64,000 nucleotides of DNA from Anthoceros angustus (Eukaryota > Plantae > Anthocerotophyta). This document shows, one piece after another, positions 1-64,000 of this stretch. Within the stretch, counting starts at the first letter, position 1; each line of letters starts with the position of its first letter. Location: the NCBI GenBank assembly GCA_010909165.1, contig MU008177.1, forward strand, positions 1,054,001 to 1,118,000. The letters run 5' to 3'. The position numbers and the translations under genes are program-made. The notes beneath the pieces were generated by a model. The model saw only the letters and a program-made list of their open reading frames with translations, was not told the origin of the DNA and searched no databases.

Positions 1-185
1 GTTTCACGCTTTTGAGAAGCAAGAAAACATCCAGTCGATTTGATCATGCGTATGACCAACCAAAAGAAATCCCACTTTCCTTTTTTCAAAAGTACCCATA
101 TCAACAAGCATGTTCGGATATGCAAAAGCGTTTGGTTCTTGTCTCCATGTGTGTTGTCTATGCAAATACAAAACTCTTGGCAGAC
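1..185 (-). pseudogene. Sola-like/DUF7869-type transposase remnant (window-edge copy)
   Basis: Near-identical to 4627-4805 and 5865-6050, which encode VDMGTFEKGKVGFLLVGHTHDQID on the minus strand. Confidence 0.5.
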
Positions 186-1498
186 AACATATACGCTTGG
201 CCTTGGTTGCAAATCCTCATTTTCACGCCCACTAAACAAACATGGAGATTCAACACCACTATGTTAGAGATGTGGTGGAGCATGGAGTTGTGCAAGTAGG
301 CTATGTGCACACGATGAGAATAGCTGCGATGTGTTGACCAAGGGCTTGGCAAGCTATAGACACTACAAGCACCTATCAAGCTTAGGCCTAGATGACTACA
401 CAAAGTATTTTGATGGTAAGTAACTTATCCGGTGGTGGTTGGGTGGGCAGAACCCAAAGGTTTACTCGAGAAGTCATCAGTGGTTGTACTCTCACACCGA
501 GGGTATAGGTGGAGCCGCACATAACCGGTGACTAGGGTTTACATCGTGTGTCATGTCGGTCCAAGCTACAAAGGAGATAAACTGTGCGGGAGGATGAAGC
601 TCACCATAGGATCTAATCTCCCCGTAGCACGGCATCCATCTTACAATCGTGAGGCTTGCAGTCATGCTCAATCTTGACAAGGCGTTACGCCGGCAGCTAG
701 ATGCTCCACCAAGAATTTCGGTCCCATGGCCACTTTTAACTTGGCGCCTAGGACGTGGGAGATGCGTTCTTGAGTATGCCGATTCCTGGAGTCTCTTGCT
801 CTTCCCGACTACTCACTGCACCCCGGTAAGGAATATGGTTAGCGATGGAAGCTTCTCACACTTGCACCAAGTTCCAGCTGTGAGGCACGGTGTGCCCGGG
901 AGGCGACTATGCGCTAACGGTTGCCTTTTAGTTTGAGGCTTCTTCCCCCTCTTCCCTTTGATACACCTCGTAGCACTCATAGCTAGCGCCTCCCTAGTCT
1001 TCATGGCTTTATCCCCGTGCATGCATGCGGTGGTCGAGAATGTAAACGCAGCAAGGGCTTAGGGCAAGATGTGGCGAAAAACACGAGTGCGAGTGCGAGA
1101 GTGTTTATGGTGGGGACTTCTGGCGAGGGCAGGCGTCTTTGAGGCTGGCGGTGAGCTCTCGTTTGAACCAAGATGCAGCGGCCTCTGACACGGGCCCCTG
1201 GCCGCAAGTGTGCCCTTCTCGCTCCTACTCGCTTCAAGGATGAGCTGCATGGGAGCAGCACTGGCTCTTCAAGGCATCCGAGACGGCACAGTGGGACGTA
1301 ACGTGTTCACGATAGTTTGAACACTTAGCCTAAGCTTTCCTTTAGAGGAGTGTTAAATATGAAAGGGTACAAGTTAGGGTCACTTATATGAATTGTCATT
1401 AAGGTTATGTATATAAAGCAGAGACATAAACAATTTTGTTTAATTGCTTTCAATTATTGCAAGTTGCTTTTTGTGTTTTCTCCTCGCTCCTTTGGACA
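184..1498 (+). mobile_element. Ty1/Copia 3' fragment (RNase H C-terminus, 3' region, PPT, LTR-like from 1351)
   Basis: Encodes ANPHFH..TKHMEIQHHYVRDVVEHGVVQVGYVHT..LTKGL, ending at the TAA near 421. The purine tract agaggag is followed by tgttaaatatgaaaggg at 1351. Homologous to 49.6-50.8 kb. The LTR right end is approximate. Confidence 0.85.
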
Positions 1499-2917
1499 AG
1501 AGTTTCACAAGCTTGAACACCTTTTATGCATCAAGTGTGTGATCATTGGCCCAAGGAAAGTTTTCATCCCACAACAAGAGGGAGAAACCCAGGATATTCG
1601 TAGCTTGAAGGGCGAAAAACACGGTCGCGAGAGTGCGAGAGTGTTTATGGTGGGGACTTTACCGAGCAGCGTGCCGGGAGTCGGGTGAGCTCTTCTCGCT
1701 TGCGAACCAAGACAGGCCGGCCTCGACGGGCCCCTGCGCCGCAAGTGTGCCCTTCATCGCTCCTACCGCTTCAAGGATGAGCCGTGGAGCAAACTGCTTC
1801 AAGGCATCCAGTGACTATAAGTACACTGCATGGGACGAATGTTTCACGATGGTTTGAACACACTTAGCCCAACGTAGCTTTCCTTTAGAGGAGTGTTAAA
1901 TATGAAAGCACAAATTAGTTAGGGTCACTTATATGAATTGTCATTAAGGTTATGTATATAAAGAGACATAAACAATTTTGTTTAATTGCTTTCAATTATT
2001 GCAGTTGCTTTTTGTGTTTTCTCCTCGCTCCCTTTGGACAAGAGTTTTCATGCTTGAACACCTTTTATGCATCAAGTGTGTGATCATTGGCCCAAGGAAA
2101 GTTTTCATCCCACAACAAGAGGGAGAAACCCACAGATATTCAGAGTTGAAGGCATGGCTTAGCCACTTGCATAGGGAAAAGGGGCGGTTTGCCACAGTTA
2201 TCCTAGGGCCTTTTACTAGCTCTTTGTTTAAGAATGTGGGTGTTGGAGTGGGATGAGCGCACCTCGTAATGTTGGTACTTTCTCAATGACAATGTGGGCA
2301 AAGTACAAGTTGATGAATACTTCCTTTGTGTGAAACTATGTGAGGCATGATATTAAAACTGTGTTGTTCCCCCCCAATCCAATTAGCTAACCAAGCCAAC
2401 TTGTCAATCACCTCAATCCAAAGCTTCGCCATAGGTAAGACGATTCCAATCCACCAATGCAAAGAAGTTCAAGAATGGAATGTCATGAATATGACAACAA
2501 TGAGTAATCTATAACTCTATCACTTGAATCAACCATGAGCTTATCCGGATTGTTGTTGCTCTTAAGGCCAAGAGTCGCGCTCTTGCAATGTTCCGCCTAA
2601 CCTGGAGTCAGATTCCAACCCTTTTACTGGAATTATCCTTGACAAAATTCCTCTCAACAAGGGGATGGTTGTTGTACAAAATAACTTGTTGAAATGTGAG
2701 CAAGTGCACCAACAAGCTTCAAGAAACTTGCATAAGGTGTGGATGTGATGGCTATCCTTGTTGATAACATCAACAATCTAAGGAAGACCTTAGATTGCTT
2801 TACATTTGTAGCCATGGTGGCCACCGTTTATCGTATTGATTGATCATTGTCGTCCTCAAGAGTCGCCTCCTCTCTCGATGAGCTGCCATGCCTTAATTGA
2901 GTTTGTCGGCTTGTTGA

Positions 2918-3000
2918 CATGCATACATATGCACATACATACCTACATACATGTGCACATACATACATGCACTCTTGTACATACATACGCACATACACAC
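2918..3000. repeat. (CATA/CACA)n-like microsatellite within the tandem unit
   Basis: catgcatacatatgcacatacatacctacatacatgtgcacatacatac...; also present at ~8250-8332 and ~12327-12409. Confidence 0.85.
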
Positions 3001-3559
3001 CTTCATGCAGTTATCCCATCCATGGCATGCCACACATTCAAATACAAGTCTTATGACCTACTTTAGAAAACATCACCCTACGTGCCATGACACAATCCCT
3101 TTGGTCAATCGCTTTGCCTAGAGAACTCCTAATCGCTTTGAGGGAGCCAAAGCCGTTGAACTGCAGATTTTGGAGATAGGCATACTGGGCAAGGATGGAG
3201 AACGAGCTACCTCAAAAGTAAACGATGTGTTGACCGGTAGGCTGAAAGCATGTCGCTTGTAAGAGAAATTGTGGGCGCTGACGATCGAGTCCACTCCCGG
3301 AAATGGCCTTGAGGAAAGATGAGCGCCTCTTGGCGAGGTCTTGAGAAGGAAGGAAGAGGTCGTGAAGGAGAGTGTTCGCCTCTCCTTCCTTCCATAGAAG
3401 CATGAAGTCTACAAGGATACAAAGAATGTGCACAACCAAAATCCTATCATGGGCTTACTTTTTAAGACATATGTGTCCCCCGAAATGTGCACTCCAAACT
3501 ACAGGATTTGAGGTACACGCATAGCCTCCCCAATTGCCCCTGGAAGATGACCTAACATT

Positions 3560-4805
3560 CAGAGGGTTTTCTACTCCTCGCCAGACTCCACGCCATCATC
3601 TTCACTGGGCCCGGCATCATGACCATCATCTTCACTGTCCTCAGTGGCACTTTGACTCGCTGGTTGAATGAAGCCTCGCAATTCAATTAACTTCTCTTTG
3701 ATTGCCTTCTTATCTACAACGTACAAGTGTTTCCTCCGTAGTCAAGTGAACCCATAATAGAGGATGACCGTTTGGTGAACAAAACCTTTTGGATATTTTT
3801 TCGATGGATAGTCTTCGCTCCCCTTTTCCCGTGTTACTACGGCTTTGTGGTATCCTCTAATTAAATATTCTTCTTCCTTCAGCAATGCATACGCGTATTC
3901 GATTCGCACAAATGAACAAGGAAGTGAGGTCAGGCGCATGTAATTGAAGCGGGCTTCCCAATCCAAAAGGGTCTATTATGCGTTATGCATGTCCATGAGG
4001 CACAACAAACATCCACTCTTTATTTCCGCGATATCACCATTCCACCGTACCATTTCTTGTTGTTGCCTTCCCGAGGTTTTGGTATGCTCCCAAATACATA
4101 TCTCGTTGTGGGAGGTCCCTTAGCAATGCCTCCTCCATCACATCTAGAACATGGAGAGGTTGTTCCATCCACTTCCGATCTTGAGTACCACTTCCAAGGA
4201 CTTTGTAGCACAAGGCCAATGTTGTTTTGCAATAGTCTTGACAATCTCCTCTTGGTCCAACTGAGCTTCCCACCATAATAACATGTGATGTCACATAAGG
4301 CCTAAGTTCAAGACCATCCTTTAGGGTTATAGTGTCAAGGCACAAATTTCGAGAAACTCAAACCCCTTCCGTTTTCCATTGTGGCGGTCGAATCGCTTGC
4401 TCGATAATCACAAACCCGCGGTTCGCTTCCTCCTCATGTGTTATTTTAAAGCTGGTCTTTGGAGCGATAAGTTGTTCAATCTCTTCCGTCCCATAAGTGA
4501 GTCCTCTCGGCCTTGTCTAATAGGCTACACATATGACCTAAGTCTGCGACTTTACCTTTACCTCGGTGAAGGAGTGTACGCATGCATCAAGATCTCGACA
4601 ATGCGGGCGGTGTGAGCTTCTTTATGTTTCATGCTTTTGGAGAAGCAAGAAAACATCGATTTGATCATGCGTATGACCAACCAAAAGAAATCCCACTTTC
4701 CCTTTTTCAAAAGTACCCATATCAACAAGCATGTTCGGATATGCAAGCAGCTGGTTCTTGTCTCCATGCATGTGTTGTCCAAGAAATACAAAACTCTTGG
4801 CGACA
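3560..4805 (-). pseudogene. Sola-like/DUF7869-type DDD transposase remnant
   Basis: Joined frames give PRVLY.LDNTCM..KNQ..AY.NMLVDMGTFEK.KVGFLLVGHTHDQIDQMFS, matching the DN..ENKN and GHTH.D.DQ.FS motifs. A C-terminal GMFVAV...RPFWIGK segment follows. Many frameshifts; the superfamily assignment rests on motif recall only. Confidence 0.6.
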
Positions 4806-5031
4806 ACATATGCGCTTGGCTCTAATTTGCAAATCCTCATTTTCACGCACTAAACACATGGAGATTCAACACCACTATGTTAGAGATGTGGTGGAGCATG
4901 GAGTTGTGCAAGTAGGCTATGTGCACACGATGAGAATGTTGCGATGTGTTGACCAAGGGCTTGGCAAAGCATAGACACTACAAGCACCTATCAAGCTTAG
5001 GCCTAGATGACTACACAAAGTATTTTGATGG
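4801..5031 (+). mobile_element. Copia RNase H C-terminal fragment (truncated copy)
   Basis: Encodes RTKHMEIQHHYVRDVVEHGVVQVGYVHT. At tattttgatgg it switches into transposase sequence. Confidence 0.85.
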
Positions 5032-6052
5032 ATAGTCTTCGCCCCTTTTCCCGTGTTACTCGCGCTTTGTGGTATCCTCTAATTAAATATTCTTCTACGT
5101 ACCTTCCTTCGTGACGACCGTGTGTTCGTCTGCATAAATGAACAAGGAAGTGAGGTGTATGCGCAATTGAAATGAAGAGCTTCCCAATCCAAAAGGGTCT
5201 ATTATGCGTGTCGTGTCCGCGGAACGCAACAAACATCCTCGTTTTTATTTCCGCGATATCACCATTCCACCGTGCCATTTCTTGTTGTTGCCTTCCTGTG
5301 TTTTGGTATGCTCCCAAATACATATCTCGTTGTGGGAGGTCCTTAGCAATGCCTCCTCCAAGATCGCCACATCTAGAACATGGAGAGGTTTGTTCCATCC
5401 ACTTCCGATCTTGAGTACCACTTCCAAGGACTTTGTAGCACAAGGCCAATGTTGTTTTGCACAATAACAAAGAATCTCCTCTTGGTCCAACCGTAAAGCT
5501 TCCCACCATAATAACTTATGTGATGTCACATAAGGCCTAAGTTCAAAGACCATCCTTTAGGGTTATAGTGTCAAGGCACAAATTTCGTAAACTCCAAACC
5601 CCTTCCGCTTCCATTGTGGCGAGGTCGAATCGCTTGCTCGATAATCACAAACCCGCGGTTCGCTTCCTCCTCATGTGTTATTTTAAATCAGCCGGAACGA
5701 TAAGTTGTTCAATCTCTTCCGTCCCATAAGTGAGTCCTCTCGCCTTGTCTAATAGGCTACACATATGACCTAAGTCCGCGATTTCAGTCAATACCTTTAC
5801 CTCTGGTGAAGGAGTGTACGCATGCATCAAGATCTCGACAATGCGTGGTGTGAGCTTCTTTATGTTTCATGCTTTTGGAGAAGCAAGAAAACATCTGGTC
5901 GATTTGATCATGCGTATGACCAACCAAAAGAAATCCCACTTTCCCTTTTTCAAAAGTACCCATATCAACAAGCATGTTCAGATATGCAAAAGCAAATGGT
6001 TCTTGTCTCCATGCATGTGTTGTCTAGTCAAAATACAAAACTCTTGGCGATA
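5031..6052 (-). pseudogene. Sola-like/DUF7869-type transposase remnant (duplicated copy)
   Basis: ORF 5784-5975 reads MLVDMGTFEKGKVGFLLVGHTHDQIDQMFSCFSK; ORF 5003-5509 contains NRPFWIGKL. Confidence 0.6.
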
Positions 6053-7370
6053 ACATGTCCGCTTTGGCCTTGGTTGCAAATCCTCATTTTCACGCACTAA
6101 ACACATGGAGATTCAACACCACTATGTTAGAGATGTGGTGGAGCATGGAGTTGTGCAAGTAGGCTATGTGCACACGATGAGAATGTTGCGATGTGTTGAC
6201 CAAGGGCTTGGCAAAGCATAGACACTACAAGCACCTATCAAGCTTAGCCTAGATGACTACACAAAGTATTTTGATGGTAAGTAACTTATCCGGTGGTGGT
6301 TGGTGGGCAGAACCCAAAGGTTTCGAGGAAGTCACTGTGGTTGTACTCTCACACCGAGGGTATAGTGGAGCCGCACATGCCAACCGCACTAGGTCGACAT
6401 CGTGGCCGCGTCGGCCAAGCTACAAAGGAGATAAACTGCGGCCGCTGGGAGGATGAAGCTCACCATAGGATCTAATCTCCCTGTAGCACGGTATCCATCT
6501 TACACTGTAGGCTTCGTGTGCTGCGGCTCAATCTTCTGACAAGGGCGTTTTGCCAGCAGCTAGGAGATGCTCCAGCTCAGCAATTCTGTCCATGGCCACT
6601 TTTAACTTGGCAGCTAGGATGGGAGATGCGTTCTTGGAGTAGCTGATTTCCGCTAGAGTCTCTTGCTCTTCTGACTACTCAGCCCTCGCAATTCCTGGCA
6701 AGGGAATATGGTTAGCAGTGGTGAAGCTACTCACACTTGCCACCACCGCTTCCAAAGGTGAGGCACGGTGTGCCTGAGGCGACTATGCGCTCGACGGTTG
6801 CCTTTTGGTTTGAGGCTTCCTTCCCCTCTTCCCTTTGATACACCTCGAGCACTCATAGCTAGCGCCTCCTAGTCTTCATGGCTTTATCCTGCATGACAGA
6901 GTCGAGAATGTAAACGCAGCAAGGGCTTAGGGCAGAATGGCGAAAAACAAGCGAGAGTGCGAGAGTGTTTATGGTGGGGACTTTACCGAGGACAGCGTGG
7001 CCGGGAGCCGGGCGGCCGAGCTCTTCTCGCTTAGAACCAAGACAGAGCGGCCACAGCCGACGGCCCTCGGCCGCAAGTGTGCCCTTCTCGCCTCCTACTG
7101 CTTCAAGGATGAGCTGCGGGCAGCACTGGCTCTTCAAGGCATCCAGGACATATACCGCAGACGTGACGTGTTCACGATAGTTTGAACACACTTAGCCTAA
7201 CGTAGCTTTCCTTTAGAGGAGTGTTAAATATGAAAGGGTACACTAGTTAGGGTCACTTATATGAATTGTCATTAAGGTTATGTATATAAACAGAGACATA
7301 AACAATTTTGTTTAATTGCTTTCAATTATTGCAAGTTGCTTTTGTGTTTTTCTCCTCGCTCCCTTTGGAC
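6049..7370 (+). mobile_element. Ty1/Copia 3' fragment with PPT and LTR-like segment (from 7222)
   Basis: Same RNase H end, 3' region and agaggag|tgttaaat junction as 184-1498. Confidence 0.85.
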
Positions 7371-8899
7371 AAGAGTTTCACAAGCTTGAACACCTTTTAT
7401 GCATCAAGTGTGTGATCATTGGCCCAAGGAAAGTTTTCATCCCACAACAAGAGGGAGAAACCCACGATATTCAGAGTTTTGAAGGTATGGCTTAGCCACT
7501 TGCATAGGGAAAAGGCAGGGCGGTTTGCCATAGGTTATCCTAGGGCCTTTTACTAGCTCTTTGTTTAAGAACAGGGGTGTTGGAGTGGGATGAGCGCACC
7601 TCAGAATGTTGGTACTTTCTCAATGACAATGTAGGCAAAGTACAAGTTGATGAATACTTCCTTTGTGTGAAACTATGTGAGGCATGATATTAAAACTTGT
7701 GTTGTTCCCCGCCCCCCAATCCAATTAGCTAACCAAGCCAACTTGTCAATCACCTCAATCCAAAGCTTCGCCATAGGTAAGACGTATTCCAATCCACAAT
7801 GCAAAGAAGTTCAAGAATGGAATGTCATGAATATGACAACAATGAGTAATCTATAACTCTATCACTTGAATCAACCATGAGCTTATCGATTGCGTTGTCT
7901 TAGGCGCGCTCTTCTTGCAATGTTCCGCCTAAATCAGGAGTCGATTCCAACTCATCGTCTGGAATTATCCTTGACAAAATTCTCCTCAACAAGGGATGGT
8001 TGTTGTACAAAATAACTTGTTGAAATGTGAGCAAGTGCACCAACAAGCTTCAAGAAACTTGCATAAGGTGTGGATCGATGGCTATCCTTGTTGATAACAT
8101 CAACAATCTAAGGAAGACCTTAGATTGCTTTACATTTGTAGCCATGGTGGCGACGCTATCGCTAGCATTGATTGTGTCATTGCCGCTCCTCAAGAGTCGC
8201 CTCCTCTCGGCGAGCTGCCATGCCTTAATTGAGTTTGTTTGCTTGTTGACATGCATACATATGCACATACATACCTACATACATGTGCACATACATACAT
8301 GCACTCTTGTACATACATACGCACATACACACCTTCATTATGCAGTTATCCCATCCATGGCATGCCACACATTCAAATACAAGTCTTATGACCTACTTTA
8401 GAAAACATCACTCCTACGTGCTATGACACAATCCCTTTGGTCAATCGCCTTTGCCTAGGAGAACTCCTAATCGCTTGAGGGAGCCAAAGCCTGTTGAACT
8501 GCAGATTTTGGAGATAGGCATCTGGGGCAAGGATGGAGAACGAGCTACCTCAAAAGTAAACGATGTGTTGACCGGTAGGCGAAAGCATGTCGCTTGTAAG
8601 AGAAATCTGTGGGCTGGACGATCGAGTCCACTCCGGAAATGGCCTTGAGGAAAGATGAGCGCCTCTTGGCGAGGTCTTGAGAAGGAAGGAGAGGTCAGGA
8701 AGGAGAGCAGTGTTCTCGCTCTCCTTCCTTCCATAGAAGCATATGAAGTCTACACAAGGATACAAAGAATGTGCACAACCAAAATCCTATCATGGGCTTA
8801 CACTCTTTTAAGACATATGTGTCGCTCAAATGTGCACTCCAAACTACGTGATTTGAGGTACACGACAGCCTCCCCAATTGCCCCCGGAAGATGACCTAA

Positions 8900-10168
8900 C
8901 ATTCGAGGGTTTTCTACTCCTCGCCGACTCCACGCCATCATCTTCGCCGGGCCCGCAGATCATGACCATCATCTTCACCTCGGTGGCACTTTGACTCGTT
9001 GAATGAAGCCTCGCAATTCAATTAACTTCTCTTGATTGCCTTCTTATCTACAACGATAAGTGTTTCCGCCAGAAAGTTGAACCCATAATAGAGGATGACC
9101 GCTTGGTGAACAAAAACCTTTTGGATATTTTTTCGATGGATAGTCTTCGCCTCCTTTTCCCGTGTTACTCGCCGGCTTTGTGGTATCCTCTAATTAAATA
9201 TTCTTCTACGTACCTTCCTTCGTGACGCATCCGTGTGTTCGGCTGCATAAATGAACAAGGAAGTGAGGCGTGGCGCATGTAATTGAACAAAGAGAAGCTT
9301 CTAATCCAAAAGGGTCTGTTATGCATGTCTGTGTCCGCGGGAACTGCAACAAACATCCCTGTCTTTATTTCCGCGATATCACCATTCCACCGTGCCATTT
9401 CCTGTTGTTGCCTCCCTAGTGTTTGGTATGCTCCCAAATACATATCTCGTTGTGGGAGGTCCCTTAGCAATGCCTCCTCCAGCACTGCCACATCTGGAAC
9501 ATGGAGAGGTTGGGCTGTTCCATCCACTTCCGATCTTGAGTACCACTTCCAAGGATTCTGTAGCACAAGGCCAATGTTGTTTTGGACAATAACAACAATC
9601 TTCTCTTGGTCCAACCAGAAAGCTTCCCACCATAAAAACTCCTGTGATGTCACATAAGGCCTAAGTTCAAAGACCATCCTTTAGGGTTATAGTGCTCAAG
9701 GCACAAATTTCGTAAACTCCAAACCCCTTCCGTTTCCATTGTGGCGAGGTCGAATCATTTCTCGATAACTGGCTACAAAACTCATGTTCGCCTCCTCATG
9801 TGTTATTTTAAACGGCCGGAACGATAAGTTGTTCAATCTCTTCCGTCCCATAAGTGAGTCCTCTCGCCTTGTCTAATACCACACATATGACCTAAGTCTG
9901 CGACTCAATACCTTTACCGGTGAAGGAGTGTACGATGCATCAAGATCTCTCGACACGCGTGGTGTGAGCTTCTTTATGTTTCACGCTTTTGGAGAAGCAA
10001 GAAAACATCCGGTCGATTTGATCATGCGTATGACCAACCAAAAGAAATCCCACTTTCCCTTTTTCAAAAGTACCCATATCAACAAGCATGTTCAGGATAT
10101 GCAAAAGCAAATTGGTTCTTGTCTCCATGCATGTGTTGTCTAGTCAAATACAAAACTCTTGGCGACAA
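8900..10168 (-). pseudogene. Sola-like/DUF7869-type transposase remnant
   Basis: ORF 9940-10128 contains GFLLVGHTHDQIDRMFS; ORF 9165-9677 contains EIKTGMFVAVPADTD..RPFWI. Confidence 0.6.
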
Positions 10169-11422
10169 CATGTCCGCTTGGCCTTGGTTGCAAATCCTCA
10201 TTTTCACGCCCGCACTAAACACATGGAGATTCAACACCACTATGTTAGAGATGTGGTGGAGCATGGAGTTGTGCAAGTAGGCTATGTGCACACGATGAGA
10301 ATGTTGCAGTATGTGTTGACCAAGGGCTTGGCAAAGCATAGACACTACAAGCACCTATCAAGCTTAGGCCTAGATGACTACACAAAGTATTTTGATGGTA
10401 AGTAACTTATCCGTGGTGGTTGGGTGGGCAGAACCCAAAGGTTTCCGAGAAGTCACTGGTTGTACTCTTCACACCGAGGGTATAGTGAGCCGCACATGCC
10501 AATCGTGCACTCAGGTCGCATAATCGTGGCCGCGTCAAGCTACAAGGGAGATAAACTGCGGGAGGATGAAGCTCACCATAGGATCTAATCTCCAGCACGG
10601 TATCCATCATCAGTAGGCTCTGGTCATGCTGCTTCTCGACAAGGCGCTCGCCACACTAGGAGATGCTCCACGAATTCTCATCCATGGCCACTTTTAACTT
10701 GGCTAGGATGGGAGATGCGTTCTTGGAGTACTACTGGAGTCTCTTGCTCTTGACTACTACCTCGCAATTCTCGCAAGGAATATGGTTAGCGATGGTGAAG
10801 CTACTCACACTTGCCACCACCTGCTCAGTGTGAGGCACTCTGCAGTGGAGGGCTACTATGCGCCGACGGTTGCCTTTTTGGTTTGAGGCTTCCTTCCCCT
10901 CTTCCCTTTGATACACCTCGAGCACTCATAGCTAGCGCCTCCCTAGTCTTCATGGCTTTATCCTGCATGACAAGAGTCTAGAATGTAAACGCAAGGGCTT
11001 AGGGCAAGCGAAAACACGAGAGTGCGAGAGTGTTTATGGTGGGGACTTATACCGAGGAGGCGGGGAGTGGAGGCGAGCTCTTCTCGCTTATGAACCAAGA
11101 TGAGCTCTAACCGACGGCCCCTGGCAGTGTGCCCTTCATCGCTCCTACTGCTTCAAGGATGAGCTGTGGGGAGCTGGCTCTTCAAGGCATCCAGGACGAC
11201 AAGTACACAGATGGGACGAACGTGTTCACGATAGTTTGAACACACTTAGCCTAACGTAGCTTTCCTTTAGAGGAGTGTTAAATATGAAAGGGTAATTTAG
11301 TTAGGGTCACTTATATGAATTGTCATTAAGGTTATGTATATAACAGAGACATAAACAATTTTGTTTAATTGCTTTCAATTATTGCAAGTTGCTTTTGTGT
11401 TTTTCTCCTCGCTCCCTTTGGA
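10164..11422 (+). mobile_element. Ty1/Copia 3' fragment with PPT and LTR-like segment (from 11276)
   Basis: ORF 10088-10405 ends LALVANPHFHARTKHMEIQHHYVRDVVEHG...VLTKGLAKHRH..LGL, the canonical Copia RNase H end. Confidence 0.88.
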
Positions 11423-12792
11423 CAAGAGTTTCACAAGCTTGAACACCTTTTTATGCATCAAGTGTGTGATCATTGGCCCAAGGAAAGTTTTCATCCCACA
11501 ACAAGAGGGAGAAACCCATGATATTCGTAGCTTGAAGGTATGGCTTAGCCACTTGCATAGGGAAAAGGCGGTTTGCCATAGGTTATCCTAGGGCCTTTAC
11601 TAGCTCTTTGTTTAAGAACAGGGTGTTGGAGTGGGATGAGCGCACTTCTAATGTTGGTACTTTCTCAATGACAATGTAGGCAAAGTACAAGTTGATGAAT
11701 ACTTCCTTTGTGTGAAACTATGTGAGGCATGATATTAAAACTTGTGTTGTTCCCCCCCAATCCAATTAGCTAACCAAGCCAACTTGTCAATCACCTCAAT
11801 CCAAAGCTTCCGCCATAGGTAAGATTTATTCCAATCCAAACCAATGCAAGAAGTTCAAGAATGGAATGTCATGAATATGACAACAATGAGTAATCTATAA
11901 CTCTATCACTTGAATCAACCATGAGCTTATCTGGATTGCGTTGCTGCTCTTGCGTCAGCAACCTGCGCTCTTCTTGCAATGTTCCGCCTAAACTGTGAGC
12001 TGTATTCCAACCCTTTACTGTCTGGAATTATCCTTGACAAAATTCCTCTCAACAGTGGGATGGTTGATGTACAAAATAACTTGTTGAAATGTGAGCAAGT
12101 GCACCAACAAGCTTCAAGAAACTTGCATAAGGTGTGGGATCGGTATGGCTATCCTTGTTGATAAACATCAACAATCTAAGGAAGACCTTAGATTGCTTTA
12201 CATTTGTAGCCATGGTGGCCAGCCGTTGCTGTCGTTGTGCATTGATTGTGTCATTGCTGCTCCTCAAGAGTCGCTCCCTCCTCTCGATGAGCTGCCATGC
12301 CTTAATTGAGTTTGTCGGCTTGTTGACATGCATACATATGCACATACATACCTACATACATGTGCACATACATACATGCACTCTTGTACATACATACGCA
12401 CATACACACCTTCATTATGCAGGTTATCCCATCCATGGCATGCCACACATTCGAAATACAAGTCTTATGACCTACTTTAGAAACATCACTCCTACGTGCC
12501 ATGACACAATCCCTTTGGTCAATCGCATTTGCCTAGGAGAACTCCTAATCAGTTTGAGTGGAGCCAAAGCCCGTTGGAACTGCAGATTTTGGAGATAGGC
12601 ATACTGGGGCAAGGATGGAGAACGAGCTACCTCCAAAGTAAACGATGTGTTGACCGGTAGGCATGAAAGCATGTCGCTTGTAAGAGAAATTCAGGTGGGC
12701 GCTGGACGATCAGAGTCCACTCCGGAAATGGCCTTGAGGAAAGATGAGCAGTCTCTTGGCGGGCGAGGTCTTGAGAAGGAAGGAAGAGGTCA

Positions 12793-12823
12793 GGGAAGGA
12801 GAGCAGGTTCTGCTCTCCTTCCC
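12793..12823. other. Perfect hairpin (14-bp stem, 3-nt loop) at the tandem-array boundary
   Basis: gggaaggagagcag-gtt-ctgctctccttccc, embedded in a longer imperfect inverted repeat (~12763-12870). Confidence 0.85.
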
Positions 12824-13138
12824 TTCCGAACCTGCTCTCCTTCCCTTCCCTCTTCCTTCCCTCGACCTGCTATCGCGACTGAAAGGACAAGATTCTGAAG
12901 ACTCTCAAGTGGTAGCACAGGCGAAGCGGTCCAAGAAGGCCCTGAAGATAACCGACGGAGATGGTGACCTGGTTGGAACGAGGTCATCACAGGCAGAGAC
13001 GGTGACATATCTGGTGACATAAGTTTGCTGAGATGTTTCCTGTGCCGTTGATAGAAAAGACACAAGAGCTTTCCAAGTTTGTGATCAAGCCTAATGAGCC
13101 GTTGAGATCTGCTTACTTGAGGTCTGCTTACTTGAGGT

Positions 13139-13227
13139 CTGCTCGCTGGGGAACACCAACAACATGAGACCTGCTCGCTGGGGAACACCAACAACATGAG
13201 ACCTGCTCGCTGGGGAACACCAACAAC
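13139..13227. repeat. 32-bp minisatellite (2.8 copies)
   Basis: ctgctcgctggggaacaccaacaacatgagac starts at 13139, 13171 and 13203; it is preceded by a 16-bp tandem duplication. Confidence 0.9.
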
Positions 13228-13852
13228 TCTTTTACTCAGAGCAGCTCGTCGAGTGTAGAGGGATGCCCACAGAGGGATGTAGGCGCGAAAAAGGGGGGTG
13301 AAAAAAGAAGAGCGTTTCATACCTCGGGTGGGTGTTTCTTCTGCCCTGACTGTCAAGACTCCAGAATGCCCTTCTAAAGCACCCGTGAAATGCGTTCAAC
13401 TGTCCGCATCTCTGCGCGTGAAGTTCCAAGTTGTTGGAGTTGTCCTGTCTGGAGACACCATGCACATCCACATCTACTAGCAGGCAGGATCACTCTTGAA
13501 CCACTCTCTCACGGAACGAACTGGAGATGCCGACACCGGCATCAATCCTCGGATTCCACAGCCTTGCAGGTTGTCAGCATTGCTTCCACAGCCACAAAAC
13601 GAGAAGTTGAAAAAACTTGCAAATCTGCTCTCATACGGCTACTAGCTGAATCCAGAAAGGGCAGCCCCTAATCCACAGGATCTGAGCCAAAATCCCAGGC
13701 CTGCACCGGGGCCCTAACCCCTGATCTCCAAGACCCAGGCAGATCCCGGGCGAGTCCACACAAAGCAGACGCAGCGCGTGAATTTGACCCCGCGCCTCTC
13801 TCTTCTGTTCGTTCTGTTATGATGAGAGGTGCCAGGATCAGTGTTAGCCCTC

Positions 13853-13963
13853 CATGTCCATGTCTCAGTTCGGACAGGAATGGACTTATCCATGTCTCAG
13901 TTGGACAGGAATGGACTTATCCATGTCTCAGTTTGGACAGGAACGGACATGTCCATGTCTCAG
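13853..13963. repeat. 32-bp minisatellite downstream of PPR copy A (3.5 copies)
   Basis: catgtccatgtctcagtttggacaggaatgga-type units; the same repeat follows PPR copies B and C. Confidence 0.9.
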
Positions 13964-14010
13964 CAAGCACATTCACCCCAATGAGCACTGGCAACGCTTC
14001 TTCGTGTTTC

Positions 14011-16633
14011 TCACGGTCGACCCTTACAACTGCAACAACCAGCTGTGAATCGATGCACACGGTACCCATCCTCACAACAATGTCTCTCTGTTCAAGCCTT
14101 GACATGATCTCCGTGGAACTGTGGCAGTCACTGCACATGCGTAGATTCTTCGTTACCACCAGAGGTGTCCCACTCGGAGTGTTCAAGAGACCAAACGCCA
14201 GAGCTAGCTTCTCAGCATGCCCACAAAGCACATCTTCCTTTTCCTTCTCACACAGTGGCTTCAACACCAACTTGTGTGAGGTACGTGGCCTCCTTCCTGC
14301 TTCAGACGTGCATTCGTGCTCTACCTTAAGCGCAATATCCTCTCCTTTCTCCCACCAGAAATCTATGTACCTCCTTATTCACCTCAATGGTCGCCACTGC
14401 AGGTTTCTTGTTAGCCCCTGCCCTTCTGTGTTTCAATCCTGTCTACATCGGTCCACCTACCTGCATCTGCATAGGCATTGGCCATGAGCACATAGGCAGA
14501 TGCCCTGAGGTCCAGCCTAACAATGCTTTCAAAACACCACATCGCCCTCTCTATATCCCCGTGACTTTTGCAGGCATTCAACAAAGACGTCAAGCCCACA
14601 ACATTACTTTGGCCCTCACATGATAATAGCATCTTCTCTGCCTCATCTAAATGGCCTGCACGCCCAAGAAGATCAATCATGCAGGTGTAATGCTCAATAG
14701 TAGGTTTGATGCCATGCTGTTCAGCCATGGAATCAAAGTGCTTGCGACCCTCATGGACCAGTCCTCATGACTGCATGCTACTAGAAGGCAAGTAAAAGTA
14801 GCATCATTCAGGCTGAATACCGGCAACTAACATCTCCTCAAAACAAGCTAGTGCCTTGTGACCTTCATCACAAGCACCATACCCAGATATCAGGGCATTC
14901 CATGTCACCACATCCTTTGTGCCATGCTGTCAAAAACCTGGCGTGCATCTTCCAGTTCACCACATTTTGCATACATGTCCACCAGGCAGGTGCCCACCAC
15001 TACGTTATCCAGCAGTCCTCTTCCAATCTGTGAGTGCAGCTGGCGGCCCTTCTGTAAGGCACCAGTGCTTCCACAGGCCTTTAGAAGGCAGGCAAATGTA
15101 GCATCCTCAGCCAAAATGACACCCTCCTCCTCCATTTGTCCATATACAACAAGCGCCTCCTGGCCGAGTCCTTGCTGCGCATACCCAGCAATGAGCGACG
15201 TCCATGTCACCACATTCTTTGTGGCTAGGCTGTCAAAAATCCGGCATGCATCTTGCAGTTCACCACATTTTGCATCACATGCATACATGTCCATAGCAGT
15301 GCTGCATCTTCCAGTTCACCACATGCATACATGTCCACCAGGCAGTGCCCTCGTCCAGCAGTCCTCTTTCCAATCAATGAATGCAGCTGCCTGCCCTTCT
15401 GTAAGGCACCAGTGCTTCCACAGGCCTTCAGAAGGCAAAATAACACATCAGCCAAAATGAGGCCCTCCTCCATTTGTCCATACAAGCGCCTCTTGGCGAG
15501 TCCTTGCTGTGCATACCCAGCAATCAGGGCATTCCATGTCACCACATCCTTTGTCGCCATGCTGTCAAAAACCTGGCGTGCATCTTTCACTTTACCACAT
15601 TTTGCATACATGTCCACCAGGCAGTTGCCAACAAACAAGTTGAATGCCACTGTACCACATCACAGTGCACTTTTCTGCCAGATTCCAAGTCGGGCAATGC
15701 ACAAGCTTGAAGGGCAGCTACAAAGACGTGAGCATCCGCCTTCACTCCTGATCTACGCATCTCATGGTACAGTTGTATGGCCTCCTGAGGTTTCCCGTGC
15801 CTAGCATGTGCAGAGATTATGGAAAACCACATGAAGACGTTTGGTTTGCCCACCCTGGTGAACACATCCATGGCCTCCTGCAGCCTACCTTCACTTGCAT
15901 ACATGCGCAAGAGATGGTTCCCCAAGTATGCACTCGACTCATACCCAAGTTTGGCAGTGAGATCATGAACTCGACGCCCCACAACCAAATCCTTCTTAGC
16001 TGTACACAGTTTTAGGACAGTGTACAACAGAGACTGAGAAATGGCAGAGTGTGTCTGCGCCAGAGATTCCAGGGCTTCAACGGCCTCAGAAAGCTTCTCC
16101 TGCTGACATAATGTGCTCACGGTAACAGCACTAACGACGGCCATTTCCGATTCTGCACGCCTCGCAGGTTCAGGCTTATTCGGGGAGCTGGACTCGGATG
16201 GAGGGGCACAACCATGGCCCATCTGCAAATCCATGCACATGAGCTGCTCATCAACCCAAGGTGGCTTAAACATGGTGTTTAAGTACAGCACCTCGCCGGA
16301 CCCCTTACGCCGAAAGTCAGGGGAACGGGAGCTCTTTTTATCTCTTCTGTAGTCCCACCACAGGGTAGGGTCCAGAAACAATTGTTGCCACAAGTGCTCC
16401 TGCTCCAGGCAACGACCGTAGATGGAAAACCCGTCCTTACCCACACACTTTCTCGGAAGTGGAAGTGCTGGGCTCCTGACACTGCTGCCCCTGGAGGCTT
16501 TGCTTGCCAGGAGTCGACTCCCTAAGATAAGGTTAGGATGAGCTCGTCGTAGAATCCCTGCACACGCACCAATTTGTTGGGTGCCTTCTGAAAACCAATG
16601 ACTTGCAAAGAGGAGAAAAGAAGCTGTGGCCAT
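14011..16633 (-). pseudogene. PLS-class PPR protein with DYW:KP (GRP) domain, copy A, frameshifted
   Basis: ORF pieces 15587-16633, 15225-15650, 14905-15294, 14411-14728 and 13917-14270 are collinear with the intact copy B. HAEKLA, CSDCH and the GRP-stop at 14011 are present at the DNA level. The frameshifts could be consensus errors. Confidence 0.9.
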
Positions 16634-17208
16634 CGTTCAGGAACCGCTGTCGAAGGTGCATGGACAAACGCTCACAAACGCGTCCTCGCTACGGCACTAA
16701 CCCACAGCCTCCACAGCAGCCAGGCCAGTGGAGTGACCTGGACGGTGAATGGCAGTGCCTACAAAGCTGCTGAACAGCGGGCAGTTAATCTGTGCTCAGG
16801 ACATGGGAACTTGCTGCAGATTAGCAAGGATGGACTGCACCTGGAGAAAGTAGTATCGGCACCGACACCTGCACCTGGACCTGCACCGGAGAACATTTGT
16901 AGCATAGGCACCCGCAACCTTCTTCCACGCATGCTCATGGTTGGCTTCGGGCTTGCTAAGGTCAGCTGCTGAAGAAGGAGGTTCTACCAAGTTGGACGAC
17001 TTCGCAGGGCGCGAACAGGTGGCAGTCACACACAGAGAAAGCTTCGTGGACAACTGAGTGCTGTCCAAAGATTTCCCGAACATGAGCTAGTATCAGCACC
17101 TCCTTTTTGCCTCAGGTGATGCGTCTATGCTTGGCTATGAACTCTCTGGGTTTCCAGAGGATGTTGGGGTGGGTCTTGGACTACAGCTAAGCCCCAAGCG
17201 CTGGTCAG

Positions 17209-17448
17209 CTAGCAAGTCCTGAAATTTTCCACGAAATTCGGCTTCTTGGTCCGATCGTGAAATGTTTGGCTTGTGCTCCAGCTTGTCTTATTTGGCAAGA
17301 CCACAAGCTCAGCCCCCTGGAGGCTTGGTTGTTTGCCAGGGGTGTACACCCTAAAATGAGGTGAGCCGGAGTTCTCAGTGCCCACTAGAAACCCTGTACA
17401 AACAATTTGTTGAGTCCACAATGGATCCGGTCGCCATCTTGCGGCCAT
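17209..17448 (-). pseudogene. 5' fragment of a fourth PPR paralog (N-terminal peptide only)
   Basis: MAARWRPDPLWTQQIVCTGFL aligns with copy B MATAWQPDPLSTQQIGVCTGIL, and the upstream start context is shared. The sequence then diverges. Confidence 0.65.
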
Positions 17449-17498
17449 CGTTCAGGGACCGCTGCTGGAAGATGGACTGCAGGGCCATGGGAGGATCC

Positions 17499-18415
17499 TG
17501 TTGAAGGACCGAGTTCACGGTTTTGCATTGTCTAGTCTACCTACTAAAAGACACACGTTATGGCTTCGAAGTTTGGGACAGAAACCGGGGACGTCGTGTA
17601 TCTGGTCGCTGACTACTACTTCATTATGATTTTCACGGTCTACTTTAGAATTGGATATGGTCCCTACCATACGGACAATATTTGGGTAATAATTTTATTA
17701 CCTTCAGTGAGCTTGATTTATTGTATATTGGGTATTTGTACCTACGGTATTCAAAGCCCAAAGTTCTATTCTTGTAACTCAAGTGCGTCCAACACGATTA
17801 GTAAGGGTTTCAAAATAAGGATTTGTGTGAGGATATGCGTGGATAATAAGGTCTATTTGGCCAGTTACGTAGGCTTGGCGGCAACTCTGCTGTAGGCAAG
17901 GTCCGGAGGAGCTCCGGAGGACGGCCGCAGATATCAAGGAAGGCAGGGTCCGGAACAGCTCCGAAGAAGGTCTGGAGGGGGTCCTGTTTAGATGAGAAAG
18001 GCAAGTCCGAAGGACTGGGTCGTAATTACAGAAGGTTGACAGGTGGAGCTGACGTTCTGCATAATAGATAGGATAGCTGCCCAGGGTACATATCTCGTCT
18101 GCGTCTTGTACTCTTGTACCTCGAGACAAAACACACAAGGGGTCTCGTCTCTCCGCTTAATAGTTGGGGTTTCGGGTTTATAGGTCAGTGCACTTAAACG
18201 TCGCAAGTTGAATGCAAGATGTTGCATTATCCCGTTCTGAGACACCTAAGTCAGCTAACTTAGAGATCATTTAGGATTAGAATAAAGTAATATTAATCAG
18301 CTATCCTATAATTAAACTTATCGATGTACATATTATGTAGTCCAGTGTTTTAATGGGCTCGCGGAGCACCTTGGAGTGTACGCACAAGACTCTCCCCATC
18401 ATCATAATATTAACA
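17499..18415. mobile_element. Probable solo LTR
   Basis: Begins TGTT and ends AACA. It has no PPR homology and contains AATAAA (18281). PPR-flank homology resumes exactly after 18415. No matching TSD. Confidence 0.45.
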
Positions 18416-18808
18416 CCATTCACAACCACACCTACTAGCAGGCAGGACCACCCTTGAACCCCTCTCACGGAATGAACTCGAGATGCCGAGACCGGCATCA
18501 ATCCTCGGATCCCGGAGCCTTGCAGGTGCTATAGCAGCTTTGCTTCCACAGACACGACACGAGAAGCTGAAAAAACTTGCAAATCCGTTCTCACACCGCA
18601 ACAAGCTGAATCCAGCAAGCGCAGCCCCTATTCCACAGGATCTGAGCCCAAATGCCAGGCCTGTACCCCGGCCCTAGCCCCTGATCTCCAAGACCCAGGC
18701 AGATCCAAAAAGAGTCCAAGCGAGGCAGGCGCGTCAAGTTGCCCCCGCGCCTCTCTGTTCTCTCCCTTTCTGTTATAATGAGAGGTGCCAGGATCAGTGT
18801 TAGGCATC

Positions 18809-18920
18809 CATGTCCATGTCTCAGTTTGGACAGGAATGGACATGTCCATGTCTCACTTTGGACAGGAACGGACATGTCCAAGTCTCAGTTTGGACAGGAA
18901 CGGACATGTCCATGTCTCAG
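18809..18920. repeat. 32-bp minisatellite downstream of PPR copy B (3.5 copies)
   Basis: Units start at 18809, 18841, 18873 and 18905. Confidence 0.9.
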
Positions 18921-18967
18921 CAAGCACATTCACCCCAATGAGCACTGGCAACGCTTCTTCGTGTTTC

Positions 18968-21664
18968 TCACGGTCGACCCTTACAACTGCAACAACCAGC
19001 TGTGAATCGATGCACACGGTACCCATCCCTTACAACAATGTCTCTTTGTTCAAGCCTTGACATGATCTCCGTGGAACTGTGGCAGTCACTGCACATGCGT
19101 AGATTCTTCGTTACCACCAGAGGTGTCCCACTCGGAGTGTTCAAGAGACCAAATGCCAAAGCTAGCTTCTCAGCATGCCCACAAAGCACATCTTCCTTTT
19201 CCTTCTCACACAATGGCGTCAACACCAACTTTGTGTGAGGCACGTGGCCTCCTTCCTGCTTCATACGTGCATTTGTGCTCTCTACCTTAAGCGCAATATC
19301 GTTCCTCCTGTCTCCCACCAGAAATCTGTGTACCTCCTTCTTCACCTCAATGCTCGCCACTGCAGGTTTTTTATTAGCTCCTGCTGCCCTTCTCTGTGTT
19401 TCAATCCTGTCTACATCAGTCCACCTACCTGCATCTGCGTAGGCATTAGCCATGAGCACATATGCAGACGCCATTTGAGGGTCCAGCCTAACAATCCTTT
19501 CAAAACACCACACAGCCCTCTCTATGTCACCGTGACTTTTGCAGGCATTCAACAAAGACGTCAAGCCCACAATATTACTTTGGCCCTCACATGATAATAG
19601 CATCTTCTCTGCCTCATGTAAATGGCCAGCACGCCCAAGAAGATCAATCATGCAGGTGTAATGCTCAATAGTAGGTTTGATGCCATGCTGTTCAGCCATG
19701 GAATCAAAGTGTTTGCGACCCTCATGGACTAGTCCCTCATGACTGCATGCTGCTATAAGACAAGTAAAAGTAGCATCATTAGGCTGAACACCGGCCCCTA
19801 ACATCTCCTCAAAACAAGCAAGTGCCTTGTGACCTTCATCACAAGCACCATACCCAGCAATCAGCGCTGTCCATGTCACCACATCCTTTGTGGCCATGCT
19901 GTCAAAAACCTGGCGTGCATCTTCCAGTTCACCACATTTTGCATACATGTCCACCAGGCAGTTGCCCACTACAACGTTATCCAGCAGCCCTCTTTCGACA
20001 ATCTGTGAGTGCAGTTGCATGCCCTTCTGTAAGGCACCAGTGCTTCCACAGGCCTTCAGAAGGCAAGCAAAAGTAACATGGTCAGCCAAAATAAGGCCCG
20101 CCTCCTCCATTTGTCCATACACAACAAGCGCCTCTTGGCCGAGTCCTTGCTGTGCATACCCAGCAATCAGCACTGTCCACGTCACAACATTCTTTGTGTT
20201 CATGCTGTCAAAAATCTGGCGAGCATCTTCCAGCTCACCCCATTTTGCATACCCAGCAATCAGCGCTGTCCATGTCACCACATTTTTTGTGTTCATGCTG
20301 TCAAACACCTGGCGTGCATCTTCCAGTTCACCACATTTTCCATACATGTCCACCAGGCAGGTGCCCACCACTACGTTATCCAGCAGTCCTCTTCCAACGA
20401 TCAGTGAATGCAGCTGCCTGCCCTTCTGCAAGGCACCAGTGCTTCCACAGGCCTTCAGAAGGCAAGCAAAAGTAACATGGTCAGCCAAAATGAGGCCCGC
20501 GTCCTCCATTTGTCCATACACAACAAGCGCCTCTTGGCCTAGTCCTTGCTGTGCATACCCAGCAATCAGGGTATTCCATGTCACCACATCCTTTGTGGCC
20601 ATGCTGTCAAAAACCTGGCGCGCATATTTCACTTCACCACATTTTGCATACATGTCCACCAGGCAGTTGCCCACAAACAAGTTAGTAGGGATGCCACTCT
20701 GCACCACATCACAGTGCACTTTTCTGCCAGATTCCAAGTCAGCGGCAAGGGCACAAGCTTGAAGGGCTGCTACAAAAATGTGAGCATCCGCCTTCACTCC
20801 TGACCTACGCATCTCATGGTACAGTTGTATGGCCTTCTGAGGTTTCCCGAGCTTAGCATGTGCAGAAATTATGGAAAACCACATAAAGACGTTAGGTTTG
20901 CCCACCCTGGTGAACACATCCATGGCCTCCTGCAGCCTGCCTTCACATGCATACATGCGCAGGATATGGTTCCCCAAGTATGAACTCGACTCGTACCCAA
21001 GTTTGGCAGTGAGATCATGAACTCGACGCCCCACAACCAAATCCTTCTTAGCAGTACACAGCTTTAGCACAGTGTACAACAGAGACTGAGAAATGGCAGA
21101 GTCTGTCTGCGCCAGAGATTCCAGGGCTCCAACGGCCTCAGAAAGCTTCCCCTGGTGACATAACGTGCTCACGGTAACAGCCGTTACGACGCTCATTTGC
21201 GATCCTCCACGCCTGCCAGGTTCAGGCTTATCCGGAGACCTGGACTCGGAAAGAGAGGGACCATGGCCCATCTGGATGTCCAAGGAAACCAGCTGCTCAT
21301 CAACCCAAGCTGGCTTAAACATGTTGTTTAACCACAGCACCTCGCCAGACCCCTTACGCCGGAAGTCAGGCGAACGGGAGCTCTTCTTCTCTCGTCTGTT
21401 ATCCCACCACATGGTAGGGTCCAGAAACAACTGTTGCCATAAGTGTTCCTGCTCCTGGCAACGACCATCGCTGGAAAACCCGTCCCTATCCACACGCTTT
21501 CTCGGAAGTGGAAGTTTTGGGCTCCCTAAAATGCTGCACGTGGAGGCTTTGCTTGCCAGGGGTCGACTCCCTAAGCTGAGGTTAGCAGGAGCTCCTCGTA
21601 GGATCCCTGTACACACACCAATTTGTTGGGTCGACAACGGATCCGGTTGCCATGCTGTGGCCAT
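18968..21664 (-). CDS. PLS-class PPR RNA-editing factor with E1/E2 and DYW:KP (GRP-type) domain and an N-terminal OSB-like PDF motif; copy B, intact, 898 aa
   Basis: Single uninterrupted ORF with ~16 P/L/S/SS motifs (VVTWNTLIAGYAQ, FACLLKAC, GNCLVDMYAKCG) and P2-L2-S2-E1-E2. It has KKPAVA in place of the PG box, HAEKLA and CSDCH zinc ligands, and ends CCSCKGRP. The Ser/Arg-rich N-terminus is compatible with an organelle transit peptide. Confidence 0.97.
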   Translation of the reverse strand: MATAWQPDPLSTQQIGVCTGILRGAPANLSLGSRPLASKASTCSILGSPKLPLPRKRVDRDGFSSDGRCQEQEHLWQQLFLDPTMWWDNRREKKSSRSPDFRRKGSGEVLWLNNMFKPAWVDEQLVSLDIQMGHGPSLSESRSPDKPEPGRRGGSQMSVVTAVTVSTLCHQGKLSEAVGALESLAQTDSAISQSLLYTVLKLCTAKKDLVVGRRVHDLTAKLGYESSSYLGNHILRMYACEGRLQEAMDVFTRVGKPNVFMWFSIISAHAKLGKPQKAIQLYHEMRRSGVKADAHIFVAALQACALAADLESGRKVHCDVVQSGIPTNLFVGNCLVDMYAKCGEVKYARQVFDSMATKDVVTWNTLIAGYAQQGLGQEALVVYGQMEDAGLILADHVTFACLLKACGSTGALQKGRQLHSLIVGRGLLDNVVVGTCLVDMYGKCGELEDARQVFDSMNTKNVVTWTALIAGYAKWGELEDARQIFDSMNTKNVVTWTVLIAGYAQQGLGQEALVVYGQMEEAGLILADHVTFACLLKACGSTGALQKGMQLHSQIVERGLLDNVVVGNCLVDMYAKCGELEDARQVFDSMATKDVVTWTALIAGYGACDEGHKALACFEEMLGAGVQPNDATFTCLIAACSHEGLVHEGRKHFDSMAEQHGIKPTIEHYTCMIDLLGRAGHLHEAEKMLLSCEGQSNIVGLTSLLNACKSHGDIERAVWCFERIVRLDPQMASAYVLMANAYADAGRWTDVDRIETQRRAAGANKKPAVASIEVKKEVHRFLVGDRRNDIALKVESTNARMKQEGGHVPHTKLVLTPLCEKEKEDVLCGHAEKLALAFGLLNTPSGTPLVVTKNLRMCSDCHSSTEIMSRLEQRDIVVRDGYRVHRFTAGCCSCKGRP

Positions 21665-22298
21665 CTTTCAGGGACCAGTGTCGGAGGTGCATGGACAAGA
21701 CTAGGCCGCTCACAAACGAGTCCTCTCTACGCGCACTAACCCACTGCCTCCACAGCAGCCAGGCCAGGGTTGGTGGACTGACCTGGACGGTGAATGGCAG
21801 TGCCTGAAAAGCTGCTGAACAGCGGGCAGTTAAGCTGTGTTCAGGACCTGGAAAATTGCTGCTCAATAGCAAGACTGGACTGCACCTCGAGAAAGTAGCA
21901 CCCCTGCACCTGCACTTGCACCTGGAGAAGGTAGCATTGACACCTGCACCTGAACCTGCCCCGGAGAATGTAGCATTGGCACCTGCACCTGCATTTCCCA
22001 AACATTACCTCGCTCAGCACCTCACCTTGCGACTTTTTGCCGCAGGTGACATGTCCAGGCTTGGCTGTGAGCTGCTATACTGCTTTCCTGCTATCGTAGA
22101 GGAGGGGCTTTGTCCTAGAGCTTCGAGGGACTTGGCTGGCGCTGAGCCCCAACCAGCCCATTGATGAGCTTCATATTCTCCAATATACATGGAAAATATA
22201 CCATAAATTGATATAATACATCTTATTGATAAATAATAGATATTATTGATTATAGTATATGAACGTCATTATTAGCATAGCAGTCTTTTTTTTGAGCA

Positions 22299-22400
22299 TA
22301 CGGGCTTTGTTTGGACTACTTGGGAGACTCATGTGAGACTTGCATCTTCTACGGGCTTTGTTTGGACTACTTGGGAGACTCATGTGAGACTTGCATCTTC
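22299..22400. repeat. Exact 51-bp tandem duplication
   Basis: tacgggctttgtttggactacttgggagactcatgtgagacttgcatcttc x2. Confidence 0.95.
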
Positions 22401-22759
22401 CAACTCTGCAGTCCCCTGGACTCCGTATCAAGTTGTTCCCCTTAGGCCTCTGCCGAAGTCCTAGCAATGGTTGTGGGCGCAGTCCGATCACCTTCTAGCT
22501 CTACACGAGGCCTGTTTCTCGTGATCCCACCTTCTTCGACATCTCCCAAAGCAATTACGGCGACTTCCCTTGGAAAGCCTTGCACATGAGGATGGCCTGG
22601 ACTTTATTCCTTTTATTTCCTCAATGGTGTCTTTGTCGCTTCGGGGGAGGAGGGGGGGTCCTTCTGGCCACAAGGAGGTAGCCTCCCATCGCTGCTGTGA
22701 AGGCGCATCTCAGGTAGTGCCTATTTTCTAGGCCGTGCTGGGGAGTATGTCGGAGCTGC

Positions 22760-23282
22760 CTTGAGTGTTTGTGGTTGAGGATTCCTTCTGTTTGGACACG
22801 GCGATTTTCGGTCGGGCTCTTACACCTACCCTGCGACTTTCCTCGGGCTGTTTGTCAGGGACGGTCTATGACCACATCAGTGACTACTTTACTCCCGAGG
22901 ATCTGTGTTTTGGTTTTCGGAGCTTTTTATTATGGGAGCGGCTGCAGCAAAGTGTGAGACCCCCCATTGGATTTCTCGAGTGTTGGGGGCTAGCAAGTTA
23001 TTGGCTATGGAGAAACGCGCGCCGAGGGTGCATCCTATTGCCTTGGAGGAGGCATTCTTATACCACATTAGCCGCAGCATTGCCCTTCAACTCCTGGCTC
23101 ATCTCAGCCCGCATCAATTTGGGATTGCTACTCTAGGGGGCCGTGAGTCGGTGGCCTTCAGTGCACCACCTCGAAACGCGTCGAGGCGGTTCTTGAGTCA
23201 CATCTAGATTAGTTGCCCTACGTATACATATCTATGTTGAGAATGCTTTCAATGTTATCGCCAGGGCGGAGATTTTCAAAGG
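22760..23282 (+). mobile_element. Non-LTR retrotransposon (CRE/RLE-type LINE) reverse transcriptase N-terminal remnant
   Basis: LGASKLLAMEK...VHPIALEE....ISRSI....HLSPHQFGIATLGG.E followed by VENAFNVIARAEIF resembles the RPIAVGE, PHQFGVG.GG.E and D..NAFN motifs. Confidence 0.75.
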
Positions 23283-23389
23283 TGCCTCCTATTTGGTCGC
23301 GAGGTGCCTCCTATTTGGTCGCGCAGGCAAGTATGTGAGAGCTGCCCGAACCCTTCGGCCGAAGCCGGTGGCTCCGGCATATATACTTC

Positions 23390-23452
23390 GAAAGATCCTT
23401 GCCCATGGCCCCATGAGACTCGATAGCAAAGGGAATGAAATCATGGCCTTCC
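23390..23452 (-). mobile_element. Small LINE restriction-like endonuclease fragment
   Basis: The minus strand encodes GHDFIPFAIESHGAMGKDL, homologous to 24965-25024. Confidence 0.6.
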
Positions 23453-23762
23453 AAAGATAAGTAATTAGATTGATTAATTATAATCAAACACTAAACTCAA
23501 GTGCAAAGATTAGTATCACACGGCATAACAGGATGCATAAAAATAACAAACGAATGCGATAAGACTTGCCACCTACCCGCCCACATCCTTGCCTTCAAGA
23601 GTTCTTGACAAACTTGATCAAACTTAGCCGACTCCGACCTCGATCGAGCAACATGCCCCTCTTCACAAGAGCACCACTCGGCCCGGGACCGGAGGCAACC
23701 TTCCTTTGACCTGAATTCCCACCTCTAGAGTGATGGAGGTCGTCTCCGTCGTTCCTTCACCT

Positions 23763-23985
23763 GGAACCCTAAATTTATGATACCCTAAACCTAGAAGATC
23801 AACTTCCGTAAAACCCTAAACCTATGGAACTTTAAATTTGTGAAACCCTAAACTTAGAAGATCAGCAGCTACAAAACCCTAAACCTGTGAAACCCTATAG
23901 TTATGAAACCTTAAACCTATGGAACCCTAAATTTGTGAAACCCTAAACCTAGAAGATCAACTGCCGCAAAAGCCTAACCCTAAAC
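23763..23985. repeat. ~63-bp degenerate satellite built from telomere-like AAACCCTAAA motifs
   Basis: Repeated units of ggaaccctaaatttgtgaaaccctaaacctagaagatca...aaaccctaaacct. Confidence 0.8.
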
Positions 23986-24619
23986 TTGGAACCCGGCTCA
24001 CTGCCGGCCTTGCTGCCACGACCTCCTCCTAGACTTGCTATTGCGCCACCCCCAACAACACGGCATGGAAAACATGATGATGAAGATGAGGAAAAATAAA
24101 CCATAGCAAGTGGAAAGAGCATGGCCCACATTGTATCCCAAGCGTTACCAAACTTCCACTTCAATCTTTTTATCCACGTGCACCCATATCCTAGGATTGA
24201 TCGGTCATATTTTAGCCCGGACAATATTACTTTCCTACTCGTGCATGTGCCATCGCTCCCTTCGGCCTCCTTCTACATCCTCCCGCATCCTCCTACATCC
24301 TCCCACATCCTCCTACATCCTCCCACAATCGCTCCCTCTCATGAATCCCTCCAACATCCTCCCGGGCTGACCATCTTTGAAGGCCTCCATCACAACAGTC
24401 ATCGCATCCCCTCACCACAACCTCTTGAAACTTGCTGAACCCTGAACATCTCAAAGCCCTCCCTTCCCCGAAGCAAAGTTCCTTGCAGGTAAATATTTTG
24501 GTGCTAGGTGGAATTCATTTTGACATTGCAAGGATCAACTTAACAAAGTTGATCTATTATCAATTGATAGTGAATATTACACTTTGCATTTTATGGCAGT
24601 AAGAATTGAAATCAAATAA

Positions 24620-25090
24620 GAAGACTTTATTATAAAAAAGAGAAGAGAAAAACCCATCCACCCCAAAAACAAAAGGGGGAAAAACCCAATGAAGGGCACT
24701 ATGTCAGGGGGGACTAGCCCCCACGAACACGCATTTCAATACTACTAACCGCCCGAAGAACTTCGTGGTCAGGGAAGTGAAAAGGCCTACTTACCTCGGG
24801 AAGGTCGCATCTCTCGTGACTCATGTTGTTCTCAGAGCACCGGTATTAACGCCCGCAGAGCGATGGAAACCCTCTGCCAGAAGAAAGCAACAATGCAAGA
24901 AAAGGGGAGGCCAATCCCATTCTTGCGGCTGTGATAAGCCTTAGCGTAGGCCTTGACGAACTTGGAGAAATCCTTGCCCATGGCTCCGTGAGTCTCGATG
25001 GCAAGGGGGACGAAGGCGTGGCCGTCTTACATAGGAGAGTACTTGTGGACCTTAGCCGACACGCATACCTCCGCCGCCCAACCTGGAGGG
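24620..25090 (-). mobile_element. 5'-truncated CRE/RLE-type LINE 3' end
   Basis: The minus frame reads AAEV..SAKVHKY...GHAFVPLAIETHGAMGKDFSKF...QRVSIALRA (RLE C-terminus), followed by a T-rich 3' UTR and AATAAA at ~24626-24631. Confidence 0.72.
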
Positions 25091-25224
25091 TTAAAGATAA
25101 CATGTTCATAGAATTGAAATCCACCTACTTATCTTTCCATACCTTCACTCAAAGTCAAGAGCTTTTTCCAAACCTTTCTGATTATGGAAGTTGCCCTTTG
25201 TTCATCAGTTTATTGAGTTGCAAT

Positions 25225-25880
25225 TAACTATGGATGAAATTGAAGTTGCTATTATATTACTCACCTTTTTGCAATTGACCTTGACTAGAAGACAAGTTGT
25301 CATTTACAATTGACATTGGTTGCAATTGAAATTGCTGCCATATTACTCATCTTTTTGCATTTGACCTTGACTCGAAGACAACTTATCATCTGCAATTGAT
25401 TGTGGATGAAATTGTTGTTATCATATTACTCACTTTTTGGAGTTGATCTTGACTAGAAGACAACTTCTCATCACTAACAAGTTGACCTCGACAACAGGTT
25501 ATCTTGCATGTTGGCAACACCAAGTTGAATTAAACAAACAGTCAACTTGTCATTGCCAACTTGGAAATTAACCTTGACGGCAGGTCATCTAGCAAATTGG
25601 TGACCACAAGTTGACTTAGACAAACGGTCAACGTGCCGTTGCCAACTTGCAAGTTGACCTTAAATGCCGGTCATCTAGCAAGTTGATGACCACAAGTTGA
25701 CGTAGACAAGAAGTCAACTTGCCGTCGCCAACACTTGGTACATGACATTGACGGTTGGTCATCACCAAGTTGACAATGACAAGTTGACCATTTGTTAAGG
25801 TGAACAAGTAAGTTAGCAACTGCTAGTTGACCACCACGACAAGTCATCTTGCAGTCGGCAATAATAAGTTGACGTCACGG
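25225..25880. repeat. Degenerate repeat field (~85-bp tandem units, then many CAAGTTGAC motifs in both orientations)
   Basis: atattactca.cttttt(g)ca.ttgaccttgact.gaagacaa occurs three times; caagttgac/gtcaacttg recur from 25478 to 25873. Confidence 0.65.
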
Positions 25881-26060
25881 TATGAAGATGACTTTTTGCC
25901 ATAAGACTGAGGTAAAGAAGGATAAATGGATTCTTAGGGACTGTAAAGCAATGTGTCTTGCAATTGGCCGCTTGAAAGAATGGAAGAATCACAGCTTCCA
26001 AGCAATCCCAGCCCGCACGCAACTGCCTTTAATTCTATGAAAAGGAAAGGTGCCCTTGGT

Positions 26061-26172
26061 GTTGGGAAGAAAGCACGTTTGATATGAGAGCATTATGAAC
26101 TCATTGTCACTTAGTTGTTGGGAAGAAAGCACGTTTGATATGAGAGCATTATGAACTCATTGTCACTTAGTT
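26061..26172. repeat. Exact 56-bp tandem duplication
   Basis: gttgggaagaaagcacgtttgatatgagagcattatgaactcattgtcacttagtt x2. Confidence 0.95.
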
Positions 26173-28357
26173 GGAGCATCCTCCCAATTATGCCTTGTGT
26201 TTTAGTGTAGACAATTATGCCTTGTGTTTTAGTGCATCTTTAGTGTTAGACAGTCAAGCGTTGGCGAGCCTCTATGCACTATGCACTGCTATAAAGAGCT
26301 TTAGCACGTTGGCAGAAGTGGTTATCAAAGGAAGTAAGGGATGTCTATGTTTTATGGCTAAGACCATGAAGGCGAGATTTGTAACCTACAAAAACTAGGT
26401 AAATGAAGGCAAGAGGGGCAAAGAAAAGTACATGTTTTGGTATATCTGCAGATGACCAGAAGAATGGTATTTTTACCATTGCACATAAATTGGATAACAT
26501 ATGTGCCTTGTTTGATCGAATGGACTCTTTGTTTGTAGCCAAAGCTAATTTGGAGCCATGATTTGAGCTTGATGGTGGATTGGAAGGGACAACAAGAGAC
26601 CAACTACATGTACCTTTGACAAGAGAGATTCTAACTTTGTTAAACCCAATTTTTCAAGAAACTAACTTGCTCCACGGGTTGGATGAAGGTAGTAATGACC
26701 CTCATGCAATTAGTGAAGAGCCCTTGGACTATGAAGTAATTCCCAATTCAAGAGTATGTGAACTTGGATATTCAAGATTATGTGAACTTGGATAAGTAGA
26801 GTCCTTTGAAGTTGCTGATGGCAAAAAGGCTTTTCAATTCAGGCTTAGGGAAAGGCCTTATGTACCTAGTTCTTCTACATTTAGGAAGAAGCCAATAAAA
26901 GCTGGAAAAGGCCTTATGTACCTAGCTCTTCTACATTTAGGAAGAAGCCAATAAAAGCTGGAACATCTATAGATGAGCGCAAGTACCTCCAAAGCTAGAT
27001 GTTGGTCCTGGTATTGGGCATCAAGAAATACTTTTGCAGTTGCCTATCATGATGCAACAATTAAAAAAAACAGAATGCAAGTTGTTATCTAGCAGCAACT
27101 GGCTGCAATAATCATCGATTTATTGCTTTGCATTCATGAGTTTCTAACTACTCGGGATTTCCACAACCAAGCGATTTACTGGATCAGAAACATTAGAGTA
27201 TTCCAGGACAAATTAGAAAAGAGCACGGCCGGATGTCGCCGCTCAATTCCCGAACAGACTCCAGTTCCAGTTTGCAAATCGTTAGAGGCAATCCCTGATC
27301 CAGATGCTGCTTCCCGATGTACAGCGCGTCGAATCAGGTGCTATATGTTTGGTTGACCTGATCTCCACAGCTCGGCTCAATTATCAGCTCAAATCGACAG
27401 CTTGAATTCTGAGCTGTCCGACCAATCGCAGCGCTTGAGAAATCTGTCGAAGCTTGCCCTCGCCTTGGTTTTGGCCGTCTCTAAATCGCAAGCAAAAGCT
27501 TTGCACACAGATACTCGCAGCGGCACAAGCAGAAATTTCCACGCGCTCTACCAACTGCTCAGAATGTCACCCACTCTTCGCCATTCATATTGCCCACACA
27601 GCTGGTTTCCAACGCTTTGTGCAGCACCTCAACAACACACACAACCAAAAAAGCAAAACGGATGATAGCATACGGGTCTGAAATAGGGTTTAGGATCAGG
27701 AATCAAGTACCTTTTCACTAAGTTTGAAACGTCCCTATCGTTTGAAACGTCCCTATCTATCGCACAATATGAAACTCACATCAATGGGCTGGTTGGGTCT
27801 TTGGGGCTTAGCTGTAGTCGAAGACGCACGCCCCACCCCGACATCTTGAAAGCGAGGGAGGTCTGGCCAAGCCTGGAGGTCATGGCCAAGCCTCGACGTA
27901 TCACCGGCGGCAAAAAGTCGCAGTCTGAGGTGCTGGGACGAGCCCATGTTCGGGAAATCTTCGGACAGGACACAAATATTTTCCCACGAAGCTTTCTCTC
28001 TGTGTGACTGCCCCTGTTCGCGCCCTCCGAAGTCGTCCATCTTGGTAGAACCTCCTTCGTTTTCAGCTGACCTTAGCAGCCCGAAGTCAGCCATGAGTAT
28101 GCGTGGAAGAAGGTTGCAGGTGCCAATGCTACAAAAGTTCTCCGGTGCAGGTGCAGGTGCAGGTGTCAATGTCCAGGTGCAGGTGCAGATGCAGGAGCCA
28201 ATACTACTTTTCTCCAGGTGCAGTCCAGCCTTTCTTTCCTGCAGCAATTTCCCATGTCCTGAGCCTGTACAGCTTGACTGCCCGCTGTTCAGCAAAGAGA
28301 GGACGCGTTTTTGAGCGGCCTAGTCCTGTCCATGCACTCCACAGCGGTCCCTGAACG

Positions 28358-31041
28358 ATGGCCACAGCGAAGGCTGAAGCTTCCTTTCTTCTCTTTGCAG
28401 TTCGTTGGCTTTCAGGCGGGACCCAGCAAATTGGTGTGTGTACAGGGATTCTACGAGGAGCTCCTGCTAACCTCATCTTAGGAGTCGACCCTGGCAAGCA
28501 AAGCCCAGGTGCAGCAGTGTATGAGCCCAGCACTTCCACCTGAGAAAGTGTGTGGTAGGGACGGGTTTTCCAGCGATGGTCGTTGCCAGGAGCAGGAGCA
28601 CTTGTGGCAGCAATTTTTCTGGACCCTACCCTGTGGTGGGACAACAGACGAGGTAAGAAGAGCGCCCGTTCCCTGACTTCCGGCGTAAGGGTCCGGCGAG
28701 GTGCTGTGGTTAAACAACATGTTTAAGCCAGCTTGGGTTGATGAGCAGCCTCATGCATGGATCTGCAGATGGATATGGTGCCTCCTTCCGAGTCCAGCTC
28801 CGGATAAGCCTAAACCTGGGAGGCGTGCAGGATCGGAAATGGGCGTTGTACGGCTGTAACCGTGAGCACGTTATGTCAGCAGGGAAGCTTTCTGAGGCCG
28901 TTGGAGCCCTGGAATCTCTGGCAGACAGAGTCTGCCATTTCAGTCTCTGTTTTACACTGTACTAAAACTGTGTACAGCTAAGAAGGATTTGGTTGTGGGG
29001 CGTCGAGTTCATGATCTCACTGCCAAACTTGGGTACGAGTCGAGTGCGTACTTGGGGAACCACATCTTGCGCATGTATGCATGTGGAGGTAGGCTGCAGG
29101 AGGCCATGGGTGTGTTCACCAGGGTGGGCAAACCAGATGTCTTCATGTGGTTTTCCATAATCTCTGCACATGCTAAGCACGGGAAACCTGAGGAGGCCAT
29201 ACAACTGTACCATGAGATGCGTAGGTCAGGAGTGAAGGCTGATGCTCACGTCTTTGTAGCTGCCCTTCAAGCTTGTGCATTTGCCGCCGACTTGGAATCT
29301 GGCAGAAAAGTGCACTGTGATGTGGTGCAGAGTGGCATTCCTACTAACTTGTTTGTTGGCAACTGCCTTGTGGACATGTATGCAAAATGTGGCGAACCAA
29401 AAAATGCACGCGAGGTTTTTGACAGCATGGCCACAAAGGATGTGGTGACATGGACTGTACTGGTAGCTGGGTATGCAAAATGTGGCGAACTGAAAGATGC
29501 ACGCCAGGTTTTTGACAGCATGAACAGAAAGGATGTAGTGACATGGAATGCTCTGATTGCTGGGTACACACAGCAAGGGCTTGGACATGAGGCGCTTGTT
29601 GTGTATGGACAAATGGAGGAGAGGGCCTCTTTTGGCTAACCATGCTTGCCTTCTGAAGGCCTGTGCAAGCACTGGTGCCTTACAGAAGGGCAGGCAGCTG
29701 CACTCACAGATTGTCGAAAGAGGACTGCTGGATGACGTAGTGGTGGGCAACTGCCTTGTGGACATGTATGCAAAATGTGGTGAACTGGAAGATGCACGCC
29801 AGGTTTTTGACAGCATGGCACAAAGGATGTGGTGACATGGAATGCTGATTGCTGGGTATGCACAGGACTTGGGCCAAGAGGCGCTTGTTGTGTATGGACA
29901 AATGGAGGAGGCGGGCCTCATTTTGGCTGACCATGTTACTTTTGCTTGCCTTCTGAAGGCCTGTGCAAGCACTGGTGCCTTACAGAAGGGCAGGCAGCTG
30001 CACTCACAGATTGTCGAAAGAGGACTGCTGGATAACGTAGTGGTGGGCACCTGCCTGGTGGACATGTATGCAAAATGTGGTGAACTGGAAGATGCACGCC
30101 AGGTTTTTGACAGCTTGGCCACAAAGGATGTGGTGACATGGAATGCCCTGATTGCTGGGTATGGTGCTTGTGATGAAGGTCACAAGGCACTAGCTTGTTT
30201 TGAGGAGATGTTAGTTGCCGGTGTTCAGCCTAATGATGCTACTTTTACTTGCCTTTTAGTAGCATGCAGTCATGAGGGACTGGTCCATGAGGTCAAGCAC
30301 TTTGATTCCATGGCTGAACAGCATGGCATCAAACCTACTATCGAGCATTACACTTGCATGATTGATCTTCTTGGGCGTGCTGGCCATGTAGTTGAGGCAC
30401 AGAAGATGCTATTATCATGTGGGGGCCAAACTAATGTTGTGAGCTTGATATCTTTGTTGAATGCCTGCAAAAGTCACGGGGATTTAGAGAGGGCTGTGTG
30501 GTGTTTTGAAAGCATTGTTAGGCTGGACCCTCACATGGCATCTGCGTATGTGCTCATGGCAAATGCCTACGCAGATGCAGGTAGGTGGACCGATGTAGAC
30601 AGGATTGAAACACAAAGAAGGGCAGCAGGAGCTAAAAAGAAACCTGCAGTGGCAACCATTGAGGTGAACAAGGAGGTACACAGATTTCTGGTGGGCGAAA
30701 GGAGAAACGATATTGTGCTTAAGGTAGAGAGTACAAATGCACGTGTGAAGCAGGAAGGAGGCCATGTACCTCACACTAAGTTGGTGTTGAAGCCATTGTG
30801 TGAGAAGGAAAAGGAAGACGTGCTATGTGGGCATGCTGAGAAGCTAGCTTTAGCGTTTGGTCTCTTGAACACTCCGAGTGGGACACCTCTGGTGGTAACG
30901 AAGAATCTACGCATGTGCAGTGACTGCCACAGTTCCACGGAGATTATGTCAAGGCTTGAACAAAGAGACATTGTTGTAAGGGATGGGTACCGTGTGCATC
31001 GATTCACAGCTGGTTGTTGCAGTTGTAAGGGTCGACCATGA
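28358..31041 (+). pseudogene. PLS-class PPR with DYW:KP (GRP) domain, copy C, inverted relative to A and B, frameshifted
   Basis: ATG at 28358 (MATAKAEASFLLF). ORF pieces 28989-29639, 29557-29835 and 29842-31041; the last holds an intact C-terminal 399 aa with KKPAVA, HAEKLA, CSDCH and CCSCKGRP. The PDF motif DNA is at ~28595-28750. Confidence 0.92.
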
Positions 31042-31086
31042 CAAAAATGAAGTGTTGCCAGTGGTGATTGGGGTGAATATGCTTGT

Positions 31087-31230
31087 TGAGACGTGGACAT
31101 GTCCATTCCTGTCCAAACTGAGACGTGGTCATGTCCATTCCTGTCCAAACTGAGACGTGGTCATGTCCATTCCTGTCCAAACTGAGACGTGGTCATGTCC
31201 ATTCCTGTCCAAACTGAGACTTGGACATGG
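31087..31230. repeat. 32-bp minisatellite downstream of PPR copy C (4.5 copies)
   Basis: tgagacgtgg(a/t)catgtccattcctgtccaaac units at 31087, 31119, 31151, 31183 and 31215. Confidence 0.92.
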
Positions 31231-33030
31231 ATGGCTAACACTGATCCTGGCAGCCCTCATCATAATAGAAAGAAACAGAATGGAGAGGAGCGGGGTCAAC
31301 TTCACAAGCTGCGTCTGCTCGTGTGGACTTGCTTGGGATCTGCCTTGGTCTTGGAGATCAGGGGTTAGGGCCCCGATTTCAGCTCAGATCCCGGGGAATA
31401 GTGGCTGCGCTTGCTGGATTCAGCTTGTAGCGGTATGGGAGTGGATTTGCAAGTTTTTCCAACTTATCGTTTTGCGGCTGGGGAAGCAAAGCTGCTAACC
31501 TGCAAGGCTCCGGGATCCGTGGATTGATGCCGGTCTGGGCATCTCCAGTTCATTCTGTGATAGAGTGGTTCAAGGGTGCTCCTGCCTGCTAGTAGCTGTG
31601 GATGTGCATGGTCTTCAGACAGGACAACTCCAACATGCTGCAACAACTTGCAACTTGACGTGCAGAGATGAGGTCAGTTGAACACATTTCACGAGGTTCT
31701 TTAGGAGGCCATTCTGGAGTTTGGAAGTCAGTGCAGAAGAAACGCCCTCCCAAGGTACGATACGCAGTTTGTTTTTTCGTGCCAGTTTTCGTGCCTTCAT
31801 CCCTATGTGGGCATCCCTGTACACTCGATGAGCTGCTCTGAGCAAAAGAGTTGCTGGTGTTCCTCAGCGAGCAGCACACTGAGTCCGATAGATCAGAGTG
31901 CAAACTCCGTGCAATCGGAAATATGGCTGTTCCCACTTCCACGGGCAGATAGACGATGAGATGGCTTCAAGGACAAGATGACATGTACACTCTGTACGTT
32001 CATATGTAACAAGGATGTCCTCCACATTTATCCACCTTTATTAGGGTGGATAAAGGTGGAGGAGATCCACTTGCTGAGTGGCGAGAGGGAACAGGAGTAG
32101 GCAATATAGTCAGCTAGCTGCTTTTAGAGCCCTAGCGGCTTGGGCATATTTATCCGCTTGGGTTAACAACTTACAGCACCACAATTTTGCTGCATTTCCT
32201 AGTGTGTGTATCATCCGTTGTGCAGAGTCCGATCGAGCCTTGAAAGCACGCAAAGCCTCCTCTTGGAGAGATGCGATTACCGGCTTTAAAATGTCGATAA
32301 CTATTTGCAACGTCCTGCTGGCCAAAAGCCCCACCCCTGGTACTATGCAAACACCACCGAGGGAGAAGCAAAAGGAGACACCAGGGCAACTCGTTGCGGG
32401 AATCAAGCACAAGGCAATCTAGAGGAAGACGTAACGCTAATCGGGCATCATCGTGGAGGTGTCAGGGAAGCATGCGAAAGATGCGTGGGCAAAGAAAGCA
32501 AATTTTAAACAGCCTGAGGATGTAATCCAACTGGGTATGCAACCATTTCCATGATAAACGAGGTACCCCTTGGGCACCGAAGCCTGTGCCCCGGAGTGGT
32601 GGGAGTGGCAAGACGCACTTGGGCAGCCGAAGTAGTCTGGTCAAAGTCCTTACGCATATGCCTAATGTGGATTTTTACCCCTTTAATTCCCCAACAAAGC
32701 TAGGCACAGACCGAACATGGAGTGTCCTTAAGGGTGACAAAAAGTGTGGACTGCCTCAGTGGGAAGAGCAGAGAACGCTCCCCACAACAATTAGCTGACC
32801 TGGAAAGTGCCGGGGGGGATGACCAGGATCAAGAACCACAGCTGATAAAAGACCAGTGGAAGGAAAACACAGCAAAATGATGCGAAAAGTCTGAGATAGA
32901 AAGTGCACCGAAAGGACCCTGGAGATAGGGCCAAGGAGGCACCGAGGACAAAAGTCCCCGGCCTTACCGTGCATATAGAGAGTACACTACATATGGCAAA
33001 CCCCAATAGGCTAGCCAAAGACCCTGCCTT

Positions 33031-33252
33031 AGTTAGAAATAGTGTAGACCGCGTTGGTTAAGGTCGACTAGACCAAACCCAATGTGGATTAGTCAAACTA
33101 GACTCAGCTAGTTGGTAGTTAGTTAACTAGCAGGCTAGTGAAAGGACACACCCCCTCGTAACCATCCTTTATAAGCCCACCTATGAACTAAACATATTCA
33201 TTGTTAATAAAGCATCTACTTGATGCAAGACGCTTCATATGCATCTCTAACT
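33031..33252 (+). repeat. 5' LTR of Copia (AGTTAGA...TCTAACT)
   Basis: Direct repeat of 45204-45425, followed immediately by the PBS. Confidence 0.92.
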
Positions 33253-33264
33253 TGGTATCGAGCC
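33253..33264 (+). promoter_or_regulatory. Primer binding site (tRNA-iMet-like)
   Basis: tggtatcgagcc compared with the canonical TGGTATCAGAGC. Confidence 0.85.
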
Positions 33265-36200
33265 ATGTGATATTTCAATGGCTTTGTTGCTTATTTTCTT
33301 CCCTAATCAACTTAGGAAGATAAGCTAGCAACCTCATACCCAATTTTAGTTGATGAAAATGCATTTTGATATGCATTTCCGATAGCGTACTATCATCTCG
33401 CATCATAGGCGCATCCGCTAGTTTTCTACCATGTAGAAACTCATGTTGCCCATCATACCATTGCTAAGTGAAAATAATTAGCTTAGAACTTTCTAAGTAA
33501 AGTAATTATCATAGCTACTTTATTGATTATTTTCATTAGTTCAATTTCCATCAAACCAAACCAATTTTTCTAAATTGATTGGTTATGGAATCTAGCCACC
33601 CTTCTAGTTCTTGTGATTCTATAAGGCCTAGTCATTGGGCCTTTTATAGGTTAATTTTGCTTAAGAATAGCATCATTTTGCTTACATTCTTCTAAGCAAT
33701 GCGCCTTTTTGCTTTTGCTTTTAGCCTTTAATCTTCAAGCACAAGAACTATGGGTCGCAAACAACAAAGCAACCATGCCGAGGCAAGGAGGAAGCACGAT
33801 CGTGCAGCTCAAGCATCACAATCGCAATCGCCGAGGTTTTGGATTATCATCGCGCGTGTCTACATCATCTTGGATCTTCCTTAGCGGATGTGCTTACGAT
33901 TTTGCTGCAAGAGCGTAATTGGAGACCTACATACGATCACCGATCGTAGCGATCCATGAACTCACCCAATTTAACATCAATTCTCAATTCAAAAGGAGGC
34001 GTCAACCATGGTCCAATTCTAGCGACACGACCGCTTGATGTTGTGGAGACTTGTCAACTTGATCACCCAACGGCGCCTCCTCTCGCCTCCAATCCACAAA
34101 TTGCAGCCATTCGTGTGATCACGCGAAAGAGATTGCCCGGCATTTCAATTGATGCGATCCAAGGTTGGGGGACAACTGCGCGCTCGCGGAGGGACGCCAT
34201 CCGGCCAGATCCCACCAGCGCCGAGATCCGTCGAGCGGCGAGCGGCAACACCGACCGATCCGGCGGGCGCGCCTCAGCCGCCTTCCTCCCACGGCAAGCC
34301 GCGCGCACCGCTGGCACTATCACCCCAGCCAACTTAAAATATTTTAAGTTGGGTATGAAACGCCTGTATGAAACGTGCCCCTAAAATAATTAATTTAGGG
34401 CACCACATGAACGGCAGTTAGACTCAACGGTGCACCTTTTCCTCACTAGTTGTGCCTCCTCACTCGCCGGACGCATCGCTCGACAGGATCCCCACGGCCT
34501 CCCCAAGCTCACTCGGCCACGCTTGTGTTCAAGCACTTTGCTTTATGAAGTAACACCTTGCAAGCTAACCTCGTGCCGAGCCTCCGCCACCGCCACAATT
34601 GCTGCTTCCGTGGTGATCCGAGCTTTCTCCACGACGGAGACTACTTGCTATGTGCCACCACCACAAGTCTTTGTACAAGGATGCTCTTCCGTTTGACATC
34701 CGAGATCAAGCAGGAGGAACTCACTGCTTTAACTGGAGACCTACAAGGAGTACAAACTTGGTGAGGCACAAGAGTTACAAAGACAGAGCAACATCCCAGA
34801 TCAAGCTCTCGCATTCAATCACACAAATCAACACCAATTTGGTTGGTTGAAACGGTTCAGAATCGAATCCACTTTTGATTCGTGAATCACATTAACATCG
34901 AACTTGATTTTGGGCCCTCCGAGCCCGTGTTGTGAGTGTGGTATTGTGAGCATGACATCTCTATTTACATTTACAAGCTTGGTTATTGATGCGAATTCTT
35001 GGTTTTATAACATAACAAAGTCGACTTCGTCAATAATCACAAGTTTTCAAGATGGCTACTCCACTCCACCACTAACACCGCACCTTCTCCCCGCTCCAAT
35101 CATTAATGTTATGAATGTGAGTACGGATTTTAAGGAGAAAGACCGCTTTGACGACCAAGTTTGAAGTTTGGTCTAAGCGGATGAAGACCGCTCTAAATAT
35201 ACGAGATCTTCTTGCCATCGTTGATGGCTCTCCGAAACCACCGGACCTTCACCCGCCTCGACTCATGGACAAGGCAAGATGATGGCTATGCATGCTTATT
35301 TCGCCCAGACGGTCACTCTCCATCACACCGATGGTGCCCTCACCTCGCAGGCTTGGAGGCGATCACGGATATTTACCAATCCACCAACGTAATGACATTG
35401 GTCACGGTCAAATGAATTTTATTCTTTAACGCCGACAGTGTTGCTACTCATGTGAGCAAGTTTCGGTATCTGCGTGCTCAACTTGCTGCTTTGGGGACTC
35501 CATTAACAGAGTTCGAAGCTTCGGTGCAGCTACTAGCTTGCCTCCCAGCCAATTTCAATCTTTTGTCTCTTCACAGAATGGCACTGTACGTGAAGCTCAT
35601 CAAGCTGTGCGTGCTAATAAGACACCTTCAATTTCTATCTCCGAGATAGCTGGTGCTCTTTTACAAGAAGAGGCTTCTAGGTTCAATGCTGGCACCTCGA
35701 AACATGGTGGTGATAGGGTGATGTTTGTCACCAAAGGTAGACAACAATTCAACAAGCGCAGGAACCCAAATGCCATTCGCCGGCCCTCCACTCCTGGTAC
35801 CACCTCCTCTGGGCCTTCTCCATCCAATTCTTCCTCAACTCCTAGACGTAAGGGGACATGTAATTGGTGCAAAGCCCAAGGACACTGGGAGGAATGCAGA
35901 AGAAGAAGGCTGGTGAGCCCAAGCGGACACCAAAACCGCTAACATACGTTGTTACTAAAGCAAGGCATAATTCCAAGACCGACATTGCTTTACAGCTTGT
36001 TTGGTTGCATCCGAGTATAAATCTTCTTGGCTGCTCGACTGCAGCTCGCTTACATATGCAGCCACAAACACATGTTTACGACATATTCGGCGTGATGTTC
36101 TTCATCGCTTCCTTTTGGCGATGACTGCCTCTCAATAGCGGGCATTGGCTCGACTTTCGAATTGGAAGATGGTTCTTCCTTCTACTCACCGATGTGCCGC

Positions 36201-37950
36201 ATGTACCCCGGATGGCCAAGAATTTAATTTCCGTCATTACTTGGTTAAGGATGGCATCTACAGCCGGACTTTGGCCGTGGTGATTGTCTACTCACTCCCT
36301 ATTCATCCGGCCGTGTTATTGCTCGAGGCCATCCTCGCCATGATTTATATGTCTTCAACGGCAAGCCCATGTTGGCGCTGGCTCCACCGCGGCCGCCGCT
36401 CACCGCCATCGACATGAGGAGCTCACGCCATGGTGATGCTTTTCTCCTGCACTCTAGGCTTGGCCACATTAATCATTCCAAGCTCTTAGAGATGTCTAAG
36501 GTGATTTGTTTAGGATAGGCTGCCTACTTTTACAAAGACGCCACCGCTAGTGAATCTTGTATTTATGCTAAGCAACGCAGCCTCCGTATCCCGATCTTCT
36601 CGCACGTGCTAAATTCTTGGAGCTTGTCCACATTGATCTTTGTGGGCCACTGCCTCTTCACTTGGCGGGCTAATCATTTTATGATGCTAGGATGACTTCG
36701 TTATACTTTTGCTTACCCGCCTGCTTGAAGAGTGACTCTTGTATTTTCTCCTTTGTTACTATGGCCGAGCAAACTGGTTGTAAGTCGCGTGCATTAGATC
36801 CGACAATGCCGGGGAACTTAACAATCACCGCTTAAGGACTTTTGTCAAGAGAGGGGATCCTTCACAATTTACGCCCCTATACCTCCCAAAGAAAATGGAG
36901 TTGAAAAGCCAATGGTGATCTTTATGGCGCGCGAGCTGCTCGCTCAATCCCAATTGCCTAAGTCCTTCCGGGCCGTCCAACACCGCTTATATCGTAAACA
37001 GTCCAAGTCCGCTACTACCGGACCCTTATGAGGCCGGCATGGGAGTAAACCCCTTATCTCTCATCTTCGTATCTTGATGCCATGCCCATATACCTTCTCG
37101 CCCGAGACAAGCTCGCTGTGCTCGTAAGTTGGTATTTGTGGGCTATGGCGAGGATCGCAAGGCATACAAGCTGGTGGACTTGAATACCCACACCCGACGT
37201 ATGCACGCACCGTCACCTTTGATGAGTCCTGCCAGCACATCTTGGACCCGCTTCGGCTCCCCGGTCCCGCCCCCATGTCGCTTCTACCTCCGGCCTCGAG
37301 CCCTCGATGGCCTCGGTGACATTCACTTTGAGTTACATACTCAACCCTTCACTTTTCCCGACCTGTGTTCCTGCTTTCTCTCCTACTCCGCCTTTGGTCA
37401 CCCTGCCGGTCCTATTCCCATAGTTCCCGCCGAGAGGGGAAGATGAACAAGCCATGTGGTTGCCCATGGATGAACCATTGGAAATTGAGGATGACCTTTG
37501 GTGTTCTTGAGACTCAAGCATCGAGACACCAGATTCCACATTCCCCACCAAGCCCCGACTTCTGAGCGTAGGTATCCCTTGGCCGAGAACCACGTCACCT
37601 ATGGAATGAAATACCCTTTGACTTGAGTTCAATCAAGGCTATACTACCACCTCAAGGTCACTTTGATGCTTTTAGTGCCTCTTCTTGAGGAGGGAGACCT
37701 CTCACTCGCAAGAGGCATACTCACGACCCCGATGCGACAAGTGGAAGCTTTGCTGATGATGAATATAATTCACACAAAAACACATGGACTCTCAGTACGC
37801 CAAGGCGGGACAACTGCTAAATCGTGGGTTCAAAACTAAGTTCCGAGGTTGAGCTCGTGACACAAGGCGTAGATTGGTGGCTAAGGGGATAATGTAGGGA
37901 GTGGATTACCGGGCGACAAGTTTACTCACCGTCATCAAGCCGCCCGTAAA

Positions 37951-38131
37951 TGTCACGACATAGGGTTAGGGGTAACCATGGTTAAGAGGTATAGTTAGGT
38001 TAAGAGGTATAGTTAGGTTAGGTAACCATGAGTGTAAAGGCTACTTAAGCCACAATCGATCGTAATGAAGGCGAGCTAGTTGTGTGCTTCCACGCCCATT
38101 GCTCGATCGCACCAAGTTCATGGCTATTACA
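37951..38131 (+). repeat. 5' LTR of the nested chromovirus
   Basis: tgtcacgaca...ggctattaca, with an internal 18-bp duplication ggttaagaggtatagtta. Confidence 0.92.
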
Positions 38132-41100
38132 ACCGTATCGAGGTCGGATTGTTGGTGGGGATGGCGGCGATTTGAATCGGTTGCATCGCAACTATCGAGG
38201 CTACCGCGATTCGATCGACATGAGGAGGTGGTACGATTTCAAGCGACGACCCGGTTCCCACCGACCGAGGAATTGAGATACGTCGGCCCTTGGGGTACAC
38301 TTTGTACGGCCGGAAGGGCAGCATGTGGGTATTTTACTAGGCGGAGTTGTGTAGAGAGGCTTTATCAGCTGGAAGGACTGTTTCAGCAATTTGGAGCGAG
38401 GCGGCAAAGGGGCTGGATTTGCCTCACGAGATCGAGGAGGCTCGGGCTAGCCTATGAAGGTTTTGCGGTACTTTGGGGCCACGTCGTGGGATTCGAGGCA
38501 GTGCCACCATCTTGCGTGAATAACTTGCCAATCCCCACACCCGGCGAGGGTCGATCACGGGCGTGACCCAGGGCCCTTGTGCTCCTATACACCAGCGGCG
38601 GCGGAAGGCTGGCGGCTCGCCACGGCAGGCGACGGAGGATCTAACGGCCCGGCTCGAGGGAGGCACGGCGGAATAAGAGGCGGATCAACTCGCGGGGCTT
38701 GAGGGCCGAAGGGCGACCTGCGGTGATGTACTAACCTTGGTGTAAGCTGGACATGAAATCCCGGCCGCAATGAGGGCTCGTGGTGTCCGGCAAGGTGATT
38801 CCTGTGCCATGCTGCCTTGTGGTAACCAAGATTGCAAAAGCTCTTGTGTGTGTAAATTGAGTCGAATCCTGGGCGAAGCGACAGCTCAGGGCTGTGAGGC
38901 TGTTCTCGTGCCAGCTGGCCTTGTGGTGCCTCCGCCGAGGGTTTTGCTCGAGTGGCTAAAGTGTGAGGCCGGATGCTAATTCCGCCGGAGCGACAGCCTG
39001 TGGATTGCGGAGGCGGTTCCCTCGCCAGCTCGTGGTTTTGGCGGTGCCTCCACTAAGATTATCCGGTGGAGTTGTGATTAGTAGGTAGTGAAGTCGCCTG
39101 CCGCCCAAGGCCGTGAAGAATTTGTGCACCTTGAAGGGGGGGGAACTGTGACTGCGACCACCGCCGGAAGTCATGGTGCATGTAATCAGCGTGGCACGCT
39201 CCATCGGCATGCAACAGTCACCAATGGACTCGAAATTTCAGTGCCGGCAGGTGATCACCGGTGCGGCGAGGATCGACCACTTACGAACCTCGCCACCAAC
39301 GCGCCTGTCCAGCAATCGAGAGTGAATCAATAGCCGTGGGGAATCGACTAAATTATGGACACGGCACATGGGTGGTGCACATCTCAAAGTGGGTGCCGTA
39401 CACAAAGCTCGGAGGGTTAGCAGCCGAAGTCATGCGGCTCACCGCCGGATTGCGTGATCGGAGGTCGGGTAGAAGATCTATCACCGCCAATCACACGGAT
39501 TGCAATCGCAGGCGAAGGTAATCAAGTCGCTTAGCAAGTATGGGGAGCAACTCGGCCGGATGCTGCGATTGTCAGCCACTGGGCCCGCAGCGGCGAGCAG
39601 CAACGCGAGGCGAGTCAATGCTCACTGAGTCACGACCACCTAGGGAGGCTGTGCCAGGTAGCACGTCCCACGGGCATTTACCTGGACAGTGAGACGCCAC
39701 TTTTGACCTCCGGAGCCATAGGACCCGAGCATATCTCGGGAGTTATGTGGCGCCTAATCCTCAACAAAGATGTTACCATCGCGCTACATTTCTCAAAGAC
39801 ACGCACTATTGTGGTGGATGCAGTGGAGGTTATCGCCCAAGGTACAATTACACCAACCACCCTCGACGCAGACGGATGGTCAATTTGGCACCTTTGAGGG
39901 GAGACAAATGGCGAGGAAAATTTGGCTAGGTCGCCAACGCATTTACGAAAGCACCACACACAAGAGTTTCGACGCCTCGTCCAAGCATCCGGGGATCACC
40001 AACGACGAAATGCTAGATCGCCGCGAGGCTTGCCGTCCGCAAGGATCGCTAAATGGCAGTGCCGAACATTTGAGGACGCAATTGTGTCGCCCAACAAACC
40101 GATGCTCGCTTCACCGGTTAAAGGGTGGTATAAGCAGCAACCCTGGGACGGAAGGCCTGTGACAATGCGACACCAATGGAACTCTAACACTTCAGCCATT
40201 TTGGTCATACTGCCAAGGATGGGGACACCGAGCACCTAGGACTGCCACGCAACACCGGACGAGGCCGAGGTGGTCGGGACGGGTGACGACCACCGCCCAA
40301 CAAAGAAGGATTTAGGCGAGGGAGACCCCAAGAAACAATAATGTCCAGATCAAGAATTGCAAGACTCGGAAAACGAGGCTTCCAGCAGCAGAGGGGCATC
40401 CCGAGGAGTGGTGACCATAGCCCTAGGGTCCGGCGACTTTTTACCATCCGAGGTCAAGTAAACAGTAACCTTTGTCGCATTTTACTCGACTCGGGTGCTA
40501 GTTCTAATTTTATGTCTAGGACTTTTGCTAAGCAGGGAGGTTGGGACACCCACCAGTTGTGTGGGCAGGTCCGGTTGGCCAACGGCCAGTGTCAGGCTAA
40601 TGCCACAATCAGCAATTATGTTAATTTACGCATGGGGGGCCACTGCGAGCGTCTCCGTTTCACCATCACCGATCTTGCCGAGGGGCATGATATCCTGCTG
40701 GGTATGCCTTGGTTAGAGGACCACAATCCAGTTATAACGTGGCCTGATCACGAGTTAACCTTTGCAGATTGGGGGGAGGCGCCTCACTGTACGAGGCGAA
40801 CAACTCACGGGAAGGAAGAGGAGGCAGTGCCAGCAAATTTCGGCCGCAGTACTAGAGTGTGCATTGCGCAAGGGGACCGAAGATCTTCAGCAAACCGTAA
40901 TTGTTATCAAGGAGAGGCTGTGTCCAACGCGATCGGACCAGCTTGTCGCCCCTGTAGGAGATACCAAACTGGCTGCCATAATGGATGAGTTCAAGGACGT
41001 GCTGGTCGACACACTGCCGGCAGGATTGCCCCCAGCTAGGGAGGGGTCGACCATCGATCGAACTCATACCGACAGCCGACCTACGTGTACGATGTCCGCG

Positions 41101-43529
41101 CTAGAAATCGAGGAGGCCACACGCCAAGTGGAGGAGCTCTTGAGGGATATATTCGCCATCAAGTCCCCACACGAGCCCCAAAACCTTCCTTAAGAAGAAG
41201 ACGGTAAGTCTGCATGTGATTATCGGGACCCAACCTAACGAAGAAGAACACGCCCCGCTACCACGGATTGATGAGTTCTTGGAGGGACTTGCGCGCGATT
41301 CTTCTCCAAACTCGACTCCAGCCTGGCTACCATCGATCCGTGATCGCCAACGGGACGGGAGAAGATGCGTTCAACACTCGACACGGCCACTATGAGTGGC
41401 TCGTGATGTCGTTCGGAATGACTAATGCGCCAGCCACCTTCGGAATCGATGAACGGAGTATTTTGTGGGATGATCAACAGAGAATCTTGGTGTACCTCGA
41501 TGATATCCCGTGTATGGGAGAACCGGAGGAGCATGACAAGAATCTACGCCAAGCTCACGACGGCTTAGGGCAAAGCATCAGTCGTGACAGCGTACCGTGC
41601 GAACTTCCGCAGCACAGCAAGGGAGTACTTAGCATATCATCAATGCTCGAGGTGTCCAAGTCGACAAGGTAGTGCTTATACAGGCCTATACCGAGTAAAG
41701 TACAGACGATGAGTTTCCTCGGGTTGGCTTCCTACTATCGCAAGTTTATCTCGAACTTTGCGCACATAGCACCCACTCACACCGCTTGCAACAGGGAGGT
41801 TCCTTGGGCGGAGCAAAGGCGGCCTTTGAAGCAATTAAACAGCACAACCAGCCCTGAAGGTTGTGTATCCCGACACCGCCATTTGTCATTGACGGACGCC
41901 CGACCTAGCCGGAGCGCATTTGCAGGATCGGCGGGGTCTACAACCAAGAGCATACTTCTCAAGGAAACCCAAGGAGCGGAACTCAATTGACGACGAGAAG
42001 GAGACGGCACAAGTGTTGGCCATCAAGAATGCTTTTGGAAGGTACTCCTGCTTTTACAGATCGACCACGCCGCTTTGTTTATCTACAAACCCGCGCAATC
42101 GGAAGCAAGCCCTGGCTGGAGTTCCCGCAATGATTACGAGGTGCGACGTGAAGGTCGAATCGCCGATGCAATCGAGTGCTCTCAGGCTAACTCCGTGTCA
42201 ACGATTTACACATGTTCAAACAGATCGGCAGGAGCAGATCCGTAGCGCTGTCGTTGATGCCACGGCGGCCGGTTGCAAAGCTATACAGATTTGGATCCAT
42301 TGACCGCAGGAGCATGACGGGTTGCTATGGCATTCAGCCGTTTCTTTATTCCACAGCTTGCTACATATCCGCCGAGATCATTGTCAAGCCCATGATTCAC
42401 CATCACCGCCACTGGGGTATTCAACGGACGCTACTAGCTGTCCAACGACCTTTTACTAGCCCCAACCGTGGAAGTACGTGACTATGTAGAACTCATGATA
42501 CTTGTCCGAATAAGGCACCCCGACTAAGCTAGGTTACTCCAACCGCCCCTGTCCCGCTCATGCCTTGGGACCAAGTCACTATGGATTTCATTGTCGGCCT
42601 TCCCCAACACAGTGTGCCACAATGCGCCTCCTAGTCTTCACCGACAAAGTTATGCTATGCTGCAGCCTACGATACTTTCATAATGGAGCAAAATTGCCTT
42701 CCTTGAGTGGTGTATCATACAAGATGGTCTCCCACCGCCTATTGATGATCGAGACCCGCGTTCTGTGGCACCTGCGTGGTGCGGTGGTGACTAAGGACTA
42801 AGCTATGCTTTTCTCAAACTTTCATCCACAGACGGACGGCCATGTAACGCGCCAACCAAGTTCTTGAAGATATCTGAAAGCACACCGGACTCCAACAGGA
42901 GCTCTGGGATGAGCATCTTCACTTTGCGGAGTTCGTATACAACAACGCCACCTGTCAGCTTCTACAGCGCCTCCGCTTATGTTCAACAAGGGATGTCCCC
43001 GTAGCCACGGAGTTTCTAACGACACGGATTGCCCTACAGAACAAGCTAGACGCCCGCCATGAGGCATGTAACTGTGCACAAAAAGAATCGACACTGTACA
43101 CAGAGCTCCAAGTCGACTTTCGTCCTCCTATCACGCAACCTACCTCCCATCGTCGGCGTCCCCGAAACTATCACCACGCTTTCTTTGGTCCTTACCAAAT
43201 CATACGCTGTAGGCCCTGGCCGCTATGAGCTTGCTTTACCTCCCAAGTCCGTTTGCACCCCTGTTCCACACCTCTCCTCAAACCCTATCATGGTCCTCCT
43301 CCCCACGCCCACCCCTATCCCCACCGACACAGTCCCGAGCACGAGGTTGAAGTCAGATCGACATCGCCATCAAGAAGAAGCTCCAGCTTTTAGTTCTTTG
43401 GGGATACCCACTATCCGACGCCACGGGAAAACCAGATCATCATCTCAAAGCACCCCGCATCCTTCACGACTACCTTACGCCATCAACTCACTCCCCGCCT
43501 GCGTGGTCGGCTTTAAACCCCGGGTGAGT

Positions 43530-43708
43530 TGTCACGACATAGGGTTAGGGTAACCATGGTTAAGAGGTATAGTTAGGTTAAGAGGTATAGTTAGGTTAGG
43601 GTAACCATGAGTGTAAAGGCTACTTAAGCCACAATCACCGTAATGAAGGCGAGCTAGTTGTGTGCTTCCACGCCCATTGCTCGACCGGCCAAGTTCATGG
43701 CTATTACA
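43530..43708 (+). repeat. 3' LTR of the nested chromovirus
   Basis: Near-identical to 37951-38131. Confidence 0.92.
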
Positions 43709-45203
43709 AGAAGAATGCTTCTAGCTTTATGTCGAGCTTAACTTGAAATTTATCACAGCGATCCAGACGGCCTTTCTTTATGGTCACCTTAAAGAGGAGA
43801 TCTACATGGATCAACCAGAGGATTATGAAGATAAGAAATTCCCTCACAAGGTGTGTAAACTACTCCAATATATGGACTTAAGCAAAGCCCACGCTTATGG
43901 TACGAGAGAATGGATTCTTATCTCAAGAAGTTGGGGTTCATTCCAAAGTGAAGATACTAACATCTATGTACTCGGGATAGCTCACTTGTACTTGTTGCCC
44001 TATATGTCGATGACTTAGTTATTCCAGCAATAATGTTGAATGGTCAACAAGATAAAATGATTTGAGCAAAGAATTGAGATGAAGGATCTCGCAAAGTTAA
44101 ATATATTCTTGGAATGCATGTACATAGAGATAGCATCGGAGCTATTTATCTTCATCAAGGACGATATGTATGGTATGCTAAAACGCTCAACTTGGAACGT
44201 GACGAGCGAGCCCACACCAGCCGTTGGTGTTAAGCTCATCGCTCCCCGCCTGCAAGAGGACAAGAAGGAGATGGAGATCGTGCCCTCACCGCATGGGAGT
44301 TGGAACTCTCATGTTCTTGAGTAATCAGACAAGACCAGACATCTCAAACACCGTGAATGCTGTTGCTCAGTTCTCAGAGAATCCAGGGAGGGATCACTGG
44401 GTTGCTCTCAAACGCATCATGCGATACCTCAAGGGTACTCAAAACTATGGCCTATGCTACAAACCTAGCGGAAAGAAGCGCCTCCTACTTACATGTTATG
44501 TCGATGCAGATTGGGCTTTGGACGCTGACACCCGGAAAAGTATCTCAGCATATTGCTTTCTTGCTAGCTCCACTGTTGTTAATTGGTCTTGTAGAAAACA
44601 AGCAGCCATATCACTTTCATCAATGTAATCGAGTACAAGGTTCTCACCAAGCCACCAAAGAGGCTGAATGGGAAAGGAAGCTATGTGAGGATCTGGGTAT
44701 GACGCAGAAGGGCCAACAATACTTAACTGTGATAATATGTCAGCAATTGCTTTAGTTGCTAACCCCGTGTTCCATGCACGCACGAAACACATAGAGATTC
44801 AACATCACTATATTCGTGATGCTGCAGAAAGGGGAATAGTAAAGGTACAGTATGTACCAACAGACGACAACACAGCAGATGTGCTGACCAAATCCTTGCC
44901 CAAGTTTAAACACTGCTTCCACAGAGAAGGGCTTGGATTAGTAGACTGTAGTAGCTTTATGACGCTAGACAAGTCACTCATATGGTGAGGCTTATCATCT
45001 TTTGTTCCATCACTTGAAGTTGATGCTTGTTCCCCGCCTTGGCCACAACCGTGTACTACTCCGTGAGTCTGGAGAGCCGCCACACGGAGTACGGAATGCG
45101 AGTTGAGACAAAGTAGTGGAAGATCAGGCACATTGCAAGACTACAACGAGTGGTCTCCTTTGTTTTACGGAGATCTCGGATAACTCAACGGTCCGAGAGG
45201 GAG

Positions 45204-45425
45204 AGTTAGAAATAGTGCATCGCTGCTGGTTAAGGTCGACTAGACCACCCAATGTGGATTAGTCAAACTAGACTCAGCTAGTTGGTAGTTAGTTAACTAG
45301 CGGGCTAGTGAAAGGACACACCCCCTCGTAACCATCCTTTATAAGCCCACCTATGAACTAAACATATTTATTGTTAATAAAGCATCTACTTGATGCAAGA
45401 CGCTTCCGCATATGCATCTCTAACT
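45204..45425 (+). repeat. 3' LTR of Copia
   Basis: Preceded by the PPT gagagggag (45195-45203) and followed by the TSD gcctt. Confidence 0.92.
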
Positions 45426-46259
45426 GCCTTAAGAGGCCGCAACCTGCCAAAACCTTGAACAACCCACCAAACTACCGCCCACACTTGCCACAACTGCAAA
45501 ACCCCTAAAAACCCAAGTCTCCGCAAAACTTCAACCCCGTCAAACCATCCCCGCCGAACCGGACAGCCTACAACCCCATGAACATACCATCACCACGCCC
45601 TAGTGGTGCTCGCATTAGGGGGCACGGCATCCTCGAACCGCCCCGGCTGAACCCACCGGGCGTCAACGGAAAGCCCTGTAGAGGCAACGGACCAGGCTCG
45701 CTGTATGCCCCAAAACCGGGTCCGCCACATGCCTCGCTACTGAGCACCTTGTCGAGGACTGCTGCCATGCCACGAGGCCAAGGGCAGAGGCCGTAGGGGC
45801 CCGCGTGGCATGCCCCGTATCTGAGGGTGGACTCCAACGCTGTCACCGTGTCGGGCCCTGGAAGCCCTCCTACACACACCGAGGGTGACCACCTTGCACC
45901 CCTCCTGAACACCACTCCCAGCGACAAGCACGTGCACAGACCGCGGTCAACATCGCACACCTACCTTGCACTCCTCATGCTCGTGCACATCGTTCCCCTC
46001 ACGCTTCCGCACTGACAGATAGTGAGTCTCAATGGCTCTTCAATGGGCCTTCTCTATGGCGATCATCCACAACGCGGCGATAGCAGGTGATGCATCCTCC
46101 TCCACCTTTGTAGTTTGTACGCGGTTTTCTCTTCCCGCGTATGACATCGTAGGCATAATCGGTAACTTCCGATAGGGAGCTTACTTGCTCCGTTTTCAAC
46201 TCGATCCTCAGGGTCCCTATTGGTTGTACTTTGCTGCATGGGCTTCACATGCGCCCTCC

Positions 46260-46950
46260 TTCAGGGCACGTGGAAACCGGTACCCTGCGCCGCCGAGCTC
46301 GCCGCGCCCATGTGCCCCGCCAGGCTCGCCGCCCATGCGCCTGCTTTTGCTTCAGGATGCCGGCATGCCGCGCCCATGCGACCGCTCAGGTCGTGGATGC
46401 AGCATGCCCCCATGCGCCTCGCCGGGGTCGTGGATGCCGACATGCCAGCGCCCATGCGCCTCATGCGCCACGCGCCCATGCGCCTCATGCGCCGGTGGTG
46501 CCCATGCGCCGCGTGGTCGATGCATCGCGCCTTGCGCCTGCTTTAGGATCGGATGCCGGCATGCCGGCGCCCATGCGCCTACTGTGGCTTGTGGATCTTG
46601 GCATGCCGCGCCCTCTCAAGAGGGCGCATGGCGCATGCTCATACCACGTGCCCGGCGGCGCATTACTGCCATGCTCTTGTCATCGTGCCATGCAGGCGCA
46701 TTGCGTATGCATGCCGGGCCGTCGAGCACATTCAAGGGCATTGGGCGGCGATGCTGCGCATCGTGCCATGGTATGGGGCACGGCGAGAGCCACATGGGTG
46801 CGCAGGGGCCCTTGGTGAACAAGCAAGTGCACAGGGGGTGGCCACGAGCAGTGCGCGCGCACCAGGGGCAGGGGCTGCGGCGCACTGGACGGGGCCAGTG
46901 CACTGCCGCAAGCCCGAGGCAAGGGGCAAGGTACGGTGGACTATAGGCTC
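46260..46950. repeat. GC-rich field of CCCATGCGCC / GGCGCATGG motifs (possibly an LTR or TE terminal region)
   Basis: About ten (c)ccatgcgcc-like copies at 46300-46580, with reverse-complement versions at 46620-46800. Confidence 0.7.
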
Positions 46951-47029
46951 TCCCCTTAGAAAGGTAAGCTAGTTTTTTTTTTTTTTTAGTGTGGAGTGAG
47001 AAATAAGATGAGAAAGAGGAAATACCGGA

Positions 47030-48090
47030 ATGAGTAAGAAGGTGATCGATCAAGCGCCTGGATAGGGACTCGGACCGCATCCGAGTAGACAGGACTACGG
47101 ATCGCCCGAGTGGCCCGAGGACTACGGACCGCACCGAGTATCACGGTGAGTCCGGGCGCTCGAGCAAGTCGCCGGAAAGGTAACTTTGGAACGGGAGCGA
47201 GTTTGGCAAGGCGCCACGTGGGCGGTGTTGAGAGGGGGGCATGCGGACTGACCGTAGGGTTGCAAGGGTCATGGGCGGTAACCGCGCGGTACATGCGCCG
47301 AGTAAGGCTAGAGTACGAGGTGGCGTGGCGGCTAGAGTAAGCAATGCAGACTCGATTCTACGGGCAGCGAAAGGACGCCCTCCGCGCTTTGCATTACTCC
47401 GACGCTCGCACCGAAGCGCAGTTATCTCTCGGCCGGCGGCGGTTTTGCGATCCTCGCTGCACCTTGCTCTCGGCGCTATCTTTTCCGCGCCCAGCGCACC
47501 ACGAGCGGCCCTCTTCGCGAACGGCGGTGGGCCGGTAGCGTAAGGAGAGCGCCGATCATCAGCCACAGCAATGAGGCGCGCAATTATGGGGCCCAAGCGG
47601 AGGTCAACCCCGGCGCTCGTGGTGGAGGAACATCGTCACTCAAGCGCTACCCGACCGGGCCTTGGCTGGAGGCCAAGAATTGGTGCAGATCGGCACTGAC
47701 ATCTTCCAGCGGTTTGACGTCGGCATACGCCTCGGGTCCAGAGTACGCCAAGATGTTGGCGGTGGCCAAAACGTCCGCTCCAAAAAGCTTGAGGAGGACC
47801 CTGTGAGATGGGCCGTGGAGGTCCGAGGGCGGCCCGCCGCCCGGAGGAAATTGGGGTGTAGTCCGGAGCCCCTTAAGGTGAAAGGGAAGGTGGAGGCTGC
47901 AAGGGCGGCGCCTTGAGGCGGGGGCGGCCTCAAATGGGTGGCTAATGTCGACTGCCTGTGAGGCGGTGGCAAAGATCGCGTTCATCGAATACATGCTCAC
48001 CAAGGTGGATCACCTTGGTGACAATTTGCTTGTGTTCTTCCACGCCCTGGAGAGAGGGAAGAGGGCCGACTGGGGAAGGATCATCTTCTC
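47030..48090 (+). pseudogene. Degenerate retrotransposon accessory ORF (tentative)
   Basis: Fragments such as IAFIEYMLTKVDHLGDNLLVFFHALERGKRADWGRIIF resemble the G..xDW..II motif of plant retroelement extra ORFs. It lies next to a minus-strand PPT-like site at 46948-46972. Confidence 0.35.
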
Positions 48091-49621
48091 AGAACCTGAG
48101 CCTGACCCTGAACCAACCCTACGACGTTCCATACGCCATAGGCCACCCCCAGACCAGTGGTTAGAACCCTACTAACCAACGTCGATTTCCGAACGTCTTC
48201 GGCAGTTTATGGTGCTACACAGAATATCCCTCCTGCCGAGGAACCCTATCATACAAGGAAGCCCTCCGTGGCCCAGATTGCTCCAAGTGGCAGGCACTAG
48301 TGGAGGATGAATACCAATCTCTGCTCAAGAACAAGACTTGGAAAATCGCTGACCTACCACCTGGATGCAAAGCCATCTCATGCAAATGGGTTTTTAAACT
48401 TAAACTCAACGCTAAAGGGGAGATTGCCAGGTACAAAGCCAGACTGGTGGCAAGAGGATTTACCCAGGTTGAGGGCCTGGATTACCAAGAAACATTCTCA
48501 CCAGTTGTTCGAGCACAATCCTTTCGCATATTGCTGGCTCTTGTAGCAGAATTGAACCTCGACTTACAGCAAATGGATTTGTGTACGGCCTTCCTCTATG
48601 GAGACCTGGATGAAGACCTGTATATGACACAACTTGAAGGATACGAAGACCCTGAACATCCCACCAAAGTGCTTAAACTGCTCAAGTGCATATATGGACT
48701 AAAACAAAGTGGCAGAATATGGTATATCACCATGCATATCTAGCGGATCAGCATATCCTTTGTCCAAAGCACAGCAGACTCTAACGTTTACAGACTCAGC
48801 CAAGGAAGTGACTTCGTCATATTAGCCCTATATATCGATGATGTCATCCTCACCACAAACAGTAAAACTCTGTTAGCTGATGTTAAGCAAAAGCTAATTA
48901 CCAAGTTCGAGATGAAAGACATCGGAGAACTTAAATACTGTTTGGGAGTTCAAATTCTAAGGGTACGAGAGGAAGGGCTACTGATAGTTCACCAGCATAA
49001 AATATATCAATGACATTTTGCGAAAATTCAAACTTGACGAAGCTAGACCCTCAACTACCCCCTTTACCATGGGCGTCAAACTCACCAGTCTCCAATGCCC
49101 ACAATCTGAGGAAGATATTAAGGACATGAAGGATGTCCCCTACATATGCAAATTAAATCTTCTTAGCAAATTGGACAAGGCCAGATATACGGTATTCTGT
49201 AAGTACAGTACCACAATTCCTGGAGAATCCAGGAAGAGCACATTGGGCTGCTGTCAAGCGGATTTTGCGCTATCTTAAAGGAACCCACAACTATGGACTC
49301 TTCTATCGTAAGGACTAGATAGAATCACTCCCGAGGGACGTGATGTCGATCAAGGGCGTCGGATGTTGATTCCGAGAAAGAGTCTTTCCACCTACTGCTT
49401 CCTATTAACTTTGGCTGCTGTGAACTGGTCGTGTAAGAAGCAATCTTCCATAGCCCTGTCATCCACAGAAGCAGAATATATAAGTCATTGACAGATGCTT
49501 CAAAGGAGGCTGAATGGGAAAGGACCTTCCTTCACGACCTCGACCAGACCCAGCAGACACCTACCCCTATCATGTGTGATAACATGCCAGCCCTAGCCCT
49601 TGTCGCTAATCCATGTTTTAG

Positions 49622-49642
49622 AAACCCTAAACCCTAAACCCT
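49622..49642. repeat. Interstitial telomeric repeat (AAACCCT)3
   Basis: Perfect aaaccctaaaccctaaaccct inside the Copia RNase H NP.FHARxKH motif. Confidence 0.9.
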
Positions 49643-50047
49643 GATCTAAACATATAGAAATACAACATCACTACATTAGAGATGTGGTGGAGCGCGGAGT
49701 CGTGAAGGTGGGTTATGTGCACACAGACTCTAATGTCGCAGATGTGCTAACGAAAGGATTGGCAAAACACAAACACTACCAGCATCTTTCAGGGCTAGGC
49801 CTGGACGACTACACCAAGTATTTCAGATAACTTATCTGTGGTGGGGTGGGGTGGGAACCCGAAGGTTCCCTTGGGAATTATGTTGTGCCCTCATTCTTCC
49901 TTGAAGGCACACAGGAGCTGTAGGCGCCACACACGTTCCCTCAGGCAACGCACTCCTGTTAGTGGAACAAAAGAGGGAGATGGACAGCCTTGCAGGGAGG
50001 ATGAAGCTTACCTTAAGACCTAATCTCCTGGCAACGCCATACTTCTC

Positions 50048-50416
50048 TCATACAGCATGCTTCACATCCTGCTCTTCGTCACCCGGCGGTGGTGCCCTGC
50101 CATTAGCTAGCAGGAGCTCCAACTCTGTGATTCTCTCCATGGCCACCTTCAGCTTGCCAGCCAGGATTGGGGCCGCATGTTCGGAGTAGCGCATCCCCAT
50201 TGGATTTTCTTGCTCCTCCATCTTCTCCGCCCTCCTGACCCCCGACAAAGGGCCATGCTTAGCTATGGCAAAGCTGACAATCACCGTGCTCATGTGGGAC
50301 ATGGTGTCCCCGTGGCGATTAAATCGGCAACAATCCTTCTCCAGAATCCTCCTTCCCCTCTTCCTCCTCTGATACACTTCAGGGCACTCATAGCTCGTTC
50401 CCCTCCTAGTCCTCAT
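50048..50416 (-). CDS. Antisense accessory ORF in the Copia 3' region (unknown function, probably extends further in a broken frame)
   Basis: 122-aa ORF with homologous coding on the minus strand of the related Copia fragments at ~0.6-1.0, ~6.45-6.88 and ~10.55-10.95 kb (MKTR..., EVYQR, PILA.KLKVAM.RI.ELE.LL, EIRS.G.LHPP), showing synonymous differences. Confidence 0.55.
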   Translation of the reverse strand: MRTRRGTSYECPEVYQRRKRGRRILEKDCCRFNRHGDTMSHMSTVIVSFAIAKHGPLSGVRRAEKMEEQENPMGMRYSEHAAPILAGKLKVAMERITELELLLANGRAPPPGDEEQDVKHAV

Positions 50417-50632
50417 GCTCTCAATTCTCTACGAGAGATAGCGATCGAGGATGAAGACGCAAACGAGGCTGAGTGCAGTAATGGAAAAGAGGATAGTCTC
50501 GAGGATTTTCATGGCGGCGGGAGTTTACGCTGGGCTCGCGTGTACTGGTACACTGACAGCGTGAAGTCGGGCATAACGATTTCAGAGCAGTGTGAACACG
50601 TTTAACCTAACCTAGCTTACCTTTAGAGGGAG

Positions 50633-50783
50633 TGTTAAATATGAAAGGGTGCTGCTAGTTAGGGTTGATTATGTGAATCGTTTTAAGGGTTACATATATA
50701 GCAAGACCATATGTACTTTTTGATTACACTTCTGTTATTTTTATCAATTGCAAGTCTGAATTTCGCTCCTCGCAAAATAAACA
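50633..50783 (+). repeat. 3' LTR of the truncated Copia
   Basis: TGTT...AACA after the PPT; related to the LTR-like segments at 1351, 1894, 7222 and 11276. Confidence 0.75.
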
Positions 50784-51457
50784 TTGCTCAAGGAAGGGGG
50801 CAAGTTCTTGGCTTCTGGCTCGACCCAGTATTCAAGCGTTTCGTATTGCACTAGCAACTTTTTCCACTGCGATGTGTTTTCGCTTGGGCTTGGTCCATCC
50901 TCTGCCTTGCTCTCTTTCAACTTGCAGTTGCGGGGCCCCTCCCGATGACTCCGGGATGCACTTGGCTCGTTGTCCCACGGGTGGGCAGCGTATCGCTACG
51001 CATGATGCCGTTCGGGACGCTTGCAAATGGATACCCGATGGCCATTAAGGCCGGCACGTGTGTCCGCACGGCCCTCCACGGCCACGACATATACCTATGT
51101 ATGTGCTTGCCCATCACCATGCTATGGTGAGTCATGCATAATCCGAACCGGCACAAAAGTTTTGGCGCTTCTACATACCACCAACACGGGACATGAGAAA
51201 GCCGCCGTCCCTACCCGCTACACGTTACTAATAATACTTGTTTAAGGCTCCAAAGTGCACCCTGGCTCACAAGCTTATGGTATGTGAACTCCCGTCATTT
51301 GCATAGCGTGAGATGCGAGTTTAGAGCGGCATGTTCAATCTTTGCTTTCAAGCGCTCTTCTGATTAGGGATAGGGATTTTGGTTAAAGGTTGAGATTAGG
51401 GTTAGGGTTATGGTTTTTTCTCTTTGGGACAGGGGAATGTGATTTACGAATAATAAT

Positions 51458-53348
51458 ATGGATTTGAGTTCTTGTATTAACTTAGAAGAGTTACCAACTA
51501 ACACACCTTTTGTGGTGCAGCTTCCTAAATTAGGGTTATTTAACCATACCGACCTAAACTGGGTTTCTTCTCAATATGACCATTCTAGGGCACCAGCAAA
51601 AACATGTGAAGGTGGCTCACATACTCTTTTCTAGAGTGGGAGACTTTATTGGGGAATGAGTGCTATAAGTTCCCATCCTACGAACTTCTACAAGAAGGAT
51701 TCTAAGGGCCGGAGTTTACCTCACCTCAAAATCGACAAAGGCATACATCATATGTTAGGTAAGAAGGTTTGAAGTATGTAAATTGTTTTATTACTTAGGA
51801 GGCATTAACATTGTGAGGTGGCTTGCGTATTGGTGTTCTTACTACCCGGAAGACTTTCGCCAAAAGGAGGTGGAGTGTCACGTGGTGCCACATACAAATG
51901 TAAGGTCCTCCGTGGAGAGAGTGTCAAGCATGGTTGCCAAGCAAATTTTAGGTGAAGAAACTTCTCCGTGGCCTAAGGTTGAGATTGGTCTTTTGAACAT
52001 AGGCATACCGACCTTTCAAATGCTATATGTCATGGGCCCGGTACGGCTTACCCGTGATGTCGAGCGCATGGCTTTCACAAGAAAAGAAGGATTGGATCGC
52101 ATTGCCTATATTGCAAAGTTCCCTGATGAAATAATGCGCTCAAGATCAAGATGCATTGTATGCTCGAATCAACAATCGATGTAGGTATATAAACTAGTAA
52201 GAGATGATTATATGCAAAGATATGATGTTCTCAATATACACACAAGTTGAAGTTGGTGAATGGAAGCTAGCCCCTGATGATGCCACATCGTTGTCCCGTG
52301 GTTGGAGCAAAATGCGCCTATAGTCTTCCACCAATCAAGCGAGAATCAACCTTCGCTTTGGGTATTCAAACTCCTTTTATGTTAAATTGCATGTTGCTTT
52401 ATGGGAATGGTAATGTGCTAGCTATGGATGCAACTTTTGGGTTGAATGTATCGCTACCACTTATTCACTGTGATGGGTTTTGACCATTACTTGAACGGTG
52501 TTCCGTAGCATGGGCTATTACAAAAGATGCTACCACCGAGTCACTTGTCGTGGCTTTATTACTAAGAAGGTTGAAAAGATCAACAAGGATTGGACACCTA
52601 GTTCATTCCTTGTTGATGATGTCGCGTAGATTTCGCTATTCGCCTGTGGAATCATAACATACCTATATTATTATGCTTGTGGCATGTGCGAAAAGCGTGG
52701 AGACGGAATTTATTGAAGAAAGTGCACTCACAAAGTAATCGAATTTCAATATGGGCAGAGCTAGGGGATATTATGTATGTCACAGGGGCAAGCACATCTT
52801 CACAGTGTGTTTCCATAGGAAGAAGTATGCTACACAATTTTTATGACAAGTGGGGAACAAGTGAAGGAGACTTTGTGAGATATATGAAGGTCCAATGGGG
52901 AGAGACTATAGATATGTGGTTGTGTAATGCTAGAATGTTGCCTCATGCAGGGCAACATACAACTTCATGGAAGGATTCCATAGATTTATAAAAGAACGCA
53001 AAGATTTAGCAAGTCAAGTTTGCTCGGCGTAGACTAGACGTTACTACACCAATTAGTGAATGTGGTTGCGACATTATTGGTACCAAGACTTCACAAAAGA
53101 AGGGGATACAGCATAACAAGAAGTGGAGGCTTTGGAGGAAACCGCTATGAAGGGTGCGAAACTATTCCTATTAGCTCGCTTATTTTACCGCATGCGAAAA
53201 TGTTGTTGCACATTGTTTGTCTTCATCGACCCCTAACTTGTGGTATGTGATTGAACATGTTTACCTCCTTGGGCTACATGCTCATGTCCAATGGGGAACA
53301 AAGGTTTCATCCGCAAGCATGTGGTGAAAGTTCAACAACTCATGCTAG
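51458..53348 (+). pseudogene. MULE-type transposase / SWIM zinc-finger remnant
   Basis: YWCSYYPEDF, FALGIQTP..L..MLLYGNGNVLAMDATFG, WTPSSFLVDD, LCLWHVRKAW..NL.KK, and SWIM TCSC...G...KHVVKV directly before the inserted retroelement. Confidence 0.8.
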
Positions 53349-53901
53349 TGTGATACTAATCTACGCACTTGGGTTTAGTGTTTGATTAGCATTAATTAAT
53401 CTAATTACTTATCTTTAAGTAAGTAATTAGTGTTAATTAATCTAAAGTGCTTATGTTAATTAAGCGTTGATTAGTGTTAATTAATCTAATGTGCTTATGT
53501 TAATTAAGCATTGATTAGTGTTAATTAAACATGGTTAGCAATAGCTAAGTGGATAAGCTCAAGTAATATTTCCTTGCATATTATAGTGTATTCTTAGGAT
53601 ACAATAGCTAAGTGGATAAGCTCAAGTAATATGCTTTGGCATATTCCTTGCATATTATAGTGTATTCTTAGGATATTTCGGCATATCGATGCCAATAGGA
53701 TATCTTAGGAATATGATGCCAGGTCTAGTATATAGACCCTTCCATTGAGGACAAGCTCGATCATAGCTTGTCCTCTAGATATGCAATGCAAGAGCGAGGA
53801 GGCCAAAGCTATGACCCGAGGCGATGTGTGAGGAATTTGCGTGTTGTTCTCGTGGGAGAGTGTGTTTGTGCCACGACGTGCTACTCCTCCCTGTTGTTAC
53901 A
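53349..53901 (+). repeat. Terminal repeat A1 (LTR-like, TGT...ACA)
   Basis: Near-identical to 61373-61924; contains internal 44-bp TTAATTAA-rich and ~65-77-bp tandem duplications. Confidence 0.9.
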
Positions 53902-53917
53902 AGCTATGATCTCGGCA

Positions 53918-54047
53918 CTAGGTGATGCTAGGCGATGCTAGGCGATGCTAGGCGTGCTAGGCGATGCTAGGCGCTAGGCGATGCTAGGCGATGCTAGGCG
54001 ATGCTAGGCGATGCTAGGTGATGCGAAGGCTGCTAGGCGCTAGGCGA
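53918..54047. repeat. 10-bp minisatellite (ctaggcgatg)n
   Basis: About 13 copies, some degenerate. Confidence 0.92.
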
Positions 54048-54096
54048 GCCACGAGGCAACGCTAGTTCTTTAAGCAAGTGCAAGGGACTAAGTGTG

Positions 54097-54416
54097 CCCA
54101 AGGCTTAGGCCAAGGAGAGAGGCAAGAAGCCCAAGTCCAAGGCCAAGGAGAGGAGGAGAAGAAGCCCAAGCCCAAGGCCAAGGAGAGGAGGCAGCCCAAG
54201 CCCAAGGCCAAGGAGAGGAGGCAAGAAGCCCAAGTCCAAGGCCAAGGAGAGAGGCGAAGCCCAAGTCCAAGGCCAAGGAGAGGAGGAGAAGAAGCCCAAG
54301 CCCAAGGCCAAGGAGAGAGGAGGCGAAGAAGCCCAAGTCCAAGGCCAAGGAGAGGAGGCGAAGAAGCCCAAGTCCAAGGCCAAGGAGAGGAGGCAAGAAG
54401 CCTACCAAGGAGAGGA
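54097..54416. repeat. Purine-rich ~30-33-bp minisatellite (aagcccaagtccaaggccaaggagaggagg...)
   Basis: About 10 copies; this accounts for the low-complexity ORFs in all frames. Confidence 0.92.
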
Positions 54417-54575
54417 ATGAGGCTCCAAAGGCCTTTAAGGCCAACCAACCAAGGGAGAAACAAGAGTATTTTACTCTTGGGCCCTGGATTCAAGGGATAA
54501 GGGGAAGCGGATAGACATGGGTATGTCATCAGTCCATGTGATTTCACTTTCTGTCCAAAAGTCCTAGTTTGTCGG

Positions 54576-54626
54576 CACCCCATCCAGGTACTGATCCACC
54601 CCACGGGTGCTTAACTCTGGAGTTCC
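54576..54626 (-). other. 5S rRNA-derived segment (internal Pol III promoter boxes), Cassandra/SINE3-like; not a 5S gene
   Basis: Minus strand ggaactccagagttaagcacccgtggggtggatcagtacctggatggggtg compared with plant 5S agaactccgcagttaagcgtgcttgggcgagagtagtactaggatgggtg (recalled). The 5S 5' and 3' ends are absent. Confidence 0.7.
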
Positions 54627-57275
54627 TACGTCTTTGCTATCCAACTCACCCACTTCTTTTGACTATGATATAGCCTGCAGAGTATTTCTATGCGATTTTA
54701 ACATGCATACATACTTAGAGGTTTCACTAATCACGATCTAAGATAGCGGGGTGTGTTAACCTTGATTAAGGGTTTGATCTAGCCACTAACCGCCTGGAGT
54801 GCTCGACACACTCGATCCGGACGGAGCTACCAACCAACAAGTCCATCGAGCGAATTCAAGTCCCGACCAAGAGGGAGAAGTGCCACCGATTTTGGTACCA
54901 CAAGGACGCGGAGGAACCCAGACACACAATCAACAATCTTTGAAGGATCCGTGAGTGGCAACACACAAGACACGTTAGTGCTGCCGGACAACTCGGAAGC
55001 GAGAGGAGGACTTGTCTCTTGGAGTCGTCAAGATGGGAGGAGACAAGGATCGAATGGAGTTGTTCACAGACGAGCGGCACCTTGCCACCGGAGGACTTCA
55101 TCGAGAAGTACGGTGTGTGCGGAGATGGAATTGAAGACCGGATACACGAAGCGATACGGCTTCATCCAAATGCAAGTACTTGGGGATGAAGCATTGGCGT
55201 GCTATCGCGAGCACAAGGCGAGGCTGTTGAGCGCACATGGAGGACCAGTGAGTAGCAGTTCAAGCTCAAGGAACCAGACGGGGCGGTGGCACCGAGTGGG
55301 CACGATCCCATCAAGAGATGTTTGACATCTTCCTACCGGAGTTCCTGCAAGCACGGATGAGAAGATCTCGTGACACACACTTCAAGATGAAGTCAGCGAG
55401 ACTGCAAGATGGCTTATCAAGAATCGACCAGTTGGTACGTGACACCAAGATCATGAGTGACCGACCGCAGAGAAGTACTTGGGCATTGCCATATGCACGC
55501 ATGAAGGTGCAACAAGCGGTGCATGCACGGGGGCAACACTACACCCTCAAGGAAGTGTACGAGATGGTCGACAAGATAGGGCCCGCGACACTTTCTCTCG
55601 CTGTCAAGTGATTACTCCAAAGACAAGTAGGAGTGGTGGACGACATGACCGACGCGGAGGTCGAGTGGAGGAGCTCGGCGAGACAAGCCAGCCCACCCCA
55701 AGTGACGAGCCCCGTGAGGTGCCGAGGACGGACCATTCCCTCATGAGTGCGAGCATGCATTCGGAGGAGTCAAGGGTGAGGAGCCATGCCCTAGGTGTGG
55801 AGGTACGGCACAATGAAGCGGCATGTTGGAGAAGCATCCGAATTGCGGCCTACGGGTTATCGAGCAGCAACCCCGCCAATGCATCCGCCAACCTCATCCA
55901 CAAAATCGAAGAGCAAAGGCGCCGTGGAGGAGGCACCCAAGTCCCGTGGACAAAAGAAACGGGAAGCATCAAAGAAGACGATGGATGCACGTGGCACGCC
56001 TTGCAAAGCTGGAGAAGTTGGTGCGGAAGGCGAAGATCAAGGAGAGCAGTTCATCATCGAGGACGAAGAAGATGAGCACAAGCTTGGATACATGTCGTGA
56101 CCGATCCAAGGGCAGGAAGAAACCGCAGCTACGAGAGAAGATAGCTCGAGGAAGAAGAGGATGTCTTGACACCGAGCGGAAGACACGGAAGGAAGCTTCG
56201 GATCCTCTTCCCGAACCTATGCCAAGATGCCAAAGTCGTTTGAGCCATTGCCAGGAGCAACTGTGGAGCAACATCAAAGTCCAGTGGGCGATGTGGAGAA
56301 ACCCATGCGATTGCGACGGAGACGATGGCACAAAAGCTCGGAGATGCCATGTTTCACCTACAAGACATGGGGTTGAGCGTGAAGGAAGTCAGGGGTTTGA
56401 CTCGGCGGATGTTGACAACCCTTGAAGACGAAGCAAGTGTCGACAATGTGCCACAACAGGTGGCAATGATGTCATTGCTGACCTCGGAGCCAAGCATCTC
56501 TGTGGAGAAGCGGAATGCTGCACGAGTGGGAGTGGCTTTGGTCAACAATCAAGAGAGGCACATTGAAATCAATGGATTCGCACCAAGGAGGGTGTTGATT
56601 GACACCGGAGCACAGCCGGTGATCGTTGGAAGAAGAGTGAAGGAAGCGTTGGGTCTCCACCAAGAAAGGTTGAAGGAAACCAAGTGGAAGATCCACACAC
56701 CGGGACCACGGAGCATGTGTTGGGGTGACAAGGTACAAGCTGAAGGTTTCATTCAAAACAAACAGACTTCACCTTTGTCGAGGTACACCGCTTGGTCACC
56801 GATGCGACACTTTTGATGTCTTGGGAGCGGACGCTTTGTACAAACCTCGAGTCATGGTGGATTTGTGGACGGAGACATACTATCGACCAGCCGGAGAAGC
56901 TGGAGCAAAACCGATGAACGGATTGCCCGCATCCCTCTACACTGCATGGCAAGGATCATGAGAACCTCATTGCCAACAGCGTCTACCCGTGTTTGGCGCC
57001 AGAGTGAAGGACACGCCATACGTGCTTGAACCTCTTGGCGTGTGTCTAACAACCGCAATCGACCCGATGGAGGATTTCGAGGAGGAGGAAAACAAGCTAG
57101 GGTTGCAACCACCCGGAGGAGGTTCTTCAAGTCACTGGACGGAGCTGGTGATGCAGCAATGAGCAAAAGTGTGGAGGATGGTGCAAGAGGACCGGTCCTA
57201 TGAGAGAACTAAGTTCTTGCCTAGGGTTGAGCCTGTTTGTGACCTAAACACCTGTGTCATCACATGGCGACCTCG

Positions 57276-58160
57276 GAAGACGGCATAGTGCTCGTGGAAC
57301 TCTTTGGAGGCATCGACGGCTTGAAGCTAAAGTGTGGCATCAAAGTGCGAAGATACGTGCATTGTGACCCGGATCCAAAAGCAAGGATTGTGTCACGAAG
57401 CGTAAGAGACTTGATGGGGAGTACTAACCTCCGACGTGGAGTGTGAAGGGTTACCTATACCGCCGATGGATGTTCGCATGATAGGGTTGTCCCATTTGAG
57501 TTGTCTTGGGCAACCGTGGACCTTGTCATCGCAGTTGGGAGTGTCAAGGACTATCCTCTGCAGTAAGGGTCAAGGTCTCAAGGATCCATAACAGCATTGT
57601 TCTATGACTGATGAGGATCTTGCGCTTGATCCGTAAAGGGCAAGAAAGGCCTTGTGGATACATGTTGGAGAATGTGCCAAGATGCATGAGCGTGAAGAAG
57701 CAAGTTCGGAGGACTTTGCCACGATCCGAGGAGTGTTGGGTCGAGCTTCTATTGGATGCACTCAATTTGGTTCGAGGGCTCATAGGTTGAGGTCCATGTG
57801 GACTAACCTTGCTCCTTGGAACATTTGAAGTGTGCGAGGTCGCTCACCAAGCGACCTAATCATGTTGTCAAGGATGTGCTAGCATCGGAAGGCATGCCCA
57901 ACAAGTCATCAAGACTGCCGCCGCACTTCCTGTGAACACGCCTGACACCCCATGGCGGCTTGGCCAACCTTTGTGTCTAAGTCCAAGTCTTACGCCTTCA
58001 GGAACCATGGCCCCGGTGGTGGATGACATGGCGAGGTTTTGGGAGAGCCACCACGAGAGGAGTTGGCCATGGATTTGATGCCGGAGCAAGACACCGGAGT
58101 GACCGAGAAGGAACGGTGTCGATTGCTTGGGCAAGCATTTGACGTGAACATGATGACTGG
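57276..58160 (+). pseudogene. DNMT3-like C5 cytosine DNA methyltransferase domain within retrotransposon pol (frameshifted)
   Basis: Motifs in canonical order: I IVLVELFGGI, II KVRRYVHCD, III DVR.I, IV VDLVIA.WECQGLS (catalytic Cys), VI YMLENVP, VIII LDA.QFGSRAHRLRSMWTNL, IX/X RELAM...ERCRLLGQAFDVN. Confidence 0.88.
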
Positions 58161-61061
58161 TTGTTTAGCGCCGAGTCGCTTACCAACTTCAAACCAAGAA
58201 GGCGGGGTTGAAGCGGGTTCGGTGGGTGAAGGATATTCCGACTCGCATCTCAACAGGAGAAGGCGAGTTTGGAGGGCAAGGAGAGCGAGCACGTAGAGGA
58301 AGCGTGCAAGCCATCGAGCCACGCCCACATGAGTGGTTAACAGGCCGAGTTGAAGAGCAATCAACGGCCGCCTAAAGGAGTTGTTGGAGGCATCGCGACA
58401 TGTGTTTGCTTTCACGCTATGGAGATGGGGAAGTACACCAAAGGGAAGTTCCACATAGAATCGACCACGGATGAACCAAAGTGTTCAGAGAGGGTGAAGG
58501 CTGAGTGGGATTTGGTTGAGAATCGATGCCAAGAGCTTCTCAAGCTAGGGCTGATTCGACGATCTAACTCGCAGTACGCAGCTGCGACAGTGCTTCCGAA
58601 AAAGAAGGATGAGAATGGATTGTGGACGGAGAGGAGAATGTGTGGTGACTATCGGCCGTTGAACGAGCGAATCCCACATGACCACTATCCCATGCCGACG
58701 GCCGAAGAGATCTTCGACACCATTGGGTCTGCCAAGTTCTTCTCAACATTGGACTTGAGGCTAGGGTTTCACCAAGTAGAGATCGCCGAAGAAGACAAGA
58801 AGAAAACGGCGTTCTGGGGCAGAGATTGCTTGTACGAGTGGAACTACATGCCATTTGGGTTGAAGACATCGCCAACGCAGTTCCAAAGATACATGGACAA
58901 TGAGCTCAAGGACTTGCCTTTCGCCAAGTGCTACATTGATGATGTCATCATCTTCAGCAATACCTTTGAGGAGCATCTACAACATCTTCGAGCAGTCTTT
59001 GCTAGACTGGCTGCCTGGGTTGAAGGCCCATCCAGGGAAGTGTCGATTTGGAGAGGACAAGGTGTTGTACTTGGGTCATTGGATCACGCCTGACGGGATC
59101 TCGCCGCATGCCACCAAGGTGGAGGCAATCGCGCGCATTCCCAGGCCAAACGACATCTCGAAGTTGAGGGCATTCTTGGGGTTGGCAGGTTACTACAGGA
59201 AGTTCATTCCGCGGATGAGCAGGATTGCGCGGCCATTGAATGACTTGTTGAAGAAGTTGGTGACTTGGCGTTGGACTCAAGAGGAGGAGTCAGCTTTCAT
59301 GGAGTTGAAGGGTAGACTCATGAGCTCGCCAATTCTTGGTCATCCAAACTTGAAGCGCTCGATTTTACATCGATTGGAGCAAGTACGATAGGCGCCTTGG
59401 CGCAGATCAATGACAAGGAAGAGGAACATGTCATTGCCTATGCCACGGAGCAACAACCAAAGCGGAGTCCAACTACTCTGCCTATGAAGGAGAATGTCTT
59501 GCAGCAGTGTGGGCAGTGGACACTTTCGTCCGTACTTGTTTGGACATCAATTTCGAGATCACCACCATCAACCCTTGCATTGGTTGATGACGAACGCCAA
59601 GCTTAAGGTGGCGAGGTGGGCTCTCATTCTCCGTGAGTATGACTTTGTCATCGAACACCGAGCGTAGAGTTCACTCTAATGCCGATGGGTTGTCAAGGAA
59701 TCCTCTACCGTAACGAAGACACTAGGGCCGTGCAAGATTCGATGACGAGCAATGGGGAGAGTAGTCCAGATACCATGTTGGCTATGCCGCATGAGGATGT
59801 CAAGATGCCCTCCACTCATCGCTTTGTATGCAGAGTCCGTCAGGGACATCTGGGCGGATGCAATAGCGGTGACCTTCCTAAGGTCGGGAATTGCCACAAG
59901 GGCTTTCATCTCGAGCAGGCCAAGCTACGAGAAGGTGGCTCGATTATTGGAAGGAGGACATAATGTATGTCCGTGATTCTGGGAGATAGAATTGTACCCA
60001 AGCCGGAGGACGGGTGAGACTCATCACCTGTGCATGAAGGCTTAGGGCATTTTGGTGCTAAGCGCACCTACAAGATGCTCAGCCCACACACTTTGGGCAA
60101 GGATGTATGGAGATGTGGAAAGGTCGCACGTCGAGTGTGCGATCGAGTGAAGGCAAGGTTCATACCAATGATGTTGTGCTTCACTCCGATCCGAGGACTC
60201 TTCTACGTGGAGTGTGGATCTCATGCCGACATGCCGAGACGCAGATCGGAAACAAGCATGTCATGCTAATGGTGGAGCATTTCAGCAAGTGGTGCGAGGT
60301 TGCCATCTTACCCAAGCGTGACTCTCACCAAGAAGGCGTTCTTGGCTTCCGTTCTTAGTCGATATGGAGCATGCGAGGTTCTCACCGACCAGGGCAAAGA
60401 ATTCGTGGGGAATTTCAAGACTTGCTTGACAGAGCTTGATTGATCATCGACGCCGAGAGATCATCCTCAAGCCGATGGACTTGCCGAACGCTTGGTGCAC
60501 CTTCAAGCGGCCTTGCGCAAATATTGTCTCACAAATGACCAAGACATGGGATGAAGGGATGCCATACCTAGTGCTAGGGTGTGGTGAGCAATCAAGCACC
60601 TTGAGCAATTTTTCACCATACTACTTGTTGTATGGGCGACAACCATTTTGCCAAACGTGAGGCAAGCAAGGCTACAAGCACTGGATTGGCGCAATGCGGA
60701 TGATTGCCTACGAGACCGGAAAGGCGGGCGAGCTTTTCAAACGGATCATGCCCATGGCAATGGAGAACCTTGCCATAGCGCAACATGGGATCAATGCGCT
60801 ATGCTTACACACGAGGAGGGACATGGAAACCCAAGGTGCGCAAGTTCAAGTTGGAGATTATGTCTACGCGGAAGCCGTGCAACACCTTGGAGGTATCCAC
60901 CACAGTCATCTTGCGGTCGTGCGAGTAGGCAAAGATGGAGTGCTTGAGCTCAAGGATCCGATGGTCAAGATGGAAGGATCACCTCAAGAATCGCGCACCA
61001 TGCCACTTACCCAATTTGGACCCTCAACTACGGCCCATAATGTGGCCCACCCAAAGACTTG

Positions 61062-61196
61062 GAGTGTCGTTTGTGGACGATCGATGATGATGATGTAATG
61101 CTTCTTTGTGATCGGTGCAATAGGGGATACCACATGTTTTGTGTTCAACCACCTCTTGACGACATTCCCGAGGAAGATTGGTTTTGTGCACAATGC
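61062..61196 (+). other. PHD finger (C4HC3) at the integrase C-terminus
   Basis: C.VCGR.DDDDVMLLCDRCNRGYHMFCVQPPLDDIPEEDWFCAQC, with small indels in the first codons. Confidence 0.9.
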
Positions 61197-61267
61197 ACTA
61201 CATGAGGTGCGACGATGTAGTCCTACTAATGATAATGTTTTGACTTGGAGTCTCACATTATCGGGGG

Positions 61268-61372
61268 ATTGGTTTGCACCTATATACCGTATTAGATTTG
61301 TTTGCTTGGTTGTTGGTCGAGGAAGTGCTTATATGAATTCAAGTGCTTACCTCGTATGCATACCGCCATGCC
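61268..61372 (+). repeat. Terminal repeat B1
   Basis: attggtttgcacctatatac...gtgcttatatgaattca, repeated at 61924-61996. It follows the purine tract ggggga. Confidence 0.85.
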
Positions 61373-61924
61373 GTGATACTAATCTGCACTTGGGTTTAGT
61401 GTTTGATTAGCATTAATTAATCTAATTACTTATCTTTAAGTAAGTAATTAGTGTTAATTAATCTAAAGTGCTTATGTTAATTAAGCATTGATTAGTGTTA
61501 ATTAATCTAATGTGCTTATGTTAATTAAGCATTGATTAGTGTTAATTAAACATGGTTAGCAATAGCTAAGTGGATAAGCTCAAGTAATATGCTTTGGCAT
61601 ATTCCTTGCATATTATAGTGTATTCTTAGGATACAATAGCTAAGTGGATAAGCTCAAGTAATATGCTTTGGCATATTCCTTGCATATTATAGTGTATTCT
61701 TAGGATATTTCCGCATACCGATGCCAATAGGATATCTTAGAATAATGCCGGTCTAGTATATAGACCCTTCCATTGAGGACAGCTCGATCATAGCTTGTCC
61801 TCTAGATATGCAATGCAAGAGCGTTGTGAGGAGGCCAAAGCTATGACTCCGGTGAAATGTGAGGAATTTGCACCTCGGGGAGAGTGTGTTTTGTGCCACG
61901 ACGCGAGCTACTCCTCCCGTGTTA
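61373..61924 (+). repeat. Terminal repeat A2
   Basis: Direct repeat of 53350-53899. Confidence 0.9.
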
Positions 61925-62020
61925 TTGGTTTGCACCTATATACTGCGTATTAGATTTGTTTGCTTGGTTGTTGGTCGAAGTGCTTATATGAATTCATGTT
62001 TACTCCGATACAACCTCGCA
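61924..62020 (+). repeat. Terminal repeat B2
   Basis: Direct repeat of B1, near-exact to 61996 and weaker beyond. Confidence 0.82.
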
Positions 62021-63366
62021 TACACAAGGAAGCAGTCTTAGCCAGGCAAACCAAAATGGAAGGACGGCGAAAGTAGTGATACCAACAACTTGGCTATGGC
62101 TTTTGGGATGCGAATCAAGAAGCTCCACACATTGTGTTGCCTAGTAACCCCTTGGTGGCACCAATATGTAAGACAAAATTGAGATGGCAAAAGAAAACGT
62201 TGATTTTATTAAACCAAGACATGTGTCAAGTATGATACCGCATTTGAGCGTTGATTAGCTTTTGGGATAGCCTACATTATGGAGCAATGGTGAGATGAGT
62301 GGCATGCATGAAGAACCTCAACTAAACAAGTGTTGGAAACTTTGCCGAGAATGAGCAACAGATCAAACGATATGTTGGTTTGGAGGAAGTTGTGTGTAAG
62401 AAGAAAAGACGTGAAGTGGAACATAGGCGCTTGATAAAGGGTGGATTGATGAGCTGAAATAGGCTTTTGGTTTTGAAGTGACCAATCTACTTTTGTAGGT
62501 GCCGAGAGGAGATAGCAGAGACTCGCTTTGATCGGGTCAATTACGCCGCCTTAGAAGGTCGAATCCACTCTTCCGGTTTTAGAAGGTGAGAATTGACTCA
62601 ATGCCAAGAGATGCACTATGTACAAAGAACTCCTCCAAACCCGTGAGGAAACTTAAGCACTAAAGCGCTGTAAGAGGTGCCCATTCCCTACCACCACCGA
62701 TCATGTCGATCGAACATGCTTCCGGCCAGCCTTCGCCACCTTCTGGACCGAACCCGAGTTGCACACGTTTGTGAAGGATCGCATGTGCTTCATGCCATAC
62801 TCACCAACGAGCCACACTCACTCGTAAGCCCGCACCTACATTCATGCATCCGACATCCAGATTAACCTCAAATCTTTGTGAAAGAGAAACAAACATTACG
62901 ACCAGCTCCAGCTCGCCCACTTACCACGGCCTTGAGGCAATCGCCGTCCGACAAGAGGCAAGGCGGCTTCCGTAATGCTGCCAACATTTCGTGCCCCCAC
63001 TCATACCCAAAGACCAACACCGGAGTCGATGTGCACGTCGAGACATTATTCTTGCCATGTCTGGCGGCTTTCACTTTGTTCAAATTCCGTGAATGCTTGT
63101 ACCGGAAAATCACCGCAAAGGGTACAAGGAAGAGAAGGATCGATGTCGACATGCAAAACCAGCACTCCCCTTCCAAAGTTCAGCAAATCCACATGAAGAG
63201 TAATGATGCTTGTACCTTGTGCCAATAGTGCAGATCAAGATGACGTTGATTCACGCCAACTGACTCGTGATTGTTCCCAAAATGCCCATGTCCAACAAGG
63301 TAGGCCTCACGCTCGCCGTGAGGGTCATAGCCTAAGAAGAGAGATAATTTGTCCGCGTATTGCATC

Positions 63367-63571
63367 ACATGTGAGCCGATCCGTAAGTGTTGTCATTCGA
63401 GGTCCTCTTCTTCACCGCCACGTAAGAGGAACATCAACAAGGAGATGAACACAAATGAGTCCCGAATTGAAACATGTGAGCCGATCCGTAAGTGTTGTTA
63501 TTCGAGGTCCTCTTCTTCACCACAAGAGGAACATCAACAAGGAGATGAACACAAATGAGTCCCGAATTGAA
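63367..63571. repeat. ~102-bp tandem duplication
   Basis: acatgtgagccgatccgtaagtgttgt...gagtcccgaattgaa x2. Confidence 0.92.
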
Positions 63572-64000
63572 GGAACAGATCGTGTGAAGGAATGTCTCTC
63601 AAAACTAACAAGAGGACGTGAGATGCGAGTTTCTACACTCACCGCGAGGTAATCGATCTACATGCGCGTGAATCCAGTGGTCTCTCATGAACATGGTTTT
63701 AGGCTGGTCTCCGTGATCTGCACCGGCAGCAGGCGTCTTGTCGACCGCACTGGATCGGTTCACCGCGATGAGAAGTGCATAGCTTTGAAAACCGATTTGA
63801 AACTCGGACTTCAAACCGACGGGTTTGAATTCTTTCATCCCGTATGGGCGGCATGGAAATGCACAGAACGGGTGCAAAACCCGAGTATGCGACGGGAACC
63901 ACAAACCGATGTTGCCATGTCGTAGGGTCGGAAGTTCCGCAAGTTGCGCCAGACATCGGGTTGCGCCAAGACGGTGTGCATCAGACGATTTGTTTTAATG

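Follow-up and report, generated by a model that had tools for sequence, protein, structure and literature searches.

A Gypsy-type retrotransposon family with split A-internal-B-A-B repeats and integrase ends that lie inside the repeat

Introduction

A DIRS-like repeat layout on a Gypsy element is in print for KnitGypsy-Dnmt3 of Klebsormidium nitens, in the legend to Fig. 4c of de Mendoza et al. 2018 (PMC5890265). That element combines a Gypsy Pol carrying a cytosine methyltransferase with a DIRS-like repeat order, and both are found in the family described here. The portions of PMC5890265 considered here (Fig. 4 legend, Discussion, and three supplementary files) contain nothing on ends, target site duplication (TSD), primer sites, an internal palindrome, a mechanism, or a PHD finger. 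Only K. nitens is named in them, whereas relatives of the present family are also found among Closterium, Marchantia, and Calypogeia proteins. Given that legend, the view in the original prediction that A...BAB termini are foreign to Gypsy elements is outdated.

The order A1-internal-B1-A2-B2 is likewise that of PAT, Ngaro, and VIPER, described as encoding a tyrosine recombinase (PMC4157794). In contrast, our family has a protease, a DDE integrase, TG...CA ends, and 4-bp TSDs. In Tf1/sushi elements and plant Tcn1, as is predicted for our family, the primer lies at the 5' end of the transcript and its complement adjoins the 5' repeat (PMC6317226; bioRxiv 10.1101/2022.12.06.519325). However, their 5' LTR is described as ending in CA beside the primer site, with both LTRs complete (same sources), while here no integrase end is present where the repeat meets the primer site, and a PHD finger closes Pol.

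The integrases of HIV-1 and foamy virus cut the palindrome formed by two abutted LTR ends and free processed ends (PMC1180852, PMC1905944, PMC4372172). In these accounts the palindrome arises where the two ends of the reverse transcript meet, and its cleavage gives back a normal provirus. In our family the palindrome is fixed and internal, the reverse-transcript join stays in the insert, and cutting would be the normal route. Lastly, Troyka (Kojima 2025, PMC12440569) is an LTR group also set apart by unusual ends, reported there as CG...CG with a 3-bp TSD, ordinary paired LTRs, and a distribution restricted to animals. Its repeats are not DIRS-like, and Troyka was rejected as an identity for our element, in which neither CG...CG ends nor a 3-bp TSD is present.

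A search of the literature outside Repbase Reports, subscription journals, and bioRxiv supplements listed no paper on such ends or on the mechanism proposed below. The layout was already in print as one legend line.

Results

We analyzed a 64,000-nucleotide stretch of Anthoceros angustus DNA (contig MU008177.1, positions 1,054,001 to 1,118,000), termed the window; its features are collected in Table 1. Blastn-type alignment within the window gave 91.7% identity between A1 (53350-53898) and A2 (61373-61926) over 569 columns and 92.4% between B1 (61268-61344) and B2 (61924-61999) over 79 columns. Only 9 substitutions separate A1 from A2 across 531 aligned letters, along with 15 gap events; indels are frequent in the window. 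Because public contigs show TGTCATGCCGT upstream of the A body (X1, 4 contigs; X2, 19 contigs), we placed the start of A1 at 53340 and that of A2 at 61364. The A and B repeats of the original prediction were thus confirmed by alignment, with A starting about 9 letters further left and B2 ending at 62010 instead of 62020. The window A1 carries the family end TGTCATG without its first TG and with further changes.

Table 1. Features of the window, ordered by position within it
Feature	Position	Strand	Basis or remark
Second small family fragment: decayed B end plus A start	23453..23539	-	blastn match, 86% in 87 columns
Left flank: likely Mutator-like transposase remnant, SWIM-like finger at end	52620..53335	+	label putative
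Left TSD copy CAAC, 4 bp	53336..53339	+	holds if A1 begins at 53340
A1, left repeat (U3 part, TATA, R/U5)	53340..53898	+	alignment and public contigs
TATA-like box TATATAGA	53729..53736	+	sequence; same place relative to primer in two other families; putative function
Predicted self-primer at predicted transcript 5' end	53759..53771	+	13-nt complement of site after A1
Predicted self-priming primer-binding site ACAAGCTATGATC, adjoining A1	53899..53911	+	complementary to 53759-53771
5' untranslated region, two short tandem arrays (~10-nt and 30-37-nt units)	53925..54410	+	sequence
Likely gag region, frameshifted pieces	54770..56240	+	position only; no Pfam family below E 0.04
Aspartic protease	56562..56678	+	PF13650, E 1.9e-5
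C5 cytosine methyltransferase remnants, frameshifted	57279..58170	+	tblastn to P0001, E 2e-6 and 2e-9
Reverse transcriptase and RNase H, frameshifted	58422..59664	+	PF00078, E 1e-23; PF17917/PF17919; tblastn
DDE integrase (zinc finger, core, C-terminal part), frameshifted	59982..61074	+	tblastn to P0054, E 9e-27
PHD finger, end of pol	61083..61196	+	PF00628, E 1.4e-12
Predicted polypurine tract GGGGG, directly before B1	61263..61267	+	sequence
B1	61268..61361	+	alignment and contig loose ends; final six letters decayed vs family end GCGACA
Internal head-to-head junction of integrase ends, 2-nt spacer 61362-61363	61355..61370	+	decayed in window
A2	61364..61923	+	alignment
B2, joined to A2 end	61924..62010	+	ends CGATA (family: CGACA)
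Right TSD copy CAAC, 4 bp	62011..62014	+	matches left copy

Junctions of the window family were supported by assembled public contigs from three studies, which share the same A start, B end, B|A junction, and A|B junction. The A2|B2 join is spanned by one X1 contig (61786-61969) and is also seen in the loose ends of 8 contigs from X1 and 3 from X4. In X6, the 3 contigs with loose ends ahead of the B start yielded no consensus resembling A (agreement 0.55). No contig in any of the four runs covered the join between B2 and the flank of the window copy, where depth was 0 over 61998-62058.

The Pol order of protease, reverse transcriptase (RT), RNase H, and integrase in the window and its relatives is that of Gypsy elements. 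The methyltransferase label comes from P0001, which carries PF00145; the window ORF pieces gave no direct Pfam match for a methyltransferase. P0054 carries the rve domain (PF00665), and an rve integrase was present in 6/6 long relatives scanned. The spacing from the second D to the E of the integrase is 34 in all 42 matching relatives, while two outgroup loci have 35; in the window itself the core carries frameshifts. No chromodomain was found at the integrase end in the window or its relatives, and a PHD finger stands in its place. The search for a tyrosine recombinase proposed in the original prediction was run against Pfam and found one in 0/61 and 0/134 ORF pieces (window, L003, and L011), with sensitivity lowered by frameshifts. 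The window element is a real but broken copy of a Gypsy-type retrotransposon family. The putative transposase remnant on its left was likely interrupted by insertion of the element. In that flank the SWIM match (PF04434, E 0.038) lies below the curated cutoff and a homologue search with the ORF gave no match; the Mutator assignment and the empty site are presumptive.

The true family ends are TGTCATG...CGACA, and relatives show TGTCATG and CACGACA or C-to-T decay forms of these. The same ends also meet head to head inside the element as CGACA-GC-TGTCATG, with the intact junction GCGACAGCTGTCAC seen in X4 and X6 loose ends. The spacer of this B|A junction is 2 nt long in 17/17 cases (GC in 5, AC in 6, GT in 2, AT in 3, and AA in 1), and in 16 of them it is GC or a deamination form of GC. 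Among copies with both ends available, 32 of 40 TSD letters matched over 10 of them (permutation mean of 12.1; 0/100,000), L023 and L013 being left out for their truncated last B. The match was poor in L037 (1/4) and L017 (2/4). Relatives thus have TG...CA ends with a TSD in the 4- to 6-bp range of Gypsy elements; the window has the TSD, and its two outer ends and internal palindrome are decayed. The statement in the original prediction that no TSD is recognizable does not hold, since CAAC flanks the window copy, although this is a weaker reading than in the relatives because it needs a missing TG and a decayed B2 end. An idea drawn from the window by itself, in which a tyrosine recombinase would have left ends at CA|TG that have CAT in common and lack a TSD, was overturned by the ends in contigs and relatives and by the 4-bp TSD.

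A canonical LTR element has two complete LTRs, with inner edges at the primer site and polypurine tract and outer edges that are the integrase ends. This arrangement was not found. The integrase ends lie inside the repeat, and therefore the family is Gypsy by its proteins and not a canonical LTR element by structure.

The original prediction was right that no tRNA primer-binding site is present; in its place we found a predicted self-priming site, assigned by complementarity. Of 2,650 window 20-mers, 2 reach 13-nt complementarity. The complement is 13 nt in the window, 17 nt in L003, 15 nt in L035, and 13 nt in L023, and in three families the sequences are unrelated to one another. Across 19 left ends, it is at least 13 nt in 4, 10 to 12 nt in 4, and 9 nt or less in 11 (old copies). 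The CA after A1, earlier thought to be missing from the A2|B2 join, belongs to ACAAGCTATGATC, and the join is complete. A G tract directly before B1 had been noted correctly, and longer G-runs precede B in X4 and X6 contigs and in relatives. Between the polypurine tract and the primer site the unit is B+A, and the copy is a circular permutation of BA-internal-BA, as one branch of the original prediction had it.

The A|B join keeps 0 to 4 primer-site letters. In 10 copies of one family, the excess was 0 (1 copy), +1 (4 copies), +2 (1 copy), +3 (2 copies), +3 and a G (1 copy), and +4 or -1 (1 copy), and the extra letters all match the start of the primer site. In the L003 family, 3/3 copies have a precise join. 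One break of an internal inversion in L025 falls exactly at the A|B join, and the A end there retains 3 primer-site letters. Such a join is as expected if reverse-transcript ends were joined anew. Primer retention is known for Tf1 and is not counted here as evidence.

We surveyed 34 distinct related metagenome loci; 14 of them terminate in B-A-B, and another 12 have only B there. B was at the left end in none of 18 left ends. The A-internal-B-A-B layout occurs in three metagenome families plus the window family and is a family trait, not a one-off. The aligned termini of related loci and the public contigs thus bear out the family-trait alternative of the original prediction, and its unique circle opened by chance is refuted. 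The mirror layout, A-B-A-internal-B, was seen in 0/18 left ends versus 9 copies with both A1 and A2 (p 0.004). Within the same copy, a 19-bp repeat unit differs between A1 and A2 in 4/5 copies, which strict copying does not predict, though the array is unstable. Comparison of B1 and B2 for homogenization within copies gave p 0.12 to 0.15 from only 9 copies, with L030 left out after an insertion upset its B1 coordinates; in L005, B1 and B2 share 14 nonmajority letters. Two copies in a row were found at one locus of the 34 (L035), which has the appearance of a nested insertion. Every copy in the survey is either old or error laden.

A scan of viral contigs gave 68 loci, mostly genomes of about 7 kb at 31 to 44% identity, from which only L081 to L083 were used, as outgroups. 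The outgroup Gypsy loci L077 and L055 show other repeat patterns. In a 90-sequence FastTree, the window RT falls in one large clade with three K. nitens RTs, on a separate branch; support is 0.77 to 0.99 at the midpoint root, and labels may shift on re-rooting. The K. nitens RT proteins in this tree carry no KnitGypsy-Dnmt3 label. The family is one of jumping genes of algae and seedless plants.

Discussion

We consider it probable that integrase cuts the palindrome of the left repeat and that the natural cDNA ends are joined anew, leaving A-internal-B-A-B within a 4-bp TSD. The RNA would start in A1, about 25 to 30 letters after the TATA box, and would prime itself, Tf1-like, on the complementary site adjoining A1. 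Plus-strand synthesis would begin past the G-run that precedes B1, and therefore the reverse-transcribed repeat would be B-GC-A, its outer ends lacking TG...CA. Reverse transcription likely yields linear B-A-internal-B-A DNA. If each strand of CGACA-GC-TGTCATG were nicked after its CA, the two resulting ends would finish in CA-3' and bear a 2-nt 5' overhang, like retroviral ends after processing; strand transfer would then produce the observed 4-bp TSD. The A end and B start would be joined imprecisely, which may be how 0 to 4 primer-site letters come to be kept. Only the left, primer-side palindrome appears to be used in copies retaining A2. A-internal-B copies, which would be unable to continue the cycle as dead ends, may come from cutting of both palindromes or from B1 recombining with B2 at a later time.

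On balance, we think it somewhat more likely that the join is a late step, either because reverse transcriptase jumps from one end to the other or because repair joins the ends at about the time of insertion. That it is made in a free, symmetric closed circle is possible but somewhat doubtful. In a plain closed 2-LTR circle there would be two palindromes of equal standing, and therefore the mirror layout would be expected equally often; the one-sided cut argues against it. The cause of the left-side bias is unexplained by the model. With doubt only slightly ahead of belief, we suggest that an old clade of LTR retrotransposons in algae and seedless plants moved its integrase ends off the primer sites, so that palindrome cutting and end joining became obligatory in each cycle and the 2-LTR-junction form, otherwise held to be a dead end, became the regular route; marking of one palindrome by the methyltransferase could select the side that is cut, with the D(34)E integrase perhaps an enzyme adapted to this route. 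Both palindromes hold CG and CHG sites.

The alternative that survives best, though we think it unlikely, is a templated route like that of PAT and Ngaro. RNA would run from A1 to B2, the B1|A2 junction would template both ends, the A|B join would be inherited, and the substrate of integrase would be either the usual linear ends or a single rebuilt junction. Such a route has the repeat order of PAT, Ngaro, and VIPER (PMC4157794) in its favor and accounts for the missing mirror layout, the B1/B2 result (p 0.12 to 0.15, 9 copies), and the precise join in 3/3 copies of the L003 family. However, the primer site directly follows A and the G-run directly precedes B, so that they mark the two sides of the join. 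Primer-site letters make the A|B join variable, in contrast to the B|A spacer of constant length, and L025 breaks at the A|B join.

Two linear cDNAs could instead be linked in tandem and then cleaved at the left palindrome of each, with B2 coming from the second molecule. We hold this improbable: it requires the same unexplained left-side bias, private B1/B2 variants are shared in some copies (the 14 letters of L005), and tandem copies occur at one locus of 34, apparently the nested insertion of L035. The variable A|B join and the lack of a clear within-copy B1/B2 signal do fit it.

A hidden or helper tyrosine recombinase, inserting a circle at the B|A junction in the style of the DIRS group, would suit the repeat order and the lack of a Pfam assignment for the gag region. 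This reading is very improbable and is largely refuted by 4-bp TSDs of varied sequence; the 2-nt spacer is lost at both ends, the DDE integrase is conserved, and no recombinase family appears in 195 ORF pieces.

A one-off or assembly artifact (a chance-broken 2-LTR circle, a truncated tandem neighbor, or B as host DNA, the last two raised in the original prediction) has the indel-rich window and the lack of contig cover at the B2|flank join in its favor but is scarcely credible against the same layout in 14 other loci, the same junctions in contigs of three studies, and a TSD on both sides.

Retrovirology has long asked whether end-joined (2-LTR) DNA serves as a precursor of integration or leads nowhere, and a route through joined ends is usually regarded as a side path. 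Surprise is limited by the printed legend line and by the dead state of the window copy. If our model is true, the family would be a natural case in which the end-joined form is left in every working insert. It would decouple two things thought to be tied, the sites where reverse transcription starts and stops and the sites where integrase cuts, and the liverwort members (Marchantia and Calypogeia proteins) make the mechanism testable. Tools that require paired LTRs, TG...CA, and a TSD would likely miss or mis-trim such copies, and therefore an abundant lineage may be underannotated in bryophyte and algal genomes.

The split repeat layout is shared by relatives

The four-repeat layout of the original prediction is present in the window element, with its positions slightly shifted. 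A1 and A2 are 91.7% identical and B1 and B2 are 92.4% identical by alignment. Between A1 and A2 there are 9 substitutions over 531 letters and 15 gap events, so indels form the majority of the differences, an excess that would fit uncorrected long-read error or slippage. Pfam matched a protease, reverse transcriptase (RT), RNase H and C-terminal PHD finger in the element, and remnants of a methyltransferase and an integrase were found using tblastn to relatives bearing PF00145 and rve. All reading frames are broken. The tyrosine recombinase search suggested earlier found no Pfam match to that family in 61 plus-strand ORF pieces of the window or in 134 ORF pieces from the window and two related loci, L003 and L011.

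An RT search gave 411 related proteins, and the 120 listed include proteins of Klebsormidium, Closterium, Marchantia and Calypogeia. From a metagenome scan, the best 80 of 556 loci were retained. Mapping of A and B on L001 to L083 (scan loci and viral-contig outgroups) matched 36 loci, 34 of them distinct (L007 = L008, L009 = L011). The right end was B-A-B in 14/34, with A1 present in six of these (L003, L011, L013, L017, L030, and L047), B-A at a contig edge in 2/34 and B alone in 12/34; five loci had a left end only, and one (L025) was rearranged. Upstream of the left end, B was found in 0/18 cases. Repeat sequences are unrelated between the three families that the matched loci form; the window belongs to a fourth. 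This comparison of termini, which had been proposed to separate a family trait from a unique event, establishes the split A-internal-B-A-B layout as a real feature and a family trait.

In an RT tree of 90 sequences, the window falls in one clade with all mapped loci and with algal and liverwort proteins, separate from other Gypsy loci with moderate support. The usual integrase form is D(35)E. The second D to E spacing was 34 in 42/42 pattern-matching relatives (of 120 proteins; e.g., P0054, P0002, and P0036) and 35 in two pattern-matching outgroup loci, L063 and L082 (of 15 loci); D(34)E, one residue shorter, is a simple clade marker.

A-internal-B copies without A2-B2 occur at 12 loci (e.g., L004, L031, and L040), three with matching 4-bp TSDs, and are predicted to be dead ends. 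The B-only copies may have arisen by cutting at both palindromes, by recombination between B1 and B2 at a later time, or by collapse in the assembly. The repeat in L077 may reflect either a further split arrangement or an overlap in the assembly.

Features of the window and of two related loci
Sequence	Coordinates	Strand	Feature
Window	53340-53898		A1
Window	61268-61361		B1
Window	61364-61923		A2
Window	61924-62010		B2
Window	23453-23539	-	Short fragment of the element's family: decayed B end, then A start; shares an ATGCAT change at the B end with the main copy
Window	23760-23990		Degenerate TTTAGGG repeats adjoining the family fragment
Window	51500-53339, 62015-62500		Flanks: likely Mutator-like transposase remnant, split by the element just past a SWIM-like finger
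Window	13900-21700	-	PPR-E-DYW genes (at least three with the next row, tandem and inverted)
Window	28900-31041	+	PPR-E-DYW
Window	18971-21667		Unbroken ORF of the cluster, 899 aa; other cluster genes in pieces
Window	31055-31246		32-nt tandem repeat, five copies, after a DYW gene
Window	1-12400, 44200-44900, 48165-49900		Copia-type RT/RNase H fragments; a 4-5-kb tandem triplication lies inside the first
Window	40287-41807		Second Gypsy-type protease and RT remnant, unrelated to the element
L025	7408-14934		Otherwise ordinary copy with inner inversion
L077	6743-7347		Outgroup Gypsy without methyltransferase: 66-bp repeat, copies 479 letters apart, near the 3' end

Two window PPR genes, whose last domain is a KP-type DYW domain closed by GRP, are candidate U-to-C editing factors. 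DYW:KP is described as restricted to hornworts, lycophytes, and ferns, with GRP as the hornwort variant (PMC9478123), and by this combination the host is probably a hornwort.

Ends, target sites and internal junction

The relatives start with TGTCATG and end with CACGACA or C-to-T decay forms. A TSD had been thought absent; CAAC/CAAC flanks the window copy. Four-base TSDs match at 4/4 letters in L003, L004, L011, and L040, at 3/4 in L030, L031, and L047, at 2/4 in L017 and at 1/4 in L037. Together with the window, 32/40 letters match (permutation mean, 12.1; 0 of 100,000 permutations reach this value); L023 and L013 were excluded for their incomplete last B.

The two termini also meet head to head inside each element, separated by a 2-nt spacer in 17/17 junctions (GC, 5; AC, 6; GT, 2; AT, 3; AA, 1), those of L019 and L028 being positioned by hand. 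From this arrangement and the spacer tally, the ancestral B|A junction was likely the near-palindrome CACGACA-GC-TGTCATG.

For the window's own family, we used public contigs from three studies, of which X1 may represent the source organism. TGTCATGCCGT precedes A with differing flanks in sets X1 (4 contigs; agreement, 0.65) and X2 (19 contigs), GCGACA closes B with differing flanks beyond it in X2 (9 contigs; agreement, 0.62), and GCGACAGCTGTCAC lies at the B|A junction in X4 (5 contigs) and X6 (6 contigs). The ends and junction of this family thus agree with those of the relatives. In the window copy, the junction letters are decayed and its length is that of the family; the first TG of A1 is missing, and B2 has CGATA at its end. 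The flank of the element is likely a Mutator-like transposase remnant, and no homologue of it was found.

Predicted primer sites and the A|B join

Thirteen letters downstream of A1 are complementary to positions 53759 to 53771, about 25 letters past a TATA-like box; 2/2650 window 20-mers reach a 13-nt self-complement. The two further families having a left end share this arrangement, with unrelated letters (17 nt in L003; 15 in L035 and 13 in L023). Among 19 left ends, its length was at least 13 nt in 4, 10 to 12 nt in 4 and at most 9 nt in 11. Judged by its sequence, the predicted primer site is of the Tf1 type, at which the element RNA would prime itself (self-priming of this type is treated in PMC6317226 and 10.1101/2022.12.06.519325). 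Together with the G-run upstream of B1, a predicted polypurine tract, it gives a primer-defined repeat of B-GC-A. Since the predicted site abuts A1, the CA after A1 belongs to it, and the A2|B2 join did not lose a terminal CA of A as had been claimed.

In the A|B join, the last letter before the primer site is followed directly by the first one past the G-run (X1, 8 contigs; X4, 3 contigs); in X6, no A-like consensus preceded the B start (3 contigs). Ten copies of one family retain 0, 1, 1, 1, 1, 2, 3, 3, 3+G, and 4 letters that match the primer-site start (the last of these copies may instead lack 1 letter), and the join is exact in 3/3 copies of another. In L025, one inversion break falls exactly at the A2|B2 join, where the A side keeps 3 primer-site letters and B lacks 15 letters; the other break lost ~650 letters. 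This single case suggests that an open break once existed at the join.

Proposed mechanism

The layout, ends, TSD, palindrome, primer-site positions, variable join and one-sidedness are direct observations on the family. In our model, self-priming of the element RNA would lead, by reverse transcription, to a linear B-A-internal-B-A cDNA. Integrase would nick each strand of the left palindrome just 3' of its CA, producing processed ends with 2-nt overhangs, which would explain why the 2-nt spacer is gone at the insert edges. Retroviral integrases are able to cut palindromic LTR-LTR junctions (PMC1905944, PMC1180852, PMC4372172). The natural cDNA ends would be joined to each other, probably late, either because reverse transcriptase jumps from the right end onto the left one or through repair when the element inserts. 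We prefer this late join, which would be one-sided more readily than a plain closed circle; the absence of the mirror layout A-B-A-internal-B (0 versus 9, P = 0.004) argues against such a circle. Two further results weigh against the model or are neutral to it. Within copies, the B1/B2 comparison gave P values of 0.12 to 0.15, with no fixed B1/B2 difference (9 copies); an unstable 19-bp unit differs between A1 and A2 in 4/5 copies.

A DIRS-element repeat structure with Gypsy domains is noted for KnitGypsy-Dnmt3 in a figure legend (PMC5890265, Fig. 4c); the Discussion of that paper offers no mechanism for it, and three of its supplementary files have no match for KnitGypsy, TSD, or integrase. 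We found no further literature on such ends in a search of openly accessible papers, and Troyka is unrelated to the window's family. Within the literature searched, the layout is in print once and its mechanism is undescribed. By its proteins and TSD, the window element is a Gypsy element; its structure is noncanonical, and it is not a member of the DIRS group.

Follow-up and report, generated by a model that had tools for sequence, protein, structure and literature searches.

Retrotransposons that carry a Dnmt3 domain were described by de Mendoza et al. (2018, PMC5890265) from Klebsormidium nitens and from Symbiodinium. The available text of that study regards KnitGypsy-Dnmt3 as the outcome of a capture within the lineage of K. 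nitens. It is multi-copy, combines Gypsy domains and a DDE integrase with a Dnmt3-like domain that is unpermuted, free of introns and part of the coding region, and has DIRS-like repeats in the order A-coding-B-A-B, and in all of these respects the locus described here resembles it. No methylation by KnitGypsy-Dnmt3 was obtained in yeast, a result judged inconclusive by the authors, and human DNMT3B failed there too. SymbioDIRS-Dnmt3, according to the same text, gave de novo CG methylation in yeast, and methylation of cDNA is the authors' proposal; it shares with the present family a Dnmt3 domain associated with a reverse transcriptase (RT), split repeats and two domain orders, but differs in its DIRS-type RT and tyrosine recombinase and represents a separate capture. 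A different likeness is to the Tf1/Sushi elements and the plant Tcn1 elements, the primer-binding sites of which are complementary to their own predicted RNA 5' ends; these are chromoviruses with chromodomains, whereas the element here has a PHD finger, a methyltransferase (MTase) and split repeats (Neumann et al. 2019, PMC6317226). The accessible part of that paper mentions neither PHD nor methyltransferase. EpiLTRs and DAM-LTRs are also LTR elements with a methyltransferase and a chromatin reader, but they are of a DNMT4-related, DAM and chromodomain kind and the preprint reporting them, in its accessible portion, sets them apart from the streptophyte Gypsy-DNMT3 elements (bioRxiv 10.64898/2026.05.21.726589).

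The window, i.e. the whole stretch of 64,000 nucleotides that was analysed, contains a DNMT3-like C5 cytosine MTase domain at 57273..58170 (+), which is interrupted by eight frameshifts and two stops but keeps the catalytic Cys, ENV and AHRxR. We have little doubt that this MTase domain belongs to a Gypsy retrotransposon that is present in many copies and is of the KnitGypsy-Dnmt3 kind. The best explanation of the locus as a whole, to which we give a probability of about 0.6, is a Gypsy-DNMT3 element, probably of a hornwort, whose enzyme, in intact copies, likely methylates the element's own new DNA.

A preliminary description had listed C5-MTase motifs in their usual order across frameshifts, and direct reading of the translation recovered every one of them on the forward strand: VELFGGI (57294-57314), DVR (57469-57477), DLVIA (57519-57533), WECQGLS (57536-57556, with the catalytic Cys codon at 57542-57544), ENVP (57668-57679), AHRLRSMWTNL (57778-57810) and ERCRLLGQAF (58111-58140). 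Read in the same way, the protease motif VLIDTG lies upstream (56592-56609, +) and the RT motif YIDD downstream (58932-58943, +). The description of the domain as lying inside pol, between protease and RT, was therefore right as to strand and position, but one reading frame is not readable here and many relatives close their first ORF after the MTase. When a profile made from the MTase domains of 40 relatives was run against all six frames of the window, significant matches were confined to 57276-58167 (57276-57401, E = 2.6e-6; 57536-57718, E = 1.3e-8; 57463-58167, E = 7.6e-27), the other three matches having E-values of 0.5 or worse. The frameshift-aware search that had been proposed as a check, carried out with X at the breaks, aligned 57273-58170 to profile positions 2-320 of 327 with a score of 191, against about 16 for the controls (25 shuffles, 15.9 +/- 1.8 with a maximum of 19.5; reverse strand, 16.2; 11 other segments of the window, 14-20). 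The companion check against Pfam PF00145 gave a divided answer: the window's MTase falls into 10 stop-to-stop pieces and, owing to this fragmentation, not one of them matched, but the link is made through intact relatives, 8/8 scanned MTase-bearing proteins passing the cut-off. Out of 38 highly conserved columns the window keeps 27, three fall on breaks and eight differ, and among the collected proteins its highest identity is 37%, to P0001 and P0197. The motifs linked to activity are in place, namely the catalytic Cys (motif IV), ENV (VI), RxR (VIII) and the SAM motifs I and X; in motif IV a Glu replaces the Pro before the catalytic Cys.

The assignment to the DNMT3 type was upheld by profile, by single-protein comparisons and by fold, all of which ranked DNMT3 first. 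A profile of 44 relatives compared with solved structures gave 5e-26 for DNMT3A (5e-26 to 9e-20 across DNMT3A/B/C), 7e-13 for DRM, 2e-8 for M.HhaI and 7e-5 for DNMT2, and the MTase proteins of single relatives likewise placed DNMT3 at the top. The structure predicted for P0192, a relative with the Glu-Cys (EC) motif and not the window's own copy, has a pLDDT of ~95 over the MTase domain and superimposes on DNMT3A with Z 28.9 and an rmsd of 2.5 over 270 residues, the best bacterial enzyme reaching 25.3. A DRM identity or origin was rejected, as the motifs run from I to X without circular permutation and DRM falls far below DNMT3 in the profile comparison. Host DNMT3 catalytic domains (the DNMT3A/B/C structures and PpDNMT3b, from the accessible part of PMC6453930) are alike in fold, motif order and catalytic residues, but the window family is only ~20-24% identical to them, has GW[PE]CQ as motif IV, is encoded in a mobile element and is without PWWP, ADD or the plant DUF.

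A Glu at the position of the motif IV Pro is uncommon among C5 enzymes. The earlier remark that the change from PC to EC keeps the catalytic Cys was confirmed, and the EC form proved to be common to about half of the family. Among 40 family domains 20 have GWPCQ and 18 GWECQ; 146 further matches comprise 66 EC, 49 PC and five other forms, with no motif found in 26. The Calypogeia protein CAM6101866.1 and P0001 are examples of the EC type with an intact domain, and P0148 is one of the PC type. EC is therefore a state of the family and not damage, and decay as its origin is ruled out by its family-wide occurrence. The motif IV state changes three times along the MTase tree, and the Cys of motif IV, the Glu of motif VI and the Arg of motif VIII are shared by 44/44 aligned relatives and all present in the window.

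The remainder of the element is that of a Ty3/Gypsy retrotransposon, with the order protease-RT-RNase H-integrase and a DDE integrase. A presumed gag region, assigned by position only, occupies 54783..56500 (+). It is followed by a broken aspartic protease at 56529..56928 (+; four frameshifts; PF13650, E = 1.9e-5, above the cut-off) and, beyond the MTase, by a broken RT and RNase H at 58363..59704 (+; seven frameshifts; PF00078, E = 1.1e-23), within which RNase H pieces matching PF17919 and PF17917 (+) stay below the cut-off. A broken DDE integrase with a C-terminal PHD finger then extends over 59848..61196 (+; 10 frameshifts, three stops; PF00628, E = 1.4e-12; PF17921, E = 0.019). The full order from gag to PHD finger proposed at the outset was accordingly recovered from the protease onwards, but gag at 54783-56500 had no Pfam family above the cut-off and no tblastn match from the collected relatives. 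Identity as a DIRS or tyrosine-recombinase element was discarded, the 3' coding region being occupied by integrase and PHD finger; no recombinase family appeared among 35 pieces of the window scanned with Pfam.

Breaks are spread through all domains at 5-11 per kb, the MTase having 11.1. The two A repeats described below differ by 10 mismatches yet 14 gaps, and elsewhere the window has gap-rich tandem units but also one intact gene of 899 aa, so that many of the breaks in this copy may be assembly errors and the copy is not necessarily dead. Window positions 1-13000 are made up of tandem units, ~4-5 kb long, that include the tail of a Copia RNase H; between copies there are 79 gap openings per 110 mismatches, which points either to old decay or to an assembly rich in indels. 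Another broken pol of Gypsy-like type, along with Copia pieces, is found at 40287-43553 (+), 43900-44900 and 48165-49900 (+), with no MTase match there.

A search with the window's RT frame found 379 proteins, of which 120 were listed, many of them annotated with both RT and PF00145. The MTase precedes the RT in 37 of these 120 matches, follows the RNase H in one and is missing from the same protein in 82; by tblastn 35 of the 120 match the window's MTase region. Many of the RT matches without an MTase are partial or come from two-ORF forms, and members that have no MTase at all may exist. Conversely 10/14 matches to the MTase of one relative are without RT, and two relatives, P0123 and P0002, on contigs equally long, suggest two-ORF forms, so that one-ORF and apparent two-ORF forms both occur. 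The MTase domain of a relative matches 265 clusters (at 50% identity) with E<=1e-30 and 822 at 1e-10. The other domain order, RT-RNase H-MTase-integrase, is the commoner among distant matches (79/146) and includes P0131, P0171 (Hariotina) and P0225 (Scenedesmus). Two further family members, P0176 and P0198, are filed in cyanobacterial or other bacterial metagenome bins and are probably eukaryotic contigs binned wrongly.

Evidence that MTase and RT have descended together came from FastTree trees of 58 taxa (57 relatives with both domains, and the window), built with neither a named Klebsormidium MTase nor a host DNMT3 outgroup. The trees agree, as the preliminary description had proposed to check, in that 16 of the 25 MTase splits with support are found again in the RT tree; MTase and RT distances correlate at 0.61, the highest value among 200 shuffles being 0.20. 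Both trees fully separate the two domain orders and place the window with the MTase-before-RT type. Sequencing contigs over protease, MTase and RT numbered 953-3525 per run in four DNA runs from three studies with three organism labels, and covered 29-30 of 30 bins; of the 10 joints listed none removes the whole MTase. These are short contigs, not one of which covers the whole stretch, and one run, X1, may be the window's own source. No RNA run was among those listed as containing the element, which counts neither way. In X1 only, within 56200-59400, depth over the RT is about tenfold below that over protease and MTase; contig depth gives no copy number, and RT-less derivatives are one possible cause. 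Among the listed variants (34 of 129 variant places used) the synonymous ones are 5/9 in the MTase, 5/9 in the protease and 8/15 in the RT.

These data bear on whether a piece of a host DNMT3 or DRM gene was inserted just once, into this copy. That the MTase is the most broken domain, if by a small margin, would fit such an event. The same position is, however, found in the 37 listed RT matches just mentioned, the trees are congruent, coverage extends to three organisms and the motif order is unpermuted, unlike that of DRM, which leaves the one-off insertion a practically negligible probability.

Placement of the window inside the family was not resolved by IQ-TREE in an RT tree built by a quick method from 112 rows and 167 columns, in the RT-RNase H tree (36 rows, after eight of 43 chosen rows had been dropped as partial or near-duplicate) or in the MTase tree (49 rows). 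As regards the RT lineage, the window falls inside a 32-row group that holds the Klebsormidium elements and is set apart from four outgroup rows (support 100/100, with sampling by search match), and among the matches listed the Klebsormidium RTs are 51-54% identical to that of the window. No named Klebsormidium MTase was recovered by the searches for relatives, so that it is RT, architecture and repeats that tie the element to KnitGypsy-Dnmt3. The EC form of motif IV, the PHD finger, self-priming and the two domain orders are features of the window family that are absent from the available KnitGypsy-Dnmt3 text (PMC5890265).

The ends of the element, all on the forward strand, lack two full LTRs and, as read from this one copy, have the split layout A-coding-B-A-B. 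Repeat A1 forms the left end (53350..53895; 523 positions identical to A2) and would correspond to the downstream part of an LTR with promoter, R and U5; no B-like sequence was found upstream of it. The sole TATA-like box in A1 (53729..53734) stands 30 nt before a putative self-primer at the predicted RNA 5' end (53759..53771), which recurs in A2 at 61786-61798 and is a perfect reverse complement, over 13 nt, of the primer-binding site at 53899..53911, 3 nt after A1. A tandemly repeated 5' leader follows (53920..54400). At the other end a short G run (61263..61267), from its position a candidate polypurine tract, directly precedes repeat B1 (61268..61372), presumably the upstream LTR part; then come repeat A2 (61373..61923) and, at the right end, repeat B2 (61924..61999), which is 92% identical to B1 over 79 nt and has an uncertain outer end. 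The preliminary description had noted neither the split terminal repeats nor the signal for self-priming. In repeat A the predicted RNA start is flanked on both sides by an 11-bp inverted repeat (53745-53776). A lone fragment of repeat A is found at 23453-23539 (-), preceded by an apparent B tail, i.e. a B|A join.

Complementarity of 13 nt or more was reached in only 4/3000 control windows, and the 13-nt primer word occurs three times in the window against 0.06 expected. The leader is predicted to fold into a structure closed by the primer pairing, the support for which is modest (z -1.83; 9/200 shuffles as good). As in Tf1, the predicted RNA 5' end is complementary to the primer-binding site, and judged from these sequence features the element likely primes itself. 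No tRNA genes were found in the window. Transcription would start in A1, ~30 nt past the TATA box, and the 5' end of the RNA would fold back onto the primer-binding site and prime reverse transcription without a tRNA. Reverse transcription would yield cDNA bounded on either side by a complete B+A repeat, its ends could then join as a two-LTR circle, and a circle opened inside one repeat and integrated would leave A...B-A-B.

B2 starts exactly at the end of A2, a seam resembling the junction that such a circle would have, and from this single copy we lean slightly towards the circle route. The alternative is that the element had ordinary B+A LTRs, that the left B was lost and that the right B was gained by rearrangement or assembly error. 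The layout was seen in one copy in an indel-rich assembly, and a scan for target-site duplications at the element ends, where there is no clear right end, gave four candidates, which is the chance level; both points are in keeping with ordinary LTRs. Since the same layout is published for KnitGypsy-Dnmt3 (in the available text of PMC5890265) and the A2|B2 seam is exact, we regard ordinary LTRs as unlikely and retain the circle route as the preferred reading.

Within this cycle the MTase would be made as part of the polyprotein and then cut free by the protease; it may accompany the replication proteins, perhaps inside the particles that the preliminary description envisaged, and it would methylate CG in the cDNA before insertion, so that a new copy would arrive already marked. 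From the conserved residues the enzyme is probably active in intact copies; that the element's own cDNA is its main target we consider an even chance. The observed/expected ratio of CG is 0.80 in the element, 0.89, 0.51 and 0.62 in three other retroelement stretches and 0.46 in a PPR gene; CG is thus not depleted in the element and there is no footprint of repeated CG self-methylation. CHG is lower in the element (0.59 vs 0.86-1.11), which could also stem from host CMT. The MTase may instead have been retained for a role that calls for little or no methylating activity; it could, for example, bind or shield the cDNA, or titrate methylation factors of the host. The lack of CG depletion agrees with this, as do the silence of KnitGypsy-Dnmt3 in yeast and the exchange, in about half of the family, of the Pro next to the catalytic Cys for Glu. 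Such a role appears improbable in view of the catalytic Cys, Glu and Arg invariant in 44/44 relatives, the full DNMT3 fold predicted for P0192 and the likewise negative yeast result with human DNMT3B (both yeast results from the accessible text of PMC5890265).

Alternatively an active enzyme might have chromosomal DNA as its chief target, either where the element inserts or in other copies, and be guided there by the PHD finger of the integrase. In animals the ADD domain guides DNMT3, a PHD finger ends the integrase here and in many relatives, and in moss it is DNMT3 that methylates heterochromatin de novo. Against this, many relatives end the gag-protease ORF with the MTase and have the PHD finger on the RT-integrase ORF, so that the two need not be joined, and we rate a chiefly chromosomal target as somewhat less probable still than a non-catalytic role. 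Methylation of the element's own new DNA by the intact-copy enzyme remains the reading that we prefer.

The preliminary description had suggested an embryophyte host, probably a hornwort, and this was supported by other genes in the same window. Three PLS-PPR-E-DYW paralogues, at 13917-16636 (-), 18968-21667 (-) and 28420-31041 (+), are 89-93% alike; one of them, at 18968..21667 (-) and outside the element, is an intact frame of 899 aa ending in GRP and serves as a host marker. The GRP end and a HAEK site are found in the intact copy and in the forward-strand copy, and the genes are candidate hornwort U-to-C editing factors. GRP is one of two hornwort variants of DYW:KP and is distinct from the lycophyte and fern forms (PMC9478123); PMC13386178 has no GRP or DRH as a whole word. 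The host is almost certainly an embryophyte and very likely a hornwort.

An algal origin of the window, through a contaminant or a chimeric contig, would bring down the land-plant claim for the window, and many of the close RT matches, among those listed, are indeed algal. Yet the GRP-type PPR-DYW genes sit on the same window, 32-44 kb from the element, the repeat A fragment at 23453-23539 lies among them, and in Marchantia, Calypogeia and Sphagnum the named relatives lie on contigs of chromosome scale. An algal source is accordingly very improbable.

The named relatives are automatic gene models, some with missing parts. Mp2g26090 of Marchantia comprises MTase-RT-RNase H, the Calypogeia relative gag-protease-MTase and the start of the RT, and the Sphagnum magellanicum relative part of the MTase and the PHD finger; P0007 and P0192 would be Sphagnum-like, judging from 93% identity to the named protein. 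Relatives were also found in Closterium and, with the other domain order, in Hariotina and Scenedesmus. The novelty claimed earlier for land plants therefore stands in part: bryophyte members are real, but the family extends beyond hornworts, to Marchantia, Calypogeia, Sphagnum and Closterium as well as to chlorophytes. Whereas the host of KnitGypsy-Dnmt3 is an alga, that of the window is a land plant, probably a hornwort, and its relatives span bryophytes, Zygnematophyceae and chlorophytes.

According to an opinion paper (PMC6338049), land plants such as tracheophytes have no transposons that encode methylases, the hosts that it lists being green algae and charophytes; papers of 2025 and 2026, in their accessible parts, mention streptophytes with land plants unnamed. 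No report of a bryophyte Gypsy-DNMT3 element was found in the literature searched, a scope outside which subscription journals and Repbase fall and whose supplements may hold members. The available texts of PMC10952607, PMC12344493, PMC6453930, PMC11982613, 10.1101/2023.01.30.526367 and 10.1101/2022.06.16.496473 contain none. The Gypsy-DNMT3 kind is already published; the extension of its host range to bryophytes is the new part, and it is real.

With the window and the Marchantia, Calypogeia and Sphagnum proteins, each of the three bryophyte groups is represented in the family, and the Scenedesmus and Hariotina proteins show that it reaches the chlorophytes. A more far-reaching picture, tentative and in its entirety more likely to fail than to hold, is of an ancient green-lineage Gypsy clade, extending from chlorophytes to the three bryophyte groups, that would combine tRNA-free self-priming, DDE integration of two-LTR circles and an active Glu-Cys DNMT3 methylating cDNA, and that, at high copy number, might provide hornworts with a second source of de novo methylation. 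The presence of the family in bryophytes is relevant to the counting of host DNMT3 genes in their genomes, and it moves the question of the enzyme's role into transformable plants with methylation mutants.

Follow-up and report, generated by a model that had tools for sequence, protein, structure and literature searches.

The window analysed here is the whole stretch of 64,000 nucleotides from Anthoceros angustus contig MU008177.1. It is rich in transposons: positions 1-12500, 40287-40988 and 44700-49850 contain several Copia remnants, spaced in a tandem-like way, and a further Gypsy protease fragment. Three close PLS-E-DYW PPR paralogues lie at 13400-21700 (reverse strand) and 28700-31050 (forward strand); one is intact (899 aa) and two are frameshifted, and they have an N-terminal extension of approximately 200 residues with no Pfam match. 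The subject of this report is a retrotransposon that extends from 53350 to approximately 62020, in the order repeat A, leader with tandem repeats, probable gag, protease, DNMT, reverse transcriptase (RT), RNase H, integrase, PHD finger, polypurine tract, repeat B, repeat A, repeat B. Its features are as follows:

53350..53898, forward strand: repeat A1, the 5' terminal repeat, with 91.7% identity to 61373-61926
53900..54420, forward strand: tandem short repeats of the 5' leader
54800..56400, forward strand: probable gag region, broken, assigned from its position between the leader and the protease
56487..56693, forward strand: aspartic protease, with LIDTGA at 56595 (Pfam PF13650, E 1.9e-5; tblastn with P0163)
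57264..58170, forward strand: DNMT3-like C5 cytosine methyltransferase, spread over three frames (tblastn with P0001, P0020, P0021 and P0163)
58344..59707, forward strand: RT, with YIDD at 58932, and RNase H (Pfam PF00078, E 1.1e-23, and PF17919)
59988..61039, forward strand: integrase, frame-broken, with HHCC at 60033, core motifs LTDQG at 60381 and ADGLAER at 60471, and a C-terminal domain to APCHLP at 60995
61065..61205, forward strand: PHD finger and stop codon, with seven of eight zinc ligands, G two residues before the zinc-binding His (His-2), Asp after Cys3, and a pair of acidic residues where the acidic wall is expected
61263..61267, forward strand: polypurine tract (G run), directly 5' of repeat B1
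61268..61360, forward strand: repeat B1, with 92% identity to 61924-61999
61373..61926, forward strand: repeat A2
61924..62020, forward strand: repeat B2, the 3' terminus, end approximate

The true start of repeat A1 is probably about 10 bases further upstream, as the termini of sibling copies start with TG just before A1. The gag region of the window has no match above threshold to the intact relatives tried and no family match. The start of repeat A recurs as a short copy (86% identity) at 23453-23539 on the reverse strand. The element itself sits in an apparent transposase remnant (51760-53340 and 62020-62500) without a Pfam match, which we take to be probably of MULE/SWIM type on the basis of its motifs. 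In three runs, contig depths over the window element sum to between hundreds and thousands, a value that indicates a multi-copy family and is not a copy number.

The window element combines the protease-RT-RNase H-integrase order of Ty3/Gypsy elements with DIRS-like A-coding-B-A-B repeats. The same repeat arrangement is complete or nearly so in the related loci L003, L016/17, L031, L039 and L041. In every one of the 17 metagenome loci examined, B1 is immediately preceded by the polypurine tract. In relatives, B1 ends in ACA and A2 starts with TG, with a 2-base spacer between them in 9 of 17 loci (2 of the 17 have no spacer and 6 did not parse). Complete copies of relatives end in TG...CA and are flanked by a 4-base target duplication that is exact in four of five cases and has one mismatch in the fifth, the mark of DDE-type insertion. 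These duplications (TTTA, ATGT, CCAC, CCAA and ATTA/ACTA) have no common sequence; all five come from one moss-type subfamily that is not the window's own. For the window copy, three of four letters match, a reading of low confidence. The anatomy suggests how the repeats might arise, as this layout would be expected of a two-LTR circle that a DDE integrase had opened at att sites inside the LTR. A literature search for an account of such a route brought up only a DIRS and a Penelope paper.

The PHD finger is encoded on the forward strand at 61065-61196 (Cys1 codon at 61065, last Cys at 61194-61196), with a stop codon at 61203-61205. It reads C-R-L-W-T-I-DDDD-V-MLLCD-R-C-N-R-G-Y-H-M-F-C...W-F-C-A-Q-C and comes after the C-terminal domain of the integrase (motif APCHLP at 60995). 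In the HMM search that the initial annotation had proposed, Pfam PF00628 matches the finger with an E value of 1.4e-12 and 47.9 bits, above the curated cut-off of 24. That annotation, which was made from the letters of the window, had called a complete C4HC3 PHD finger with G-Y-H rather than W-x-H and an acidic run before MLLCD. The finger is present where it was placed, and both the G-Y-H and the acidic run (DDDD) are borne out, but only seven of the eight zinc ligands are present as assembled: the first ligand pair is C-R-L-W, in which the second Cys is missing, and the Pfam alignment begins at position 8 of the 47 in the profile. No Pfam match to a chromodomain is found in any family protein scanned; the integrase C-terminus bears the PHD instead.

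As assembled, the window finger is out of frame with the integrase. A stop codon (61038-61040) lies nine codons before Cys1, and the integrase tail is in another frame. Compared with the intact relative P0163 by tblastn, the window element has at least nine frame changes. Aligned over 570 columns, the two A repeats of the window element show 10 substitutions and as many as 14 gap events; by comparison, in five metagenome copies the substitutions number 21-34 and the gap events 0-3. Short-read contigs from sibling copies, which need not include the window copy, align on the window with many letters extra to it, many gaps and few substitutions, and differ from it at the stop codon. In runs X2, X3 and X6, such contigs have Cys-x-x-Cys at the first PHD pair, as do relatives. 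The excess of gaps in the A repeats, the gappy short-read alignments and the sibling sequence at these two places favour assembly error over age, so faulty assembly of long reads, rather than biology, probably accounts for the frame breaks and small indels of the window copy. Real decay of the window copy is a possible source of its breaks.

The claim that the PHD is appended to the integrase in one polyprotein thus fails for the window copy as it stands but holds for its relatives. Beyond the window, the PHD and the integrase tail share one frame in 45 of 47 loci (45 of 48 once the window is included), the exceptions being two decayed loci. These counts derive from 82 loci in metagenome and binned contigs, many of which are near-duplicates of one moss-type subfamily. 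DNMT is present in 52 of the 55 loci with enough upstream DNA, PHD in 46 of the 50 with enough downstream DNA, and both in 33 of the 35 that could be tested for both. At the protein level, an RT search returned 44 proteins, including nine with RT-RH-INT-PHD and five with DNMT and RT (precomputed Pfam), and a profile of the integrase tail plus PHD recovered 347 clusters at 50% identity (E ≤1e-30). Among the best 150 representatives of these clusters, 31 have more than 450 residues before the integrase; DNMT lies in the same ORF in 29 of them, and the other two begin at RT. The zinc ligands lie approximately 100 residues from the AQHRD motif, a distance that is fixed in 36 proteins. In six pairs of four stop-free related elements, dN/dS is 0.046-0.102 for the PHD and 0.009-0.026 for the integrase core; for the DNMT it is 0.082 (one pair), and dS is often near saturation for these values.

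The in-frame position, the co-occurrence counts and the low dN/dS identify the PHD as an old and selected part of the integrase: in the relatives, it is an integral C-terminal component under purifying selection. It is not obligate, as Closterium elements and P0161 carry DNMT without PHD and the finger of P0021 is degenerate. These exceptions, along with the broken frame and missing ligand of the window copy, are what could be expected if the PHD were a piece of host sequence picked up by chance, or a dead tail, and did nothing for the element. We find this explanation hardly credible given the conservation of position and ligands across the 347 clusters, a dN/dS no higher than 0.10 and the intact Cys pair of the sibling contigs; at the level of the family, it is refuted by the in-frame counts, the dN/dS values and the ligand conservation.

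Named relatives come from Calypogeia, Marchantia and Closterium; together with the PLS-DYW PPR paralogues of the window, they point to a non-flowering land plant as the probable host. P0125, an INT-PHD protein, has a Chromochloris identifier, which suggests that chlorophytes are also among the hosts. Several Marchantia polymorpha gene models annotated as "hypothetical" (e.g. Mp7g09570, Mp4g09160 and Mp6g11220) are pieces of this Gypsy-DNMT3-PHD family; the pieces from this species are P0118, P0153, P0155-P0159, P0162, P0164, P0165 and P0170. Two intact plant-type elements, L081 and L082, are filed in a cyanobacterial bin, and the bacterial labels on L081-L092 and P0061 likely reflect eukaryotic contamination of bins. 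No relatives of the element were found in viral contigs. In a quick RT tree (SH-aLRT without bootstrap, RT stretches shorter than 175 residues and most unnamed RT-only rows left out), the window RT is placed among DNMT- and PHD-bearing rows and apart from eight other Ty3 rows (SH-aLRT 99). Within this group, it is weakly joined (82) to a clade that contains the elements with a stop codon described below as well as Marchantia and Calypogeia rows.

The methyltransferase of the window element retains its motifs in unpermuted order: motif I VELFGG (57294), motif IV ECQG with the catalytic Cys (57539), motif VI ENV (57665) and motif VIII AHRLRS (57778), all upstream of the PHD. The intact domain of the relative L005 has DNMT3A/B/C as its top matches among 40 PDB sequences (E 6e-8). 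The PHD therefore does belong to a methyltransferase-bearing element, as the initial annotation had it, and the enzyme is DNMT3-like in this relative.

Three layouts of these domains are observed in the family. In layout (i), PR-DNMT-RT-RH-INT-PHD is encoded by one ORF, as in P0163 (2358 aa) and, in part, P0123 and P0111; DNMT shares an ORF with RT in P0001, P0021, P0161 and P0163. In layout (ii), gag-PR-DNMT is followed by one in-frame stop and then RT-RH-INT-PHD, as in L005 and L081; in these and other loci, the RT-RH-INT-PHD ORF is free of stops. The stop is a single in-frame TAG-CAR-YYA before RT in L005 (5083-5091), L081 (3489-3497) and L012, and TAG-CAA-CCC at a fixed place before RT in L014, L059 and L075. 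Approximately 20 gag-PR-DNMT proteins end 76-172 residues past the DNMT, many of them on the same homologous residues. UAG-CAR-YYA is the TMV-type (tobamovirus) readthrough signal according to the available text of PMC3542737, and the TAG-CAR-YY between DNMT and RT is a probable readthrough site of this type. The placement of this candidate stop after the methyltransferase would put DNMT production at the level of Gag, with pol made by leakage. The window element has the domain order of layouts (i) and (ii) in broken frames, and no TAG-CAR-YYA is present in it. An apparent TAA-CAG at 58338, before the RT ORF, was dismissed as a candidate readthrough stop, because relatives match in a different frame.

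In layout (iii), RT-RH-DNMT-INT-PHD is encoded by one ORF. This arrangement is found in 20 of the best 150 representatives, and a further 17 start at DNMT-INT-PHD. Proteins with DNMT between RNase H and integrase include P0134, P0167, P0169, P0172, P0174, P0176 and P0177. Several proteins with DNMT before the integrase have long C-terminal extensions past the PHD. In two, a G-patch separates DNMT from integrase.

The cage Trp of H3K4me3 readers stands two residues before the zinc-binding His. This position is G in the window finger; among 136 parsed family fingers, it is G in 126, A in 8 and W in none (12 further fingers did not fit the parsing pattern). A set of 45 fingers that partly overlaps the first gives the same picture, with no W at His-2, and the family lacks the Trp cage of ING-type H3K4me3 readers, as had been proposed for the window finger. 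Other positions differ in their conservation. Asp follows Cys3 in 124 of the 136 fingers and the P...W end is present in 43 of the 45, while D or E is found at the acidic-wall position in 42 of the 136, at one or other of two acidic positions in 90 of them, and before Cys1 in 25 of the 45. The second Asp of the UHRF1 pair (xCDxCD) is found in only 14 of 136.

Among 59 PDB matches to the window finger, the best are CHD4, KMT2D/KMT2C, ATXR5, BAZ2A, KDM5B, UHRF2, WSTF, DPF3 and KDM5A. The fingers of BAZ2A/B, KDM5-PHD1, ATXR5 and UHRF1 share with the family the pattern LLCD-C..G-Y/W-H-..C..PPL..IP...W-C..C and the lack of a Trp cage, and with the window finger an acidic wall, its D-D being aligned with the D-E of BAZ2A. 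They differ in that the family mostly lacks the second xCDxCD Asp and does not carry the acidic wall throughout. In an AlphaFold model, the finger of a relative superposes on those of BHC80, BAZ2A/B, ATXR5 and UHRF1 at 1.5-2.0 Å; the model derives from a 7-row alignment, with a mean pLDDT of 54.6, and is poor outside the PHD. The D-E wall is associated with reading of unmodified K4 and hardly ever coexists with the cage Trp, as reported in the available text of PMC5415848, which is also the source for the role of that Trp. The assignment of the finger to the type that binds unmodified H3 is thus favoured by its closest structures, which are mostly such readers, but the acidic run is not a family-wide trait.

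Given that His-2 is never W, that Asp follows Cys3 and that the PDB matches are as listed, the finger is predicted from sequence likely to bind the H3 N-terminal tail and unlikely to read H3K4me3. Selectivity for H3K4me0 is plausible and not assured, since some of the PDB matches (KMT2C/D, DPF) come from multi-finger modules and since the UHRF1 PHD, of the same sequence group, binds H3 regardless of K4 methylation, in a manner dependent on two Asp residues (PMC3214078, available text). The finger could be a general tether, which reads H3 Ala1-Arg2 whatever the state of K4, like UHRF1, or binds a non-histone partner, and serves efficiency of integration rather than choice of chromatin. The conserved residues fit such a role, being the Asp after Cys3 (R2-binding in UHRF1) and the P...W end, as do the variation of the would-be K4-sensing acidic residues and the target duplications of the five relatives with no common sequence. 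The window finger, against this, has an Asp three residues before Cys1 in addition to its double acidic wall, as do the K4me0-sensitive BAZ2A and KDM5-PHD1, and we consider a general tether unlikely, if not strikingly so.

The reading to which we incline, as a somewhat probable one, is that the PHD at the tip of the integrase binds the unmethylated H3 tail and tethers integration away from H3K4me3 promoters, with the DNMT probably separate and acting on the element's own cDNA. By analogy with chromodomains, the PHD would be the chromatin tether of the integrase and, in binding the H3 N-terminus, would dock the integration complex on nucleosomes that lie outside H3K4me3 promoters. Ty3/Gypsy polyproteins are cut by their own protease. 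Proteolysis would presumably free the DNMT from the integrase-PHD, and the free enzyme may then methylate the cDNA of the element in or near the particle. The pair would thus be a joint strategy, in which the element lands in silent or neutral chromatin and arrives pre-methylated, and not one reader-writer enzyme. The parts of this model that we infer are H3 binding, sensitivity to K4 methylation, target choice, proteolytic separation and the DNMT substrate. Insertion of the window copy in the apparent MULE/SWIM remnant fits, and does not demonstrate, a preference for silent chromatin. Methylation of their own cDNA has been proposed for DNMT-bearing elements by de Mendoza et al.; in the available text of that work (PMC5890265), the isolated KnitGypsy DNMT has no activity in yeast, a result that the authors regard as inconclusive, and the reason for cytosine methyltransferases in retrotransposons is an open question. 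A Chlamydomonas Gypsy element with a PHD has intergenic insertions at 2.6 times the expectation, which may reflect selection after insertion (PMC9940879, available text).

The initial annotation had brought the two domains closer together, suggesting that the element may couple integration directed by H3K4me0 to de novo methylation, after the logic of DNMT3 and its ADD domain. The ADD of DNMT3 acts by allostery in cis. In the corresponding model for this family, DNMT and integrase-PHD would remain together in the pre-integration complex, where reading of H3K4me0 would direct de novo methylation to the newly inserted copy and the DNA beside it. The near-obligate co-occurrence of the domains speaks for this (33 of 35 loci, and DNMT in the same ORF in 29 of 31 long representatives), as do their presence in one DNMT-RT-RH-INT-PHD ORF in P0163, P0123 and P0111 and the retention of the pair while DNMT has held two positions. 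DNMT is directly before the integrase in 37 of the best 150 representatives. A further consideration is that the moss host DNMT3 is without a chromodomain and the way in which it reaches heterochromatin is not known, according to the available text of PMC6453930. Against coupling, RT-RNase H separates the two domains in the window layout, a stop codon lies between them in a related clade, and Closterium elements and P0161 have DNMT without PHD; co-occurrence in one lineage reflects shared ancestry and is not independent evidence, and nothing here speaks for cis allostery of the ADD type. ADD-like control is disfavoured in the window's branch for the first three of these reasons. Coupling is favoured in the branch with layout (iii), where DNMT adjoins the integrase and a lasting DNMT-INT-PHD fusion would be allowed, but for the pair in general we regard it as quite unlikely. 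Overall, the observation made in the initial annotation is partly confirmed and its interpretation partly supported. A broader proposal is, in our judgement, decidedly unlikely: that a superfamily of hundreds of clusters spanning the green lineage has kept DNMT3 and an H3K4me0-type PHD as one system, even while DNMT moved from a place next to the integrase to one next to the protease; the PHD would place the integrase on nucleosomes unmethylated at H3K4 and the co-delivered DNMT3 would seed heterochromatin on the copy and its flanks, with readthrough setting the dose of the writer in one clade and two-LTR-circle integration explaining the DIRS-like repeats.

The separate components of this element have precedents. 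KnitGypsy-Dnmt3 of Klebsormidium nitens, one of the Gypsy-DNMT3 elements of streptophytes (the name is that of bioRxiv 10.64898/2026.05.21.726589, available text), shares the Gypsy gene set, a DNMT3-like domain in pol and A-coding-B-A-B repeats (PMC5890265, available text). The likeness is one of domains and repeats; the protein searches brought up no named K. nitens sequence. The term "PHD" does not occur in the main text and three supplement files of PMC5890265; the drawing in its Fig. 4c may show one. In contrast to KnitGypsy-Dnmt3, the family described here extends to bryophytes (Calypogeia and Marchantia), Closterium and a protein with a chlorophyte (Chromochloris) identifier, and has two DNMT positions and one clade with an in-frame stop before RT.

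PHD fingers in Gypsy polyproteins are described in the available texts of PMC9940879, PMC6673714 and bioRxiv 2021.11.30.470311. Chlamydomonas Gypsy-7a_cRei likewise has a PHD in its polyprotein, a proposed role of the PHD as an insertion guide and an intergenic bias, but its figure legend shows ordinary LTRs and no methyltransferase (PMC9940879, available text). REM1 of Chlamydomonas (Perez-Alegre 2005) is also a PHD-bearing Gypsy element, according to works that cite it. Chromoviruses and CopiaMBD, as described in part of their literature, resemble the present family in having a reader domain on the integrase tail that is presumed to steer integration; chromoviruses differ in that a chromodomain occupies the integrase C-terminus where the window family has a PHD. 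The EpiLTRs of Cymbomonas and Euglena join a chromatin reader and a DNA methyltransferase in one LTR retrotransposon, but the available text of bioRxiv 10.64898/2026.05.21.726589 gives them a chromodomain, DAM and a DNMT4-related enzyme, without a PHD, and states that they are distinct from Gypsy-DNMT3. Phygy (Neumann 2019), known to us by description, has an NCGN insertion preference that the target duplications of the five relatives do not match. Neither "PHD" nor "methyltransferase" occurs in the available text of PMC6317226 and PMC7466625, and no description of a Gypsy element with the PHD and DNMT3 pair was found in the titles and abstract openings searched, a scope outside of which lie most subscription papers and Repbase.

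PHD-bearing Gypsy elements, Gypsy-DNMT3 elements and elements with a methyltransferase and a chromodomain are thus already published, and as an add-on the PHD finger by itself is of a known type. For the near-constant pairing of PHD with DNMT3, the two domain orders and the leaky stop, we found no account in the texts searched. The Gypsy-DNMT3 lineage is large, is present in land plants and nearly always has an integrase tipped with a PHD. Its natural variants, with DNMT beside the integrase or the protease, one ORF or a leaky stop, and loss of the PHD in Closterium, provide contrasts for testing a link between reading and writing of chromatin, and hosts of the Marchantia type are ones in which the chromatin maps for such a test are obtainable.
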